From the NCBI GenBank assembly GCA_902779865.1, contig CACZDG010000007.1, positions 8,958-72,957 of the forward strand: DNA of 64,000 nucleotides, given 5' to 3'. This DNA comes from an uncultured bacterium (GTDB taxonomy: Bacteria > Verrucomicrobiota > Kiritimatiellia > RFP12 > UBA1067). The notes beneath the pieces were generated by a model that worked only from the letters and a program-made list of their open reading frames with translations, ran no database searches and had not been told where the DNA came from. Position numbers and translations under genes: made by a program. Each line of letters opens with the position of its first letter. Position 1 is the first letter of the stretch. Of this stretch, positions 1 to 64,000 are shown in pieces.

Positions 1-2
1 CG

Positions 3-1733
3 ATGCGCGTCTGGACGGACGACGCGATGCTGTGGAAGAAACTGCGTAATCGCGGAAGGGCCGATTGGTTCGTGCTGTGGTCCGCAGTGACGTCGTTCAG
101 GCCGGACATCCCGATGGAGAAGCGCCGGCTCATCTACTACCGCGTGACCGGCGAGGACCCAGAGACCGTGTTTGACTTTTGGGGCGGTCGCGGAAGGCGG
201 CGCTTGAGCTGGGACCGTTTCATCGGCGGCGAGAAGATGGGCGGCGTCTTGGACGGCCTTTCGCTCAAGGGGTCCAGCTATTCCACGACCGTGGATGCGC
301 CCGGCAACGTCGGCTATGCCGAATGGACGCTCGTGTTCGCCAACGACAGCCACCAGCAGCGCGAGGCACGCGCGCGTATCGCGCTGCCGCCGGGCGGGGT
401 GGTGTCGCGCCTCACGCTCTGGATCGACGGCGAGGAGCGGGAGGCCGCGTTCGGTACGAAGGGACAGGTCCGCCGGGCGTACGAAAGCGTCGTGAACCGC
501 CGCCGCGACCCCGTGCTGGTGAACGTGTGCGGACCCGACCAGGTGCAGATGCAGTGCTTCCCCGTGCCGCCGAACGGGGAGATGAAGGTGCGGATCGGCA
601 TGACCGTTCCACTGGAACTTTCGGACGACGGCAAGGCGGCGCGCCTTCCCGCCCCCGCAATCCTGACGCAGAATTTCAGCATTCCGGGCGACCTGCTCGG
701 TTTGCCCGCCGACGAGACCAAGGCACTTGAAAAACCGCCCGCTCCCGTTGCGGTGTACGTGGAGGACAAGTACGTCCCGATCATCGGCCGCGCCGTCGTG
801 CAGCGTATGTCCCGCGCGGAAGGCTGGAAACCGAAGCGCGTCGCCGTGGTGCTGGATTCGTCCGCCGCGATGTCGCCGTTCTTCAAGAAGGATGCAGCAC
901 GCGCGCTTGCCGCGATTCCCGCAGACGTGTCCGTTGATCTCTGGCTTGTGGATGACGAAGCCCCGACGGCCCCCATCGCGTCGCCTGCGAACGACACGGG
1001 CCGTGCGCACGCGTTCGAACAGGCAATCCACTCGCACGCCTGCGCGGGCGGACGCTGCAACCTCGTGACGCTGGTGCGGGCTCTCGACTCGCTTGCCCCA
1101 AACCCCGATCCCGCCGCGCTTGTGTGGATTCACGCTGTCCAGCCGGTCGTATCGCAAACAGCGGACGTGCTCTCCGCGAAACTCGCCGGAGCGGCGAATG
1201 TCCGCATGGTCCTCTGTCAGGTCGCTCCTGGCACGTGCGAAATCTCGTCTTCGCTCGCGTCTAGTCCGTCTGTGACCTCATGCACCGCAGCCGCGCTTAA
1301 GGGCGACGCCGTCGCGGCTCTGGATGGCGTGTTCTCCAAATGGGGCGCTGTCGCGTGGCAGGCGACGCGCACGAACGTGGCGCGCGCGGACGTGCCAGAT
1401 GGCGCCGTGCCGGCCGGAAGGCATCTCGGACGGCTGTGGGCGGCGGAGGAGACGGCGCGCACGTATCGCGTGGGCGATCCCGTCAGCCTCGAGAAGGCGC
1501 AGAAGACTGCCCTGCCGTGGCAGATCGTCACGCCCGTCACGGGCGCGGTGGTGCTGGAGACGGCGGAGCAGTACAAGCAGAACAACTTGAAGCCGGCGGA
1601 GGCGGATTCCGTGCCGACCACGGCATCCTCCGTGCCGACCGTCCCGGAACCGGGGTCGATCGTGTGCCTCATTTTGGCGGCGCTGGTTCTCCTTTTCGCG
1701 TGGATGTTCCGTGCAAGGAAGGTTCGCGCCTGA
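3..1733 (+). CDS. VIT/vWA-like secreted protein with C-terminal PEP-CTERM sorting signal (5' end cut by window edge)
   Basis: VIT-like block AEWTLVFANDSHQQREARARIALPPGGVVSRLTLWIDGEEREAAFGTKGQVRRAYE. C-terminus VPTVPEPGSIVCLILAALVLLFAWMFRARKVRA gives a PEP motif, a TM helix and a basic tail. The ORF runs to the window start. Confidence 0.8.
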   Translation: MRVWTDDAMLWKKLRNRGRADWFVLWSAVTSFRPDIPMEKRRLIYYRVTGEDPETVFDFWGGRGRRRLSWDRFIGGEKMGGVLDGLSLKGSSYSTTVDAPGNVGYAEWTLVFANDSHQQREARARIALPPGGVVSRLTLWIDGEEREAAFGTKGQVRRAYESVVNRRRDPVLVNVCGPDQVQMQCFPVPPNGEMKVRIGMTVPLELSDDGKAARLPAPAILTQNFSIPGDLLGLPADETKALEKPPAPVAVYVEDKYVPIIGRAVVQRMSRAEGWKPKRVAVVLDSSAAMSPFFKKDAARALAAIPADVSVDLWLVDDEAPTAPIASPANDTGRAHAFEQAIHSHACAGGRCNLVTLVRALDSLAPNPDPAALVWIHAVQPVVSQTADVLSAKLAGAANVRMVLCQVAPGTCEISSSLASSPSVTSCTAAALKGDAVAALDGVFSKWGAVAWQATRTNVARADVPDGAVPAGRHLGRLWAAEETARTYRVGDPVSLEKAQKTALPWQIVTPVTGAVVLETAEQYKQNNLKPAEADSVPTTASSVPTVPEPGSIVCLILAALVLLFAWMFRARKVRA

Positions 1734-3075
1734 CGTGAGGGACGGCGCGGAGAGGGCGCTTGCGGCGTTCGCATGGGGCGGTGCGCTCTTCTCGCTCTGG
1801 GCGTGGTGGTTCGCGCGAATCGGCGAACCGCTTGACGCGGGGATGGCGGCGTGGGCCGCGCTTGCGGTGTTCGTCGTAGATGCGTGGCGGCGCAACGGGT
1901 GGAAGGTGGCGCGTCCGTCGACGCGAGCATACGCGCTGGCCGCGTCCGGTCTCGCGGCGTATTGGGCTGCGAGGCCTTTTCTGCCGATCACGCTGTGTGG
2001 GCTGTTTGGCGTGCTGGGGGGCGTGTCGCTGCTTGTGCCCGCCACGCGCGACCAGGGGGAGTTCCCGGCACCGCTTGCGGGACTGGCCGTGGCGGGGTTG
2101 CCGACGCTTTTCATCTTGGACTTGTTCCTCGGCGTGCCGCTTCGCACGGTGTCCACGTTCATGGCGACGGCGCTGCTGCGCCTTACGGGACTGGAGGTGG
2201 TCCGTAACGGGATGGAAATCGCGGTGGGCGGCGTCCCCGTGTGGGTCGATGCGCCGTGTGCGGGGGTGGCGATGCTGGGGACGGGCGTCGTGCTGGCTCT
2301 CGTTCTCGCGCAGGTGTGGCGTCTGCGGACATGGCGCACGATCGGCGTGTGTGCGTTTGCGGTTGTGGCCGTGTGTTTGGCCAACGCCGCCCGTGTGGCG
2401 GTGCTGACGATGTGTGCGTCGACGGGGCTGAAATTGGGCAGCGCGGCACATGAGGTCGTGGGCGGCATCGCCCTGCTGGCGGCGCTGCTGCTCATCGCGT
2501 GCGTGCCGCATGGAGGGAATGCGCAGAAGGGCGTAGATGATGTCCAGAAGCCAATTGCGGACGGCTGGGGGCGTGTCCTGGCGATGTCCGTCTTCTTCGC
2601 CGTGGCGACGTTGTGCATGGTCTGCCGTCCTTCCGTTCGTCCCACTGTGAACGACGCGGAAATGGCGCAGTTCCCGGAGTGGCCGGAAACGTTTGACGGG
2701 GACGTGCTTGTGGAAGAGCCGCAGAGCGAGTTTGAAGAGAAGTTCGCGCAGAACTTTCCCGGACGGATCGGGCGTTTCAGGGCAGGGCGTCGCACGGTGA
2801 TCCTGCGCTGGACGACGCGTCCAACGCACCGCGTACACGGTGCGGCGTACTGTCTGCGCGCGACGGGCTGGCGCATCGAGCCGCTGCCGCTCGAGGACAA
2901 CGGCGCGGGCGCGTGGTCCGCGTTCCGTGCGACGCGGGGCGTCGAAACGCTAAAGGTGCGCGAGCAGGTGCGCAGTGCAAACGGCACCACGTTCGCCGAC
3001 GTGCCGGATTGGTTCTTCAACGCCCTCCTTGGCCGCACCGCCGGCCCGTGGTGGATCGTCACCGTCGCGGAATAG
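1711..3075 (+). CDS. Exosortase (EpsH/Xrt family) with fused EpsI-like C-terminal domain
   Basis: Polytopic membrane N-terminal half carrying exosortase-type motifs: VDAPCAGV (catalytic Cys), NAARVAV and AHEVVGGIA. A soluble tail of about 140 aa follows. It lies immediately downstream of the PEP-CTERM protein. The start is uncertain: GTG at 1711, or GTG at 1735 after an AAGGAAGG Shine-Dalgarno. Confidence 0.75.
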   Translation: MQGRFAPDVRDGAERALAAFAWGGALFSLWAWWFARIGEPLDAGMAAWAALAVFVVDAWRRNGWKVARPSTRAYALAASGLAAYWAARPFLPITLCGLFGVLGGVSLLVPATRDQGEFPAPLAGLAVAGLPTLFILDLFLGVPLRTVSTFMATALLRLTGLEVVRNGMEIAVGGVPVWVDAPCAGVAMLGTGVVLALVLAQVWRLRTWRTIGVCAFAVVAVCLANAARVAVLTMCASTGLKLGSAAHEVVGGIALLAALLLIACVPHGGNAQKGVDDVQKPIADGWGRVLAMSVFFAVATLCMVCRPSVRPTVNDAEMAQFPEWPETFDGDVLVEEPQSEFEEKFAQNFPGRIGRFRAGRRTVILRWTTRPTHRVHGAAYCLRATGWRIEPLPLEDNGAGAWSAFRATRGVETLKVREQVRSANGTTFADVPDWFFNALLGRTAGPWWIVTVAE

Positions 3076-3135
3076 CGCAGACGCGCCCGTTTTTAGTCTG
3101 GAGGATTGCTTGTTCTGTACATCGGATGAATGGTG

Positions 3136-3144
3136 TGGTATAAT
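3136..3144 (+). promoter_or_regulatory. Extended -10 box TGGTATAAT upstream of rhaD
   Basis: Exact TGnTATAAT 33 nt upstream of the ATG at 3177. AAAGGAAA Shine-Dalgarno in between. Confidence 0.5.
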
Positions 3145-3176
3145 TTCATCCGTTTCTGAATGAAAGGAAAATTAAG

Positions 3177-3998
3177 ATGAAGATTCTCGACATGCCCTGC
3201 ACGAAGGGCTTCATGCAGCTCGCCCAGGATGGCGTTGACAAGGGCTGGCACGAAATGAACGGAGGCAACCTCAGCTACCGCCTCACGAAGGACGAGGCCG
3301 CGAACGTGAAGAAGGTCATGAAGAAGGCCTCCGGCGAGTGGACGGACATCTGCGAGAGCGTCCCGAAACTCGCGGGCGAGTTCTTCATGGTCACGCGCAC
3401 GACGGGCTATATGCGTAACGTCATGCGCAACCCGGAGAACGCCTTCGGCATCGTTGAGATCGACAAGACCGGCACGAAGTACCGCATCTGGTGGGGACTC
3501 GCCAATGGCGGGCGTCCCACGAGCGAGTTTCCGAGCCACCTCAAGAACCACGAGGTGAAGCTCGAGACGACCGGTGGCGAGCATCGCGTGATCTACCACG
3601 CGCACCCCGTGAACCTCATCGCGCTCACGTTCGTGCTGCCGCCGACGGACAAGGCGTTCACGCGCGCGCTGTGGGAAATCATGACGGAGTGTCCCGTGAT
3701 CTTCCCCGAGGGCGTTGGCGTGGTGCCGTGGATGGTGCCGGGGAAGGGTCCGATCGCAACGGCCACCTCGAAGCTCATGCGCGAATACAACATCGTCGTG
3801 TGGGTACACCACGGGCTGTTCGTTTCGGGCAAGGATTTTGACCGCTGCTTCGGCCTCATGGACACCGTTGAGAAGGCGGCCGAGATCCGTATCCGCGCAC
3901 AGTCCACCGGCGCCATGAAGAAGAGCGCGATACAGGTACCGCAGCTCAAGCAGATTGCAAAGGATTTTGGCTTCACCCTCAACAAGAAATTCCTCTAA
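3177..3998 (+). CDS. rhaD: Rhamnulose-1-phosphate aldolase (class II aldolase)
   Basis: Colinear with E. coli RhaD as I recall it: KGWHEMNGGNLSYRL, YRIWWGL..GGRPTSEFPSH, VIYHAHPVNLIALTFVL, VIFPEGVGVVPWMVPG, GLMDTVEKAAE. Length 273 aa. Confidence 0.9.
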   Translation: MKILDMPCTKGFMQLAQDGVDKGWHEMNGGNLSYRLTKDEAANVKKVMKKASGEWTDICESVPKLAGEFFMVTRTTGYMRNVMRNPENAFGIVEIDKTGTKYRIWWGLANGGRPTSEFPSHLKNHEVKLETTGGEHRVIYHAHPVNLIALTFVLPPTDKAFTRALWEIMTECPVIFPEGVGVVPWMVPGKGPIATATSKLMREYNIVVWVHHGLFVSGKDFDRCFGLMDTVEKAAEIRIRAQSTGAMKKSAIQVPQLKQIAKDFGFTLNKKFL

Positions 3999-4101
3999 AC
4001 ACACAGCGGTGAAAATTCTTTCATTTTGTGCTTGCGTAAATAGAAAGAATATGTCATACTAACGCCGTCAACCCAAAAAAGAAAAACAAGGAGACAAAAA
4101 A

Positions 4102-4830
4102 ATGAAGAAGGTTTCAAACAAAGGATTCACGCTCGTCGAGCTGCTCGTGGTTATCGGCATCCTCGGCGTTCTAATGGGTGCACTCTTCCCGGCTATTTCG
4201 TCTGCGTTGCTGAGTGCCAACCTCAACACTATGTCCATGCAGGGACGTAAGCTAATCCAAGGCATAGTGCAGGCCAACATCGAGCGTCAGGGCCGTCTAG
4301 GCGCTGTGTGGCCGAGGGAGCAGGACGGTGGCGAAGCGACGAATGACAATGACGATCCTTCTAAGGTGACTGGTAGCACCACCGAGTATTTCAAGAAGCT
4401 GTTCGACATGGACAACTACGGCAAGGCTGAGTGGGACCCCGTTGTTGACGGCGATCTTCTCAGCTCACTGTCCGGTTGCGGCGTGAACGGCATCACCGGA
4501 ACTTCGCTGGAGAAGGACAACATCGCATGGGTGATGGCGAAGAACATCGTCGAGGAGTCGCAGGACTTCCTTCCTGTGCTCGTTACGCGTAACCTTGACT
4601 TCCAGACTCTTAACGGCTCGATGAACAAGTTCGACGGCACCTCTACTGAAAAGGTGGCGCTGGGCAAGAACTACGACCAGCCTTTCTCCGACAAGGGATT
4701 CGTGCTTGTGCGCAAGTCTGGCGCCGCCGAATCGTTCAAGAAGAAATACTCCCGTCTTGACCTGATCTTCAAGAATCAGGGCTTCGACAATTCAAGCCGC
4801 GAGAAGCAAGTCGAGTTCATGGATCTCTGA
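4102..4830 (+). CDS. Prepilin-type N-terminal cleavage/methylation domain protein (pseudopilin-like)
   Basis: N-terminus MKKVSNKGFTLVELLVVIGILGVLMGALFP is the classical G/FTLxE class III signal. Shine-Dalgarno AAGGAG upstream. Confidence 0.85.
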   Translation: MKKVSNKGFTLVELLVVIGILGVLMGALFPAISSALLSANLNTMSMQGRKLIQGIVQANIERQGRLGAVWPREQDGGEATNDNDDPSKVTGSTTEYFKKLFDMDNYGKAEWDPVVDGDLLSSLSGCGVNGITGTSLEKDNIAWVMAKNIVEESQDFLPVLVTRNLDFQTLNGSMNKFDGTSTEKVALGKNYDQPFSDKGFVLVRKSGAAESFKKKYSRLDLIFKNQGFDNSSREKQVEFMDL

Positions 4831-7041
4831 TTGTTCGTTTCAGTAGCCATAGACTTGGCGCTCGACCGGCTCTTCACGTATGAAGTGCCGGTCGAACTTT
4901 TAGGTAAGGTGCGCGTGGGGCAACTTCTGCGCGTGCCGTTCCACGGGCGCATTGCTCGTGGCTTTGCGTTAACACTTTCGGATGAGCCGCCGACGTTCGC
5001 CACGAAGCCGGTGATGTCAATAGAGGACGAGTCGCCTTTTTTCTCGCCCGCATTGTTGCAGCTTGTCAAATGGATCGCCTCGTACACGGCCTCGCCCATC
5101 GAGGTGGTGTTGAAGACAGCCGTCCCCGCGTCCGTCCTCAAACCGTCCGCACGCCCGAAGGAACTTCTTTTCGTCGAACCTACAGGGAAATCAGCCGAGC
5201 TGACGAAACACCAGGCGGAGCTTCTTGCAGACATCGTCCGCGTTGGCGGCGGCTGGATGCAGCAGCTCTTGAAGGAGTTCAAGACTTCGCCATCGACGAT
5301 TCGTGCCCTTGCGCAGAAGGGGTGCGTTTCCATAGCCCCGCGCGTATCGCGCCGCGATCCGCTTGCTGGACGGAGTGTTGTGCCCACGCAGCCGCTTAGG
5401 TTGAACGACATGCAGGCGCGGGCACTTGATACCATCTTTTCTGGAAGCGGCGAGAACGCCGCTTCACCACGTCCGGTGTTGTTGCATGGCGTCACCGGTA
5501 GCGGCAAGACGGAAATATACCTTCAGGCCATCGGTCGACTGCTGGAGCGCGGGAAGGGCGCAATAGTGCTTGTACCGGAGATCGCGCTTACGCCGCAGAC
5601 GGTTCGACGTTTCGCCGCGCGTTTCGGCGACAAGGTGGCCGTGCTTCACTCCGCGCTTTCCGACGGCGAGCGCTACGACGAATGGCACCGCATCCGCACA
5701 GGCGAGGCGCGCGTGGTGGTTGGCCCGCGCAGCGCGATTTTTGCGCCGGTTGCAAACCTTGGCCTGATTGTGGTGGACGAAGAACACGATCCTTCGTACA
5801 AGCAGGACGAGACACCGCGCTACCATGCGCGCGACGTCGCCGTGGTGCGCGCACGGCTAGAGGGTGCTCGTGTTGTACTGGGCAGCGCGACGCCATCGTT
5901 GGAATCGTGGCTCAACGCGAAGGAGGGAAAATACGCGCTTGCTTCAGTGCCAGCCCGCGTGGCGGGAAGATCCCTGCCTGACGTCCATCTCGTCAACATG
6001 CAGGAAGAGCTGGAACGCGCGGGGCACGTCCCCATCTACTCGTCGTTACTTCTCGATGCTGTTAAGAGCCGTCTTGATCGCGGGGAACAGACTATTCTGT
6101 TCCTCAACAGACGCGGATATTCGCGCGTGCTGGACTGTCCTGAATGCGGCTGGGTTGCGGAGTGTCCCGATTGCTCCGTGCCATATACGTACCACCAGGC
6201 GGATCGCTGTCTTCGCTGCCACGTCTGCGGCGGATGGGCGCACCTGCCGTCGGATTGTCCTATCTGTCATGCAAAGGATCTTTCATATAGCGGCGTCGGC
6301 ACGCAACGCGCCGAGGCCGCGCTGCATGCGTGTTTTCCTCGTGCGCGGATTCTTCGGATGGACGCCGACTCCACGTCGCGCAAGTTTTCGCACGATGACA
6401 TCCTCTCCGCGTTCCGCGCTGGGAAGGCGGATGTTCTTCTTGGCACGCAGATGATCGCGAAGGGGTTGGACTTCCCGAACGTCACGCTCGTAGGAGTGCT
6501 GAACGCGGACATGTCGCTGAACCGTCCCGACCCCCGCGCAAGCGAACGCACTTACCAGTTGCTCGCGCAGGTCAGTGGACGCGCTGGCCGTGCGGAGAAA
6601 CCGGGCGAGGTGTACATACAGACGTTCCAGCCGGATGCCGCCGCAATCGCTGCTGCCGCGAAGGGTGACTACGCAACTTTCGCCGCAGGTGAACTTGTTG
6701 ACAGGCACGACGCATATTTCCCGCCGTACTGCAGACTTTCCACGCTACTGTTCCGGTCGAAGGCGGACGCGCTTGCGCGTGACTGGGCCGACCTCTACGC
6801 ACGTTCGCTTGGTGAGTGGGCGAAGAAAGTGAACGACGCCGCGAACGCAGCGGTATTCCGCGTATCAGAGGCGGCTGAGGCTCCGCTCTCGAAAGCTGAC
6901 GGCTGGTTCCGCTACCACGTAGTGCTGCGCACACCTACGGCAAAGGCGGCGGTTGACGCCGTAAAGTGGCTGCGCTCCGCACGTCCCGCGCCCGAGGCTC
7001 TGCGCGTCTCCTTTGACGTGGACGCGTTGAATTTGATGTGA
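4831..7041 (+). CDS. priA: Primosomal protein N' (replication restart helicase PriA)
   Basis: Walker A LLHGVTGSGKTE, DEEHD box, Cys-rich zinc region CPECGWVAECPDCSVPYTYHQADRCLRCHVCG, and a C-terminal helicase domain. TTG start directly abuts the stop of the preceding gene. Confidence 0.93.
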   Translation: MFVSVAIDLALDRLFTYEVPVELLGKVRVGQLLRVPFHGRIARGFALTLSDEPPTFATKPVMSIEDESPFFSPALLQLVKWIASYTASPIEVVLKTAVPASVLKPSARPKELLFVEPTGKSAELTKHQAELLADIVRVGGGWMQQLLKEFKTSPSTIRALAQKGCVSIAPRVSRRDPLAGRSVVPTQPLRLNDMQARALDTIFSGSGENAASPRPVLLHGVTGSGKTEIYLQAIGRLLERGKGAIVLVPEIALTPQTVRRFAARFGDKVAVLHSALSDGERYDEWHRIRTGEARVVVGPRSAIFAPVANLGLIVVDEEHDPSYKQDETPRYHARDVAVVRARLEGARVVLGSATPSLESWLNAKEGKYALASVPARVAGRSLPDVHLVNMQEELERAGHVPIYSSLLLDAVKSRLDRGEQTILFLNRRGYSRVLDCPECGWVAECPDCSVPYTYHQADRCLRCHVCGGWAHLPSDCPICHAKDLSYSGVGTQRAEAALHACFPRARILRMDADSTSRKFSHDDILSAFRAGKADVLLGTQMIAKGLDFPNVTLVGVLNADMSLNRPDPRASERTYQLLAQVSGRAGRAEKPGEVYIQTFQPDAAAIAAAAKGDYATFAAGELVDRHDAYFPPYCRLSTLLFRSKADALARDWADLYARSLGEWAKKVNDAANAAVFRVSEAAEAPLSKADGWFRYHVVLRTPTAKAAVDAVKWLRSARPAPEALRVSFDVDALNLM

Positions 7042-7215
7042 AATTCTGGCTTACGCGGATTATGATACTACGTTGCGGAACTATCCCACCAACTATCCTG
7101 CATCCATCCCGTCCGCGCCGTAATATCATGGTTTGGAATGCCACATTTCCAATCTGGTCTGCTTCAAACCGCAGTCCAGTCATTTTGTGCGTTGACACTG
7201 GTACGCCCGTGGGCG

Positions 7216-7221
7216 TATAAT
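7216..7221 (+). promoter_or_regulatory. -10 box TATAAT, 8 nt upstream of the ATG at 7230 (near-leaderless)
   Basis: Exact TATAAT. No Shine-Dalgarno can fit between the box and the start codon. Confidence 0.45.
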
Positions 7222-7229
7222 ATGTTGCA

Positions 7230-8015
7230 ATGAAACGAGCACTTTATCAAAGATTGACCGAACTTTATAACGCCTACGTTGACACGTTCCGCGAGGCGGA
7301 CGGCAAGTTGCCGCCGATGATGGAGCTTAAACGAATCCACACGGCGCATGTGGTGGCGAACGCCCGACTAATCGCCGAGGGCGAGGGTTTCGACGCCGAA
7401 ACGACGCATGCGTGCGACGCGGCGGCGCTCCTGCACGACACTGGCCGCTACGAGCAGCTGAAGCGCTACAACACGTTCCGCGACGCGGACAGCGTTGACC
7501 ACGCCGTGTTCTCGCATGACATCGTGAAGGAGAAGGGGTGGCTTGATGGCGACCCGCACCGCGAGTCGATTCTCGCCGCCGTCCTCTACCACAACCGCCG
7601 CGACCTGCCTGATGGCTTGGACGCGCTTACTCTTGCTGCGGCCCAGACCGTTCGCGATGCGGACAAGCTCGACATCTTCCGAGTGCTGGAGCACCAGATC
7701 ACCACGACGGACTGGCGGCACAACAGCCAGGCGTTCTGGAATCTGCCCACGACCGCGCGGCCGAACCCGGTTGTGCTTGACGACATCAGGTCGGGACGTC
7801 CGGTTGCGTATCAGGATATCCGTTCACTTGCGGACTTCGTCCTCATACAGGTCGGCTGGATTCGCAACGGTCTTGCCTACGCCACGACGCGCAGGCTCTG
7901 CGCCGAACGCGGACATCTTGCATTCAGGCGCGATTTTCTCCATCAGCTTACCGACGATCCTGCTGTGGATGAATTGTGCCAGTATGCGGAATTGCCTACG
8001 CAAGGAGTCTCATGA
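7230..8015 (+). CDS. HD-domain metal-dependent phosphohydrolase
   Basis: HD motif LLHDTGRYEQ plus downstream DHAVFSH and VRDADKLD, typical of the HD superfamily. Confidence 0.75.
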   Translation: MKRALYQRLTELYNAYVDTFREADGKLPPMMELKRIHTAHVVANARLIAEGEGFDAETTHACDAAALLHDTGRYEQLKRYNTFRDADSVDHAVFSHDIVKEKGWLDGDPHRESILAAVLYHNRRDLPDGLDALTLAAAQTVRDADKLDIFRVLEHQITTTDWRHNSQAFWNLPTTARPNPVVLDDIRSGRPVAYQDIRSLADFVLIQVGWIRNGLAYATTRRLCAERGHLAFRRDFLHQLTDDPAVDELCQYAELPTQGVS

Positions 8016-8620
8016 GAAGATTCACATTCAAGGTGTCGGCATTTGTCGCGATATCGCTGTGCATTGTCTGCGTATGCGGGTGTTCGTTGTTTAGGGGCAA
8101 GCCCGTACCCAACGTGCTGTCTGCAGAGGAGGAGTCGCTTGGGTGGGGATTACTGTGGGGAGGAGAGTTCCCTCCAAGTGCCTGGGCAGACGTACGCGCC
8201 GGCAGCACGAATTTCACGGCGGTTGGATGGGCGGTTGCGAATGATGCGCTAGTTGCGTCCGCCGGTGCGGAACCTATCCGCACGAAGACGGCGTTCTGCG
8301 ACTTCGACGTCAAGGTCGATTATCGCCTCGCACCCGGGGCCTCGGCGAGCATCATTTATTTCCACAACGCCGAAACCAACGTTGATACGTCTGTAGCCTA
8401 CGAGCTTGCGCAGCCACCGCCTGGGACGGAGTATGAAGATGCATGGCAGACGGCGCGCATCGTTGCGCGGCGCAAGTCCGTCACGCATTGGCTTGACGGA
8501 CGGATCGTGGATCGCAAGACGCGCGAGGACACGGAACTTTCCGGGCGCATAATGCTTGCGCCGCGCAGCGGAAACGTTGAATTCCGCAACATGAAGGTCC
8601 GTGTTTTTGGAAAGTGGTGA
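8012..8620 (+). CDS. DUF1080-family (3-keto-disaccharide hydrolase-like) lipoprotein
   Basis: Signal peptide with lipobox, MRRFTFKVSAFVAISLCIVCVCGC. C-terminal pattern WQTARIVARRKSVTHWLDGRIV...GRIMLAPRSGNVEFRNMKV is typical of DUF1080. ATGA overlap with the upstream stop. Confidence 0.7.
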   Translation: MRRFTFKVSAFVAISLCIVCVCGCSLFRGKPVPNVLSAEEESLGWGLLWGGEFPPSAWADVRAGSTNFTAVGWAVANDALVASAGAEPIRTKTAFCDFDVKVDYRLAPGASASIIYFHNAETNVDTSVAYELAQPPPGTEYEDAWQTARIVARRKSVTHWLDGRIVDRKTREDTELSGRIMLAPRSGNVEFRNMKVRVFGKW

Positions 8621-8673
8621 TTGCTTTCGTAAGTGGCAGTTTTAAAGTTTGAGGTCGTTTGTGGAGGTACAAC

Positions 8674-11600
8674 ATGATTAAACTAACTTGCAGTGCGGCG
8701 ATTGCTGTTGCAGTCGCGCAAACGTTCGCGTTCAGGCTGCCAGTGGTGCAGGACGTGGACGTGGTGGTGGCCGGCGGGTCGTCCGCCGCCGTCGCCGCCG
8801 CCGTTGCCGCGAAGCAGGCGGGCGCGACGGTGTTTCTCGCCGCGCCGCGTCCGTACCTGGGCGAGGATCTCGCGGGCACGCTGCGCCTTGCGCGCGTGCC
8901 GGACGACGACGAGTCGCATCCGATCTACCGCGCGATTTTCGACGGACGCCGCGCCGCGCGCGCGAGTTGGCCGTTCACCTACACATACGACGCGAAGCCC
9001 GACAAGACGCATCTTGACGCGAAACACTCCGTGTTGAAGGACGGAAAGTTCGGCAACGCGACGCTGGAAAGCGTGCAGTTTTCCGGCGACGTCACCGTGT
9101 CCGTCGATCTCGGCGAGGCACGCGACATCTCCGGCGTGGAGCTCTCCACGTACCTGCGCGAACACAAGGCTGGCAAGAATCGAAAGGCCGACCTCTCGAA
9201 GGTTGGATTCCGTACGGCGGCGATGGAGGTGTCCGCAAGCCGTGACGGCAAGGAGTGGAGCCCCGTCTCCTTTTCCGACAAGCCTGCCGTCAGAGGCACC
9301 ACCAACAGCGGCATCCTCTCCGTGCCGTTCGCCGGCACGTGGCGTTACCTGCGCGTGCGCGCGGTGCGGGATCCCGCGTATCCGCGCCAGCTTCTCGGCG
9401 AACTGCGCGTGCTGAAGGGCGATTCCGCCGTCGATGAGCTTGTAGACCGCACCACGCCCATCGCCGTGAAGCGGACGCTCGACGAGGCGCTTCTCGCGGC
9501 GGGCGTTCCCTACCTCACGGGCGCGGTGCCGTGTGGTCTCCTGAAGGACGAAGACGAGCGCGCGTGCGGCATTGTGATCGCGGACCGCAGCGGACGCCAG
9601 GCGATCCGCGCGAAGATGATCATCGACGCGATGCCGCGCGGCCGCATCGCCCGTCTCGCGGGCGCCGAGGCGACGTTCAAAGCCGGTACGCGCACGTTCT
9701 CGCGCATCGTTCTTTCCGGGGAACGTCCGACCCGCGTGCGCACCACGCAGCTTCCCGGCGACGTGCCAGTGACGGTGAAGAACATCCGCTCGAAGAGATT
9801 CCCCAATGATTTCACGGCGCACTTCTGGAAGTGCGAGATGGACGTCGATATGCCGGATGATTCGGCGCGTTCCTTCGCTGAGGCGGAACAGGCGCTGCGC
9901 GATGCCACGTTCACGCCGCTCCAGGCAGATGCCGCGAACACGGCGGTTCTCGCGGACGAACCCGCCTTGCGGGTGCCCGACGGCAAACCCGTGTTCGTGC
10001 TTGCGCCGTGTGCATTCCCCGGAAAGGCAATCACGGTTGGCGCACAGACGGGCACGGCGGCGGCGAAGGCCGCGAAGGGAATGCCCGCGCCGAGCGGGCG
10101 GATTTACGTGTACGGCGCGTTGCCGGGCGAAAAGCTGCTGATACATGCGTCCGCCGAGCGCGTAGGCGAACACGCGAAGGCGCTGCCGTCATACCTCGTG
10201 AAGGCGTCCGGCACGGTTGCGGACGTTTCGCCGATGCCGCTTCTCGCGACATGCGACACATTCGTGGTGGGAGCGGGCACGGGCGGCGGACCGGCCGGCA
10301 TCTCCGCCGCGCGCGCAGGCGCGAAGACGATTGTGTGCGAGTACGTTTACATGATGGGCGGCGTCACTACGGATGGCTTGATCGGACACTACTACTACGG
10401 CAACCGCGTCGGCTTCACGCAGGAGATCGACGCGGGCGTGCAGGAGACGGGCGCGGTGTTCCCGCAGGCGAAAAGCGAGTGGTACCGCCGCGAACAGCGT
10501 CGGGCGGGCGCGGAGATTTGGTTCGGCACGATGCTTCAGGGAGTGATCGTGTACGGCTCGCGCGTGATTGGCGTGGTGGTGGTGATGCCGGACGGCACGC
10601 GCGGCGCGGTGCGCTGCAAGAACGTGGTGGACGCCACGGGCAACGCGGAGATTCCCGCGCTCGTCGGTACCGACACCGAGTTCATCACCGACACCGAACT
10701 CTCCGTGCAGGGCGCGACCATGGCGCGCAACACCCTTGGCACGGGCTACGCGAACTCCGATCTCGGCTTCGTGGACGATACGGACGCCGCCGACGTCTTC
10801 TACTTCGCGCTCCGCTCGCGCATGAGCATGCCGGACGGATCGTGGGACCAGTCGCAGGTGGTCAACAGCCGTGAGCGTCGCCGCATGGTGGGCGCGTTCT
10901 ACATGACGCCGCCCGACGTGATGAACGGTCGCACGTATCCCGACACGGTGGTGCGCACGTATTCGAACTTCGACTCGCACGGGCAGACCGCGCACGACGC
11001 GTTCTTCATCGAGGATCCCGGACACAAGCCGATGTACGTGAACCTGCCGTACCGCTGTTTCCTGCCGAAGACGCTCGACGGTGTGCTCGTGACGGGCCTC
11101 GGCATCAGCGCGCACCGCGACGCAATGCCGATCCTGCGCATGGAACCCGACGTGCAGAACCAGGGTTACGTGGCCGGCTATGCGGCGGCGTCTGCCGTAA
11201 AGGCGGGAGTCTCCGTGCGCAACGTGGACATCAAAGCGCTCCAGAAGCACCTTGTGGAGAAGAAAATCATCGGACCGGACGTGCCGAATCAGAAGGACTC
11301 CTTCCCGCTTTCCGACGAGGCATTCGCCAAGGCCGTACACGACCTCGCGAATAACTACAAGGGCCTCGCCGTGTTGATGACCGACCCCGACCGGGCGCGT
11401 CCGCTCCTCGCACGCGCCTACGCGACGGCGGAAGGAGAGTCCAAGTTCAACTACGCCCACCTGCTCGCGATGCTTGGTTGCGACGACGGCGCGGCGCTAG
11501 TGTTGGCGAAGTTCAAGGCGATGGACTGGGACAAGGGCTGGAACTACCGCGGCATGGGCCAGTACAACCGCAGCGTGAGCTGGGCAGACAGCTACGCAAT

Positions 11601-12003
11601 CGCGCTTGGGCACGCGAAGGTGCGCGCCGCCGTGCCTGCTCTCATTGAGAAGGCGGACCTGCTCACGGAGAAGAGCGAGTATTCTCATTTTCGCGCCATC
11701 GCCCGTGCGCTTGAGGAAATCGGCGACAAGTCGGCCGCGCCTGCGCTCGCGCGCGTGCTGAATCGTCCGGGCATCGGCGGCCACGCGCAGAAGATGCAGG
11801 CGAACGTGCCGGTTTTCGCAGGTTACTCCAACAAGGCGGGCGACTGGGAGCGTACGCTTTCGTTGCGCGAAATCTGCATCGCCCGCGCGCTCTACCGTCT
11901 CGGCGACACTTCCGACGGCCTTGGACGTCGTACGCTGGAAGCCTACGCGGCCGATCCTCGCCGCGCGTTCGCCACGCATGCCAAGCTAGTATTGGGCCAT
12001 TGA
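8674..12003 (+). CDS. Large FAD-dependent oxidoreductase-like protein with discoidin-like insert and C-terminal helical repeats
   Basis: Two Rossmann-type dinucleotide motifs: VDVVVAGGSSAAVAAAVAAKQAGATVFL, and FVVGAGTGGGPAGISAARAGAKTIV near aa 535. Signal peptide present. GGAGG Shine-Dalgarno 6 nt before the ATG at 8674. Confidence 0.65.
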   Translation: MIKLTCSAAIAVAVAQTFAFRLPVVQDVDVVVAGGSSAAVAAAVAAKQAGATVFLAAPRPYLGEDLAGTLRLARVPDDDESHPIYRAIFDGRRAARASWPFTYTYDAKPDKTHLDAKHSVLKDGKFGNATLESVQFSGDVTVSVDLGEARDISGVELSTYLREHKAGKNRKADLSKVGFRTAAMEVSASRDGKEWSPVSFSDKPAVRGTTNSGILSVPFAGTWRYLRVRAVRDPAYPRQLLGELRVLKGDSAVDELVDRTTPIAVKRTLDEALLAAGVPYLTGAVPCGLLKDEDERACGIVIADRSGRQAIRAKMIIDAMPRGRIARLAGAEATFKAGTRTFSRIVLSGERPTRVRTTQLPGDVPVTVKNIRSKRFPNDFTAHFWKCEMDVDMPDDSARSFAEAEQALRDATFTPLQADAANTAVLADEPALRVPDGKPVFVLAPCAFPGKAITVGAQTGTAAAKAAKGMPAPSGRIYVYGALPGEKLLIHASAERVGEHAKALPSYLVKASGTVADVSPMPLLATCDTFVVGAGTGGGPAGISAARAGAKTIVCEYVYMMGGVTTDGLIGHYYYGNRVGFTQEIDAGVQETGAVFPQAKSEWYRREQRRAGAEIWFGTMLQGVIVYGSRVIGVVVVMPDGTRGAVRCKNVVDATGNAEIPALVGTDTEFITDTELSVQGATMARNTLGTGYANSDLGFVDDTDAADVFYFALRSRMSMPDGSWDQSQVVNSRERRRMVGAFYMTPPDVMNGRTYPDTVVRTYSNFDSHGQTAHDAFFIEDPGHKPMYVNLPYRCFLPKTLDGVLVTGLGISAHRDAMPILRMEPDVQNQGYVAGYAAASAVKAGVSVRNVDIKALQKHLVEKKIIGPDVPNQKDSFPLSDEAFAKAVHDLANNYKGLAVLMTDPDRARPLLARAYATAEGESKFNYAHLLAMLGCDDGAALVLAKFKAMDWDKGWNYRGMGQYNRSVSWADSYAIALGHAKVRAAVPALIEKADLLTEKSEYSHFRAIARALEEIGDKSAAPALARVLNRPGIGGHAQKMQANVPVFAGYSNKAGDWERTLSLREICIARALYRLGDTSDGLGRRTLEAYAADPRRAFATHAKLVLGH

Positions 12004-12051
12004 CGAGGCATTTCATAATGGACGCCCCGCTTGCGCTGCGGACAGAGATTT

Positions 12052-12060
12052 TGATATAAT
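12052..12060 (+). promoter_or_regulatory. Extended -10 box TGATATAAT, 7 nt upstream of the ATG at 12068 (leaderless)
   Basis: Exact TGnTATAAT. The spacing places the expected TSS at or next to the start codon. Confidence 0.5.
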
Positions 12061-12067
12061 ATGCCCC

Positions 12068-13660
12068 ATGAAAACGCTTGCGACAGCAAACTACGACTTT
12101 GAAAAGCTGATAACCGATGGGTGCGTGTACGTCGATAAAACGGACATGCTCGGTAAGCTCGCGTCAACGAAGGACGCCATCTACTTCATCTCGCGTCCAC
12201 GTCGCTTTGGCAAGTCGCTGATGCTTTCCACGCTCAAGTGCCTGTTCGAGGGGAAGAAAAAGCTCTTCAAGGGGCTAAAGATCGAGAAGAAGTGGGACTG
12301 GTCGAAGACGTATCCCGTTATTGACCTCAACATGTCCGACTTTGACAAGGAAGGGACGCGGGAGGGGTTCCGATATTCGCTGCACGTTTCCCTCCAGGAA
12401 CGCTTGGAGAAGGAAGGCATCCCATACAAGGAGGGCGATACGCCAGCCCTGCTTTTTGACCGACTCATCAAGGGCCTTGCGGCGAAGAGCGACGAGGGGA
12501 GCGTCGTCATACTCGTTGATGAGTACGACCATCCACTTGGCGGGCTCCTCGACGACCGTCGGGCGCTCCGCGAGATGCGCCGCGAGCTGCATGGGTTTTA
12601 CTCAACGCTGAAGAACAACGTCGGCATCATACGTTTCATGATGATGACGGGCGTTTCCAAGTTCACGAAGCTTTCCGTGTTCTCCGGGCTCAAAAACCTG
12701 ATCGATCTCACAATCGAACGCCCCGAATACGCGGCCCTGCTAGGTTACACGGTGAAGGAGATCGAGACGGTGCTCGCTCCGCACCTCAGGGTCTTCGCCC
12801 GCAAGCAGCATGTTCCTCAGGAAAAGGCGATCAAGCTCCTCCGCGCCTGGTACGACTCGTACCGATTCTCGCCGTATTCCAACGCGCGCGTGTTGAATCC
12901 GGTTGCTGTCGGAAAGGCGCTTCCAAGCGGAATACTGATGAACTACTGGTCGAAGACAGGTATGCCCACGCTCATCCTCGAACGCCTACAGGCCTGCGGC
13001 AAGCGCCCCGAGAACATCGACGGCGTGACGGCTACGTTCGAGGAGCTCGACGTATGCGACGCGGAGGACCTGCCTTGGGTATCGCTCCTCTACCAGAGCG
13101 GATATCTCACGATCAAGGACGTCATCTGGACGGACGACGGGGACGGACGACGCGTCACCGGCATGATCCTCGGTGTTCCCAACCTTGAAGTGCGCGCCTC
13201 GCTAAAGTCGCTCTGGTGGAAACAGCTGATGAAGATCGATGAAAAGGACTTCACCGCGCTTGTGGATGTAGCGAAGCGGCAAATTGCGGAAGGTGACATT
13301 CGAATGCTCGTCGGCAAGACTCTCTACTCGCTCTATGCCGCGTTGCCGCCGACATGGCGCGTGAAGGACGAGGCGGATGCCAAACGGTACTTCCAGCTTT
13401 TCACGAAGATGCTCGGCGCGAAGGTGCAGGCGGAGGAGGGGTCAGCCTTCGGCTACGCCGACGCTATCGTTGAGACGAAGAAGGGTGTCTATGTGTTCGA
13501 GTTCAAGTTCAACCGTTCGGCGAAGGCGGCGATACGGCAGATTCGCGAAAAGGGATATGCCGACGCCTACAAGACGGACAAGCGTCCCGTGACGCTTATC
13601 GGCATCAACTTCAGCGCGAAGAAGCGCAACATCGACGAACCTTTGATTGAAAACCTGTGA
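12068..13660 (+). CDS. AAA-ATPase-like / PD-(D/E)XK nuclease family protein (predicted ATPase, DUF1703-type)
   Basis: N-terminal signature FEKLITDGCVYVDKT...YFISRPRRFGKSL. The C-terminal YADAIVETKKGVYVFEFKF block fits a PD-(D/E)XK core. Confidence 0.8.
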   Translation: MKTLATANYDFEKLITDGCVYVDKTDMLGKLASTKDAIYFISRPRRFGKSLMLSTLKCLFEGKKKLFKGLKIEKKWDWSKTYPVIDLNMSDFDKEGTREGFRYSLHVSLQERLEKEGIPYKEGDTPALLFDRLIKGLAAKSDEGSVVILVDEYDHPLGGLLDDRRALREMRRELHGFYSTLKNNVGIIRFMMMTGVSKFTKLSVFSGLKNLIDLTIERPEYAALLGYTVKEIETVLAPHLRVFARKQHVPQEKAIKLLRAWYDSYRFSPYSNARVLNPVAVGKALPSGILMNYWSKTGMPTLILERLQACGKRPENIDGVTATFEELDVCDAEDLPWVSLLYQSGYLTIKDVIWTDDGDGRRVTGMILGVPNLEVRASLKSLWWKQLMKIDEKDFTALVDVAKRQIAEGDIRMLVGKTLYSLYAALPPTWRVKDEADAKRYFQLFTKMLGAKVQAEEGSAFGYADAIVETKKGVYVFEFKFNRSAKAAIRQIREKGYADAYKTDKRPVTLIGINFSAKKRNIDEPLIENL

Positions 13661-13667
13661 TGAAGTA

Positions 13668-16187
13668 ATGGAGCCCCAAAATATGAGAAAATTGTTTTGT
13701 GCTGCTGTAACGGCATCCGTGTTTGTGCCGTTGCTTTCCGCCGCCGAACCCGCGTGGCCCGCCGTCACGAAGGAGATGCGTCCGTGGGCGTACAACTGGT
13801 GGATGGGATGCGCCGCCGACAGGGCGGGGCTTGAGCTCCAGGCGAAGGAGTTCGCGGAGGCCGGCATGGGCGGCTACCACGTGATTCCGATTTACGAAGC
13901 CAAGGAAGAGAAGCACCCGAAGGTTGCGTTCCTTTCGGAGGAATGGACGCGCCTGTTCAATACGGCGGAGGAAACGGCGCGGGCGCAGGGTCTCGGCGTC
14001 GATCTTTCCATGGGATGCGGCTGGTGCTTCGGCGGACCGTGGGTCTCGAAGGAACACGGCGGCTGGCATCTTGCGCGCATGTGGGACGGCGAGAAGCCCA
14101 AGAAGGCCGGGTCGCGTCTTCTGTGGGAAGGGAAGAACGAAAAAGGCAGGCGCATGGCCCTCTACTCCGTGCCGACCGGGTTAAAGGTGAAGCGCCCACC
14201 CGAATCTGGCAAGGGGCTGATGATCGACCCGTTTTCGCCCGACGCCATGCGCGAGCACCTGAAGCCGTTTGCCGCCGCGCTCGACCGCCCCGGCGCCGTC
14301 TCCCCGCGCGCGTTCTACCACGACTCCTACGAGTACTACGGCGCGTCCTGGACGCCCGCCCTGTTCGAGGCGTTCAAGGCGAAGCGCGGCTACGACCTGC
14401 GTGACCACCTGTCCGCATTCGCGGGCGCGAGCGGCACGAAGGACGAGCAGTTCCGCCTCCGCCACGACTACCGCGAGACGCTGTCCGACCTCATCCTCGA
14501 CACGTTTGCGATCTGGTCGGACTGGTGTCGCACGCGCGGCATCATCACCCGCAACGAGGCGCACGGCTCGCCCTCCAACTGGCTTGACTTCTACGCCCTC
14601 TCCGACATCCCGGAGACCGAGATGTTCAACAAGGACCGCGACATCCTCGTCTCGAAGTTCGCCTCGTCGGCGGCCCATGTGAAGGGCACGCGCCTCGTTG
14701 CCAGCGAAAGCTGCACGTGGATCAACGAGCATTTCAACGCCTCGCTTGAGGAGGTGAAGGGGTTCCTCGACCTGCTCTTTCTCTCCGGCGTGAACCACAT
14801 GTACTACCACGGTTGCTGCTATTCGCCCGCCGATGCCGCGTGGCCGGGCTGGTGCTTCTACGCGTCGCTCGAAATGAACCCGCGCAACCCGATCTGGCGT
14901 GACGCGCCGATCCTCAACGCCTGGATCACGCGCGTGCAGTCGCTTGCGCAAACTTCGGAGCCGGACGAGGACGCGCTCATCTACTGGACGCTCCACGACT
15001 ACTGGCGCAACCAGCGCGAACTGTCTTTCGGTCTGGGCGTCTCCGGCAATGATTGGTTCGCGAAGACCGCTGTCGGCAAGACGGCGCGGCGTCTCTACAC
15101 GGAAGGCGCGGCATTCGACTTCATTTCCGACCGCCAGCTCATTGCCCTTGCGCAGCAGCCGAAGCGGAAGTGGAACACGATCGTCATTCCGGACTGCGAG
15201 ACGATGCCGGTGGAGACGGCGCGGAGTCTTGCGGCGCTTGCGAAGAAGGGTTACAAGATCGTGTTTGACGGACGGCGTCCCGCAGACGTGCCGGGTCTGA
15301 AGGACGTGGAGGCGGGACGTGCCGCGCTCGCAAAGGCACTTGCAGATATTCCGGGGGCGGATATGAAGAACGCCGTGAGGCGCGAGCCGTTCAACGCAAA
15401 GGCGGGGCTTGCCTACACGCGCTTCCGTCGCGGCGACTATACGCTCTACTACGTGGTCAACATGTCCGACAAGACAACGCAGGGCGTATTCCGTCCCACG
15501 GCGAAGACGGTTGGCGCGTGGCTGCTCGACCCGATGAGCGGGGCGATCAAGCCGATCGCCGCGCAGGACGGCGCGGTGGAGCTGGCGCTCGAGAAGGGCG
15601 AAAGCGTGTGGGTTTGGTGTACGCCTTCGGGAGGGCCGCGCTCCGTCGCGGCCGAAAGAGCACGCATTGCCTCCTCCACAATCACTCTCAATGGCCCGTG
15701 GACGCTCACGCCTGTCTGCGGTGGACCTGACTTGGAGAAGGGCTGGCCGCGCACGATGCAGACGCTCACGTCATGGTCGCGCAACGACGACGGCACGGAG
15801 AATCCGTTCTGCGGGACGGTCTGCTATCGGACGACATTCACGCTGGACAACGATGGCGCGCGGAAGGGCGCGACGCTGGACCTCGGGCGTGTGTGCGAAT
15901 CGGCGCGCGTGAGCGTGAACGGTGTGTGCGCGGGTGTACGCATCATGCCGCCGTATCGCGTGGAGATCCCGGCGGGTATGCTCAAAGTGGGCGAGAACGT
16001 GCTGGAGGTTGAAGTCACGAACGTGGGCGCGAACCGCATCCGCGACCTCGACAAGCGCAAGGTGCAATGGAAGATATTCAGCGACATCAACATCGTCGGA
16101 CGCAACTACCGTCCGTTCGACGCCTCCAAGTGGCCGCTGCGCGATTCAGGTCTGTTCGGCCCGGTCACGTTGTCATTTCGTCAGTAA
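13668..16187 (+). CDS. Secreted glycoside hydrolase (GH106-like / alpha-L-rhamnosidase-like family suspected) with C-terminal galactose-binding-like domain
   Basis: Signal peptide MRKLFCAAVTASVFVPLLSA. N-terminal PWAYNWWMG...AGMGGYHVIPIY. C-terminal RVSVNGVCAGVRIMPPYRVEIPAGMLKVGENVLEVEVTN is a typical sugar-binding jelly roll. Family assignment is from memory only. The start could be 13668 or 13683. Confidence 0.55.
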   Translation: MEPQNMRKLFCAAVTASVFVPLLSAAEPAWPAVTKEMRPWAYNWWMGCAADRAGLELQAKEFAEAGMGGYHVIPIYEAKEEKHPKVAFLSEEWTRLFNTAEETARAQGLGVDLSMGCGWCFGGPWVSKEHGGWHLARMWDGEKPKKAGSRLLWEGKNEKGRRMALYSVPTGLKVKRPPESGKGLMIDPFSPDAMREHLKPFAAALDRPGAVSPRAFYHDSYEYYGASWTPALFEAFKAKRGYDLRDHLSAFAGASGTKDEQFRLRHDYRETLSDLILDTFAIWSDWCRTRGIITRNEAHGSPSNWLDFYALSDIPETEMFNKDRDILVSKFASSAAHVKGTRLVASESCTWINEHFNASLEEVKGFLDLLFLSGVNHMYYHGCCYSPADAAWPGWCFYASLEMNPRNPIWRDAPILNAWITRVQSLAQTSEPDEDALIYWTLHDYWRNQRELSFGLGVSGNDWFAKTAVGKTARRLYTEGAAFDFISDRQLIALAQQPKRKWNTIVIPDCETMPVETARSLAALAKKGYKIVFDGRRPADVPGLKDVEAGRAALAKALADIPGADMKNAVRREPFNAKAGLAYTRFRRGDYTLYYVVNMSDKTTQGVFRPTAKTVGAWLLDPMSGAIKPIAAQDGAVELALEKGESVWVWCTPSGGPRSVAAERARIASSTITLNGPWTLTPVCGGPDLEKGWPRTMQTLTSWSRNDDGTENPFCGTVCYRTTFTLDNDGARKGATLDLGRVCESARVSVNGVCAGVRIMPPYRVEIPAGMLKVGENVLEVEVTNVGANRIRDLDKRKVQWKIFSDINIVGRNYRPFDASKWPLRDSGLFGPVTLSFRQ

Positions 16188-16203
16188 CGCATTTCGGGAT
16201 TTT

Positions 16204-16212
16204 TGATATACT
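16204..16212 (+). promoter_or_regulatory. Extended -10 box TGATATACT upstream of the GDPD gene
   Basis: TGnTATACT 46 nt upstream of the ATG at 16258. AAAGGAAAAG Shine-Dalgarno in between. Confidence 0.45.
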
Positions 16213-16257
16213 ATCTGCGTTTAGACAATTTCAGTTCATAAAGAAAGGAAAAGAATC

Positions 16258-17133
16258 ATGAAGATGCAAATTGGAATGGCGGCTCTGGTGGTTGCCGGAA
16301 CTTTCATGTTTGGCGGGTGCTGCAGCTGCTGCTGCACGGCGAAACCCGACTACGATACGTTTATCTGCCACCGCGGCGAGTCCGACGACGCGCCGGAGAA
16401 CACTCTGCCAGCGTACAAGATGGCCGTTGACCGCGGATTCGGATTCGAGTGCGACATCTACCTTTCCGCCGACAAGCGCGTGTTCACGTTCCACGACCGC
16501 GACCTCAAGCGCACGACCGATGGCGCCTGCACGAAGAAGTGCGCCGAGGCGAACTGGGAAACGGAAATCTCCAAGGCCGACGTCGGCGGCTGGGGCAAGT
16601 GGAAAGGCTCGAAGTACTCGCCCACGCGCCCCGCTCTCCTCGAGGAGGTGCTGGCGCTTGCGCGTGACGGACGCCAGATCTACGTGGAGGTGAAGCCCGG
16701 CCCGGAGATCGTGCCGTACATCAAGGAAGTGTTCGCGAAGCAGAAGAACGCAACGCCCAAGAACGCCCTCTTCATAGCCTTCAACCGCGAGACGTGCAAG
16801 AAGCTGAAGGAGCTGATGCCCGAGTACAAGGTCTATTGGCTCACCTCTTCGAAGGTTGGCCCGAAGGGGGCGCAGAAACCCGTGACGGCCGAGTACATCA
16901 TCGAGGGCATCAAGGAAACTGGAGCGGACGGTGTTGACTGCCACTTCAACAGCAAGATCATCACCGCCGACATCATCAAGCAGGTGAAGTCCGCCGGTTA
17001 CGAGTTCCACGTGTGGACCGTTGACAAGCTCGAGGAGTCCCTCAAGGCGTTCGAGCGCGGTGCGCAGACCGTAACCACGAACTGCGCTAAGAAGCAGCTC
17101 GACGAGTACACCGCCAAGTGCAAGGCGAAGTAA
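16258..17133 (+). CDS. Glycerophosphodiester phosphodiesterase (GDPD family), likely lipoprotein
   Basis: ICHRGESDDAPENTLPAYKMAVDRGFGFECDIYLSADKRVFTFHDRDLKRTTDG matches the GDPD catalytic N-terminus. Signal peptide with Cys cluster. Confidence 0.85.
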   Translation: MKMQIGMAALVVAGTFMFGGCCSCCCTAKPDYDTFICHRGESDDAPENTLPAYKMAVDRGFGFECDIYLSADKRVFTFHDRDLKRTTDGACTKKCAEANWETEISKADVGGWGKWKGSKYSPTRPALLEEVLALARDGRQIYVEVKPGPEIVPYIKEVFAKQKNATPKNALFIAFNRETCKKLKELMPEYKVYWLTSSKVGPKGAQKPVTAEYIIEGIKETGADGVDCHFNSKIITADIIKQVKSAGYEFHVWTVDKLEESLKAFERGAQTVTTNCAKKQLDEYTAKCKAK

Positions 17134-17137
17134 CACC

Positions 17138-18436
17138 ATGCTACGCATAGTTGAATGGTCTGCGGGAAAACCGCAGAGCCGCGCCGTAACGAATTTCCTC
17201 TCACGCAGCGCGTTCCCGGAGGAGGCCGAGAAGGCCGCCTCCGAGGTGCTCGCCGCCATCCGCGCGGAGGGCGATGCGGCAGTTGCGCGCTACGTGGAGA
17301 AGTTTGAGGGCGCGCGCCTTTCACCGAAGCGTTTCCGCGTGACGGAGAAGGAACTAGCCGCAGCGGAGGCAGCCGTATCCCCCGATCTCAAGCGGGCGGT
17401 CAAGGATGCCTACGCGCGCGTGATGCGCTTTTCCAAGGCGTCTCTGCGCAAGCCGTGGACGATGAAGACTCCGAAGGGCGGTTCGGCGGGCGAGTTCTTC
17501 TCGCCGATGGACCGCGTGGGCGTCTATGTGCCGGGCGGCACCGCGCCGCTCGCTTCGACGAGCGTGATGACCGTTACGCTCGCCGCCGCAGCTGGCGTGA
17601 AGGAAATCGTCGCCAGCACGCCCGCAGGCCCAACGGGCACGCCCAACCCTGTGCTGCTCTACGCGCTCAAGCTCGCCGGTGCGACGGAAGTCTATCGCGT
17701 GGGCGGCATTCAGGCGATTGGCCTCATGGCGTTTGGCACGAAGACCGTGAAGAAAGTGCAGAAGATTGTGGGGCCCGGCAACGCCTACGTGACAGCGGCG
17801 AAGCGTCAGGTGTATGGCTACGTTGGCATCGACCAGGTGGCGGGCCCGAGCGAGATCGCAGTCCTTGCGGATGGCACGGTCAGCGCACAGTGGGTGGCCG
17901 CCGACCTCCTCAGCCAGGCCGAACACGGCAGCGGCTGGGAGAAGAGTCTGCTAGTCACGCAGTCCAAGGCGTTCGCCGAAGAGGTAAAGCGCGTATTGTT
18001 TGCGCAGACGGAAACGCTGTCGCGCAAGGCGCTCATCCAGCGCGTCATCGACCGCGACGGAATCCTCTTCGCCGTCACGCCTACGGTTGAGGAAGGGCTT
18101 GAGCTCGTGAACCGCTTCGCGCCGGAGCACTTCGAGATAATGTGCAAGGACGCGCTGAAGCTGATGAAGGGCGTTCGTTCGGCGGGCGCGGTGTTCGCGG
18201 GGGCGTGGACGCCTGAAAGCGCCGGCGACTTCGTTGCGGGTCCATCTCACGTGCTGCCCACGGGCGGCGCGGCGAATATGTTCAACGGACTCACGCCGGA
18301 CGACTTTCGCCGCCGTCATTCGTTCGTGGCCTTCACGAAGGGCGACCTCGCGCAGACGAAATCCACAATCGAGGCGTTTGCGCGCGTGGAGGGCCTCGAC
18401 GCGCACGGACGCGCAGCGACAATCCGATTCGAGTAA
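17138..18436 (+). CDS. hisD: Histidinol dehydrogenase
   Basis: Conserved GPGNAYVTAAKR, IDQVAGPSEIAVLAD, LLSQAEHG, EHFEI, PTGGAA. Length 432 aa. Confidence 0.93.
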   Translation: MLRIVEWSAGKPQSRAVTNFLSRSAFPEEAEKAASEVLAAIRAEGDAAVARYVEKFEGARLSPKRFRVTEKELAAAEAAVSPDLKRAVKDAYARVMRFSKASLRKPWTMKTPKGGSAGEFFSPMDRVGVYVPGGTAPLASTSVMTVTLAAAAGVKEIVASTPAGPTGTPNPVLLYALKLAGATEVYRVGGIQAIGLMAFGTKTVKKVQKIVGPGNAYVTAAKRQVYGYVGIDQVAGPSEIAVLADGTVSAQWVAADLLSQAEHGSGWEKSLLVTQSKAFAEEVKRVLFAQTETLSRKALIQRVIDRDGILFAVTPTVEEGLELVNRFAPEHFEIMCKDALKLMKGVRSAGAVFAGAWTPESAGDFVAGPSHVLPTGGAANMFNGLTPDDFRRRHSFVAFTKGDLAQTKSTIEAFARVEGLDAHGRAATIRFE

Positions 18437-18441
18437 CGGCA

Positions 18442-19650
18442 ATGAAGACGCGCACGTTCATAGACCAGGTTGACGTAATCGTCCGCTCCGGTAAGGGTGG
18501 CGACGGCTCCGCCTCGTTCCGGCGTGAGGCGCTCGTCGCCTTCGGTGGACCCGACGGCGGTGATGGTGGACGCGGCGGCGACGTGGTGTTGCGCGCTTCG
18601 ACGCACGTCAACTCGCTCATCTCGCTCTACTTCGATCCGAAGCTCTTTGCCGAGGATGGAGTGCCCGGTTCTGGTAAGCGATGCTACGGGCGGCGCGGGA
18701 AGGACCTCGTCGTAGATGTGCCTTGCGGGACGCTGGTGACGGACTCAGACACCGGACTCATGGTGGCGGACATCGTGTCGCCCGGACAGCGCGTTGTCGT
18801 CGCGAAGGGCGGCGTGGGCGGTTTTGGAAACGTCCACTTCAAAAGCTCCGTCAACCAGGCCCCTACCGAACACACTCCAGGAGGACCCGCCGAGGAGCGT
18901 CGTCTGCACCTTGAACTGAAGACGATTGCGGACGCTGGCTTGCTCGGCTTCCCCAACGCCGGGAAGAGTTCGCTCCTTACGGCGCTTTCATCAGCGACGC
19001 CGAAGATCGCCTCGTATCCGTTCACCACGCTCAACCCGATCGTCGGCACGATAGAGTACGAGGACTTCGCGCAAGTGCGCATGGCGGACGTGCCCGGTAT
19101 CATCGAGGGCGCTTCGCGTGGCGTCGGCCTCGGAATCGCCTTCCTCAAGCACCTCGAACGCGCGCGCGTGCTCGTTTACGTGATTGACATGGCCGGCACG
19201 GACAACCGCAAGCCGTGGGATGACTTCCGCATACTGTCCGATGAAATCGCCGCGTTCAACACGGAGCTGCCGGAGCGTCCTGCTTTGGTGGTTGCCAACA
19301 AGATGGACCAGGCGGCTGCGCGCCGCAACTTGAAACGTTTTGTAAAGGAGACCGGGGTCACGCCCATCGCGCTCAGCTGCACGCCTACGCTCAAGGACCT
19401 GCGCGAGTACGCCGACTTGAAGGACTATCCGGGTCAAGTTGGCATGGAAGCCTTTAAGACTGCGCTCAGGGACCTTGTAAACCCCAAGCCTCGCGCGCAA
19501 CAGCATTTGGAGGCACCGCCTCCGCCGCTCCACGAGATGCCGGATACGACGGGCGAGGAAATCCCCGCCGAAGCGCTGAAGTTCGCGACATTCCTAAAGC
19601 TAGACGCGCCGAAGAAGAAGTCGCACCCCTCGCGCGGCAACATTCATTGA
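18442..19650 (+). CDS. obg: GTPase Obg/CgtA
   Basis: Obg fold N-terminus FIDQVDVIVRSGKGGDGSASFRRE. G1 GFPNAGKSSLL. G3 DVPGIIEGAS. G4 NKMD. Confidence 0.93.
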   Translation: MKTRTFIDQVDVIVRSGKGGDGSASFRREALVAFGGPDGGDGGRGGDVVLRASTHVNSLISLYFDPKLFAEDGVPGSGKRCYGRRGKDLVVDVPCGTLVTDSDTGLMVADIVSPGQRVVVAKGGVGGFGNVHFKSSVNQAPTEHTPGGPAEERRLHLELKTIADAGLLGFPNAGKSSLLTALSSATPKIASYPFTTLNPIVGTIEYEDFAQVRMADVPGIIEGASRGVGLGIAFLKHLERARVLVYVIDMAGTDNRKPWDDFRILSDEIAAFNTELPERPALVVANKMDQAAARRNLKRFVKETGVTPIALSCTPTLKDLREYADLKDYPGQVGMEAFKTALRDLVNPKPRAQQHLEAPPPPLHEMPDTTGEEIPAEALKFATFLKLDAPKKKSHPSRGNIH

Positions 19651-19660
19651 TAATGATTCA

Positions 19661-20035
19661 CTAGTGGATGAGTTGGCTTCTGATCTCTTGTCCGAAGGCT
19701 TCCACCCATTCGTTGTATTCGTCTTTGCCGATTCTCTTGGCCAGTTTTTTCGGCTGTATGATGAGGGTGGGTTTATTTAGCCTTACTTTGACTGCGATGT
19801 CGTTTTGCACGCTGGTACACGTCACGTTGTTATCATCCTCAACTTGCGGCAGGCACTTGTGGCGAACTGCGGCTTTCAGCACATCGTCCATTGCAGCCGT
19901 GTCATTTGACAGGTAATTGATTTTATATGGGGCATAACGGTAATCGATATCGTCGGAACGACATCCGGCAATGCCAAGTGTCAAGGCCGCGACGGCCAAC
20001 ACGGCAACGATGACTTTTGATTTCATTGACTTCAT
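19661..20035 (-). CDS. Small hypothetical lipoprotein (only minus-strand gene in the window)
   Basis: Lipoprotein signal MKSMKSKVIVAVLAVAALTLGIAGC. 124 aa, AT-richer than its neighbours, no recognised domain. Confidence 0.5.
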   Translation of the reverse strand: MKSMKSKVIVAVLAVAALTLGIAGCRSDDIDYRYAPYKINYLSNDTAAMDDVLKAAVRHKCLPQVEDDNNVTCTSVQNDIAVKVRLNKPTLIIQPKKLAKRIGKDEYNEWVEAFGQEIRSQLIH

Positions 20036-20305
20036 TTCCTTTCGTTAATACACTTCTTCTCAGACAGGGTTATTATACCACATATTTGCCGTGCATGCGA
20101 AGATCATGCAAATGTGGGAAGATACACTTTGAGCATTTCAAAGACACTCCAGATTTTCTCACTTGCAACAGGCGGGTGGATTTGGCATACTATTTGCGTT
20201 GGATTCTTCAGTTGCGCAGGAGGTGTCTTGTGAGTTCCATCAGGTCGGGTGGCCTGGCTCGTAGGCTGCGTGAAAGAGGGGTGCTTCAAGGACGCGGATA
20301 AGGCT

Positions 20306-22468
20306 ATGGACGGCGACACAATCGGCAACGAGCGGACGATTGATAACGTTAGAACAATCGGCGACGAGCGGACGATTCCGACGCATGCCGGCTCCGCTCT
20401 TGGCCGTATCGACCAGTACGAATTGCTGAAGGAACTTGGCGGAGGCGGGTTCGGGACGGTGTATCTCGCCAAAGACACGGTTTCCGGCATCGAAGTGGCG
20501 GTGAAGGGACTCCCTCTGTTCGTGCGTAACAACCGCGAGGAGATGGAGAACATCCGTTCGAACTTCGCGCTCGTCTCGCGCCTCACGCACACCAACATCG
20601 CCAAGGCGCTCGTACTGCATCCCGCGAAGGAGGTCGTATATGAGTCTGAGGATGTCCGCAAGAAGCTGCGCGTCGATTCCGGCGATACGTTGATGGTGAT
20701 GGATTACGCGCCGGGGGTCACGCTCTCGCAGTGGCGCAGGCAGTTCCCAGACAGGAAAGTGCCGCTTGAGCAGGCGCTGGAGATCACGCGCCAGATCGCC
20801 TCGGCGCTAGACTACGCGCACGAACTCCGGGTCGTTCACCGCGACATCAAGCCCACCAACATGATGATAGAGACGGCGGAAGACGGCTCTGTGAAGGTGC
20901 GTGTGCTCGACTTCGGCCTTGCGGCGGAGATCCGTTCGTCCATGGGGCGGGTCTCGCGGGAGATCCACGACACATCCGGCACGTGTCCCTACATGGCCCC
21001 GGAGCAGTGGCTCGGGGCCAAGCAGGGGCCGGCGACAGACCAGTACTCGCTTGCGGCGATGTTCTGCGAGCTCGTTACGGGTGACGTGCCGTTCGCGTCG
21101 GTGTTCGACACCGGCGACCCGGTGGTGATGATGAACGCCGTCGGACGCGAGCCGTTCGACCCGTCGCAGGACCTGCCGAAGCCGATCCGTCTTGCGCTTT
21201 CCAAGGCACTTGCCAAGCGGCCGGAAGAGCGCTTCGCGAGCTGCGGCGACTTTGTGGCCGCGCTGGAGGGGCGTGGTTTTAGCCGCAAAGAACGCAAAGA
21301 AGCGGGAGGGCCGCGCCCCGTCGCGGCCGTGAAGGGCATCCTCGCCGCCGCCGCGCTTGGTCTGGCGGCTTTTGGCGGCTGGTGGTGGATGAGTGGTCGG
21401 GAAGGGACGAAAGGGACACAGGGGACAGAAGAGACAATTGGGACAAACGTGACGAACGTCGTTCAAGTCTCTTCGGTCACTCAGGTCGCTTCACCCGCGC
21501 GTGAGCGCCGCGCGAAGTGGCGTAAAGAAGGCGAACAGTTCACCATCAACAATCCATACGGGCTAAACATGACGATGAAGTGGTGCCCGGCGGGTACGTT
21601 CACGATGGGAAGCCCTCCGACGGAGGAAGGGCGTTACGATGACGAGAGGCAGCATGAGGTGACGCTCACCAAGGGCTTCTGGATGGGGCAGACGGAGGTG
21701 ACGCAGGGGCAGTGGAAGAAGATCATGGGCGGCGAGACGATTGTCGATCTTGCGCGCAAGGGGCTTCAGGACGACACGCTCTATAATCTCCCTGGCGGGA
21801 AAAAGACGTTGCGCGAATTTTGGGGAATGTCCCGTGATGGCGATCCCATGAACCGATGCGGTGACTTGAAAGAAGACGTTCCCGTTTACAATGTCAGTTG
21901 GAACGAGGCCGTAGAGTTCTGCCGCAGGCTGACACAGCGCGAAAGGGCAGAGGGGCGGATTCCGGATGGCTATGAGTATCGTCTGCCAACTGAGGCTGAA
22001 TGGGAATACGCCTGCCGGGCCGGAACGACATCGGCCTTGCCAAACGGACGTGACATCCGCATTCTTGGCAAGAACAATGCACCTGCTCTAGACGACATCG
22101 CGTGGTACGGTGGAAATTCGAGCGTTGGGTTCAATGGACGAGGGCCTGATACGTCAAATTGGCAAGAAAAACAATATTCAGGTGGGCGAGCCTCTGCCCG
22201 CGAGGTCAAGGGCAAGCAGCCGAACAGGTGGGGACTCTACGACATGATCGGCAACGTGTGGGAATGGTGCGGCGACTGGTATGGAGATTATCCTTACGGT
22301 TCGGCTACAGACCCGACAGGTGTGGCAACCGGTGCGTTTCGCGTCGATCGCGGCGGGAGCTGGTACTTCTTCGCCCGCAACTGCCGATCCGCGAACCGCG
22401 ACGGGGTCTTGCCGGGCTGCCGCTACCGCAGCCTGGGCTTCCGCGTCGCTCTCGCTCCCAGCCACTGA
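20306..22468 (+). CDS. Ser/Thr protein kinase - TM - FGE-sulfatase (SUMF1/C-type-lectin fold) fusion protein
   Basis: Kinase motifs GGGGFGTVYLAKD, HRDIKPTNMM, DFGLA, PYMAPE. TM segment ILAAAALGLAAFGGWWW. C-terminal FGE-sulfatase signatures GNVWEWCGDWY, RGGSWYFFARNCRSANR, LGFRVAL. Start taken at the ATG at 20306. Confidence 0.85.
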   Translation: MDGDTIGNERTIDNVRTIGDERTIPTHAGSALGRIDQYELLKELGGGGFGTVYLAKDTVSGIEVAVKGLPLFVRNNREEMENIRSNFALVSRLTHTNIAKALVLHPAKEVVYESEDVRKKLRVDSGDTLMVMDYAPGVTLSQWRRQFPDRKVPLEQALEITRQIASALDYAHELRVVHRDIKPTNMMIETAEDGSVKVRVLDFGLAAEIRSSMGRVSREIHDTSGTCPYMAPEQWLGAKQGPATDQYSLAAMFCELVTGDVPFASVFDTGDPVVMMNAVGREPFDPSQDLPKPIRLALSKALAKRPEERFASCGDFVAALEGRGFSRKERKEAGGPRPVAAVKGILAAAALGLAAFGGWWWMSGREGTKGTQGTEETIGTNVTNVVQVSSVTQVASPARERRAKWRKEGEQFTINNPYGLNMTMKWCPAGTFTMGSPPTEEGRYDDERQHEVTLTKGFWMGQTEVTQGQWKKIMGGETIVDLARKGLQDDTLYNLPGGKKTLREFWGMSRDGDPMNRCGDLKEDVPVYNVSWNEAVEFCRRLTQRERAEGRIPDGYEYRLPTEAEWEYACRAGTTSALPNGRDIRILGKNNAPALDDIAWYGGNSSVGFNGRGPDTSNWQEKQYSGGRASAREVKGKQPNRWGLYDMIGNVWEWCGDWYGDYPYGSATDPTGVATGAFRVDRGGSWYFFARNCRSANRDGVLPGCRYRSLGFRVALAPSH
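21304..21328. repeat. 25-nt hairpin-forming element GGGAGGGCCGCGCCCCGTCGCGGCC (copy inside the kinase CDS)
   Basis: Exact reverse-complement copy at 22766-22790. Contains a 7-bp stem GGCCGCG/CGCGGCC with a 6-nt loop. Confidence 0.8.
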
Positions 22469-22697
22469 ACGGAGGTCAGTCTTGTCCTTGAGCAAAGAGA
22501 GCGGAGCAAGGGAGGCGCGAACGGCGGCCGGAGGCGTCCTGTGCGGAGCGCGGGTTCGCGGAGCGAAAGCCCGGCCGACGCGACGTCGCGAGCGACGTGC
22601 GAAGAAGGGTGGTCCATTAGTAGAACGCGCTGCTAGCGCGTTCACATGATGAACGGGTTACACGTTCTACATGTTCTACATGGACAATTCTTCCGAC

Positions 22698-22726
22698 TGC
22701 GCCGCCATGATGGCGGCGTTCCCAGT
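22698..22726. repeat. 29-nt direct repeat, copy 1 (contains the 19-nt palindrome CGCCGCCATGATGGCGGCG)
   Basis: TGCGCCGCCATGATGGCGGCGTTCCCAGT matches 23908-23936 at 27 of 29 positions in the same orientation. Confidence 0.75.
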
Positions 22727-22765
22727 CAAACTGATCGCCAATTGATATTTGTGATTTTGAACAAT

Positions 22766-22790
22766 GGCCGCGACGGGGCGCGGCCCTCCC
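22766..22790. repeat. Inverted exact copy of the 25-nt element at 21304-21328 (intergenic)
   Basis: GGCCGCGACGGGGCGCGGCCCTCCC is the exact reverse complement of 21304-21328. Confidence 0.8.
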
Positions 22791-23232
22791 GTGTATTTCC
22801 ATGTGTGGTATTTGGCACGAAAATCGTACCAATGTGGTTGCTTCATTGGCCGGAATATTGTACCATACTTGCCATAAAAGAGGTGTTGCAGGAATTCTGC
22901 CATAATTGCAGAATGGCTATTTTTGCATTTTGAAGATACATCACGCAGAGGAACGGGGACACAGAGAAAAATGGGTGGATTTCAAATTTCAACCCCAAAA
23001 CTCTCTGTGTCTCTGTGGCTTTGTGTGAGAAATGGTCCAACAGATCCTTTGGACCCCAAAAACCTAACCCGACCAAAAACATGGCATTTTACAGGGCTTT
23101 TTAGGGGCAAACTTCGAGAACCGTGCCTATCGCGCTTTTTCTTGCAGTCATGCTTTTTGAATGTAACGGTTTTTGAGACAATGAAGCGATTCTAGTCGGC
23201 CTATAATACGTGTGGGATGCATGTTTTGTCTG

Positions 23233-23412
23233 GGTGCCCGAGCGTCTTAGACTGGGGTGTACATGCGTCTTTGTGGGGGGGTAAGAGCGTCCTACACCTA
23301 GGTGTACGTGCGTCTTAGTGGGGGTGTAAGAACGCCCTACACCTAGGTGTACTTGCGTCATGGTGGGGGTGTAAGAGCACCTTAGACTAGGGTGTAAAAG
23401 GGACGTGTACTC
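23233..23412. repeat. Tandem array of four 45-bp units with internal GGTGTA/TACACC inverted repeats (iteron-like)
   Basis: Hand alignment of four contiguous 45-nt units, for example GGTGTAAGAACGCCCTACACCTAGGTGTACTTGCGTCATGGTGGG. The two inner units are near-identical and the two outer units resemble each other. Confidence 0.75.
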
Positions 23413-23671
23413 CGAGTGGTTGATGTCTGATTGAGGTATGGAGCGTCCCATAACATAAAATATGCCTTCAGGGGTAAAACGCGCTTTTGGAAATTATGTC
23501 ATTCGCTTCATCTAGAATGTTGCCGTTTCCATGGGGCGCAAATTTGGCGCGTTAACCCGACTTTCCACGTTCGACCTAAGTTTCAACTTTTTTTCACGCT
23601 GATAAATAACTTCAAATGTTCGGCGGTTGGCACTGGATTCAGCCGGCTATCGCCGCGAAAAGCCGTGTAGT

Positions 23672-23707
23672 GAAGACTTGCCCCCTTGGGAAGACTTGCC
23701 CCCTTGG
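23672..23707. repeat. Perfect 18-bp tandem duplication GAAGACTTGCCCCCTTGG x2
   Basis: Identical copies at 23672-23689 and 23690-23707, flanked on both sides by AAAGCCGTG. It lies about 30 nt upstream of the transposase-fragment ATG. Confidence 0.8.
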
Positions 23708-23737
23708 AAAGCCGTGCCGGATTGAGATAATACCGGC

Positions 23738-23938
23738 ATGTTTCTTCGGGCCACAAAGAGATTCAAGGACGGCAAGGTCCACCTGTACTGGAGCATGGTG
23801 GAGAACGTGCGCGTCGGCAGGCGCGTGTTCCAGCGCAGGGCGCTGTACACCTCGGCGAGCGAGTCCTACCATGTGGTGGCTTGCCGAGGATGGCTCGCCA
23901 TGTTGGGTGCGCCGCCAAGATGGCAGCGTTCCCAGTAA
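23738..23938 (+). pseudogene. N-terminal remnant of an IS4/IS1634-superfamily-like transposase
   Basis: MFLRATKRFKDGKVHLYWSMVENVRVGRRVFQRRALY resembles the conserved MFLR.TKR.KDGK.H.YWS.VEN.R...R.VQR.VLYLGE N-terminus that I recall for such transposases. The LYLGE continuation is only readable after a frame slip, and the ORF ends after 66 codons with no DDE domain. Confidence 0.45.
23908..23936. repeat. 29-nt direct repeat, copy 2
   Basis: TGCGCCGCCAAGATGGCAGCGTTCCCAGT. It has two substitutions relative to copy 1, both within the palindrome. Confidence 0.75.
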
Positions 23939-24010
23939 GAGTGGAAAACAGGATTGACCTGTTTTGCCACTACTTTGGAAATCTGAATTGAAATATGGCG
24001 CCGAATCGCG

Positions 24011-24016
24011 TATAAT
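24011..24016 (+). promoter_or_regulatory. -10 box TATAAT upstream of the rubredoxin-lysS unit
   Basis: Exact TATAAT 50 nt upstream of the ATG at 24067. GAAGGAG Shine-Dalgarno in between. Confidence 0.45.
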
Positions 24017-24066
24017 ATGGGGCGTCTGGAGGGATTGTCCCGCCGGAGGAAGAGAAGGAGAAGTCC

Positions 24067-24204
24067 ATGAAGAAGTATGTGTGCAAGATCTGCGGTCACG
24101 TGTATGACCCTGCGGAGAACAACGGCGTCGCGTTTGAGGACCTGCCGGATGACTGGGCATGCCCTGTCTGCGGCGTGGGCAAGGATCAGTTCGAAGAGGC
24201 TTAA
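24067..24204 (+). CDS. Rubredoxin (45 aa, below the ORF-track length cutoff)
   Basis: My translation is [45 protein letters not shown]. It has two CxxCG knuckles plus the DLPDDW.CP motif. Good Shine-Dalgarno GAAGGAG. Confidence 0.9.
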
Positions 24205-24208
24205 TTCA

Positions 24209-25657
24209 ATGGCACAGGAGACGAACGAATACCGCGAGAACCGGCTGGCGTCGCTGAAGGCTCTCGCGGAGATGGGTTTTACCCCATACGGCCATGCGTT
24301 CCCGCACACGGACCTGAAGGTTGTCCGCGCCGAGTTTGAAGAGGGCAAGGAGGTGACTGTAGCCGGTCGCCTGTTGATGATCCGCCGCATGGGCAAGATG
24401 AACTTCTGCACGCTCAACGACGGCACGGACCGTTTCCAGCTGATCTTCAAGCGCGACGAGCTGGACGAACGTCTCTTCGCTGGCTTCAAGCAGCTCAACC
24501 TCGGCGATATCATCGGTGTGAAGGGTAGGCTTTTCACCACGCAGAAGGGTGAGAGGTCTGTGATCGTTAAGGAGTGGGAACTCCTCGCCAAGGCGCTCGA
24601 GCAGCCGCCGGAGAAGTTCCATGGCCTCGCCGACCAGGAGGAGTGCTACCGCCGTCGCTACGTCGATCTGATGACGAACGACGAGAGCCGCGAACGCTTC
24701 TTCACGCGTTCCCGCCTCATTATGGAGATCCGCAAGTACCTCTGGGAGCGCGGTTTCGTGGAAGTGGAAACGCCCATCCTCCAGGACCAGGCCGGCGGCG
24801 CCGCCGCCAAGCCGTTCTTCTCGCACTTCAATGCGCTCGACAAGGACTGCGTGATGCGCATCGCCCCGGAGCTCTACCTCAAGCGACTCCTCGTGGGCGG
24901 CATGAACAAGGTGTTCGAACTCGGCAAGGACTTCCGCAACGAGGGTATTGACCGTACGCACAATCCCGAGTTTACCGTGTGCGAGATATACGAGGCTTAC
25001 GGCGACCGTGCCTCGATGGAGAACATCATGGAGGGACTTCTCCCGCATCTCTGCGATAAGGTGATCGGCAAGCGCGTGATTGAATACGGAGAGAACAAGG
25101 TTCCGATCGACTTCACGCCGCCGTACCGCCGCGTTGCGTACAAGGATCTCGTGAAGGAGCTGATGGGCGACGACTGGTTCGACCTTGACTTCGTCACGCA
25201 GCTTGAAAAGGCCAAGGCGAAGGGTGCAGAGACCGATACCAACCTTGAGCTGGACGGTGTCACGAACGAGTTGATGCTCACGCACGAGGTCTATGACAAG
25301 CTCATCGAGCGCAACCTGATGCAGCCCACTTTCGTGACGCGCATTCCGCACGAATTCGTGCCACTTGCCAAGGCGTGCAAGGATGATCCTTCGCTCGTGG
25401 ACGTGTTCGAGTTCGTCGTGGCCGGACGCGAGCTGTGCCCCGGTTATACCGAGCAGAACGATCCGCTCGAGCAGCGCAAGGCACTTGAGAACCAGGCGGG
25501 CGAGGATACGGAGAAGATAGACGAGGACTTCATCAGCGCGCTTGAATGCGGTATGCCGCCGACTGGCGGACTCGGCTTCGGCGTGGATCGACTCGTGATG
25601 TTCCTCACCGGCACGGACTCCATCCGCGACGTGGTCCTCTTCCCGCAGTTGAAGTAG
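24209..25657 (+). CDS. lysS: Lysine--tRNA ligase (class II)
   Basis: N-terminal OB domain, then class II motifs FVEVETPILQ, FRNEGID.THNPEFT and GGLGFGVDRLVMF. Start taken at MAQETNEYRENR (ATG 24209), not the longer ORF-track start that overlaps rubredoxin. Confidence 0.93.
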   Translation: MAQETNEYRENRLASLKALAEMGFTPYGHAFPHTDLKVVRAEFEEGKEVTVAGRLLMIRRMGKMNFCTLNDGTDRFQLIFKRDELDERLFAGFKQLNLGDIIGVKGRLFTTQKGERSVIVKEWELLAKALEQPPEKFHGLADQEECYRRRYVDLMTNDESRERFFTRSRLIMEIRKYLWERGFVEVETPILQDQAGGAAAKPFFSHFNALDKDCVMRIAPELYLKRLLVGGMNKVFELGKDFRNEGIDRTHNPEFTVCEIYEAYGDRASMENIMEGLLPHLCDKVIGKRVIEYGENKVPIDFTPPYRRVAYKDLVKELMGDDWFDLDFVTQLEKAKAKGAETDTNLELDGVTNELMLTHEVYDKLIERNLMQPTFVTRIPHEFVPLAKACKDDPSLVDVFEFVVAGRELCPGYTEQNDPLEQRKALENQAGEDTEKIDEDFISALECGMPPTGGLGFGVDRLVMFLTGTDSIRDVVLFPQLK

Positions 25658-25666
25658 CGCTGCCAC

Positions 25667-26341
25667 ATGAAGAATACGCCGCCAGTAAAGGACATCGGTT
25701 TCGCCAAACTCGACTTCGCGCGCCGTACGCGCACGGGATTCGGCGAGACCGTGTTCGGCCCTGGCAAGACGCCGGAGCAGATGGTTGGCATCTTCAAGGC
25801 CTTCCGCGAACGGCGTTTGCCCGTCCTCGCAACGCGCTGCACTTCCGCGCAGGCGGACGCGCTTGCGGCGGCTGGTGTGCCGGTGAAGTACGATTCCGTT
25901 GCGCGCGCGATTGTCTCTGGCTGGGGACGGAACCGCAAGTTGAAAGGACGCGTGGCGGTGTTGACCGGCGGCACGGCGGATATCCCAGTGGCGGAGGAAG
26001 CCGCCCATACGGTGGAGTTCTTCGGTGGCACGGCGGACCGATTTTTCGACGTTGGCGTAGCGGGGCTGCATAGGCTGCTCTCGAAGATCGACGCCATCCG
26101 CAATGCGGACGTCGTCATCGCAGTCGCGGGAATGGAGGGGGCGCTTCCAAGCGTCGTGGCGGGGTTGGTGTCCGCGCCCGTCGTGGCGGTGCCGACGTCC
26201 GTAGGGTACGGCGTGGGCTCTGGCGGCGTGGCCGCCGCGCTCGCTATGCTCAATTCATGCGCGGAGGGAGTGTCGGTGGTGAACATCGACAACGGCTTCG
26301 GCGCAGCGGTCGTAGCCTGCCGCATGTTAAAGGCAAGATGA
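25667..26341 (+). CDS. larB: LarB-like nickel-pincer cofactor biosynthesis protein (PurE-related, COG1691)
   Basis: VLTGGTADIPVAEEAAHTVEFFG, DVGVAGLHRLL, AVAGMEGALPSVVAGLVSAPVVAVPTSVGYG, VVNIDNGFGAA. Confidence 0.8.
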   Translation: MKNTPPVKDIGFAKLDFARRTRTGFGETVFGPGKTPEQMVGIFKAFRERRLPVLATRCTSAQADALAAAGVPVKYDSVARAIVSGWGRNRKLKGRVAVLTGGTADIPVAEEAAHTVEFFGGTADRFFDVGVAGLHRLLSKIDAIRNADVVIAVAGMEGALPSVVAGLVSAPVVAVPTSVGYGVGSGGVAAALAMLNSCAEGVSVVNIDNGFGAAVVACRMLKAR

Positions 26342-26360
26342 TGTAGCTGTCAGATAAGGA

Positions 26361-26369
26361 TGTTATACT
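26361..26369 (+). promoter_or_regulatory. Extended -10 box TGTTATACT, 6 nt upstream of the ATG at 26376 (leaderless)
   Basis: TGnTATACT. No room for a Shine-Dalgarno. Confidence 0.45.
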
Positions 26370-26375
26370 AGTGTC

Positions 26376-26873
26376 ATGAACTATTCAGCTATCAGAACAT
26401 GCGACGTGGCGAACGGGCCGGGCGTGAGGGTGTCGCTCTTCGTGAGCGGCTGCACGCACTGCTGTCCCGGTTGCTTCAATCCCGATACGTGGGATTTCGC
26501 CCACGGCGAGCCGTGGACGGACGCCGTCCAGGAGAAGGTTCTCGCCTCCTGCGAACCGAATTGGATACAGGGGCTTTCCCTCCTCGGAGGCGAGCCGTTC
26601 GAGCCGGACAACCAACGCGCCTTGCTGCCGCTGCTGCGCGAGTTCCGCGCACGATTCCCGCAAAAGGACGTCTGGGCATGGACGGGATGCGTGTATGAGC
26701 AGGATTTTCTCAAGGACAGTCCATGGCGCTGCGAGGTGACGGACGAGATGCTTTCGCTAATCGACACGCTCGTGGACGGTCCTTTCATCGAGGCGCAGAA
26801 GGACATCTCCCTCCGGTTCCGCGGATCGTCCAACCAGCGTATTCTCACTTTGAAGGGCGGGCGCGTATCATGA
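26376..26873 (+). CDS. nrdG: Anaerobic ribonucleoside-triphosphate reductase activating protein (radical SAM)
   Basis: MNYSAIRTCDVANGPGVRVSLFVSGCTHCCPGCFNPDTWDF and the C-terminal FRGSSNQRIL align with E. coli NrdG as recalled. Confidence 0.87.
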   Translation: MNYSAIRTCDVANGPGVRVSLFVSGCTHCCPGCFNPDTWDFAHGEPWTDAVQEKVLASCEPNWIQGLSLLGGEPFEPDNQRALLPLLREFRARFPQKDVWAWTGCVYEQDFLKDSPWRCEVTDEMLSLIDTLVDGPFIEAQKDISLRFRGSSNQRILTLKGGRVS

Positions 26874-28060
26874 AGAAGTTAACGTTGAATCCCAAGCGCG
26901 ACTACACAGTTGTGCATCACCATCCGTGGATTTTCTCCGGTGCGGTGCGCTCCGTGGATGGCAACCCAGCGCCGGGCGAGACGGTCTGCGTGGAGAATTC
27001 GCGCGGTGAGCGTCTCGGCTGGGGCAGTTGGTCGCCCACTTCGCAGATTCGCGTGCGCATGCTTTCGTTCGACGATGGACGCGAGCCGGACGCCGATTAC
27101 GTGGAAAGCCTTGTCGGCGCGTCCGTAGCGCGCCGTGCGTCGTTTTGGGTGGATGGCGCGACGAATGCGTTCCGCCTCGTGAACGCGGAGTCTGACGGCT
27201 TGCCCGGCGTGGTGGCGGATTACTATGCGGGAAACGTTGTGGTGCAGCTCGCGACAGCCGGCGCGGAATATTGGAAGGGCGTGATTGTATCCGCACTCCA
27301 GAAGTACGTGCCGGACTGCAAGTGCGTTTACAACCGCAGCGACGTGGATGCCCGTGCGCGCGAGGGACTTGAACCGGCGACGGGGCTTCTCGCCGGAGAG
27401 GAACCGCCGGAACTTGTCGAGGTGAAGGAAGGCCCGGTCTCGTTCCTCGTTGACGTGCGCAAGGGGCACAAGACAGGATTCTACCTCGACCAGCGTGACG
27501 CTCGTGCGGCGGTCGCCGCATACGCGCCGACGGCCGAAGTGCTCAACTGCTTTTCGTACACCGGCGGGTTCGGAATCATGGCGTGTGCGTACGGCGCGGC
27601 GTCCGTAACGCATGTGGACGCAAGCGGAGACGCCCTTGCGCTTGCGCGTAGGAACACCGACCTCATGCATTTCTGCGGCGCGAAGAGCGAGTTCGTGGAG
27701 GCGGACGTCTTCAAGCAGCTGCGCCTTTACCGCGACCAAGGGAAGACGTTCGATTTGATCGTGCTCGATCCGCCAAAGTTCGCCGATACGAAGTCGGGCC
27801 TAATGCGCGCGGCGCGTGGGTACAAGGACATCAACCTCCTTGCCATGAAGCTTCTGCGTCCTGGCGGGGTGCTCGCGACGTTCTCCTGTTCCGGGGCGGT
27901 CACGATCGACCTCTTCGACAAAATCTGCGCGGAGGCAGCGTTTGACGCCAAGCGCGATTTTCAGGTGCTTGCGCGTACGCGTCAGGGCGCGGACCATCCT
28001 GTGGTGCTATCATTCCCCGAGGGGCTTTATCTAAAGGGGCTCATCCTCCGCCGTGTATGA
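26870..28060 (+). CDS. rlmI: 23S rRNA (cytosine1962-C5)-methyltransferase RlmI
   Basis: HHHPWIFSGAV, SPTSQIRVRM, NAESDGLPGVVADYY, GHKTGFYLDQRD, LNCFSYTGGFG, LDPPKF, RGYKDINLLAMKLL, PEGLYLKGL. Colinear with E. coli RlmI. ATGA overlap with nrdG. Confidence 0.85.
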   Translation: MKKLTLNPKRDYTVVHHHPWIFSGAVRSVDGNPAPGETVCVENSRGERLGWGSWSPTSQIRVRMLSFDDGREPDADYVESLVGASVARRASFWVDGATNAFRLVNAESDGLPGVVADYYAGNVVVQLATAGAEYWKGVIVSALQKYVPDCKCVYNRSDVDARAREGLEPATGLLAGEEPPELVEVKEGPVSFLVDVRKGHKTGFYLDQRDARAAVAAYAPTAEVLNCFSYTGGFGIMACAYGAASVTHVDASGDALALARRNTDLMHFCGAKSEFVEADVFKQLRLYRDQGKTFDLIVLDPPKFADTKSGLMRAARGYKDINLLAMKLLRPGGVLATFSCSGAVTIDLFDKICAEAAFDAKRDFQVLARTRQGADHPVVLSFPEGLYLKGLILRRV

Positions 28061-29538
<1,478 letters not shown>

Positions 29539-29539
<1 letters not shown>

Positions 29540-31440
29540 TGGCCTTCGGGGTTCCAGAATCAACCATTGAGGAAATCAGGGCGCGTACCGACCTTGCCGA
29601 TCTGATTGCCTCGTATGGTGTTCAGTTGCGTCGATCCAGCGGCGGCTACGTGGCGTGTTGTCCGTTCCACCATGAGAAGACGCCGTCCTTCCACATCCAG
29701 CCAGACAAAGGACTTTACCACTGTTTTGGATGCGGTGAGTCTGGTAATTGCTTTACATTCGTGCAGAAGCAGGAAGGGATGTCCTTCATAGAGGCCGTGA
29801 AGAAGCTCGCCGCCGGATGCGGCGTGACGGTGGAAGAGAAAGAGGATCCGAATGCCGGGCAGCGCAAGCGTCTGCTTGCGCTCCACGAACAGCTTGCCGA
29901 CTTCTTCCGCCGCTGCCTTCTGCAGGCGAAGGAGGCGGAACCCGCGCGCGCCTATCTCGCGAGCCGTGAACTGCCCGAGGCAATCGTCTCGCAGTTTAAA
30001 ATCGGATACGCACCGCTTTCCGCCGAGGCCATGCGCACGTGGGCGAAGAAATACGGTTTCACCGACGAAGACCTTGCCGCCGCCGGGGTGCTCCTGCCTC
30101 CGAAGTTTGCGGGCGGATCGTGGTTCAACCGCTTCGGCGGGCGTCTCATGTTTACGATCACCGATCGGCAAGATCGAGCGATCGCGTTTTCGGGGCGTAT
30201 CCTCACGAACGACAAGAAGAAGGCGAAGTACGTCAATTCGCCAGAGACTATTCTCTTCAAGAAATCGAACGTCCTCTTCGCGCTTGCCCACGCCGCGCCG
30301 AACATCGTCAAGACACCGGGACGTGAGGCAATCGTGTGCGAAGGGCAGATCGACGTGATCCGCTGCCATGCGTGCGGATTTCCTGTGGCGGTCGCGTCGC
30401 AGGGCACGGCCTTCACGGAGGAGCACGTGCGCCTCCTCAAGAAGTGTGCCGATTCCGTGGTGCTTGTGTTCGACGGCGACGGCGCGGGACAGAAAGCGGC
30501 GATCCGTACTGGCGGGGAGTTCTTGGCGGCGGGCGTGCCCGTGCGCGTGGCGACGCTGCCGGAGGGGGAGGATCCAGATTCGCTCCTCCGCACGAAAGGG
30601 CCTGAGGCGTTCCAGGCGTGCCTTGACGCGGCGGTGTCCGTTGCGAACTTCCAGGTGCACGCGTTGTTGGCTGGACACGAGAAGCCCTACAACATCCGCA
30701 CGGTGTCGGATACGAGCAAGGCGGTGCTGGAGACCATCGCGAAATGCACGTCGGCGGTGATGCGCGCGACGCTCATTGACGAGTCTGCGACGCTTCTGGG
30801 CGTGCCATCCGCCGCGTTGCAGGAAGATTTCATGAAGGTGCTGTCAGCCGCGAAGAGCCGTCCCGCGCCGCCACCGAAGGATGTCGAGCTAAGCGATGAA
30901 CCTTTTGGCGAACCAGACGGAGCCGATGAGGTGTCTGTGTCCTTCCCCGGCGAAGACGCAGCCTCTCCGCGCGTGAATCCACCGCCCACCACGGAGACCG
31001 CGTTCTGCGAGTTTCTAAAGGAACACGAGCGCAATGCTTCGCTTACGCCGCTTGTGTCGGAGTACGTGCCTGAAGTGATCCTCTCGCATCCCTTCACCAA
31101 GGCGTTCGTCAAGGCGTGGCTTGAAGGAATCGCCGATGGAACGGACGCTATCACGGCGCTGCGGGACAGTCTGCCGCCAGAGATGTGCGTGTGGCTCGAC
31201 CACATCCTGCTTAACGAGGAGAAGTCCGCCTCATGCGAACTTTCCCCAGAGCAGATACTTCAGGGTTTTCTGCGAAGACTGTGGATGGAGGCCGTGCAGC
31301 GTCGTCAGGGAGAACTGCCAGCGGCGTCATCGCCGGAAAACGACATGGCGCGTCTCCGGTATTCAACGAACATCCGCAAATTACAGCGAATGGATTGGGA
31401 GCGTGCCAGAGCCCTTATGCGTACAGAAACCCTTGCTTGA
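29539..31440 (+). CDS. dnaG: DNA primase
   Basis: Zinc finger CCPFHHEKTPSFHIQPDKGLYHCFGCGESGN. TOPRIM region IVCEGQIDVI and VLVFDGDGAGQKA. The start overlaps the purB stop (TGATG). Confidence 0.92.
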
Positions 31441-31585
31441 GCTCAACCGTGAGGGGCTTGCCCCATGTCTGTCGCTGCTGTGATCTTATGAATGTGAGAG
31501 GATTTGGCCGCTCAGGTGAGTTTTTGGGGTGTATTCCGCGTTTTTGCGGAATTTCAGATAAAGGATTGATAAAAGCGTAAGGTTG

Positions 31586-31594
31586 TGGTATCAT
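31586..31594 (+). promoter_or_regulatory. Extended -10 box TGGTATCAT upstream of the acyl-CoA ligase gene
   Basis: TGnTATCAT about 30 nt upstream of the ATG at 31624. AAGGA Shine-Dalgarno. Confidence 0.4.
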
Positions 31595-31623
31595 ATTCAG
31601 CGACTGCAGTTTAAGGATGTTTA

Positions 31624-33288
31624 ATGATGACAATCCGATCACTACTTGAAAAGTGCGCCCGGGACACCCCGGACGTCGTGGCGCTTTGCTCATGCGAGCA
31701 GAAGGAATGGCGTTCACGTACGTATGCGGAGTTCCTGTGCGATGTGCGCAGGACAGCTGCGGCTTATGGTTCCTCGTTCGGTCTGTGTCCGGGCGTGGAA
31801 AACGTCGCGTTGATTTTGTCGAACTCCCCCACGTGGATGGAATGTTACCTTGCGTGTAGCGGTGCGGGGGTGGCCGTAGTGCCAATCGACCCCAAGCTGC
31901 ATAACGACGAGGTTGCCTACATACTTGGAGATTCTGGCGCGGTCGTTGTTACCACGGACAAGGCGCATCTGGACATGATGCGAGCCATCGTGCCGGAGCT
32001 GCCTTCCGTTCGCGCGGTGGTGGTTGTGGATGCGGAAACCGCATGCGATCCGATAGGGACGGTTCCAGTGCGGGGTTTGGCGGCGTTGCGCGTTGCTGTG
32101 GAAGACGAGTCGTGGTACGACGTTCACGTGGCGGACGAGGAAAGTGTAGCATCCATCATCTACACCTCTGGCACGACGGGCAAGCCCAAGGGTGCTATGC
32201 TTACGCACGGCAATTTCACGGCAGACGCGGTTGGCGCGCTTGATGCGTTTGGCGAGCATGTCGATAGCGACGACGTGTTCCTCGTGGTGCTGCCGCTGTT
32301 CCACGCATTCTCCTTCTGCACGAACTTCGTGGTCCCGCTGCTGACCGGGTCGAGCATGGTCTTCGTGCGTTCCCTCTACACCATCGGCGAGGACGTAAAA
32401 CTCCTGCGTCCGACGGTGATTATGGGCGTGCCTCTTCTCGCGGAGAAGATGTTCGACAAGATTGACGCGAAGCTCAAGACGTCCAAGATGGCGAAGTTTC
32501 TTACGGCGATCGGGTTGCGCTCGCTTCTGCTAGGCGCGGTGAAGAAGGGACTTGGCGGGCGGCTGAGGTTCTTGATCGTGGGCGGGGCCCCGTGTCCGAG
32601 GCACGTGTTGGAGGGTTTCAACCGGTTGGACATAACCATGCTTGAGGGGTACGGACTTACGGAGTGCTCTCCGGTGGTGTCCATCGCCGGCCCGAAGTGT
32701 GCACGCGTTGGCACGATCGGCGCGAAGATCGCGAACATCGAGATACGCCTTGCGAACCAGAACGAGCAGGGAGTGGGCGAGCTTCAGGTTAAGGGGCCGA
32801 TCACGATGAAGGGTTACTGGCACAACGACGTCGCCACGGAGGAGGCGTTCGACGGCGAGTGGCTCAAAACCGGCGACCTCGCGTCGGTGGCGGACGACGG
32901 CCTCATCACGATCTGCGGAAGGAAGAAGGCGCTGATCGTGAACCGCGAGGGGAAGAACATCTATCCCGAAGAGGTAGAAAACCGCATTGCGGCAGATCCG
33001 CTTGTGGCGGACTGTGTGGTGGTGGGATATACGACCGGTGGGATTCCTGGTGAAAAGGTTGGCTGCGTGGTGCATCCGAACATGGATTTGCTCAAGGAAC
33101 GCAACGGCGGTAAGGAAGTGGCGTGGGAAGAAGCGATGAAAGTCGCGCAGGATCACGTACACGCTCAGTGCCACGACTTGGCGGACTACAAGCGGGTGCG
33201 CAAGGTCGTTGTGATGAAAGACCCGCTTGAGCGTACCTCCATACAGAAAGTCCGCCGCGTAACATATCAGGGAACCCTCGACGAGTAG
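31624..33288 (+). CDS. AMP-dependent (long-chain) fatty acid--CoA ligase
   Basis: AMP-binding signature IIYTSGTTGKPKGAMLTH. Also GYGLTE, TGDLA, GRKKALIV. Confidence 0.85.
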   Translation: MMTIRSLLEKCARDTPDVVALCSCEQKEWRSRTYAEFLCDVRRTAAAYGSSFGLCPGVENVALILSNSPTWMECYLACSGAGVAVVPIDPKLHNDEVAYILGDSGAVVVTTDKAHLDMMRAIVPELPSVRAVVVVDAETACDPIGTVPVRGLAALRVAVEDESWYDVHVADEESVASIIYTSGTTGKPKGAMLTHGNFTADAVGALDAFGEHVDSDDVFLVVLPLFHAFSFCTNFVVPLLTGSSMVFVRSLYTIGEDVKLLRPTVIMGVPLLAEKMFDKIDAKLKTSKMAKFLTAIGLRSLLLGAVKKGLGGRLRFLIVGGAPCPRHVLEGFNRLDITMLEGYGLTECSPVVSIAGPKCARVGTIGAKIANIEIRLANQNEQGVGELQVKGPITMKGYWHNDVATEEAFDGEWLKTGDLASVADDGLITICGRKKALIVNREGKNIYPEEVENRIAADPLVADCVVVGYTTGGIPGEKVGCVVHPNMDLLKERNGGKEVAWEEAMKVAQDHVHAQCHDLADYKRVRKVVVMKDPLERTSIQKVRRVTYQGTLDE

Positions 33289-33308
33289 CGGAATTGCTGG
33301 AAAACCTG

Positions 33309-33334
33309 AAGATGGTCAAATGACCATCTTTTGG
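33309..33334 (+). terminator. Putative rho-independent terminator after the acyl-CoA ligase gene
   Basis: AAGATGGTCAAATGACCATCTT is a palindrome giving an 8-10 bp stem, followed by TTGG with a run of T. Confidence 0.55.
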
Positions 33335-33371
33335 TGAAGAACGCGCCATTCAGGTGGTGTAAACTTGTTGC

Positions 33372-34259
33372 ATGTTTTTTCCATGCAACAGCATTTCCGT
33401 TTACGGTGGCCATGACCGTGGTTGCCGCGTACCTGCGTCCGTCGCGTCGCTTTCCATTGGCGTGCTGAGTTATCACGCCCACAAGACGCTGGCCAGCACG
33501 CTGGATTCATACGGGAAAGGCGGCTTGGTGTCATGCGCGAACGAGGCTTGCATCTTCTTCAATGAGCTCACGCCGGAAGATGAGCGGTTCTGCATGGAGC
33601 GTCCAGGCTGGCATTGTGTCGGTTCCCCGGTCAACCTTGGCCTGCTAGGTGGCATGGACGCCCTTGCGCGCACCATGACAGGAGATTACCTGCTGATGCT
33701 GCAGAACGACTGTCCTTTGGTGGCGGATGCCGTCGCCACGCGCCGTTACCTTGACGAGTCCATCGCTCTGCTTGCAACCGGGAAGGCGGACATAGTGCGC
33801 TGCCGTTCGCGTACGCTCCCAGGTCAGGGTTTCGCCGACTCTAAGAAGTTCGCGCGCTACCATGGGAACGGCCTGTTGCCCGCACTACGCCGAATCCTTC
33901 GCCCGAACAAGACCCGCCGCATGATCGGTCGTGCTCCTTATGCCATTCCGGACGCAGAGCTCAGATTCCCTGGCTACATTACGCGCGAGGGCGATTTCCT
34001 CGTCGTGGACTCTGCCGTAATCAACTTTACTGACCAGCCATTTTTGATTTCCCGACCGCTGATGCTAACCCTCCTTGACTGGGCTAAGGAGCATCCGAAG
34101 AAGCGCACCCTAAACGGATTCCAGGTGATGGAGATCAATCTCAACGTCCCCTGGTGGCGGCACAGCCACTTTAAAGTAGCGGTGGGCGAAGGCCTTTTTA
34201 CCCACTCTCGGCTAGACGGAGGGTTCAGGAAAGGCAAGGCTCGGGAAGTTTTGGTATAA
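33372..34259 (+). CDS. Hypothetical protein (possible GT-A fold glycosyltransferase)
   Basis: Long ORF with coding-like composition. LSIGVLSYHAHKTL and LMLQNDCPL loosely resemble GT2 N-terminal and acidic motifs. No firm match. Confidence 0.35.
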   Translation: MFFPCNSISVYGGHDRGCRVPASVASLSIGVLSYHAHKTLASTLDSYGKGGLVSCANEACIFFNELTPEDERFCMERPGWHCVGSPVNLGLLGGMDALARTMTGDYLLMLQNDCPLVADAVATRRYLDESIALLATGKADIVRCRSRTLPGQGFADSKKFARYHGNGLLPALRRILRPNKTRRMIGRAPYAIPDAELRFPGYITREGDFLVVDSAVINFTDQPFLISRPLMLTLLDWAKEHPKKRTLNGFQVMEINLNVPWWRHSHFKVAVGEGLFTHSRLDGGFRKGKAREVLV

Positions 34260-34260
34260 T
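34252..34260 (+). promoter_or_regulatory. Extended -10 box TGGTATAAT upstream of the response regulator; it contains the upstream gene's TAA stop
   Basis: Exact TGnTATAAT. The ATG at 34278 is 17 nt downstream, with no Shine-Dalgarno in the short leader. Confidence 0.5.
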
Positions 34261-34277
34261 ATTCCTTCGACATACCA

Positions 34278-34946
34278 ATGAACATACTAATCATCGAAGA
34301 CGATGCGGCTACGGCGGAGTTCGTCGCGGGCGCTTTCAAGCAGGTTGGATACGTCACCATGCACGTTGCCGACGGTGAGACCGGTCTCGCCGCAGCGCTG
34401 CACGGGTCTTACGATGCAGCCGTGGTTGACATCATGCTGCCCAAACTCGATGGGCTGGAGGTGATACGTCGTCTGAGGCAGTCAGGGCGAGGACTGCCGG
34501 TAATAGTCCTCTCCGCGCGTGGGAGCGTGGATGCGAAGATACGTGGCCTTGAGGCTGGCGGCGACGACTATCTCGCGAAGCCGTTCTCCGTGGCGGAACT
34601 AGTGGCGCGTGTCCAGGCGCTTCTGCGGCGCGCGAGTCGTGCGGAGGAGACGACCGTGCTCAGGGTGGAAGACCTGGAGATGGACCTGGTGACGCACCGT
34701 GTCACTCGCGCCGGCGAGCCTATCGACCTCCAGCCGCTGGAGTACCAGCTGCTTGAATACCTCATGCGCAACAGGGGGCGCGTGGTATCGCGCAACACGA
34801 TTCTGGACCGCGTGTGGAACTACAGTTTCGATCCGCACACGAACGTGGTGGAGTCGCGGGTTTACCATCTGCGCGAGAAGATCGACCGCAAGTCCGCGCG
34901 TAAGCTTCTCCGCACCGTCAGGGGGTTCGGATATGTCCTCGGCTAG
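34278..34946 (+). CDS. OmpR/PhoB-family response regulator
   Basis: Receiver domain MNILIIEDD...DAAVVDIMLPKLDG...KPF, then a winged-helix C-terminus LEYQLLEYLMRN...TVRGFGY. Confidence 0.9.
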   Translation: MNILIIEDDAATAEFVAGAFKQVGYVTMHVADGETGLAAALHGSYDAAVVDIMLPKLDGLEVIRRLRQSGRGLPVIVLSARGSVDAKIRGLEAGGDDYLAKPFSVAELVARVQALLRRASRAEETTVLRVEDLEMDLVTHRVTRAGEPIDLQPLEYQLLEYLMRNRGRVVSRNTILDRVWNYSFDPHTNVVESRVYHLREKIDRKSARKLLRTVRGFGYVLG

Positions 34947-36348
34947 GGGAGCCCATTCGCTCCGTCGGCACATCGTAGCCGTATCGCTCTCGGCGGGGGC
35001 GCTCCTGTTTCTGCTCGTGGGTTGTCTGATCCTTTTCGTGTCATGGTCGTTCATGAAGTCTGAATACGAGGAATTCCTCTCACGGTGCACGTCCGACCTC
35101 GTGGGCGAATATGCCGAGTCGAAGGGCGACTTGAAGAAGATGCGGCACTTCTTCGACGAAGATGTGGAGGAGCACGGCGCAGACCGTATTTTCCTGATGA
35201 TTACAGATCCGCATGGACGGAACGTACTTGACGCCTGCGCGGACAAGACCATCCAGCGCGCCATGGTCACACGCGCAAGGCGGGAACATGCTTCCTACCG
35301 CCTTAGCAAGGAAAGCGCGCTGCCGCACCGCAACCGCATCGTCCTACGCGTCAGGACTACGGTTCTGCCAGACGGCTTCAAACTCTCCGTCGGCCACGAC
35401 GTGACTGCCGACGAGCAGTACCTGCTATTCCTCGCCATTGTGCTTGGCGGCGCGTTCCTGCTTTCGCTCCTGCTTGGCGGCTGGGTGGCGGACTGGCTGG
35501 CGCGGCGGTTCGTCCGGTCGTTGCAGAACGTCTGCGATGCCGCCAACCGCATCAAGGCTGGCGAATGGTCCACGCGGGTCAAGCCGTCTCATGAAAGCCG
35601 CGAGTTAATCCTGTTGGAGGACGCCTTCAACACGATGTGTGACCAGAACGAGAAGACCATCACCGAGCTCAAGACTCTCACCGACGACATCGCCCACGAC
35701 CTGCGTACGCCGCTCACGCGCCTCCGCACCGCCGCGGAGTTCGCGGCCATGGGCGGCGAGTTGAAGCGTCCTCTGCCGGAGATGCTCTTCGAGCAGTCCT
35801 CTGACATGCTGGAGATGATCAACACGATGCTTGAGATATCGCAGGCCGGAAACAGGATCGATGGCACTCCGCGCGAGGACATTGACCTCTGCGCTTTCCT
35901 GCGTGAGACGGCGGATCTTTATTCGACCGTCCTCGACGACCAGGGTCTGAGGTTGGCGCTCAACGTGCCTGATGCGCCAGTTGTGTTTTCCGGGCACCGT
36001 GGCCGTCTGCAGCGACTCGTCGGAAACCTGCTAGACAACGCAATCAAGTTCACTCCTCGCGGCGGCACTATCACAATCGCGCTTGAACATGTACGGGATG
36101 CAGTCGTCCTTCGCGTTGCCGACACCGGCTGCGGCATCGCCGCAGAAGATCTGCCGCACGTATTCCGCCGCTTCTGGCGTGCGGATTCCAGCCGTTCGCT
36201 GCCGGGCAACGGGCTCGGTCTTGCTTTGGTGAAGGCGATTGTCACCTCATACGCCGGCACCATCACGTGTGACTCGTCGCCCGGGCGTGGAACAGCATTC
36301 TCGGTCTCGTTGCCGCATTTGGCGCTTGTTTCTTGTCAATGTCTGTGA
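34933..36348 (+). CDS. Sensor histidine kinase (HAMP-HisKA-HATPase)
   Basis: H-box DIAHDLRTPLT, N-box LLDNAIKFTP, G-boxes DTGCGI and GNGLGLALV, and two TM segments. ATG at 34933 overlaps the end of the response regulator gene. Confidence 0.88.
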   Translation: MSSARGAHSLRRHIVAVSLSAGALLFLLVGCLILFVSWSFMKSEYEEFLSRCTSDLVGEYAESKGDLKKMRHFFDEDVEEHGADRIFLMITDPHGRNVLDACADKTIQRAMVTRARREHASYRLSKESALPHRNRIVLRVRTTVLPDGFKLSVGHDVTADEQYLLFLAIVLGGAFLLSLLLGGWVADWLARRFVRSLQNVCDAANRIKAGEWSTRVKPSHESRELILLEDAFNTMCDQNEKTITELKTLTDDIAHDLRTPLTRLRTAAEFAAMGGELKRPLPEMLFEQSSDMLEMINTMLEISQAGNRIDGTPREDIDLCAFLRETADLYSTVLDDQGLRLALNVPDAPVVFSGHRGRLQRLVGNLLDNAIKFTPRGGTITIALEHVRDAVVLRVADTGCGIAAEDLPHVFRRFWRADSSRSLPGNGLGLALVKAIVTSYAGTITCDSSPGRGTAFSVSLPHLALVSCQCL

Positions 36349-36354
36349 TATCAT
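36346..36354 (+). promoter_or_regulatory. Extended -10 box TGATATCAT, 6 nt upstream of the ATG at 36361 (leaderless); the TGA is the histidine kinase stop codon
   Basis: TGnTATCAT directly abuts the start codon of the next gene. Confidence 0.45.
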
Positions 36355-36360
36355 ATTGAC

Positions 36361-37170
36361 ATGAGTTCTACACTTCAGAAGTATATTTTGCCTGGTGGCA
36401 GCATGTCATGGTTGGCGGCGCCACTTCTTTTTGCGATGTGCGTCACGGCGCTGTTCGTGACGTGGGTTGTGATGGAGCCGGCTGCGTTGCGCCATGCGTT
36501 CGACATGGACGGTCGTTCCACGTTCGAGCTGGCCACGATCCCGTTTTACGCCGCGATCATCCCCATCGTCTGGTGGAAGTGCCCGTTCACGGGTTCGCGC
36601 CGTCGTCGGACGTTGCTGTGCTTGGCGGTGACGTGCGTCGCGTTCATGGCCGTTGTCAAGGAACTAGACTGGCACCTTGCCGCAATGCAGCAGCTGTTCC
36701 CGTCGATCGTCGGGGCGGACGGCAACGTACACGGTCTCGTCAAGCCTAACGGTGCGCCGCTCACCGGCACGCCGTTCAAGATGCGTTTCCTTACGAACGG
36801 TGCCGTGCCTTTTGCGGCAAAGGCGTGTGTGCTGCTATACTTCGGCGCATTCTTCGGAGTGTTCGCGGTGTTGCTTGCGTACTATTCCGTGAAGTTGTTC
36901 AAGGGGTTCTTCCGGCTGCACCCGACGGCGTGGAGCGTGTGCTTTTTCGGAGGGTCTGGTGTGATGGTGGCGGTGATGGATCGCTTGCCGGCTTGGTATC
37001 GCCATGTGAACGGCTTGGGGAAGGATGAAGTCATTTCCAATTCCTTTGGTTCCTTCTGCACGTGTTTCGAGGAAGGCGGCGAGATGATGATAGCCATTTT
37101 CGCCATTCTTGCCATTCTCCAGGCGCATTCAATATATACGCGCCAGATAAAACCCCACTGCGAACTTTGA
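36361..37170 (+). CDS. Polytopic membrane protein, unknown function
   Basis: Multiple hydrophobic segments, for example LAAPLLFAMCVTALFVTWVV and ACVLLYFGAFFGVFAVLLAYY. No recognised motif. Confidence 0.5.
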   Translation: MSSTLQKYILPGGSMSWLAAPLLFAMCVTALFVTWVVMEPAALRHAFDMDGRSTFELATIPFYAAIIPIVWWKCPFTGSRRRRTLLCLAVTCVAFMAVVKELDWHLAAMQQLFPSIVGADGNVHGLVKPNGAPLTGTPFKMRFLTNGAVPFAAKACVLLYFGAFFGVFAVLLAYYSVKLFKGFFRLHPTAWSVCFFGGSGVMVAVMDRLPAWYRHVNGLGKDEVISNSFGSFCTCFEEGGEMMIAIFAILAILQAHSIYTRQIKPHCEL

Positions 37171-37193
37171 CCGGAAATTTGGGGAGTCGGGTT

Positions 37194-38807
37194 ATGCATA
37201 TTGGCTGGTCGTCACATGTCTATCCGCTTGAGGCGGCGGATTTTGCCGACGTGCCTGACTATGCCGGCAATCCGATTCCCGAAAACGAGCTTCCTCCCGA
37301 CAAGGTGATTCTCTTCATCCGCAAGGGATGTCCAGATTCGCTGGTGCGCGGTCGGGATGAGATTGCGCGGTGCGAGGGTGGCACGGTGGACGTGCGAGTG
37401 GTGTTCGAGCCGACGGTTGCACGGTGGAACCTGCCAGGCACTCTGGTGCGCGTGTGCCGTAACCGCTACCGTTTCCACGGTTCGCACGTGTACCATATCT
37501 CGGCTGAGTCCGTTCGGGACATGAAGCTTGAACGAGCCATTCGCACCATCGAAAACCCGCATGACCGTGATGGACAGGACAGGGTGGCGAGCATGATAAG
37601 GCTTTTGGAGAGCCTGAAACGTGAAGGCTACCGCGATGACAAGCCAATCGTGGTGATGCTCTGCCGTACGGGCGGCCTTGAGGATTCGCTCAGGCAGGGG
37701 CATCACCGCGTCAGCGCATGTCTCGCATGTGGCATCGATCGCATGGCCGTAGAATTCGCCGCAGCGGGTGTTGCGCCTTGGCAGCGGTGGGGTGTTTTTA
37801 TGCGCGTTGCGATGCTTGCCGCCGTATTTGCAGTGTTTGCCGGGGTTGTGTCGGCGGCGTTGGCGTTATGGCCGTCGATACCGTGGGTGGCGACGATGGA
37901 TGTGCGGGGATTGCCGAAGATTTCCCCGATAGGCGAGTTCATTCGTCCCCGCATTCCGGAGGAACTGAGTGGCATTACACACGTGGATGGCGACAGCTAC
38001 TACGCAGTAAGCGATGACGGCAGTGGCGTCTGGCCGATGCAGATCGGCATCGATCGGACGACCGGTGTGATCACGAACTGCGTGATGGGGCGTAACGTGC
38101 GTGTGGGCAAGGACAACGAGGGCATTGCTTGGGACCCGCAGAGCCGCACCGTGTTCGTTACGGACGAGGCGACGCATGTGATCAGCGAAGTCAACCCCGA
38201 GACTGGACGTCTCGTGGCAGAGGTGCAGCTTCCAGAACACCAGTGGAAAAGTCGCAGAAACCGTGGACTGGAGGCGTTGGCCCTGTCGCCAGACGGGGAG
38301 TTCCTCTGGACGGCGAACGAGGAGGCACTTCCCGGAGACGGGAGGCCTTCGAGCGTGGAAAATGGGACTACAGTGCGCCTAACGCGGTTCCGCCGCATTG
38401 ATAATGTAAAGTGGGAGCATGATGGGGAATGGGCTTATCTTACCGACGCCATTGGCGGCGGGAAAACAAAGCGGATGCGTTCTGGAGTGTCCGACCTATG
38501 TGCGTTGGAGGATGGGACTCTTCTTGTCCTCGAACGCGAGTTGAGCAGAAAGGGCGTCGATTCCGCGTACCGTGCGCGTCTCTACGCCGTGAGGCCAATA
38601 CGTGAAACGTCAATTGACATGGAGCGTCCCATTGCCAAGAAACTCCTTTTCGGCGCGGACACAGGCACGGCAAACTACGAGGGAGTGTGTCAAGGCCCCG
38701 TGCTGGATAACGGCGACCATACACTAGTCATGGTTTCCGATGGTGGTGACGCCGACGATGAACGGCTGTACGTACTCCGCATGGCGGTAGTACAGGAGGT
38801 ACGGTGA
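37194..38807 (+). CDS. ParB/sulfiredoxin-like N-terminal domain - TM - phytase-like esterase domain protein
   Basis: N-terminal LKREGYRDDKPIVVM....LRQGHHRVSACLACGIDRMAVEF carries the ParB/Srx GHHR signature. TM segment VAMLAAVFAVFAGVVSAALAL. C-terminal EGIAWDP, GLEALALSPDGEFLWTANEEAL and VSDLCALEDGTLLVLEREL resemble the esterase-like phytase family. Confidence 0.55.
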   Translation: MHIGWSSHVYPLEAADFADVPDYAGNPIPENELPPDKVILFIRKGCPDSLVRGRDEIARCEGGTVDVRVVFEPTVARWNLPGTLVRVCRNRYRFHGSHVYHISAESVRDMKLERAIRTIENPHDRDGQDRVASMIRLLESLKREGYRDDKPIVVMLCRTGGLEDSLRQGHHRVSACLACGIDRMAVEFAAAGVAPWQRWGVFMRVAMLAAVFAVFAGVVSAALALWPSIPWVATMDVRGLPKISPIGEFIRPRIPEELSGITHVDGDSYYAVSDDGSGVWPMQIGIDRTTGVITNCVMGRNVRVGKDNEGIAWDPQSRTVFVTDEATHVISEVNPETGRLVAEVQLPEHQWKSRRNRGLEALALSPDGEFLWTANEEALPGDGRPSSVENGTTVRLTRFRRIDNVKWEHDGEWAYLTDAIGGGKTKRMRSGVSDLCALEDGTLLVLERELSRKGVDSAYRARLYAVRPIRETSIDMERPIAKKLLFGADTGTANYEGVCQGPVLDNGDHTLVMVSDGGDADDERLYVLRMAVVQEVR

Positions 38808-39721
38808 TGAAGCGTAATTTCAACGACGCTGCCGTCCTCCGGGCGATTGAGGAAGGGTATGGCGTTTCGGTGCGGACGCTTAAAGCGTTGGATGGCCATG
38901 CGCATTCGTTCAACTTCCGGGCTGAGACCGCTGACGGAGAGGTTTTTGAGGTCAAGTGTTTTCCGGCGGTGCATGAAGAGAGGTTCAAGTGCCTGGTGGC
39001 GCATACGGCACCGTCGGACAATCATCTTGCCGCAACGCGACTCTTCGGTGGGAAGATACTTGGCTTCGACGGCTGGAAGGTGATTGCGCTCAGGTGGGTT
39101 CCAGGTTCAGAACTCGGCCCAGATGAGCTGTCAGACGAGGAGTTGGACGCTTTCCTTGCCGCATACGCAGAGTTCCTGTTGCACCTTTCAGACGATGGTG
39201 CGGTGTTGCCGGTCAGGGACTACCTCGCGCTCAAGCGGATGTTGCTGAAGCGCCTTCATGGAGGCAATGCGCCGGGGATCGTCCGTGAACTGAACGAGAT
39301 GCGGGACGATATGCTCATCCTTGCGGCGGAGCATAGGCGCATCATCCACGGCGATTTGCACAAGGGGAATCTACGCTTCGACGCTGGGACCGTAAGCGGT
39401 TTCTTTGATTTGGAGGAACTGCGTTTCGGCACGCCGGCGGAAGACCTTGTACGTTATGTAGTTTGTCGCGAAGAGCATCGGAGGTGGTATGACCCGCTGG
39501 GACGGCGGAGGCTGATCGTTGCGTTTCGCCGTATACTTGCGCGGACGTCCTACTCGCGTTCCGAATGGATGTTTGCCATAAACGGTTATCTCCTTAGGAA
39601 ACTCGCCAAAAAGGTAAAGTCGAACCGTTTGCCGGTTTGGCGGCGTATAAACCTACGCGCTCGGCTGGTTTTCTACCGTGCGTTGCGTAAAGCCGTTGAA
39701 AGAGAGGTTGCTAATGGCTGA
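38807..39721 (+). CDS. Aminoglycoside/choline-kinase-type phosphotransferase (APH family)
   Basis: Catalytic loop IIHGDLHKGNLRFDAGTVSGFFDLEELRFGTPAEDL is typical of the APH/ChoK fold. The start overlaps the upstream stop. Confidence 0.7.
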   Translation: MKRNFNDAAVLRAIEEGYGVSVRTLKALDGHAHSFNFRAETADGEVFEVKCFPAVHEERFKCLVAHTAPSDNHLAATRLFGGKILGFDGWKVIALRWVPGSELGPDELSDEELDAFLAAYAEFLLHLSDDGAVLPVRDYLALKRMLLKRLHGGNAPGIVRELNEMRDDMLILAAEHRRIIHGDLHKGNLRFDAGTVSGFFDLEELRFGTPAEDLVRYVVCREEHRRWYDPLGRRRLIVAFRRILARTSYSRSEWMFAINGYLLRKLAKKVKSNRLPVWRRINLRARLVFYRALRKAVEREVANG

Positions 39722-40505
39722 TCGTGTGAACGTGCTATGTGCAAAATGGGGAACGAAATACGGCGCGGACTATATAAATCGTCTGTATGCGGGGGTTGCG
39801 AAACATCTAAGCCGTCCGTTTCGGTTCGTCTGTGCCACGAACGAACCTGATGGCATACGTCCTGAAGTGGAATGTGCGCCATTGGACGCGAATCCGCACG
39901 TGAAGAACCGGGGCTGGCCAAACATCCACGCGAAGCTAACCCTTTTTCGGCGTGGGTTCGCCGACCTTGAGGGACCTACGTTGTTCCTTGACGTGGACGT
40001 TCTCGTGACGGGTCCCATTGACAAGTTCTTTGATTACCATCCTGGCGACTTCTGCATCATCCACAACTGGGTGGAACGGCGCAAGGCGTTGTTCCACCGT
40101 CCGAAAATCGGCAATTCGTCGTGTTTCCGCTTCGACGCTGGGTCGGATGCGGCGCATGGCGTGTATGAGTGCTTCCTTCGCGACAAGGACGATCCCTCGC
40201 TGGACATGTATTTCCGCAAAGGCTCGCAGAAGTTCCAGACGCGTGCGATGTTTGAACGTGGTAGGGTATGGTGGTGGCCGGAAGACTGGGTGTGCTCATT
40301 CAAGCGGCAGTGTATTCCGTTGTGGCCTCTGAACCATTTCCTCGTACCGCGCCCTCCAAAGACTGCGTCCGTAGTCGCATTCCATGGAAACCCCGACATC
40401 CCAGAGGCGATCGCAGGCTTCTATTGGCACAAGGGCAAGAAGATACCGACTCACCTTACTTGCCGCCCCACGCCGTGGGTAAAGGAGCTTTGGGAAAACC
40501 CATGA
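39714..40505 (+). CDS. Hypothetical GT-A-like glycosyltransferase (DxD = LDVDVL)
   Basis: VNVLCAKWGTKYGADYINRLYAGV N-terminus and FLDVDVLVTGPIDKFFDY. Sits in the glycopolymer operon. Assignment is weak. Confidence 0.4.
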   Translation: MADRVNVLCAKWGTKYGADYINRLYAGVAKHLSRPFRFVCATNEPDGIRPEVECAPLDANPHVKNRGWPNIHAKLTLFRRGFADLEGPTLFLDVDVLVTGPIDKFFDYHPGDFCIIHNWVERRKALFHRPKIGNSSCFRFDAGSDAAHGVYECFLRDKDDPSLDMYFRKGSQKFQTRAMFERGRVWWWPEDWVCSFKRQCIPLWPLNHFLVPRPPKTASVVAFHGNPDIPEAIAGFYWHKGKKIPTHLTCRPTPWVKELWENP

Positions 40506-41851
40506 AATCAGAACTCCATCTGTTCGTGCTCTGGGAGAAGGCGCGCCGAGTCGAGTCGAGGATATTGGAAGACCTCGGGCGCCAGAAGGACATCGAGGTT
40601 ATCGGAAAGTGGGAGTTTGCATTCTCCGGTCCGGCTGCGGTTGCGTATCCGGCGTTCTACGGCGGGAAGAAGCCATTGGACGGACGCCTCAAGGTGCGCA
40701 AGTGCGGCGGCGGCGGATTTCTGCTGATCGTGGTGCGCAACTTGAATCCCAGCTACGGTTCGCGCTGGGCCCGCGATGAAAAGTACTACATCGCCAACGA
40801 GTTGATGTATGATCTCAAGGTGCGATACCGCGAGTGGGCAGGACGCAAGCACCGCGTACATAGCACGACGAGCCAGAAGGAGTTCGCCCGTGACATCTTC
40901 CTGCTCACCGGTCACACGGCTGACGAGTGGGAGCGAGGCGTGCCGAACGACATCCGCCTCAACATTCCGGAGAAAGCCGAATGGAGGATGGTAGTTGACG
41001 GCGTGGGGGCGGACATGGGGCTTTCCGGTTGCCGTGTCCTCATGGAGAACAAATACATCAACGACGTGTTCTTCGAGGGGCAGTTCAAGGGGCGCGATGC
41101 CGTAATCAAGTGCTCTTCAAAGTGTGCGTGGTCGATTGGAAACGAGTTCCGTCTCGCTTCGCGCCTTTTCGCCGCCGCGCCGTCAGTCGTTGCCGAGCCG
41201 CTTGCGGTTTGGACGTCGGACGACGGGCGTAGGGCGTTTGTCGTGACGGAAAAGGTGTTGGGGTCGTCGCTCACGGAACTTTTGGAGCGAGGCGTCACGG
41301 ATGCGCAGGCGGATGGTTTCGCAGAGGATATCCTTGCGCTGGCGGGAGCGCTTGAGCGTACGGGCATCCTCCACCGTGACATCTACACCGACAATTTTCT
41401 CCTTGGAGCGGACGGACATTTGAAGGTGATTGACTTCCAGATGTCCATCGACCGAAACGACTACCGCGAGGATCCATGGGTGGCTTCGCACCCGAAGTTC
41501 CTCTACGTGGTATTCGGCGTGAACCACAATACGCCCTGCGGATGTTGGGACGACCGTGCGGCCCTTGATGCCGTTCTGGCTCTTTTACCGGCTACCGATG
41601 CCGTAAAACAGGCGCGTCGCAAGTTGGCGTCGATGCCGGAAATTGCGTTCACCGCACGACCTCCGCTTGAAGCGCGATTGACATTGGGCGCGTATGCCAT
41701 CAGCCTAATGATTCAGTCGCACGTGCCGTGGCGTTCGCGCAAGCGGCGCAACCAAGCGCGCAAGCGCCTCGATACCATACGTGCATGTGGCGGCACGGAC
41801 GTTGACGGACGCGATCCAGATGCCACGTGTGCAGGGAAGGCGGCGCCATGA
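40502..41851 (+). CDS. Protein-kinase-like fold protein (Kdo/WaaP/RIO-like) with unknown N-terminal domain
   Basis: GILHRDIYTDNFLLGADGHLKVIDFQMS is a kinase catalytic and DFx-like segment. ATGA overlap with the upstream gene. Confidence 0.55.
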   Translation: MKSELHLFVLWEKARRVESRILEDLGRQKDIEVIGKWEFAFSGPAAVAYPAFYGGKKPLDGRLKVRKCGGGGFLLIVVRNLNPSYGSRWARDEKYYIANELMYDLKVRYREWAGRKHRVHSTTSQKEFARDIFLLTGHTADEWERGVPNDIRLNIPEKAEWRMVVDGVGADMGLSGCRVLMENKYINDVFFEGQFKGRDAVIKCSSKCAWSIGNEFRLASRLFAAAPSVVAEPLAVWTSDDGRRAFVVTEKVLGSSLTELLERGVTDAQADGFAEDILALAGALERTGILHRDIYTDNFLLGADGHLKVIDFQMSIDRNDYREDPWVASHPKFLYVVFGVNHNTPCGCWDDRAALDAVLALLPATDAVKQARRKLASMPEIAFTARPPLEARLTLGAYAISLMIQSHVPWRSRKRRNQARKRLDTIRACGGTDVDGRDPDATCAGKAAP

Positions 41852-42597
41852 TTTACGCAGCCATTATTTTCGTTGTGGCCGTGGCGATCTACGCACTCTG
41901 CAAATGTACGTGGTGGTGGCCGCGTTGGCCGCGTGGCGTGCCGTCGTTCCTGATGCTCCATTCCGTTTCAGACGAGGTGGTGGATGCGTCATGCCCCAAC
42001 AACACGATCCGGCCGCATGAGCTGGAGGCGTTGATCGTCCGGCTGCTCAAAGGCGGCTACCGGTTCCGGACGTTCGCGGATGCGGCTACCGATCCTGGAC
42101 CGCGCGACGTTGTCCTTACGTTCGACGATGGCTACGTTGACAATTACGTGGAGTTGTTGCCGATCCTGAAGCGCCGCGGCGTTCCGGCAACCTGTTTCGT
42201 CACAAGTCGGTTTGACGATCCGCGATTCCTGTCCCGCGAGCAACTGCGTGAGATGGACGCTAGCGGTCTTGTCGAGATTGGGGGACACACCTCGGGGCAT
42301 TGCGTGCTCACGTCCGTCGGCATTGCCGAGGCGCGCGAGCAGATTCACGCGAACAAACACGACCTCGAGTCGATCCTTGGGCATCAGATTGTTTCGTTCG
42401 CCTATCCCTGCGGTGGCGAGAACGATGACATAGTGGCAGAGGTCAGGGGGGCGGGATACAGATTCGCCGCCGCGATGGTTAAGAAGATGCGCCCCGTGGG
42501 GACAGATCCCTACCGAATCCACCGTCAGATCATTCCGCGCGGCAAGAAGACGTGGCAGTCCTATTTGTTGGCCACGCGGGGGAGGTACAAAATATGA
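41848..42597 (+). CDS. Polysaccharide deacetylase (NodB homology domain), membrane-anchored
   Basis: VLTFDDGYVDNYVELLPILKRRGVPATCFV, GGHTSGH, SFAYPCG. N-terminal TM helix. ATGA overlap. Confidence 0.85.
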   Translation: MIYAAIIFVVAVAIYALCKCTWWWPRWPRGVPSFLMLHSVSDEVVDASCPNNTIRPHELEALIVRLLKGGYRFRTFADAATDPGPRDVVLTFDDGYVDNYVELLPILKRRGVPATCFVTSRFDDPRFLSREQLREMDASGLVEIGGHTSGHCVLTSVGIAEAREQIHANKHDLESILGHQIVSFAYPCGGENDDIVAEVRGAGYRFAAAMVKKMRPVGTDPYRIHRQIIPRGKKTWQSYLLATRGRYKI

Positions 42598-43607
42598 GAA
42601 TCGCTGTTTATAAGGATACGTTTGCCGCCCGGCGCGGGGCGGATATGGCCGTGCAGTTCCTAATCGACGGCCTGCGCGAGCGCGGGCACGACGTGGTGGT
42701 TGTTACGGATGAGGATGTTGATGTGCGGGGACGCATTTCCGGCTGCGATGTCTGCATTGCCGCTGGGACGAACGAAATACTGTCGCTGACGGATGGCGGG
42801 CGGAATCGTCCGCCAGTCAAGACGATCCTCCAGTTACACACGCACCCGCTCTATCCCTTTCGTCATTGGCTTCGTCGGTGGCGGCGGTGTCGCGCCATCC
42901 GTCGCGCGATTGCGCTGGCCGACGCGGTGCAGGTGCTTGTGCCTTCTCATGAGGACGTGCTTCGGCGGAAGGTAGGGTATCGGGGGCGCGTGTACGTGAT
43001 TGGCAACGCCTCGCGTTTTGGGACGTGTATTTCGTCTTCTGATGACGGGCAGACGATTATCTATCCCGCCGCACTGAACGCCGACAAGCGCCAAACCCTC
43101 CTGATCGACGCCTTTGCGCGTGTGGCGGGCGATTTCCCCGGGTGGCGCGTCGTTCTTTATGGGACGGGGAAGGCATCGTATGAGAAAAAGCTCCGTGCGC
43201 GCGTGGCGGCGGCGGGGCTGGGAGACCGAGTCGTGTTCGCGGGGTACTGCAATGATCTGACGGCGGCGTATTCTTCTTGTTCATTTGTCGCTTTCCCGTC
43301 CGCCAACGAGGGCGGCCCACTGACTGTCGTCGATGCGGGGGTGTTTCGCAAGCCGGTGCTTGGTCTCACGGAGACACCGGCGGTTGCGGAGATCATTACT
43401 GACGGTGAAACAGGAATGCTGCGCGAGGGGACAGTGGCGACATACGCGGAGGGTCTGGCTCTGCTGATGCGCGATGCGGATTTACGTAGGCGGTTGGGAG
43501 AAGCGGCCCAATGCCGTTTTTCGGCGCTCTATTCCCGCACCGCTTTCCTTAATAGCTGGGAAAACGCCTTGAAAGATGTTTGCGGAAATGGAAAAGCAAT
43601 AGTTTGA
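42594..43607 (+). CDS. Glycosyltransferase family 4 (GT-B)
   Basis: FPSANEGGPLTVVDAGVFRKPVLG carries the E-x7-E region typical of GT4. ATGA overlap. Confidence 0.8.
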   Translation: MRIAVYKDTFAARRGADMAVQFLIDGLRERGHDVVVVTDEDVDVRGRISGCDVCIAAGTNEILSLTDGGRNRPPVKTILQLHTHPLYPFRHWLRRWRRCRAIRRAIALADAVQVLVPSHEDVLRRKVGYRGRVYVIGNASRFGTCISSSDDGQTIIYPAALNADKRQTLLIDAFARVAGDFPGWRVVLYGTGKASYEKKLRARVAAAGLGDRVVFAGYCNDLTAAYSSCSFVAFPSANEGGPLTVVDAGVFRKPVLGLTETPAVAEIITDGETGMLREGTVATYAEGLALLMRDADLRRRLGEAAQCRFSALYSRTAFLNSWENALKDVCGNGKAIV

Positions 43608-43632
43608 TGTGGCGGTGCAGACCAAAATAGGG

Positions 43633-43638
43633 TATAAT
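43633..43638 (+). promoter_or_regulatory. -10 box TATAAT (internal promoter candidate before the TagF-like gene)
   Basis: GGGTATAAT lies 32 nt upstream of the ATG at 43671, in the only intergenic gap of the operon. Confidence 0.35.
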
Positions 43639-43670
43639 AACGACGGTTTGCCAAAGTAAAAGCCTAGAAC

Positions 43671-45017
43671 ATGTCCGCAAAACTGACAATCATACGTCTT
43701 GTGACCGCGCTGATTCCCGTCAAGCGCGTCCGGCGTAGGTTACGCGACCGCTGGATGGCCGCGGCCCGTGAGCGTCGCCTTGAACGCACGCTGCCAGTGG
43801 TCCGCGCGCGTTACGCGGCGCACGAGGCGGAGTGCAGGGCGAAGCTTGCGCGCGGAGAGCGACTGCGCGTCGCCTTCCTCGTTTGCGATGCGTCGATGTT
43901 CTCGGCGGAGCCGGTCTTCGTTCAGATGAAGGACGACCCGCGATTCGACTGCTTCATCGCGGTTGCGCCTCGTGTCACCCGTGGTGACGCCTTTCTGCGC
44001 GACACGTTGAAGAAGACGTTTGACACGTTTGACAAGCGTTATCCGAAGCAGGTGCGATCGCTTTATGATCCCGATTCCGGGAAGGCGATGCCGCTGGAGG
44101 CGGACGTATTGTTCTCCACCGTGCTGTACGAAGACCAGACGCTTCCCGACTACACGGTAGAACGGTTGTCCAGGCGTGCGTTGGTGGCAATCCTCTACTA
44201 CGGCTACGGCGGGTTGTTTTTCACGAACGAGAAGAAGACCCCGTTCCTCCCTAACGTCGTGTTCGCATGGCGGTACTTCGTGTCAAACGAAGCGACGCGC
44301 ACGATGAGCGTGGCGAGAAATCCGGCGCTTGCCGGGAACGTGTGCGTTGCGGGGTACTGCAAGATGGACAGGCTCGCGTCGCTTCCGCAGAGGCGGCGTG
44401 AACGTAGGCGCGTGATACTGTGTCCGCACCACACAATCGACAAGGAGACGGATGGACTTGCGCTTTCGACGTTCCTTATCCATGCTGATTTGTTCCTGAA
44501 GTTGCCGGAGCTTTTTCCGGAAATAGATTTCGTGTTCCGTCCGCACCCGCTGCTCTTCCCGCGCCTCGCGACGGCAAAGTGGTGGGGGGCGGAGAAGACG
44601 GAAGCATACCGAGCGAAGATGGAGTCGTTCCCCAACGTCGAGTTCCAGCAGGGTGGAGACTACTTCGAGACGTTCGCGGATTCCGACGCATTGATCCATG
44701 ACTGCGGTTCGTTCCTAGCCGAATACTTCTACACCGGAAGACCGCAGTGCTATCTCCTGGCGGACGACAAGACGGTTGAGCAGCAGTTTCTGCCGTTCAG
44801 CCGCACTCTGCTGGAGCACGTGGAAAGGGCTTATACCGACGACGACGTTGTGGCGTTCATCCGCCGAGTGGTCGTGGAAGGCAACGATCCAGGCAAGGCG
44901 GAGCGCGATGCGTTCGCGGAACGCGAGGTCTGCGTAAACCACCCTCATGCGTCGGACGCGGTGCTGGCGGCCGTGATGGATGGAATTGAAAGCAAGGAAG
45001 GAAGCAAGACAAAATGA
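43671..45017 (+). CDS. CDP-glycerol glycerophosphotransferase family protein (TagB/TagF-like)
   Basis: VILCPHHT, FVFRPHPLL and SDALIHDCGSFLAEYFYTGRPQCYLL match the TagF C-terminal pattern (HP... / D.S.....f...kP). Adjacent to tagD. Confidence 0.6.
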   Translation: MSAKLTIIRLVTALIPVKRVRRRLRDRWMAAARERRLERTLPVVRARYAAHEAECRAKLARGERLRVAFLVCDASMFSAEPVFVQMKDDPRFDCFIAVAPRVTRGDAFLRDTLKKTFDTFDKRYPKQVRSLYDPDSGKAMPLEADVLFSTVLYEDQTLPDYTVERLSRRALVAILYYGYGGLFFTNEKKTPFLPNVVFAWRYFVSNEATRTMSVARNPALAGNVCVAGYCKMDRLASLPQRRRERRRVILCPHHTIDKETDGLALSTFLIHADLFLKLPELFPEIDFVFRPHPLLFPRLATAKWWGAEKTEAYRAKMESFPNVEFQQGGDYFETFADSDALIHDCGSFLAEYFYTGRPQCYLLADDKTVEQQFLPFSRTLLEHVERAYTDDDVVAFIRRVVVEGNDPGKAERDAFAEREVCVNHPHASDAVLAAVMDGIESKEGSKTK

Positions 45018-45448
45018 GCAAGACGATAATCGGATACACCAGTGGGGTTTACGACCTCTTCCACATCGGCCACTTGAACCTGCTGAAAAATGCGCACGGG
45101 CTTTGCGACAAACTGATCGTGGGCGTGTCGGTGGACGAGCTTGTGGCGTACAAGCACAAACGCGCGGTCATCCCGTTCGCGGAGCGGCTTGAAATCGTCC
45201 GCTCCATCAAGTACGTTGACGCGGCAATTCCCCAGGACGACCTCGACAAGTACAAGATGTGGGAGAAGCTTCACTTCGACGTTCTCTTCGTCGGCGACGA
45301 CTGGTTCAACACGCCGAGTTGGAAGGAGATGGAGGCGAAGTTCGCAACAGTTGGCGTACGTGTCGTGTATTTCCCGCGCACGAAGGGGACGAGTTCTACG
45401 CTTCTTTCCGCGACGCTCAAGAAACTGCGCGAGGGAGGCGTGTCATGA
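45014..45448 (+). CDS. tagD: Glycerol-3-phosphate cytidylyltransferase (TagD family)
   Basis: IIGYTSGVYDLFHIGHLNLLKNA (HxGH), IKYVDAAIPQ, FVGDDW, VVYFPRTKGTSSTLL. Colinear with B. subtilis TagD as recalled. Confidence 0.85.
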   Translation: MSKTIIGYTSGVYDLFHIGHLNLLKNAHGLCDKLIVGVSVDELVAYKHKRAVIPFAERLEIVRSIKYVDAAIPQDDLDKYKMWEKLHFDVLFVGDDWFNTPSWKEMEAKFATVGVRVVYFPRTKGTSSTLLSATLKKLREGGVS

Positions 45449-46398
45449 GTCTGCTCACCCGCAAGTACGAGAAGGGGCGCCTTGTCACGCGGTTTTGCGG
45501 CGTGCGCGTGTGGCGCGCAGCGGACGATCCGGGGCTTTCATTGCAGTCGCAGTTGTTGCGGCGCGAGCTGTTGATGGCCGCAGACGTTTCCAACATGCCG
45601 CCGGCGCACGGTTATGCGCGCGACGTACAGCTCGCGGGCGTTGTGCTTTTGAAGGAAGTCTTGCGCGTTGCGCACGAGAACGGATTTCATCCATGGACGA
45701 TTAGCGGAAGCCTTTTGGGGACAGTGCGGCACGGAGGCCGTTTCGTGCCGTGGGACGATGACGTTGACCAGGGGATGATCCGCGATGAGTACGACAGGTT
45801 CTGCGAAGTGTTCAATGAGAAATGCCGTGATGGCTATTACGCCTGGCGGCGTTTCTCTCGCAAGTGGAACCAGATCAAGGTGTCACATCGCGAATTGCCG
45901 AAAGACATTACGTCGTCTGTGATGTCGTACGATCTCTACCACTCCCCGTTGCCGACGCTGAAGGAGAAGCACGCCCTCTTCATGAAAGTCAAGGACGCGC
46001 AGGAGCGCAATGCGGCGCGGTTCGATCCGCAGGCCGATGACGCTACGCACCGTGCGGCGCTTGATTCCGCGCGCCGTGACTGGATCATGGACGGAAAAGA
46101 ACCAGCGCCCCCGGAGTCGAAGCCGGCGGTTCTTCGCGGCATCGAGTTTTCTACTCCTGACTGGGTGAAGGAAGCGGTCTATGACTACGACGACATCTTT
46201 CCGCTTCGTCCCGCGACGTTCGAGGGCGTACCCGTGATGGTGCCGAACGATCCGGAGACCGTCTTGACCTACAACTACGGCGACTGGGCCGGTTGGCCCG
46301 GACGCCTGCAACCGCATCATCCGGCCTCGCGGTTCAACATGGAGAAGGCACTTGCATTGCGCAAGTTCCTTAAGAAGCACGGGGAGGTCAAGTCGTGA
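45445..46398 (+). CDS. LicD-family phosphotransferase
   Basis: ISGSLLGTVRHGGRFVPWDDDVDQGMIRDEYDRF is the canonical LicD motif. ATGA overlap. Confidence 0.8.
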   Translation: MSLLTRKYEKGRLVTRFCGVRVWRAADDPGLSLQSQLLRRELLMAADVSNMPPAHGYARDVQLAGVVLLKEVLRVAHENGFHPWTISGSLLGTVRHGGRFVPWDDDVDQGMIRDEYDRFCEVFNEKCRDGYYAWRRFSRKWNQIKVSHRELPKDITSSVMSYDLYHSPLPTLKEKHALFMKVKDAQERNAARFDPQADDATHRAALDSARRDWIMDGKEPAPPESKPAVLRGIEFSTPDWVKEAVYDYDDIFPLRPATFEGVPVMVPNDPETVLTYNYGDWAGWPGRLQPHHPASRFNMEKALALRKFLKKHGEVKS

Positions 46399-46802
46399 TA
46401 GTTGGCTACACAACAGGCGTGTTCGACATGTTCCACGTAGGGCATCTCAATCTGCTTGCGCGGGCGCGTGAGCAATGCGACCGGCTTATCGTGGGCGTTT
46501 CAACGGACGAGGTGGTGCTCGGCTACAAGAAGCACGCGCCCATCGTCCCCTACGCGGAAAGGGTTGCTATCGTGAAGGCGATACGTTACGTAGATGAAGT
46601 CGTGCCGCAGACGTCGATGGATAAATTCGCCGCGTGGGAAAAACTGCACTTCAACCGCCTCTTCCACGGTAATGACTGGAAGGGGAGCGCGATGTACAAT
46701 GAAGTCGAGGCGAAGTTGAAGTCCGTCGGCGTGGAGGTAGTCTATTTCCCCTACACGCAGGGCACGAGCTCCACGCTTCTCGCCGAGCGTTTGAGGGGCT
46801 AG
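46395..46802 (+). CDS. Second TagD-family cytidylyltransferase paralog
   Basis: IVGYTTGVFDMFHVGHLNLLARA, IRYVDEVVPQ, FHGNDW, VVYFPYTQGTSSTLL. GTGA overlap start, with GGGGAGG Shine-Dalgarno. Confidence 0.85.
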   Translation: MIVGYTTGVFDMFHVGHLNLLARAREQCDRLIVGVSTDEVVLGYKKHAPIVPYAERVAIVKAIRYVDEVVPQTSMDKFAAWEKLHFNRLFHGNDWKGSAMYNEVEAKLKSVGVEVVYFPYTQGTSSTLLAERLRG

Positions 46803-46844
46803 ATGGTGGTGCGCCTGAGGGCAATGTTCTGTGGCGGAGAAGGG

Positions 46845-46868
46845 AAAAATCTGCGATGATTTTTTTTT
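46845..46868 (+). terminator. Weak AT-rich hairpin plus T-run after the glycopolymer operon
   Basis: AAAAATC-TGCGAT-GATTTTT followed by TTTT. The stem is AT-only, so it is marginal. Confidence 0.35.
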
Positions 46869-46878
46869 CATTTTCCCC

Positions 46879-46907
46879 TTGCATCTGGAAACGCGATATG
46901 ATACAAT
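46879..46907 (+). promoter_or_regulatory. Sigma70-like promoter TTGCAT-N17-TACAAT for the low-GC block
   Basis: TTGCAT at 46879-46884 and TACAAT at 46902-46907 with 17-nt spacing. Confidence 0.45.
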
Positions 46908-46914
46908 ATTTGCG

Positions 46915-47205
46915 CTTTCGAGGAACTAGGCGGGTTTCGGACATTGTGTCCGGGCCTAGGAATAACCGGGCTCAATGAAAGTTGACCCGCAAGACGTTTC
47001 AAGGAAGTGAGTGGTGAGGAGCGCGAAACTCAAATCGTTCCAATCTGCTGAATGGCATAACATGTGTGCCGACCGTGTTCACGCGGGTGCAATAAAGTGA
47101 AGCGGTACGATACCACCGGAAAGAACGGATCAACCGGGTAGCTCCGGTCGGAAGGGTGCGGAAGTCCGCGCCTAGAAGAGAAAAGCCAAAGGAAAAAGAA
47201 CAACA
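46915..47205 (+). promoter_or_regulatory. About 290-nt untranslated leader, candidate structured RNA
   Basis: No ORF. Hairpin CTAGGCGGGTTTCGGACATTGTGTCCGGGCCTAG at 46925-46959. The motif GTCCG(G/C)GCCTAG recurs at 47164-47175, allowing alternative pairing with the CTAGGCGGG arm. Confidence 0.35.
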
Positions 47206-47997
47206 ATGAAGAAACTCATTATTGGTGCTGCTGTTGCAACCATCGCTGCTGGTGCGTTCGCGGCGGCATGCAGTGAAGTTAAGGATTGTGCGGCTTGGGA
47301 TGTGAAGTTCAATCTCAAGACGCTCACCCCCAAGAAGACCAATTGCGGTAAGGATGCATGTGGTGAATCGCTCGGTTCGGTTTACTACCTTGATTCTGTT
47401 TCTCGCAAGATTGAAGGTTACATGTGGGCATGTGAGTATGATTGCGCGGAGAGCGATGAGTACTACATCACACTGTGGGATAAGAAGAACAAGAAGGCTG
47501 TTGTCGCTTATAGCGCAGAAGAAACTCAGACTGTTCCTGTCCCTGCCGATGATCTCCTCGTTTATGGCAAGAAGGCAACCAAGGTCGCTGGCACGTTCGT
47601 GTTCGAGGGGCTGATGGATGATGTCGGCGATGAGGCGTTCAACATTACGGCCGCAGGTATCAACGGCAAGTTCCAGAAGGGTGATAAGTGCTACATCAAG
47701 TCGCTGTCTGGCTATGCTGCTGGTAAGGTGAAGCTCTATGTGCCTACTGCCAAGACACCGAAGGGTTCGAAGGGTACTCTCTGCGAGGATCCTGAGCCTG
47801 TTGATCCTTGCGAGGATGTCCTTCTTCGTGCGGCGACCTTCTGCGATGCGTGCTGCTGGGAGACGTGGTGTGATGACACTTACGACTACGGTGAGACGCT
47901 TGTTCCGGCCGCTGGAACTTGGTCTATGAAGTACAACAAGAAGGTGTCCAAGGGGACGAAGTCGATGTCCCAGTTGATTCCTAGCTATGCTCTCTAA
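47206..47997 (+). CDS. Secreted cysteine-rich protein, family A copy 1 (paralog of 56720-57502)
   Basis: Signal peptide MKKLIIGAAVATIAAGAFAAA. 13 Cys by my count. Shares with copy 2 the blocks KIEGYMWACEYDC/KIKGVFWGCDC, CWETWC/CECAEGG, AAGTWSMKYNKK/ASGTWKLKYNAA and IPSYAL/FPSYVK. Confidence 0.7.
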   Translation: MKKLIIGAAVATIAAGAFAAACSEVKDCAAWDVKFNLKTLTPKKTNCGKDACGESLGSVYYLDSVSRKIEGYMWACEYDCAESDEYYITLWDKKNKKAVVAYSAEETQTVPVPADDLLVYGKKATKVAGTFVFEGLMDDVGDEAFNITAAGINGKFQKGDKCYIKSLSGYAAGKVKLYVPTAKTPKGSKGTLCEDPEPVDPCEDVLLRAATFCDACCWETWCDDTYDYGETLVPAAGTWSMKYNKKVSKGTKSMSQLIPSYAL

Positions 47998-48084
47998 TGA
48001 GGGTGTAAGGTTGTAACTTACAAAGTGGGGGGAGGTGGCAAAGGCTACTTCCCCCCATAATTGTAATACCTACAAGATACGCAC

Positions 48085-49131
48085 ATGTTAAAGTTACTCA
48101 CGACAGGTATTGTTGTATTTTTGATGTTGTTTGGTAGCGTGGGAATGGCTGCGCCAGTGCTTGAGCGTTTTATTCCTGTGAAGCCATCTTCTGGTATTGT
48201 TCTAGTACGTGTAAATGGGGTTGATATCACTCGAGCACAGTTGGACAGAAAACTTGACATGATGGTGGCCCTCTTGAAGAATAAAAAGAAAACTATGACT
48301 TCAGACGAAGTGGCAAAATTTAAGAAGAAGAATCTAATACCATTGAGTAACGCTCTCCTCTACCAGAAAATACTTGAAACTAATCTTGCCAGTTCAAATA
48401 TAATATCAAACGCGGCAGCGGAGAGAGAGGTGAAAAATGAGTTTCTTAGAAAATTTGGTAAACGAAAGCAATCATGGCAGGATTTGGTTGCGTATGTAAA
48501 GGGAACTGGGTTTGATAAGGATTTCAATGATAGATTTGCATTTGAGATTCGCCTTCGCAGTTTCTTTATGACAGTACATTCGAATCAGTATTATGTGACT
48601 CAGTCGGACATTGAAAAAGTAAAGGCAGATGTGTCAGCTTATAATAAGCGAGCAGCAGCGACAAATAAGGTAACACTTGCCTATGCCCAAAATATCTTGA
48701 AGAAGGCAAGATCTGGTGAAGATTTTGCAAAGTTGGCCAATCATTATTCACAAGACAAGGATCAGAATGATGGGGGAAGTTTGGGTGATTGCGATGAATC
48801 TGATTTTCTCGGAGGCGATCAGTATGTTTGGAAGATTTTAAATTCATTGAAAGTTGGGGATGTCAGTGATATCTTGCAGACGGAAGAAGGATATGTGATT
48901 TATAAGGTCGTTCGGCGTAACACGGCAGAGCAATCTCAAACTGGAAGCGCATCTTTGACATTGTCTAGAATCTTTTTTCGATGTGCATATTTATTTCCCG
49001 AGCAGACGGATGAAGAGTTAAGGGATGATGTTGAAAGAGAGAAGCGAGAAAAGTTGGCAATTGATGTTTACAAGGCGTTTCGCGCCCAAAGCAAGGTTTC
49101 TTATCCAAATGGCCCAGTAAGGGTAAAATGA
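48085..49131 (+). CDS. PpiC/parvulin-type peptidyl-prolyl isomerase (SurA/PrsA-like foldase)
   Basis: Signal or anchor MLKLLTTGIVVFLMLFGSVGMA. Parvulin block FAKLANHYSQDKDQNDGGSLGD...LKVGDVSDILQTEEGYVIYKV. The most AT-rich gene in the window. Confidence 0.8.
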   Translation: MLKLLTTGIVVFLMLFGSVGMAAPVLERFIPVKPSSGIVLVRVNGVDITRAQLDRKLDMMVALLKNKKKTMTSDEVAKFKKKNLIPLSNALLYQKILETNLASSNIISNAAAEREVKNEFLRKFGKRKQSWQDLVAYVKGTGFDKDFNDRFAFEIRLRSFFMTVHSNQYYVTQSDIEKVKADVSAYNKRAAATNKVTLAYAQNILKKARSGEDFAKLANHYSQDKDQNDGGSLGDCDESDFLGGDQYVWKILNSLKVGDVSDILQTEEGYVIYKVVRRNTAEQSQTGSASLTLSRIFFRCAYLFPEQTDEELRDDVEREKREKLAIDVYKAFRAQSKVSYPNGPVRVK

Positions 49132-49144
49132 AAGGTAAAGCTAA

Positions 49145-50395
49145 ATGAAACTGAAAACGGTAATCCTGACAATTGCATGTGCGGCTAGTAGTGTCGTATC
49201 TGCAGCATCCCTTAACGACGTTCAGTCGAATGTTGTACCTGGTGAATGGACAAGCAGTTATTCTGTAGCAAAGAAATATGCAGAAGACAATGGTGTGCCA
49301 ATGCTTGTTTTTTGGTCCAGCCCTGGATGTGCAAAATGCAGTAAAATGAAGGTTGCATGTAATACTGCTGAGTTTGTCACTTGGCGAAAAGCGAGAAAGT
49401 TAATCATGGTGTTTTCAGAGGGGGATTCGACCGTAAAGGCTTTTGCTAGAAATTCATCAGGGGATTATCCATATATGCGTCTTTATTGGCCTAAAGGTGG
49501 CGTTGATCTAAAGTTTACAGGTCGCTCAACCTCAATAAGAGCTTCGGGAAATACTTTACAGGCTCAACTCATGAACTACGTTGATGCAAATGTCAAGGCA
49601 TGGATTAGTGGTGGCGGTGATGCTGGTGGGGGCACAGAGGTGACACCAACTCCCACGCCCACCCCCACGCCCACTCCAGCAGATCTTTCTGCGTGGAAAA
49701 AAGCCCGTTTCCTCTACGGTTCATACTATACTAGCAATGGTGCGTTCGCTGGGCGCGTGGTGCTTACGGCTGGAAAGATTAATGCAAGGGGGGCCTCTAG
49801 AATCAAGGCTACGGTGATGGGATTCGATGGCCGGTCTAGGACATTTGGTCAGAAGTCTTTCACGGTGACTGGTACGACGACTGGTACACTGTCGAGTTCC
49901 GTAGGGACGTATGCATTCTCCATCAACGGTTCGTCGATTTCTGGCACTTTGACACGTGACGGCGTGGCATATTATGTAAAACCCGTGAAGACTGGGGGGA
50001 CATTGTCTGATGGGGCGTTCACCTTTAAACTCATCGATTATCCTGAGAAATGTGAAGGGTATCCGCTTATTCATGGTGCAAGTTATCTACCGATTTCGCA
50101 GTCCTTCACGTCCCGTTCGTCAAAGTGGTCTTTCGCGAGGCGGGGGGCGTTGCGTTACGTTACAAAAAGCGGCGACTTTGTCATGTCCGCTACGGATAAT
50201 CCTTCTGGCCTCAAGTTGTCATATAGAAGCACAAACGGCTATTTCAAGGGTACGTTCACGGTCTATGCCGCGCGTAATGGGAAGTATGTCAAGCGTTATT
50301 CAGCAAAGGTATCTGGTTTTATGGTTGGCAATTCCGGTGAGGGTGTTGTGACCATCAACAAAGTGGGTACGTTCAGCTGTACGATCACGCGCTGA
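49145..50395 (+). CDS. Secreted thioredoxin-fold (CxxC = CAKC) protein with TP-repeat linker and shared C-terminal module
   Basis: Signal peptide, VVPGEWTSSY, PMLVFWSSPGCAKCSKM, linker TPTPTPTPTPTP. C-terminus DNPSGLKLSYRSTNGYFKGTFTVYAARNGKYVKRYSAKVSGFMVGNSGEGVVTINKVG. Confidence 0.7.
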   Translation: MKLKTVILTIACAASSVVSAASLNDVQSNVVPGEWTSSYSVAKKYAEDNGVPMLVFWSSPGCAKCSKMKVACNTAEFVTWRKARKLIMVFSEGDSTVKAFARNSSGDYPYMRLYWPKGGVDLKFTGRSTSIRASGNTLQAQLMNYVDANVKAWISGGGDAGGGTEVTPTPTPTPTPTPADLSAWKKARFLYGSYYTSNGAFAGRVVLTAGKINARGASRIKATVMGFDGRSRTFGQKSFTVTGTTTGTLSSSVGTYAFSINGSSISGTLTRDGVAYYVKPVKTGGTLSDGAFTFKLIDYPEKCEGYPLIHGASYLPISQSFTSRSSKWSFARRGALRYVTKSGDFVMSATDNPSGLKLSYRSTNGYFKGTFTVYAARNGKYVKRYSAKVSGFMVGNSGEGVVTINKVGTFSCTITR

Positions 50396-50402
50396 CAAAT
50401 AA

Positions 50403-52115
50403 ATGGACAGAAGGTTTATAATTCTGTCGCTTTTGGCCGGTTTGGTGCTATGCACCATCGGCCAGGAGTCGTCTTTTGTGCCCGTCAATGGGCAGATGTA
50501 TCGCATGCGGCAGCCTGACGGTGTTGTGCGCATGTTTTTGCGCGACAATGACGAGCCGAATCTCCTTCACGGCGAAGGAGGTTGGACCGCCGAGCTTGAC
50601 GGGCGAAAGACTTTGGTAATGAACGATGCCGATCAGGATAAGGATCGGCGCGGCTTTTTGTTCTTGAATGGTTATTTGCGGAAGCAATTGGTTGGCGACC
50701 GCGAGATTGACGTTCGAGTTCCGCCTCCTGGTAGCGATGCTAAAGCACTTGCAGAACTTTGGCCAGTAAAGGAGGCACGTTTGGTCGCGGCGGAAGCGCC
50801 GGACATTTGGAGCGGCGGTCCGCGCATTCGGCTGTGGTTTGACAATCCGAACAAGGCCGGCTTCCTTTTTGCGGAGATTGCGCTTGCGGCTCTTGCTCTG
50901 CTCTTTTGCAGGCCGGTTTGGCTGCGGATTGTCGGCGCGGCCGTATCGCTTGCGTCGTTTATCGGATTGGTGCAGACGTCTTCCCGAGGGGCGCTGCTTG
51001 CGTTCCTGTGCGGTGTCGCAGCAATTGGCGCAGTGCGCTTCAAAAGTGTGTTCACAGCTAAAAGGTTGCTTGTTGTCGCCGCTGTGATTGGCGTGGCCAT
51101 TGGATGTCTGTTCGCCTCTGGGCAGTTCGAGCGTCTGGGCAAGAATCTTTTCAATGAGGGGCAACGCGAAACGAGCCGCCTGACGGTGTGGAAGGAGGTT
51201 CCGCGTATGATGGTGGATGCTCCGGATGGATGGGGATTCGGACAATCGGCAAGAGCATACATCGATTGGTATCAACCACAGAGCGTATGCCTGCTGAAGA
51301 ATTTGATCAGCGACCATCTCACCTTTCTCGTGGAAGCTGGTTGGCCGTTGCGCTTTGCATACGTATTTCTTTGGCTAGCAATAGGTAGTGTGCTGGCATG
51401 GTTGTCCGTGCAAGGTGCATCGCCAGTCCCGATGGCCATTATTGCGGCATTTGCGGTTGCGGGCTGCTTCAATCCCGTTGTTTTTGTTCCAGAACTATGG
51501 GTGATTCCGGTAACGGCCGTTGTGTGTTTGGCAATATTTCGTTTTCATGACTGGTTTGCCAGGAAAACGCTTGTGCCAGTAGCCATTGCAGCTCTGCTCA
51601 CGATGCTTGCCGCCGTTGGCGTTTACATTTGGGGATCGGCGGTATCTCCGAAAGTGTCCGTTCACAAGACGGGTGGAGCCGTTTGCTTAAATGGCGAGAA
51701 TCCGTCAATCTGGGTTGTTGACGACGACTATGTGTTGCATGGTGGCTATTGGTGGTTGGCTGGCCGCGAACTGCGTGATTCGCTTGAATCGCTGAAGACT
51801 TCTTCTTCGCTTGGGTACGTTCGCTCCGTGGCCGATTTGCCTAAGGATACAGACGTGATTGTGCTGCTTGGTGAGGCTGGCCGTGATTTCCTTGAACTGC
51901 AAAGCCGACCGGGTGCGAAGAAGGTTGTGTTCGTTTCGCCTCCATTTCCATGGCAGACCGTTCCTCTGTCGTTGTTGTCCACAAGCGAGGTATCGTTTGT
52001 GCTTGGTGGGGTAGCGGCGCGGCGTATTGCGGGAGAGGCATCGCCTCCTTCGTGGGTGACGATTGTGCCAGGCTCTGAACTTTATGTTCCCAACTGGCTC
52101 AAATTTGTGCTATAA
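50403..52115 (+). CDS. O-antigen ligase / Wzy_C-family membrane protein with extra N- and C-terminal domains
   Basis: LVQTSSRGALLAFLCGVAAIG, R..VWKEVPRMMVDAPDGWGFGQ and SDHLTFLVEAGWPLRF fit the O-antigen-ligase loop and His motif. About 150-aa N-terminal and about 170-aa C-terminal non-membrane extensions. Confidence 0.65.
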   Translation: MDRRFIILSLLAGLVLCTIGQESSFVPVNGQMYRMRQPDGVVRMFLRDNDEPNLLHGEGGWTAELDGRKTLVMNDADQDKDRRGFLFLNGYLRKQLVGDREIDVRVPPPGSDAKALAELWPVKEARLVAAEAPDIWSGGPRIRLWFDNPNKAGFLFAEIALAALALLFCRPVWLRIVGAAVSLASFIGLVQTSSRGALLAFLCGVAAIGAVRFKSVFTAKRLLVVAAVIGVAIGCLFASGQFERLGKNLFNEGQRETSRLTVWKEVPRMMVDAPDGWGFGQSARAYIDWYQPQSVCLLKNLISDHLTFLVEAGWPLRFAYVFLWLAIGSVLAWLSVQGASPVPMAIIAAFAVAGCFNPVVFVPELWVIPVTAVVCLAIFRFHDWFARKTLVPVAIAALLTMLAAVGVYIWGSAVSPKVSVHKTGGAVCLNGENPSIWVVDDDYVLHGGYWWLAGRELRDSLESLKTSSSLGYVRSVADLPKDTDVIVLLGEAGRDFLELQSRPGAKKVVFVSPPFPWQTVPLSLLSTSEVSFVLGGVAARRIAGEASPPSWVTIVPGSELYVPNWLKFVL

Positions 52116-52116
52116 T
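52108..52116 (+). promoter_or_regulatory. Extended -10 box TGCTATAAT overlapping the Wzy_C stop codon, followed by a 5' stem-loop at 52126-52144
   Basis: Exact TGnTATAAT. CACGCCC-ATGTC-GGGCGTG hairpin begins about 10 nt downstream. AAAGGAAA Shine-Dalgarno before the ATG at 52167. Confidence 0.45.
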
Positions 52117-52166
52117 ATTAGTCGACACGCCCATGTCGGGCGTGACAAAAGAAAGGAAATGAGTAA

Positions 52167-52655
52167 ATGAAAATTAGAAAATTCGTTGTGTGGGCGATGG
52201 TTGTTATGCTGCCGATCGCCGTTTTCTCGAAATCCTCGCTTAAGACTTTGGTGCTTGGCGATGATATCGTGTTGGAGCCTGAAAGTTCCTTGACGTTTAC
52301 TTTGGCTGGAGACTTGGAAGACCTTGCATTCCCCTACGAGTTGCTTCCATTCTCGCCCGACGGCGTTGATGTGGAATGGACCGGCAAGAAGTTCAAGACG
52401 CCCAAGGCAGGAAAGGTTAAGTACATCAAGAGCGACGAGGACTTCGGCGACTCGAAGGATTCGGACAATCCGTGTGGGCTGAAGATCAGCATCAACAAAA
52501 AGACTGGTAAGGTGAGCGGCTCATTCAAGGTCTATACGGCAAAGACTGAAAAGAAGCTTAAAACTTACACTGCCAAGGTTTCAGGGTATGTTGGGAGTGA
52601 GTCGCTTACGGTAACGATCAAGAAGATCGGGACGGTTGCGGCTTCGCTAGAATAG
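52167..52655 (+). CDS. Small secreted protein consisting essentially of the shared C-terminal module
   Basis: Signal peptide MKIRKFVVWAMVVMLPIAVFS. The block PDGVDVEWTGKKFKTPKAGKVKYIK...DNPCGLKISINKKTGKVSGSFKVYTAKTEKKLKTYTAKVSGYV...IKKIG aligns with the C-termini of 49145, 54426 and 57517. Confidence 0.7.
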   Translation: MKIRKFVVWAMVVMLPIAVFSKSSLKTLVLGDDIVLEPESSLTFTLAGDLEDLAFPYELLPFSPDGVDVEWTGKKFKTPKAGKVKYIKSDEDFGDSKDSDNPCGLKISINKKTGKVSGSFKVYTAKTEKKLKTYTAKVSGYVGSESLTVTIKKIGTVAASLE

Positions 52656-52683
52656 TTTTGTTCCAACGTTCAAGGATTGACAA

Positions 52684-53805
52684 ATGCGGTGGAGTTGTCA
52701 TCTTTTTGCGATTGTTTTTCTGACGGCGCTATCGTCGGCTGCTTTCAGTATTCCAATCTCATGCGGGGAAGTTGTTCCGGGTGAGTGGAATGCTGATTTT
52801 TCAGCCGTTCTTGAAAGGTCCAATCGTGAGCATTTGCCAATGCTGCTTGTTCGCGCCAGCGAGGGGTGTCCTCTTTGCGCGCGATTGAATCAAGCGTTGG
52901 ACGGGGAGGCCTTTTCGCAATGGCAGAAAGACCGCAAGTTGTTGATGGCGTATATCCGCACAAGTGGCCAGAATGCAGTCTCTAAGCGGGTGCAGAACTT
53001 CATCAAGTCCGTTTCGGGGGAGTTGCCAGAATTCCCGTATGTATGCGTTTACTGGCCCAAAGCCGATGGTACGACGAATAGTGTAGCTTTTGCCGGACGT
53101 CGCGGCGAGATGGGAACTGAACGCAAGGATTTGCTCTCCGTTGAGTTCATGACGGCCGTTGATAGAACTATTCAGGATTATTTGGCGCAGGATTCGCAGC
53201 ATGCAACGATTGAACAAATCCTCGCGAAAAGCGTAAAGAAAATTGCCTGCGCAAAAGCGGGGGCAGCGGGTTCCGTGGTCATGCGTCCCGAATCTGGAGT
53301 CTTGAATGAAGGAGGGAAAGTGATCCTTGAGGCACGGGCGGCTTCGGATGCGCTTTTTGTTGGATGGGAAGACCCTCAGGGGCGTTTTGTCGAATGGAAC
53401 TATCGTCTGGTCGTATCGGGGCGCATGCCTGCCGGCACTTATACTGCGCGTTTCCGTCCAAAGGAGGGATGCCCCCCACCGGCATTGACAACAGTGACGA
53501 CTTCCTTGTGTGTGCAAGTTGGTCGGAGGTTTAATTTATCGGTACCAGTCGATCCGACCAGTCGTCCGGTTCATTTCCGTGCTGCCCAGCGCTTGCCTAG
53601 GGGGGTGAAGCTTGACAAGGTTACTGGTGAACTTACCGGCTTGTTTCATAAAGAAGGTATTGTGCGTATTACAATTCTGGTTGTGGGATCGGACAAAGCA
53701 AACACTACAAAGTCCTATTCTGTCAACTTGACGATAGCCCCGAAGAGACGGCAATCCGTTTCAACTGCTATTGTGGACGAAAAAGCGGTGATGAGTTCGG
53801 AATGA
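52684..53805 (+). CDS. Secreted thioredoxin-fold (CxxC = CPLC) protein with Ig-like repeat domains
   Basis: VVPGEWNADF, PMLLVRASEGCPLCARL, YVCVYWPKADG parallel 49145. C-terminal GWEDPQGRFVEW (bacterial repeat-like) and RLPRGVKLDKVTGELTG (putative Ig domain). Confidence 0.65.
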   Translation: MRWSCHLFAIVFLTALSSAAFSIPISCGEVVPGEWNADFSAVLERSNREHLPMLLVRASEGCPLCARLNQALDGEAFSQWQKDRKLLMAYIRTSGQNAVSKRVQNFIKSVSGELPEFPYVCVYWPKADGTTNSVAFAGRRGEMGTERKDLLSVEFMTAVDRTIQDYLAQDSQHATIEQILAKSVKKIACAKAGAAGSVVMRPESGVLNEGGKVILEARAASDALFVGWEDPQGRFVEWNYRLVVSGRMPAGTYTARFRPKEGCPPPALTTVTTSLCVQVGRRFNLSVPVDPTSRPVHFRAAQRLPRGVKLDKVTGELTGLFHKEGIVRITILVVGSDKANTTKSYSVNLTIAPKRRQSVSTAIVDEKAVMSSE

Positions 53806-53815
53806 ATACACGCCA

Positions 53816-53965
53816 ATGAAGCGAGTGTTTCAATATTTTAACTGGTGGGTCGTGATGGGTACCATCGCCATTGCGGTGGTTTTGGGCATTCTCAATAATA
53901 TCCGTGTGTATGAGGAACAACGGGTGAATTGGTTTGGTGGCCCAGTTGTGGAATCAGAGGAATGA
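53816..53965 (+). CDS. 49-aa single-pass membrane protein (below the ORF-track cutoff)
   Basis: My translation is MKRVFQYFNWWVVMGTIAIAVVLGILNNIRVYEEQRVNWFGGPVVESEE. Its stop overlaps the MauE-like start region (TGATATG). Confidence 0.4.
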   Translation: MKRVFQYFNWWVVMGTIAIAVVLGILNNIRVYEEQRVNWFGGPVVESEE

Positions 53966-53966
53966 T

Positions 53967-54401
53967 ATGTGGTCGGCGGTACTAGTTTGGCTAGAGCGGC
54001 TGTGCCGCGTTGGATTAGGTAGCATGTTTGTCTATTCAGCCTGGGATAAAATCGCGGATCCAGGGCTGTTTGCCACGGTTGTGATGCGATACGAACTGCT
54101 GCCCGAAGTTGCGGTAGGGATGTTTTCGCTGACGCTGCCAATGCTAGAGATGTTAGTGGGGCTTTTGTTTTTATGCACGAAATGGTTGCGAGAGGCGGCA
54201 TTGTTGGCAACTGGCATGTTGTTGATGTTCTTGGGCGCATTGACGATTGCCATCGCACGCGGGCTGGAGATCGATTGCGGATGTTTCGGTATTTCGGGGG
54301 GAGGCAGGGCGGAATTGGTTCAAGCGGTAATACGCGACTTGGTGTTGTTGATGCCAACGGTGTGGTTGATTTTTCGACGTGAAAATTGGTTGTGGAAATA
54401 A
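53967..54401 (+). CDS. MauE/DoxX-family redox-associated membrane protein
   Basis: Four TM segments and the characteristic IDCGCFG motif. SAWDKIADPGLFATVVMRYELLP is typical of MauE-like proteins. Confidence 0.7.
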   Translation: MWSAVLVWLERLCRVGLGSMFVYSAWDKIADPGLFATVVMRYELLPEVAVGMFSLTLPMLEMLVGLLFLCTKWLREAALLATGMLLMFLGALTIAIARGLEIDCGCFGISGGGRAELVQAVIRDLVLLMPTVWLIFRRENWLWK

Positions 54402-54425
54402 TAAAGAAAGAAGAAGTAAAGTCAA

Positions 54426-56642
54426 ATGATATGTGTTTCTAAAAAGGTTTTCGCGGCGTTGGCAATTTGCCAGCTGTTTGCAGTCAACGAGTATGCCATG
54501 GCATACGGCATTGCGGAAGTGAAAGACGTGCGCGTCGCACCGCTTGTTTCCTCCAAATGGTCGGTTGGAGATTTCGGCGGGGCAAATGCGTTCAATTTTT
54601 ATACTCCAAAGAACTATTCTTGCGGGTGTGGAATTACGGCGTATGCACAGATTATGCGTTTTTGGCGTGCGCCAAATGCGGTAGCCGCGAAGAAATTTCA
54701 GTGCTGGCTTGATGGAGTCCCGGGAAGTTATTCGACTAGAGGGGGCGCATACGCTTGGGACGAAATGCCTTTCACGGGCGAAGAGTGCGTCAATGACGCC
54801 CAACGCGAGGCGCTTGGACATCTTGCTTTTGATCTAGGAGTGGCTTCGCATGTGTCATGGGCCAATATAAAGTATTCATATAGTTATGGAGTCCTTTCGG
54901 TAGCCGCATTGCAAGATTATTTCGGGTATGCGTCGGCTCGCACTCTTATGCGTGGAGCCTCTAATGGAAACATTTTCAAGGATGAAGACTATCGGAATGC
55001 TTTGCTTGCGAGCCTTGACGCCGGTATGCCTGCGGTAATCGGAGTTAGGACCGTTGACAACCAAGGGCATCAAGTAGTCGTTGACGGGTATGGGTTTGAC
55101 GATGCAGGCAAACTATTATGCCACTTGAATTTTGGGTGGAATGGAGCCGCTGACAATTGGTACAATCTTATGGAGAATGCTTTTGCCGCAGGTGACGGCA
55201 TTGATGAGTTTGTATTCGCCCACATTGACGAAATAGCCTACAACATTCATCCAAGCAAGAAGGGAGAGGTTATTTCGGGACGTGTTTTGGATAAGGCTGG
55301 GAATCCTGTCAAAAACATTTCAGTTAGATTTGGACTGGCTGGGAAGGCCTCGTCGGTTGAGGAGACGCTTACGGATGAGAATGGCATCTACAGTTTCCGT
55401 TTTACAGGGAAGGGCAAGTATGTTGTCTCGGTGGCTGATGAGAATCTAGGGCAGGCGGAACGAACGATTACTATTTCAAAGGATGGAGCAAGTGTGGCCT
55501 TGGTTCCGTCGTTGGACTTCTCCGTCCCGTTCACCAGTTTCAAACTTTACGCAAACGCCATTGGTACCGTAGGTAACCGATGGGGAGAGGATCTGGTGCT
55601 TAAGGAAGGCTCGTCTGCACCCATTCCCCCGCCTACAACCGGTCCCATTTTCAGCGCCGCTGCCACAATTGATGGTTACCTGACGGATGCTGGCGGAAAA
55701 ATGGCTGGAACCATTCAGGTGAAGGCGGGAAAGGCCGACAAGGCCGGTCAAAGCAAGATGACGGCTAACGTCATGATAAATGGACAGGCAAAGAAATGGT
55801 CATTCAAGGGCGTTATGGCGGCAGATGGTTCGGCAAGCCTCTCTTGTGCGGGGCAACCGGCTCTGAATCTTGCGTTTGATGAAAAGGGAATGAGCGGTAA
55901 GCTTGGAGGGCGTGATGTCGTAGGCGTGCGGAATTTGTTCGCATCGAAAGTCAAGACAGAAGTCAATGAGGCCAATGCAGCACTGAAAACGTTGTTGGGT
56001 ACGTTGAACGTAGCATCGGATGGTACGTTCCTGACTGTGACGATTGCGGCCAAGGGCAAGGTCAAGGTGACCGGAATGATTGGCGAGAAGAAGGTTTCGA
56101 CAACAAGCCAGCTTCTGCTTGGTGAGACCCAGCACGTCATACCTGTGTTGGTGACGAAACCTACTATGTTGGCGTTCCTTGTCAACATGGCACCGAACGG
56201 GAGCGTGATCAGCGTAGAGGGGTTGAAAACATGCAAGGCTGGCAAGGTTGTTGGTTTGCGTTCAAACGCCAAGTTCCATGTGGATACTTCGGCGGAACTT
56301 TGGAAATCGTTGCAGGGGAACGTTATTACGGGGGTGTTGCCTGATGGCCAGCCTGTGCCCGTGTCTGGCAGTAAGTGGATTCTTGACAAAGCGGGGAAGG
56401 TGGTGTACAAAAAAGGCACGACTGATTTGGATGATACGAAGTTCGGCAAGAACCCTTCTGCGTTGAAACTGACCTACAAGGCGAAAGACGGGACATTCAA
56501 GGGGGCGTTCAAGGTATATTGTGAGGTGAAGGGTAGGCTAAAAGCAACGACCGTTAATGTGACGGGTGTGTTGATTGGCGACAGGGGTTATGGTTCGGCT
56601 TCCATCAAAAAAGTTGGGAGTGTGCCGATAACGGTTGAATAG
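54426..56642 (+). CDS. Peptidase C10 (streptopain/SpeB-like cysteine protease) with carboxypeptidase-regulatory-like domain and shared C-terminal module
   Basis: Catalytic Cys context YSCGCGITAYAQIMRFW. His context GHQVVVDGYGFD. HLNFGWNGAADNWYNL matches the SpeB NWGWGG block. ISGRVLDKAGNPV...TDENGIYSF. C-terminus NPSALKLTYKAKDGTFKGAFKVYCEVKGRLKATTVNVTGVLIGDRGYGSASIKKVG. Confidence 0.82.
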   Translation: MICVSKKVFAALAICQLFAVNEYAMAYGIAEVKDVRVAPLVSSKWSVGDFGGANAFNFYTPKNYSCGCGITAYAQIMRFWRAPNAVAAKKFQCWLDGVPGSYSTRGGAYAWDEMPFTGEECVNDAQREALGHLAFDLGVASHVSWANIKYSYSYGVLSVAALQDYFGYASARTLMRGASNGNIFKDEDYRNALLASLDAGMPAVIGVRTVDNQGHQVVVDGYGFDDAGKLLCHLNFGWNGAADNWYNLMENAFAAGDGIDEFVFAHIDEIAYNIHPSKKGEVISGRVLDKAGNPVKNISVRFGLAGKASSVEETLTDENGIYSFRFTGKGKYVVSVADENLGQAERTITISKDGASVALVPSLDFSVPFTSFKLYANAIGTVGNRWGEDLVLKEGSSAPIPPPTTGPIFSAAATIDGYLTDAGGKMAGTIQVKAGKADKAGQSKMTANVMINGQAKKWSFKGVMAADGSASLSCAGQPALNLAFDEKGMSGKLGGRDVVGVRNLFASKVKTEVNEANAALKTLLGTLNVASDGTFLTVTIAAKGKVKVTGMIGEKKVSTTSQLLLGETQHVIPVLVTKPTMLAFLVNMAPNGSVISVEGLKTCKAGKVVGLRSNAKFHVDTSAELWKSLQGNVITGVLPDGQPVPVSGSKWILDKAGKVVYKKGTTDLDDTKFGKNPSALKLTYKAKDGTFKGAFKVYCEVKGRLKATTVNVTGVLIGDRGYGSASIKKVGSVPITVE

Positions 56643-56660
56643 TAAAAAGTGCTTTGGCCG

Positions 56661-56683
56661 CACTTGACTTTGCAAGTGTTTTT
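56661..56683 (+). terminator. Short hairpin plus T5 after the C10 protease gene
   Basis: CACTTG-ACTTTG-CAAGTG followed by TTTTT. The stem is only 6 bp. Confidence 0.4.
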
Positions 56684-56686
56684 AGG

Positions 56687-56692
56687 TACAAT
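56687..56692 (+). promoter_or_regulatory. -10 box TACAAT upstream of cysteine-rich protein copy 2
   Basis: TACAAT 27 nt upstream of the ATG at 56720. AAAGGAG Shine-Dalgarno. Confidence 0.4.
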
Positions 56693-56719
56693 ACGCGCCA
56701 AGCCTAAAAAGGAGAAATC

Positions 56720-57502
56720 ATGAAAACGATAACAGTGTTTGCAGTTGCAGTTCTTTCGACATTTGCCGTCTTTGCTGACGCGCAGGTGTATGAGATGACG
56801 ATTACTCTTAAGTCCACAACTGCCGCATCTGGTAAAATCACGCCAATAGTGTGCGATACGCCGAAGCCGGAAGTCAATTTGTACCGCAAGCAGTCCACCG
56901 TAAAGATAAAAGGGGTGTTTTGGGGATGTGATTGCGAGACGATTGCCGAACCGCAGTTTGTAACGTCTGCGGAGGCTACCTATGGTTATGTCTTCTGGAA
57001 TGAAACGACTCACAAGGTTCTTGATGTTGAATTTGGCTGGCATATACTCAACCGCATTGACAAGAAGCTGAAGAAAGCAGAAGGCGCATGGATGATCGGC
57101 AGTTTGGATTCAGATGTTTTTCTTACGGGGGCTGGTTTCGGAACGGTCAAGGATGATGTCGCCAAGGCGTCGTGTACGATCAATTCCGTTATTCTAACAC
57201 CCATGAGCGGTTCCTGCGCTGGTTGGTTGTCGCTTCCTTCTGTCACAGTCAAGGGAACGGCTGAAGATTGCCCTAAATGTGGCGAGGTTACGCCTGGTAC
57301 CGATGATGTTGAGACTGTTGCACCGGCTTGGTCGTTATGCGAATGCGCCGAAGGTGGCGAATACACTGCTGCATCAGGCACATGGAAACTCAAGTACAAT
57401 GCAGCGGCCTCAAAGAAGTGGAAGAATGCTGATGCATCTCTTTCAATAACGAAGGCATATTCATTCCCGTCATACGTTAAGACGTTTATAGAATCGTTGT
57501 AA
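56720..57502 (+). CDS. Secreted cysteine-rich protein, family A copy 2
   Basis: Signal peptide MKTITVFAVAVLSTFAVFADA. Paralogous blocks shared with 47206-47997 (see that entry). Confidence 0.7.
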   Translation: MKTITVFAVAVLSTFAVFADAQVYEMTITLKSTTAASGKITPIVCDTPKPEVNLYRKQSTVKIKGVFWGCDCETIAEPQFVTSAEATYGYVFWNETTHKVLDVEFGWHILNRIDKKLKKAEGAWMIGSLDSDVFLTGAGFGTVKDDVAKASCTINSVILTPMSGSCAGWLSLPSVTVKGTAEDCPKCGEVTPGTDDVETVAPAWSLCECAEGGEYTAASGTWKLKYNAAASKKWKNADASLSITKAYSFPSYVKTFIESL

Positions 57503-57516
57503 ATGGAGCATTGCAA

Positions 57517-59328
57517 ATGAGAATCGCTTTCAGGGCATCGATCATGGCTGCGGGCGCGCTTGTCGCGTCCGTAGTCTGGGGGTTTGAATACAACGTGCGT
57601 CAACCGTCGGACTACCTTAAGCCGACGTGGCATTCGAAGGATACGGCCCCTGGTGTCTGGACTCTCAATGTTGATGATGCCTTGGCTCGTGCCAAGGCCG
57701 CTGGCAAGTGTACGATTCTCATGATGACGGCTTCGTGGTGGTGTCCATATTGCGAGACGTTTGAGGACATGGTTCTTTCGTCGAAAGCATGGAAGAACTA
57801 TGTGGCGGAGAAAGGGTTCTACCTCGCGATGCTGGATTTCCCGTATCGCAATGACGTGCCCGCAGGTCAGGAGTGGAAGAGTTGGCGCCCCGATCTTGGA
57901 AAGGGATGGGGCTTCAAGTGTTGGCTTATGAATCAGACTTATCTTGCGGAGATTGGCCTTACGCAAGAGGAAGGTCTGGACGCAATCATGGATCTGTACA
58001 AGCGTCAAGGTGAGCTTGCCACGGAGTCTGCACAACTGATAACGATGAAAAACTGGAGGCAGACGAAAGAGTTTACATACGGCAAGGTCGGTTATCTATC
58101 CTTGATCGTAATTGGACCAGATGGGAAAGAACGTGGGCGCATGTCGTTCCCGTGGTACAAAACAGAGTCTGTGACTGTTTCAGAGGCGCAAGAGTACGTC
58201 TTTCAATCGCTTGAGCAAATCATGGCTGGCACGTGTGAGATTTGCACCGATCCTGCTGCAGGCGTCCCAGTTACTGACAAGGCACAGGAGTACGACGGCT
58301 GGTTGGCCGATGGTTCAGGCGCGATTGCAGGCTTCGTACAGTTCAAGACATCGCGACGCATGGCTTCTGGCGCGGTTAAGGTCAGTGGTAGCGTTACAAT
58401 CTCAGGTAAGAAGACTACCTTCAAGCCAGTAGTTGCGTTCAATTTGAACCAGCCGATCGTTCTTGTGAATAAGGGTAAATCTGTAAACGTTTCGTTTGGC
58501 GAACTCGGTCTAAGTGGAGACGTGATGGTGGATGGCGTCCGATACACGATTGGAGGAGGAGGACGGAACGTGTTCAAAGCTAAGGATACTGCGGCTATGA
58601 GACGTCGGGTCTCAGCGCCGTCAGGCAATTGGAGTGTTGTCCTTAAACCTTCCGACAAGGATGCTCCGAATCGATACGCGCGCGGGTATGGCTCATTGAC
58701 GGTGCAGTTGCGCAGCAACGGTATTGGGAAAATTATTGGTTTTCTTGGCGATGGTACAAAGGTGAGCGTCAAATGCCAGGCAATTGTCGGCGACGATGGC
58801 GTATCTTGCTTGCCTGTATGTGCAAACCTTTACGGGAAAAGGGGTGGTCTGGGTTTCGTGTTATGGTTCAAGAACGGTCGTTTGCTCACGGCAACGGCTA
58901 TCAGGCCTTGGAAGGCCGTTGGTCGCTATGCGTCTTTTATAGCAAACTACGTCCCGAATTTCACTATGTCATCAGGTATTGGCGAGCCGTTGAACGAGAT
59001 GGATCTGACGATTGAGGACTTTGACGAAACGGCGCTTCTACGTGCGCTTCCGCTCGCTTGGTCTCCTTCTGAAGACATTGTAGAGGTCAAGGGAACAAAA
59101 TGGATTGGCACAAAGGCGTCTTACTTTTCGGCGAGGTGTACGGTGAGTTCGGGCCTGTTGAAGGGCAATATGACATTTTCGACGGTTCGTCCGAACGGGG
59201 CGATTAAAAAGGTTAAAGGGACTTTTACCGGTGTAATAATGGGGGGATCTGGATATGGTACGGTTTTTGTGGCAGGAGAGGGGACTTGGGCCGTCAAAAT
59301 CGCCGTTTGTGGAAGTTGCAGCGAGTAA
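57517..59328 (+). CDS. Secreted thioredoxin-fold (CxxC = CPYC) protein with beta-rich middle region and shared C-terminal module
   Basis: APGVWTLNV, CTILMMTASWWCPYCETFE. The middle YDGWLADGSGAIAGFVQFKTSRR parallels YGSYYTSNGAFAGRVVLTAGK (49145) and IDGYLTDAGGKMAGTIQVKAGK (54426). C-terminus SSGLLKGNMTFSTV...KVKGTFTGVIMGGSGYGTVFV. Confidence 0.7.
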   Translation: MRIAFRASIMAAGALVASVVWGFEYNVRQPSDYLKPTWHSKDTAPGVWTLNVDDALARAKAAGKCTILMMTASWWCPYCETFEDMVLSSKAWKNYVAEKGFYLAMLDFPYRNDVPAGQEWKSWRPDLGKGWGFKCWLMNQTYLAEIGLTQEEGLDAIMDLYKRQGELATESAQLITMKNWRQTKEFTYGKVGYLSLIVIGPDGKERGRMSFPWYKTESVTVSEAQEYVFQSLEQIMAGTCEICTDPAAGVPVTDKAQEYDGWLADGSGAIAGFVQFKTSRRMASGAVKVSGSVTISGKKTTFKPVVAFNLNQPIVLVNKGKSVNVSFGELGLSGDVMVDGVRYTIGGGGRNVFKAKDTAAMRRRVSAPSGNWSVVLKPSDKDAPNRYARGYGSLTVQLRSNGIGKIIGFLGDGTKVSVKCQAIVGDDGVSCLPVCANLYGKRGGLGFVLWFKNGRLLTATAIRPWKAVGRYASFIANYVPNFTMSSGIGEPLNEMDLTIEDFDETALLRALPLAWSPSEDIVEVKGTKWIGTKASYFSARCTVSSGLLKGNMTFSTVRPNGAIKKVKGTFTGVIMGGSGYGTVFVAGEGTWAVKIAVCGSCSE

Positions 59329-59343
59329 TTGGGGATTATTGCC

Positions 59344-60525
59344 ATGAAGAAGTATGCAGTTTTTATATTGATTTCGCTGGTTGCGATTGTGGCTGTGGTG
59401 TGGTTTGTGGCGCTGCCGCGTGGCGCGGAAGAGACGCCGCAAACAGAACATGTCGATGGCATAAAGAGTGGACGGCGTTTAGTCCGCCGCACTGGGCGGA
59501 ATCCGACCAATGTGCGTGAAAAAGTGCGAGGTATCGTTTCAACCGAACCCAAGAATGGGCGCCGTCGTCCACGACCAGACGCGGAGATGTTTGAACATCT
59601 GCGCGGGGTGGATCGTCGGCTTGCCGAGAGTATTCAGAAAGCGCTGGATGACGACAATTATAGTGGCGTTATGGAATCCGTTGATGCCGCCATGCGTTCG
59701 AAGAATGCCGAAGTACGCTCGCACCTAGTCGATGCCTTGGGTTGGTTTGGGGTCGAGGCGTTGCCCGAGCTCACGGTGCTGATGGCTGATCCGGATGATG
59801 AAGTGGCCGAATCGGCGCAAGCGCAGTGGACAGTTGCCCTGGCCGAAATTGAGAATCCAGGCAAACGCATGCAGATCGGTTTATCGGTGCTTGGGACGTT
59901 TTCTAATAAGGACATGTTGGATGGTATTATCGGAGAGGTTTCTAACGCCGCCGTTGAATACATTGAGGAAGAACCGGACGATTCAGATGAAGCGGAGAAT
60001 GCAGAGCGTCAAAGTACTAGGCGCATAGAGGTGGTTCAGGCTCTTCTTGATATTATGAGTGGCGATCTGCCAGTATGCGCTAAAGCCGCTGCCGAGGCAT
60101 ACGAAGATATTACGGGACACGAATGGATCAGCATTGACGAGGCAGAGCTTTACTTGCAGAACCCTGATGACTATGAACTGCCCGAAGATCGTGACGATGA
60201 CGATAATAAACGGATTCAGCCGCCAGTTGAGCCGCCAGTCGAACAGCCCGCTGAGCAGCCTGTTGAACAGCCAGTAGAGCAACTCGGCGAGCAGCCAGTA
60301 GTGCAGCCCGTTGAGCAACCCGTTGAACAACCAGGTGAGCAGCCTGTTGAACAGCCCGTAGAGCAGCCCGTTGAACAGCCTGGTGAACAACCAGTGGTGC
60401 AGCCAGTAGAGCAACCTGTTGAACAGCCAGGCGACCAGCAACAGCCTGTTGATACGCCGGAGCAAGACGACGATGACGATGGTGTTGTTATAGGACCAGA
60501 TGGCAAACGTATTGGTAATAGGTAA
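59344..60525 (+). CDS. Membrane-anchored HEAT-like repeat protein with acidic (E/V)QP(V/G) tandem-repeat tail
   Basis: N-terminal TM helix. LVDALGWFGVEALPELTVLMADPDDEVAESAQAQW is HEAT-like. The tail holds about 18 copies of a 4-aa EQPV/EQPG unit. Confidence 0.65.
   Translation: MKKYAVFILISLVAIVAVVWFVALPRGAEETPQTEHVDGIKSGRRLVRRTGRNPTNVREKVRGIVSTEPKNGRRRPRPDAEMFEHLRGVDRRLAESIQKALDDDNYSGVMESVDAAMRSKNAEVRSHLVDALGWFGVEALPELTVLMADPDDEVAESAQAQWTVALAEIENPGKRMQIGLSVLGTFSNKDMLDGIIGEVSNAAVEYIEEEPDDSDEAENAERQSTRRIEVVQALLDIMSGDLPVCAKAAAEAYEDITGHEWISIDEAELYLQNPDDYELPEDRDDDDNKRIQPPVEPPVEQPAEQPVEQPVEQLGEQPVVQPVEQPVEQPGEQPVEQPVEQPVEQPGEQPVVQPVEQPVEQPGDQQQPVDTPEQDDDDDGVVIGPDGKRIGNR
60216..60446 (+). repeat. 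12-nt periodic coding tandem repeat (GAGCAGCCNGTN)n
   Basis: Reads QPPVEPPVEQPAEQPVEQPVEQLGEQPVVQPVEQPVEQPGEQPVEQPVEQPVEQPGEQPVVQPVEQPVEQPG. There is a higher-order repeat of about 60 nt. Confidence 0.85.
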
Positions 60526-61331
60526 TGAAGAAAACGGTCATTTCTTGCCTCGTAGGCCTACTTTGCGTGTCGGCGATTGTTATTGTCGTGTTGCGGCACG
60601 ATGGCGCGTCAAGTAAGGCAGATATTGATCCTGGTGACCGCGATGAAGTTTCTTCGCGCAACCCAGGCAAGAAATTTTCAGTGACTCCGGCTTCATCGCA
60701 GCGTAAGCGCCATAAAGTGGCTAATCCGTCAAAACCGGTTTTGGATTTAGGTGTTGATGATGACGATGATGAGGAAGACAGGCGGACGCCAGCCGAGAAG
60801 GCGCTTGCAGAACGCATAGAGAAGGCTCTTGACGAAGAAGATCTTGAAATGGCGGTGTCATGCGCAGACGAGGCCCTGTCATGCGCGGTCACCGAGATTC
60901 GTCAGGCGATGGTTGAAACACTTGGCTGGTTTGGCGAGAAAGCGCTACCTGAACTCACGCCATTTCTTGCGGATGCCGATGAAGACGTTCGCGACAGCGC
61001 GATGAACGAATGGACAACGGCATTGTCATCCATTGAGGATGAAAAAGCAAAAATCGGGGTTGTGGAACTTGCGATGGGCGTCCTTAAGGATGAGGATGCA
61101 TTGGAGTCGATTTCGAGCGAATATATCGGCGTGGACGAGAAACTGGCCGTTGAGTCGCTGTCTAGGATCATTACGGACGGGAAGTCGGCTGCTGGCGTCG
61201 AAAAGGCCAAGGAGACTTACGAGTTTGTAACTGGCGACGAATGGGCGGGTGTTGATGAGGCCGCACGCTGGATTGCCGAAGAATACGAACCGCCAAACCA
61301 AGCTGATGCTTCTGGTGGCAATCAACGGTGA
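60525..61331 (+). CDS. Membrane-anchored HEAT-like repeat protein (tandem paralog of 59344-60525)
   Basis: MVETLGWFGEKALPELTPFLADADEDVRDSAMNEW and TYEFVTGDEWAGVDEAARW align with the upstream paralog. TAATG overlap. Confidence 0.65.
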   Translation: MKKTVISCLVGLLCVSAIVIVVLRHDGASSKADIDPGDRDEVSSRNPGKKFSVTPASSQRKRHKVANPSKPVLDLGVDDDDDEEDRRTPAEKALAERIEKALDEEDLEMAVSCADEALSCAVTEIRQAMVETLGWFGEKALPELTPFLADADEDVRDSAMNEWTTALSSIEDEKAKIGVVELAMGVLKDEDALESISSEYIGVDEKLAVESLSRIITDGKSAAGVEKAKETYEFVTGDEWAGVDEAARWIAEEYEPPNQADASGGNQR

Positions 61332-61334
61332 CGG

Positions 61335-62750
61335 ATGTTCACTCAGGGCAGAATAAGGGTAGTGGCGCTGGGGATGGCGGATGCAGCGTGCATCGCCTCC
61401 GTATGGATGTTGTCCGTTCTCTCGTATTGGTGGCTTGGCGGAGACTATGACCCCGCGCTGTATCTATCTTTCTGGCCTGTGGTCCCGGCGTTTCTTCTGC
61501 TGAACGCGGTACTTGGACTATACAATGGGAGCTGGATGTACCCGGCCGCACCTTTGTCGCCGGTCGAGGAGATGCGGCGGCTTTTCCTCTCATCGCTGAT
61601 TGTGCATCTGGCCGTTGTCGCCTTTCTCGTCATGTTGTTCCAGACCACGCGGGGCTATTCGCGTGTCGTCATCGCGTCCGCTGGCGTATTGACCTCGCTG
61701 CTCTCGCAGTCGTTTCGGAATTGGATGAGGTATGCGTTGTTCAAGCTGAATGCGGGGCAGATACCCGTTCTGCTTGCAGGTGTGGGCGAGGCGGGACGGC
61801 GGCTGGCCGTGATTCTCAAAACCGATCCCTACACTGGCTTTAAAATCGTCGGCTACTTCAACGGTGTTCGCGAGGTGAACCCCGAATTGGATAGCAAGGA
61901 GATCCCGTGCCTTGGTTCGTTTAAGGACATCGTACCAGAGGCGAAGAGGCTCGACGTCAAGATACTGATTGCATGCCAGGACGAACGTCTCTTCCGTTGC
62001 CAGATGAAGGAGTTCTCAGCCTGGTTCACGTACATCGAGTTTCTGCCCACGGCAAGCGCATTCCCCGTATTCGGCTCAAAGGCCGTTGTGTTCGATGGCT
62101 TGGGCGGGCTTGAAATGGTCAACCAGGCGCGCAAGCGGGCGTTGCGATTCCAGAAATGGTTACTCGACAAAACACTCGCTTTGATCGCTTTTGTGGTGGC
62201 GTTGCCTTTCTTCATCGTCCTGCCTGTCCTTATAAAGCTGACAAGCCGCGGTACGGTATTTTACAGGCAGGAACGGCTTGGACGCTACGGAAAGCCGTTC
62301 CGCGTGTGGAAGTTCCGTTCCATGTACGCCGACGCCGATGCGCGCCTCAAACGCCTCTGCGAGGAAAACCCTGAATTGGCGGCAGAATGGGAACGTAATT
62401 ACAAGCTTTCAAACGACCCGCGCGTGACGCCGTTCGGACGTTTCCTCCGGCGTACGTCCCTTGATGAACTTCCCCAGCTCATTAACGTGCTTTGCGGCGA
62501 GATGGCGTTGATTGGTCCGCGTCCAATTGTTGCGGGCGAAGTGAAATACTATGGCACTTCCTACGAAACGTTTGCGTCCGTGCGTCCTGGCGTTACGGGG
62601 CTTTGGCAGATTTCCGGACGCAGCGATACAGATTACGACCGACGCGTCGCGCTGGACACCTATTACGTGTTGAACTGGTCGCCGTGGATGGACTTGTGGA
62701 TTCTCCTGCGTACCGTCCTCGCCGTCGTTCTCATGCGCGGTGCGCGATGA
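61335..62750 (+). CDS. Polyprenyl-phosphate glycosyl-1-phosphate transferase (bacterial sugar transferase, WbaP/CpsE type)
   Basis: N-terminal TM bundle, then [71 protein letters not shown]. Confidence 0.88.
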
Positions 62751-62818
62751 GTTGCGCCGCGCAGAAAACGCAGTAGTGCAAATAATGCTCAATGTGTCAT
62801 CCACGATGCCGCGTGTTA

Positions 62819-62827
62819 TGGTATAAT
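62819..62827 (+). promoter_or_regulatory. Extended -10 box TGGTATAAT upstream of the MraY-like gene
   Basis: Exact TGnTATAAT 22 nt upstream of the ATG at 62850. AAAGGAAAA Shine-Dalgarno. Confidence 0.5.
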
Positions 62828-62849
62828 ATGCGCAAAGGAAAATACTGTC

Positions 62850-63971
62850 ATGCTTTATCTATTAGCGCCATATCTTGAGAATGTGTGGGGGCCGTTCCGC
62901 CTTCTGCGGTCGCACGTGCTCCTGCTAGCCGCCGGCACAATGCTTGCGGCCATTGCCGTTTTGCTGTTGCTGCCGAAGCTGCTGCGGTTCTCCCCGCACG
63001 ACCACGGCAAGGCCATCCTGGGCAAAGACGGGATGGTGTCGGCCGGCAAGCCCACGGGCACTGGTTTGTGGGTGACGCTGCTCATATTGCCTATCATCCT
63101 TCTGGTGATGCCGCTCTCGGTGCCGGTTCTCGGCATGCTCTTCTGCCTGTACGTGGCGATGGTGTGCGGGTATCTCGACGATCGTTCCGAGAAACCCTGG
63201 GGTCAGCTTAAGAAAGGCGTGCTGGACGCCTTGGTGTGTCTGGGCGTGGCGTACTTCGTGTGGTCTGCCCTTGACGGACAGGTGTGGTTGCCGTTCTTCA
63301 AGGGCGAGTGGACGATGCCGTGGTGGGCCTACATCCCCTGCATGGGGTTCGTGCTGTTCGTGACGATGAACGCGACGAACTGCTCGGACGGCGTGGACGG
63401 CCTTGCGGGATCGCTCTCAGTGATTTCGCTCGTGGCTCTGGCGGTGTTCCTGTACGCGGTGATCGGCTACCGTCCGATGGCGGACTACCTCCTCGTGCCG
63501 CACAACTACTTGGCCGTGCGCTGGTCGATTCTGTTGATGACTGTTGCCGGTGCCTTTTCCGGCTATCTCTGGTGGAACGCGGAACCGTCGCGGGTGCTGA
63601 TGGGTGACGCGGGGTCGCGTTTCCTCGGACTGCTGATCGGCGCTGCCGTGCTGGTGACGGGTAACCCGGCGCTTGTGCTCGCCTTTGCGCCCGTCCTGCT
63701 CGTGAACGGCGGCGGTGGCATGGTGAAGATCCTTCTGCTCCGCTTCTTCCGCAAGTGTGGACTCGACGTGCGCCCGCCGTCCGAGCTCAAGCCGGAGGAG
63801 AAGAAAAGCCGGAACGTCCTGGTGAAGGCGGTGTGGAAGGTCCGCTTCCCGCTGCACGACCACTGCAAGAAGGAACTTCACTGGACGAACGCGCAGGTGC
63901 TTATGCGCTTCGTGCTTCTGCAGGCGTTCCTAATGCCGCTGGTATTCGTTCTCCTCGTAAAGATTCGCTGA
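62850..63971 (+). CDS. MraY-family polyprenyl-phosphate phospho-sugar transferase (GT4 PNPT family)
   Basis: YLDDRSEK (DD), NATNCSDGVDGLAGS (NxxNxTDGxDGL), MGDAGS and FPLHDH (in place of the MraY PIHHH) are colinear with E. coli MraY as recalled. There is an extra loop of about 25 aa before the His motif. Confidence 0.75.
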   Translation: MLYLLAPYLENVWGPFRLLRSHVLLLAAGTMLAAIAVLLLLPKLLRFSPHDHGKAILGKDGMVSAGKPTGTGLWVTLLILPIILLVMPLSVPVLGMLFCLYVAMVCGYLDDRSEKPWGQLKKGVLDALVCLGVAYFVWSALDGQVWLPFFKGEWTMPWWAYIPCMGFVLFVTMNATNCSDGVDGLAGSLSVISLVALAVFLYAVIGYRPMADYLLVPHNYLAVRWSILLMTVAGAFSGYLWWNAEPSRVLMGDAGSRFLGLLIGAAVLVTGNPALVLAFAPVLLVNGGGGMVKILLLRFFRKCGLDVRPPSELKPEEKKSRNVLVKAVWKVRFPLHDHCKKELHWTNAQVLMRFVLLQAFLMPLVFVLLVKIR

Positions 63972-64000
63972 TGCTCAGTCGCTGTATCTGAAATGGAAGG

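Follow-up and report, generated by a model that had tools for sequence, protein, structure and literature searches.

A secreted thioredoxin-like protein (trxB), a tiny membrane protein (tm49) and a MauE-family membrane protein form one transcription unit (52684-54401) in the window, i.e., the whole 64,000-nucleotide stretch analyzed, which derives from a rumen bacterium. This three-gene unit most likely serves disulfide formation outside the cytoplasm. We somewhat favor the view that it is an accessory quinone-linked disulfide-forming machine, like DsbB-DsbA and the VKOR-thioredoxin fusions. MauE, a four-helix membrane protein with a single CGC pair facing the periplasm, would make a disulfide de novo, pass the electrons to menaquinone and re-oxidize the CxxC in the thioredoxin-fold head of trxB; trxB would then oxidize cysteines of exported proteins. 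Its likely clients are found in the surrounding cassette: the Cys-rich sec263 and sec260, the C10 protease and the Trx-headed exoproteins. A MauE-thioredoxin system is a kind already known, described in 2026, and because that preprint shows MauE substituting for DsbB, often fused to thioredoxin and mostly unrelated to methylamine dehydrogenase, the locus is a lineage-specific variant (bioRxiv 10.64898/2026.03.05.709764). On sequence grounds, tm49 is a candidate for the sole new element of the system.

All genes described in the original prediction exist on the + strand, and its central observation, three exported Trx-headed proteins with a MauE-family gene among them, is real, as the genes, domains and motifs were found again. 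The features are as follows:

47206-47997, + strand: sec263, Cys-rich exported protein, probably a lipoprotein; candidate client
48085-49131, + strand: PpiC-type peptidyl-prolyl isomerase (SurA/PrsA-like foldase; PF00639, E = 1.7e-12); cassette member
49145-50395, + strand: trxA, 416 aa; signal peptide, Trx-fold domain, (TP)6 linker and C-terminal module
50403-52115, + strand: Wzy_C-domain membrane protein (O-antigen-ligase-like; PF04932, 42.8 bits); cassette member
52167-52655, + strand: sm162, small exported protein consisting of the shared C-terminal module alone (E = 3.4e-44)
52684-53805, + strand: trxB, 373 aa; signal peptide, Trx-fold domain and two Ig-like domains
53816-53965, + strand: tm49, 49-aa single-pass membrane protein
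53967-54401, + strand: MauE-family membrane protein, 144 aa from ATG
54426-56642, + strand: Peptidase_C10 cysteine protease (PF01640, 111 bits), 10 Cys
56720-57502, + strand: sec260, Cys-rich exported protein, 9 Cys; candidate client
57511-59328, + strand: trxC, 605 aa; Thioredoxin_7/DsbH-like domain, C-terminal module and CGSCSE at its end

The trxB-tm49-MauE unit

The assignment of the IDCGCFG-bearing protein to the MauE family was borne out by a PF07291 score of 89.9 bits against a cut-off of 27, with residues 19-147 aligned to profile positions 3-127 of 128, and it is the sole PF07291 copy in the genome. The CGC active-site motif lies at nt 54276-54284 and is followed by FG. Among eight aligned MauE sequences the CGC motif is invariant, as are a lysine in TM1 (AWDKIADP) and a glutamate in TM2 (LPMLEML), while conservation does not extend to the other two cysteines in the window copy. 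Four TM helices, with CGC in the loop between TM3 and TM4, are predicted from hydropathy and the positive-inside rule, combined with the layout of the fusions. Positive charge in the loop behind TM4, together with the additional helix that the fusions have before the exported Trx domain, a layout that requires the C-terminus after TM4 to be cytoplasmic, places the CGC loop in the periplasm, which answers the question of Cys-pair topology raised with the prediction. The start is ATG 53967, preceded by AGAGGA and located two bases past the tm49 stop; it is also the start called in relatives. The reported overlap of the tm49 stop with the MauE start holds only with the alternative TTG at 53934 and is an artefact of start codon choice.

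Rescue of E. coli dsbB mutants has been demonstrated for just two MauE proteins, those of Caldithrix and Desulfatibacillum, whose reported features include CXC followed by FG, a TM1 lysine and a TM2 glutamate (bioRxiv 10.64898/2026.03.05.709764). By analogy, the window MauE would have a CXC-dependent, DsbB-like activity. It shares with those proteins the Pfam family, the four TM helices, the periplasmic CXC and FG, both charged residues, a thioredoxin-superfamily partner, a setting lacking MauA and a host lacking DsbB and VKOR. The system here differs in that the partner is of Thioredoxin_7/DsbH type with Ig-like domains, neither DsbA nor MauD, in that MauE in this lineage always has a conserved 49-aa single-pass protein with it, and in that the module is located within a secreted-protein and polysaccharide cassette. 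In the same preprint, 8.2% of MauE entries are fused to a thioredoxin-superfamily partner, and MauA occurs in just ~10% of MauE-bearing species (bioRxiv 10.64898/2026.03.05.709764). The methylamine dehydrogenase context is indeed missing, as had been noted, but the special recruitment read into this does not stand, since such a setting is the rule for the family.

In seven to eight congeners, MauE, one extra membrane helix (TM5) and a CxxC-bearing Trx domain make up a single chain of 439-609 aa, and the fused domain is of the trxB type. Four further congeners carry a trxB-type gene directly upstream of MauE. In four metatranscriptomes, RNA contigs bridge the trxB-tm49-MauE junctions, showing that the three genes are co-transcribed. 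Only trxB-type domains track MauE, and trxB is probably its direct redox partner. The disulfide relay originally proposed for all three Trx proteins is accordingly upheld for trxB by fusions, adjacency and RNA contigs, whereas for trxA and trxC the dependence on MauE is unproven. Incidental adjacency, with MauE being an unrelated DoxX- or transporter-like membrane protein, could draw on the mere proximity of the genes in the window and on a weak Pfam match of MauE to DoxX; it is already contradicted by the in-frame fusions in at least seven genomes, by the gene order kept in others and by the invariant CGC motif, and we consider it very improbable.

The congener fusions have exactly the layout of VKOR-thioredoxin fusions (e.g., Synechococcus VKOR), and split and fused forms coexist. 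The layout is that of a four-helix quinone-linked membrane oxidase to which a further TM helix and a Trx domain in the periplasm are joined. MauE nevertheless belongs to a different, unrelated membrane fold family, with no PF07884 or PF02600 matches, and it has a single CXC pair in contrast to the two cysteine pairs of VKOR and DsbB. In mau clusters, correct disulfide formation in an exported client, the methylamine dehydrogenase small subunit, depends on MauE and MauD. The present locus resembles mauE-mauD in pairing a MauE-family protein with a periplasmic CxxC thioredoxin-fold partner; it differs in lacking mauA and mauB, in its Trx proteins, which are not MauD, and in its clients.

The 49-aa single-TM ORF before MauE is a real gene. 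tm49 is a single-pass protein with its N-terminus inside and no cysteine, and it had no match in Pfam or NCBIfam. Its conserved periplasmic motif (LNNxRVxEEQRVxWFG; LGILNNIRVYEEQRVNWFGG) is located just outside the membrane. In ~15 loci, belonging to two genera and to several metagenome contigs, the gene lies directly 5' of MauE, sometimes with translational coupling, and its family comprises 92 clusters, mostly of 40-100 aa. In three genomes (G013, G020 and G022) tm49 instead forms, by fusion, an N-terminal anchor on trxB-like proteins. As a third component of the machine, tm49 would most likely serve to dock the thioredoxin partner at MauE or to hold it there.

The three thioredoxin-fold domains

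The Trx-fold domain of trxB covers aa 25-171 (nt 52756-53196); within it, CPLC occupies aa 62-65 (nt 52867-52878) and the cis-Pro position 118, and the two Ig-like domains follow at aa 185-352. The AF2 model of full-length trxB reached a pLDDT of 84 and that of the domain alone 83 (pTM 0.82), and the domain model has the beta-alpha-beta-CxxC-alpha ... cis-Pro-beta-beta-alpha fold. Foldseek against the PDB matched it to 2lst, 2ju5, 3fk8 and 6dnl (E = 6e-6 to 2e-4; TM-scores of ~0.5-0.57, normalized to the query), the best structural matches being a Thermus thioredoxin, DsbH, a Xylella disulfide isomerase and the DsbD C-terminal domain.

In trxA the domain, which covers aa 24-156 (nt 49214-49612) and has its CAKC at aa 62-65 (nt 49328-49339), matches the domain profile at E = 1.4e-42. 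Its 28.6% identity to the N-terminal domain of trxB over 140 aa (tblastn, E = 3e-14) suggests a thioredoxin fold for trxA as well. trxC, whose probable start is the ATG at 57517, was missed by BLAST; it matched the trxA/trxB-type domain profile (E = 2e-7 to 4e-7) and, in the PDB, 2ju5 (E = 2.8e-5). Its domain spans approximately aa 44-215 (nt 57640-58155) and contains an invariant WWCPYC (aa 76-81; CxxC at nt 57742-57753) and a ~75-aa insertion before the strand that normally bears the cis-Pro. Only its N-terminal half matched the fold in Pfam, NCBIfam and PDB searches. The 86 homologues of trxC carry the NCBI name 'thioredoxin family protein [Kiritimatiellae bacterium]'.

The Pfam comparison suggested with the original prediction, which gave the strong PF07291 match of MauE, placed trxA (24.9 bits) and trxC (26.7 bits) just below the 27-bit cut-off of Thioredoxin_7 (PF13899). 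trxB had no PF13899 match, and precomputed PF13899 matches exist on many trxB and trxC orthologues. The DsbH model NF043050 (NCBIfam) gave 34.8 bits for trxC and 12.8 bits for trxA against a cut-off of 190, which was not reached, so that the likeness in sequence to DsbH is a resemblance only. Chlamydia DsbH (2ju5; NF043050) and the DsbD C-terminal domain are the closest sequence and structure matches of the Trx domains. Common to all of them is the Thioredoxin_7 layout, in which a Trp stands ~28 residues ahead of the CxxC and a DsbA-like helical insert is lacking. Chlamydia DsbH acts in the periplasm as a soluble reductase. The window proteins differ from it in scoring far under the cut-off even for trxC, in being multidomain and in having one type fused to MauE. 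All three are of the Thioredoxin_7/DsbH/DsbD-gamma type.

Alignments of 11 window and congener sequences (A2), 28 trxB orthologues (A3) and 36 trxC orthologues (A6) showed both CxxC cysteines and the Trp of PG(E/V)W to be invariant, confirming that the CxxC is kept in orthologues. C62, C65, P118 and W124 of trxB are invariant in its 28 orthologues, and the cis-Pro site shows no residue other than Pro in trxA, trxB and the MauE-fused domains. The proposed thioredoxin folds of the N-terminal domains are supported, by model and Foldseek for trxB and by sequence likeness for trxA and trxC, with two revisions. The domain length of ~100 aa is corrected to about 135-170 aa, and the third landmark is not shared by all: FYLAMLDFPY of trxC is strand beta-3, while its counterpart of the trxA/trxB YxxxYWPK, judged by sequence pattern, lies beyond the ~75-aa insertion (GYLSLIVIGPDG).

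Identification of trxA, trxB or trxC as MauD was rejected, as none had a TIGR02661 or Redoxin match (Pfam, NCBIfam, E <= 0.1). Of the MauD/MauE-style relay, then, the MauE half stands and the MauD half falls. A DsbA type (PF01323, PF13462) was also rejected for the window Trx proteins, with no Pfam match and no helical insert in the trxB model.

trxA, trxC and the secreted-protein cassette

trxA and trxC are CxxC oxidoreductases of a separate, low-GC secreted-protein cassette, in which relatives keep the PpiC-type isomerase and the Wzy_C protein. The ~105-aa C-terminal module of trxA (E = 3.5e-46) is expanded across the genome, and the C10 protease bears it together with a CarboxypepD_reg domain. 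Of the 13 Cys in sec263, 12 follow the lipobox-like Cys22, and its orthologues in the cassette have 11-14 Cys; a short C-terminal motif is the sole part shared by sec260 and sec263.

In this genome trxA and trxC may draw on MauE, but the link is unproven because the cassette also occurs without a nearby MauE. On the question of whether MauE is conserved independently of its neighbours, the answer is divided: the trxB type tracks it through fusions and adjacency, while the trxA/trxC cassette does not require its proximity. We give about even chances to an explanation in which trxB-tm49-MauE is the only redox unit and the 'triplication' reflects modular surface proteins with no shared relay, trxA and trxC being Trx-headed exoproteins of an independent cassette that make no use of MauE and act as chaperone-like, binding or self-contained oxidoreductase modules. 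Relatives have cassettes with trxA-like and trxC-like genes and no MauE within 22 kb; those contigs are fragments, however, and MauE could be elsewhere in the genomes. Matches to the Trx-domain profile occur in 24/24 congeners, including 10 without MauE, often in giant proteins of 1,300-1,850 aa, and giant proteins of this genome hold PGEW domain versions without CxxC. At the cis-Pro site, assigned by sequence pattern, the window trxC has Leu, and Pro is found in just 21/36 orthologues. Conversely, the CxxC is strictly kept in orthologues of trxC (WWCPYC) and trxA (CAHC, CSEC or CSQC), which speaks for redox chemistry, and that would need some oxidant or reductant, and the triad sits within the cassette in this clade.

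Redox context and direction of electron flow

The genome lacks DsbA, DsbB and VKOR, as a family search had no matches to DSBA (PF01323), Thioredoxin_4 (PF13462), PF02600 or PF07884; the proposed check for canonical dsbA/dsbB/vkor thus found none. In one relative (L059), a polyprenyl synthase gene shows translational coupling with tm49-MauE, next to which lie MenA-like, MenG/UbiE and ETF-QO genes. The genome of the window also encodes a MenA-like prenyltransferase.

Several observations count against the oxidative reading. The MenA matches here and in L059 are below curated cut-offs. Among 24 other genomes of the genus, just 14 have MauE, and it is absent from other families of the order; cassette proteins are equally Cys-rich where no MauE is nearby. 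A crude test detected no even-Cys excess in exported proteins (even fraction 0.489, versus 0.459 for cytoplasmic ones), and the rumen is strongly reducing. Studied members of the Thioredoxin_7/DsbH/DsbD-gamma class are mostly reductive, and CGYC, frequent in the MauE-fused orthologues, is the DsbC isomerase motif.

A reductive or isomerizing relay, in which MauE and tm49 keep trxB, perhaps with trxA and trxC, reduced for the repair, shuffling or reduction of disulfides and sulfenic acids on surface proteins, would have analogues in DsbD-DsbC/DsbG, Chlamydia DsbH and the mycobacterial DoxX-based thiol-homeostasis complex. The structures and models closest to the Trx domains (DsbH, DsbD-C and a disulfide isomerase), the CGYC and CPYC dipeptides, which are those of DsbC and DsbG, and the weak DoxX match of MauE all point that way, as does an earlier proposal of MauE as a reductase (cited by bioRxiv 10.64898/2026.03.05.709764). 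We nevertheless regard it as unlikely. MauE has one conserved Cys pair, facing the periplasm, so that no DsbD-like route for cytoplasmic electrons into MauE is evident, and the DsbD-like reductase of the genome has its own Trx domain, which means that a reducing route already exists. The oxidative, quinone-linked function favored here agrees with the linkage to quinone-biosynthesis genes in L059 and with the complementation of dsbB by two MauE proteins (bioRxiv 10.64898/2026.03.05.709764).

Thioredoxin-fold domains of the low-GC block

The exported thioredoxin-fold proteins trxA, trxB and trxC, the single-pass protein tm49 and the membrane protein MauE are encoded within a block (47206-61331) of atypical codon usage, with a GC content of 0.44-0.53 in comparison to ~0.60 in the flanks, in which every gene is on the + strand. 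The block sits within a surface-polysaccharide locus, with LicD, cytidylyltransferase and GT1 genes to its left and Bac_transf and Glycos_transf_4 genes to its right.

Genes of the block, in order
1, + strand: sec263, a Cys-rich exported protein
2, + strand: PpiC rotamase
3, 49145-50395, + strand: trxA, 416 aa
4, + strand: Wzy_C membrane protein
5, + strand: sm162, a 162-aa exported protein
6, 52684-53805, + strand: trxB, 373 aa
7, 53816-53965, + strand: tm49, a 49-aa single-pass ORF
8, 53967-54401, + strand: MauE
9, + strand: Peptidase_C10 protein
10, + strand: sec260, a second Cys-rich protein
11, 57511-59328, + strand: trxC, 605 aa
12 and 13, + strand: two HEAT-repeat proteins

In two related loci (L029, 3010-4242; L030, 1994-3226), a tyrosine recombinase and an AAA-ATPase/PDDEXK_9 gene lie ahead of the block, replacing the CDP-alcohol operon; this arrangement, the low GC content and the unusual codon usage point to a block that moves between genomes or occupies variable sites. 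The host is an uncultured rumen bacterium, and the DNA runs containing the window stretch are bovine gut metagenomes.

The original prediction that the three proteins begin with related domains was confirmed, clearly for trxA and trxB (tblastn E = 3e-14) and distantly for trxC, which matched the trxA/trxB domain profile at ~E = 3e-7. TrxC scored 26.7 bits with Thioredoxin_7, 34.8 bits with the DsbH model and E = 2.8e-5 against the Chlamydia DsbH structure 2ju5, and its homologues carry the NCBI name "thioredoxin family protein [Kiritimatiellae bacterium]". A PDB sequence search with trxA returned nothing useful, and a search of genome contigs for related loci with the trxB alignment gave no match. 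Since Foldseek with the whole trxB model was swamped by cadherin/Ig matches to the two Ig-like domains that form the remainder of the protein, the N-terminal domain was modelled alone with AlphaFold2 (29 sequences; pLDDT 83, pTM 0.82). The model follows the classic thioredoxin element order, with the CxxC opening helix 2 and Pro118 preceding strand 4, and its best PDB matches were Thermus thioredoxin, DsbH, a Xylella disulfide isomerase and the DsbD C-terminal domain, in agreement with the proposed thioredoxin fold. Conservation of the CxxC was likewise found: neither of the two cysteines nor the PGEW Trp varies among 11 window and congener sequences, 28 trxB orthologues and 36 trxC orthologues. 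Within aa 191-212 of trxC (58081-58146), the stretch aligned to the thioredoxin cis-Pro reads GYLS in the window copy versus GYPT in most orthologues; the inferred cis-Pro position is Leu in the window copy and Pro in only 21 of the 36 orthologues, with WWCPYC invariant. The FYLAMLDFPY segment of trxC had been paired with YWPK of trxA and trxB but is strand beta-3. The three proteins are neither MauD, DsbA nor true DsbH; their domains are Thioredoxin_7-like.

The trxB-tm49-MauE unit

Membership of the membrane protein in the MauE family (PF07291) is unambiguous, with a score of 89.9 bits and a CGCFG motif. Its gene was thought to overlap tm49; it starts instead at ATG 53967, preceded by AGAGGA, two bases past the tm49 stop. 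Of 40 related genomes searched, 24 belong to the genus, and 14 of these carry MauE; the remaining 16, which represent other families of the order, gave no MauE match. The MauE match falls within an open frame of 439-609 aa in eight genomes (G020, G022, G006, G004, G002, G008, G018 and G011), and in each of the seven frames that were read, MauE runs through a positively charged loop and a fifth TM helix into an acidic linker, behind which lies a trxB-type domain carrying CGYC, CKYC, CHYC, CRFC or CEYC. A trxB-type gene lies directly 5' of MauE in G019, G013, G017, G009 and the window's own clade, and domain-profile matches with E < 1e-50 were always MauE-fused or MauE-adjacent. Four metatranscriptomes of rumen or gut origin yielded RNA contigs that cross the trxB-tm49-MauE junctions, one contig being 181 nt long and free of mismatches. 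MauE is thus functionally tied to thioredoxin proteins of the trxB type. The fusions place the MauE C-terminus in the cytoplasm, and hence the CGC loop between TM3 and TM4 in the periplasm. This periplasmic cysteine pair is the only conserved one; the window's MauE has two further Cys, but as both are unconserved, the idea that they form a cytoplasm-facing pair was rejected.

Tm49 is a real third component alongside trxB and MauE. The protein contains no cysteine. Its motif, LG(I/V)LNNxRVxEEQRVxWFG, occurs directly 5' of MauE in the window clade, in eight further genomes (G019, G002, G008, G018, G004, G006, G017 and G021), in G090 from another genus of the family, and on the metagenome contigs L059 and L061. 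In G013, G020 and G022, a trxB-like protein is anchored in the membrane by a tm49 segment at its N-terminus. Three layouts were distinguished: a signal-peptide Trx protein with separate tm49 and MauE, a tm49~Trx fusion with MauE, and tm49 with a MauE~TM~Trx fusion. When 1.84 billion representative proteins were searched with a tm49 profile, 92 clusters were returned, nearly all of 40-100 aa and a few fused to trxB-like proteins; in other orders of the class and in other phyla, tm49 was not found near MauE. Divergent second copies aside, this small conserved membrane protein always accompanies MauE in this lineage. Such second copies (L026 8755-9969 on contig C228 of G020; L025 3424-4365 in G024) have an N-terminal extension of 170-260 aa, and no tm49 or Trx partner is encoded near them. 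Judged by eye, the extension in G020 looks like a beta-sandwich of the DUF1573 type.

A further-reaching reading, which we consider rather unlikely, is that a MauE oxidase peculiar to this lineage depends on tm49 as an obligatory third subunit and that the layouts are permutations of one three-part machine. Under this joint reading, the tm49 motif, which lies directly outside the membrane, would act as the docking point of the thioredoxin partner on MauE or complete the quinone/CXC site, tm49 could compensate for the single cysteine pair of MauE versus the two of DsbB and VKOR, and the machine would be dedicated to folding fast-evolving Cys-rich surface proteins of rumen Kiritimatiellae.

Direction of the relay

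The genome (completeness 92%) was checked for canonical dsbA, dsbB and vkor, and is without DsbB, VKOR, DSBA and Thioredoxin_4. It encodes a DsbD-like protein of 428 aa (C69:5586-6872) with a WCKNC-bearing C-terminal Trx domain, which appears to be its sole DsbD/CcdA-type reductant transporter; with its own Trx domain, this protein already supplies a reducing route. On the metagenome contig L059 (16160-18093), from a relative, tm49-MauE is translationally coupled to a polyprenyl synthase and adjoins MenA-like and MenG/UbiE genes and an ETF/ETF-QO set. Judged from gene order, L059 is a direct genomic link of MauE to quinone metabolism. A MenA-like prenyltransferase in the window's genome matches under the curated cut-off, and the UbiA family, present in 41 of 41 genomes, does not discriminate. 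According to a March 2026 preprint, E. coli dsbB mutants can be rescued by two MauE proteins in a CXC-dependent manner, 8.2% of MauE entries carry a fused thioredoxin-superfamily domain, and MauA occurs in only ~10% of MauE-bearing species (bioRxiv 10.64898/2026.03.05.709764).

Taken together, the lack of DsbB, VKOR and DSBA, the DsbD-like protein, the single periplasmic Cys pair, the L059 quinone linkage, the MenA-like gene and the 2026 preprint make an oxidative, DsbB-like role the best reading of trxB-tm49-MauE, which by analogy would work like DsbB-DsbA and VKOR-Trx fusions. Against it stand the DsbH/DsbD-gamma class of the partner domain, the DsbC-like CGYC of many fused copies, the patchy occurrence of MauE within the genus, and the lack of an even-cysteine-count excess among exported proteins. 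The last, a crude genome-wide test of 839 proteins called exported, is a weak null, because its crude ORF caller and signal-peptide rule dropped the low-GC genes trxA and trxB.

The locus exemplifies the MauE pathway reported in 2026. Three features are specific to it: tm49 as a conserved partner, the interchange of split with fused layouts inside a single genus, and a setting within a cassette of secreted-protein and polysaccharide genes. Disulfide formation in anaerobes without DsbB or VKOR had been an open gap that the 2026 work begins to fill. The locus, from a different phylum, lends that work independent support at the genomic level, with repeated MauE/thioredoxin fusion and fission and menaquinone-gene linkage in a relative, and indicates that a MauE partner can be a Thioredoxin_7/DsbH-type domain.

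The separable cassette of trxA and trxC

TrxA and trxC belong to a second unit, separable from trxB-tm49-MauE. This cassette consists of a Cys-rich protein, PpiC, a Trx-headed exoprotein, Wzy_C, trxC, HEAT proteins, a C10 protease and Bac_transf, and in the related loci L058 and L060 it occurs with no MauE within 22 kb; the Cys-rich proteins of MauE-less cassettes are equally Cys-rich. The MauE-thioredoxin relay originally proposed for all three proteins is retained for the trxB type, on fusions and adjacency; trxA and trxC may or may not be served by MauE. The redox unit is distinct from this uncharacterised cassette of secreted proteins, which is widespread among rumen Kiritimatiellae.

Trx-domain profile matches were found in 24 of 24 congeners, including the 10 without MauE, often within giant proteins. 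Two exported giants of >2,000 aa in the window genome (C2:28047-35180 and C131:206-6490) contain an internal PGEW-type Trx-like domain that has lost its CxxC, so the PGEW family also has non-catalytic members; for trxA and trxC, the strict conservation of the CxxC argues for redox chemistry. A search of relatives with sec260 matched 4 of 41 genomes; since this protein evolves too fast, Cys-rich clients could not be correlated with MauE presence.

Several cassette proteins share a C-terminal module (...LKLxY...GxFKGxFKVY...VxGV...).

Copies of the ~105-aa C-terminal module
50080-50395, + strand: trxA
52345-52655, + strand: sm162
56325-56642, + strand: C10 protease
59100-59328, + strand: trxC

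The module ends at least 22 proteins of the genome (contigs C76, C4, C75, C131 and others), including C10 peptidases, Trx-headed proteins and giants of >2,000 aa. It had zero matches in Pfam and NCBIfam, and may be a sorting or anchoring domain.

The non-coding leader 5' of sec263 (47000-47240) showed RNA contig depths of ~117x and ~157x in two sheep-gut metatranscriptomes, in comparison to 0-5x over the genes. An Rfam scan of 46700-47300 gave zero matches; the stretch could represent either a 5' leader of high abundance or a small RNA kept among relatives. (Thr-Pro)n linkers occur in trxA (aa 166-178; 49640-49680) and in the protein at 59329-60525 (PT repeat, aa 338-372), and adjoin the Bac_transf initiating transferase and the Wzy_C protein, a relative of O-antigen ligases and of PglL. 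It is possible that cassette proteins are O-glycosylated.
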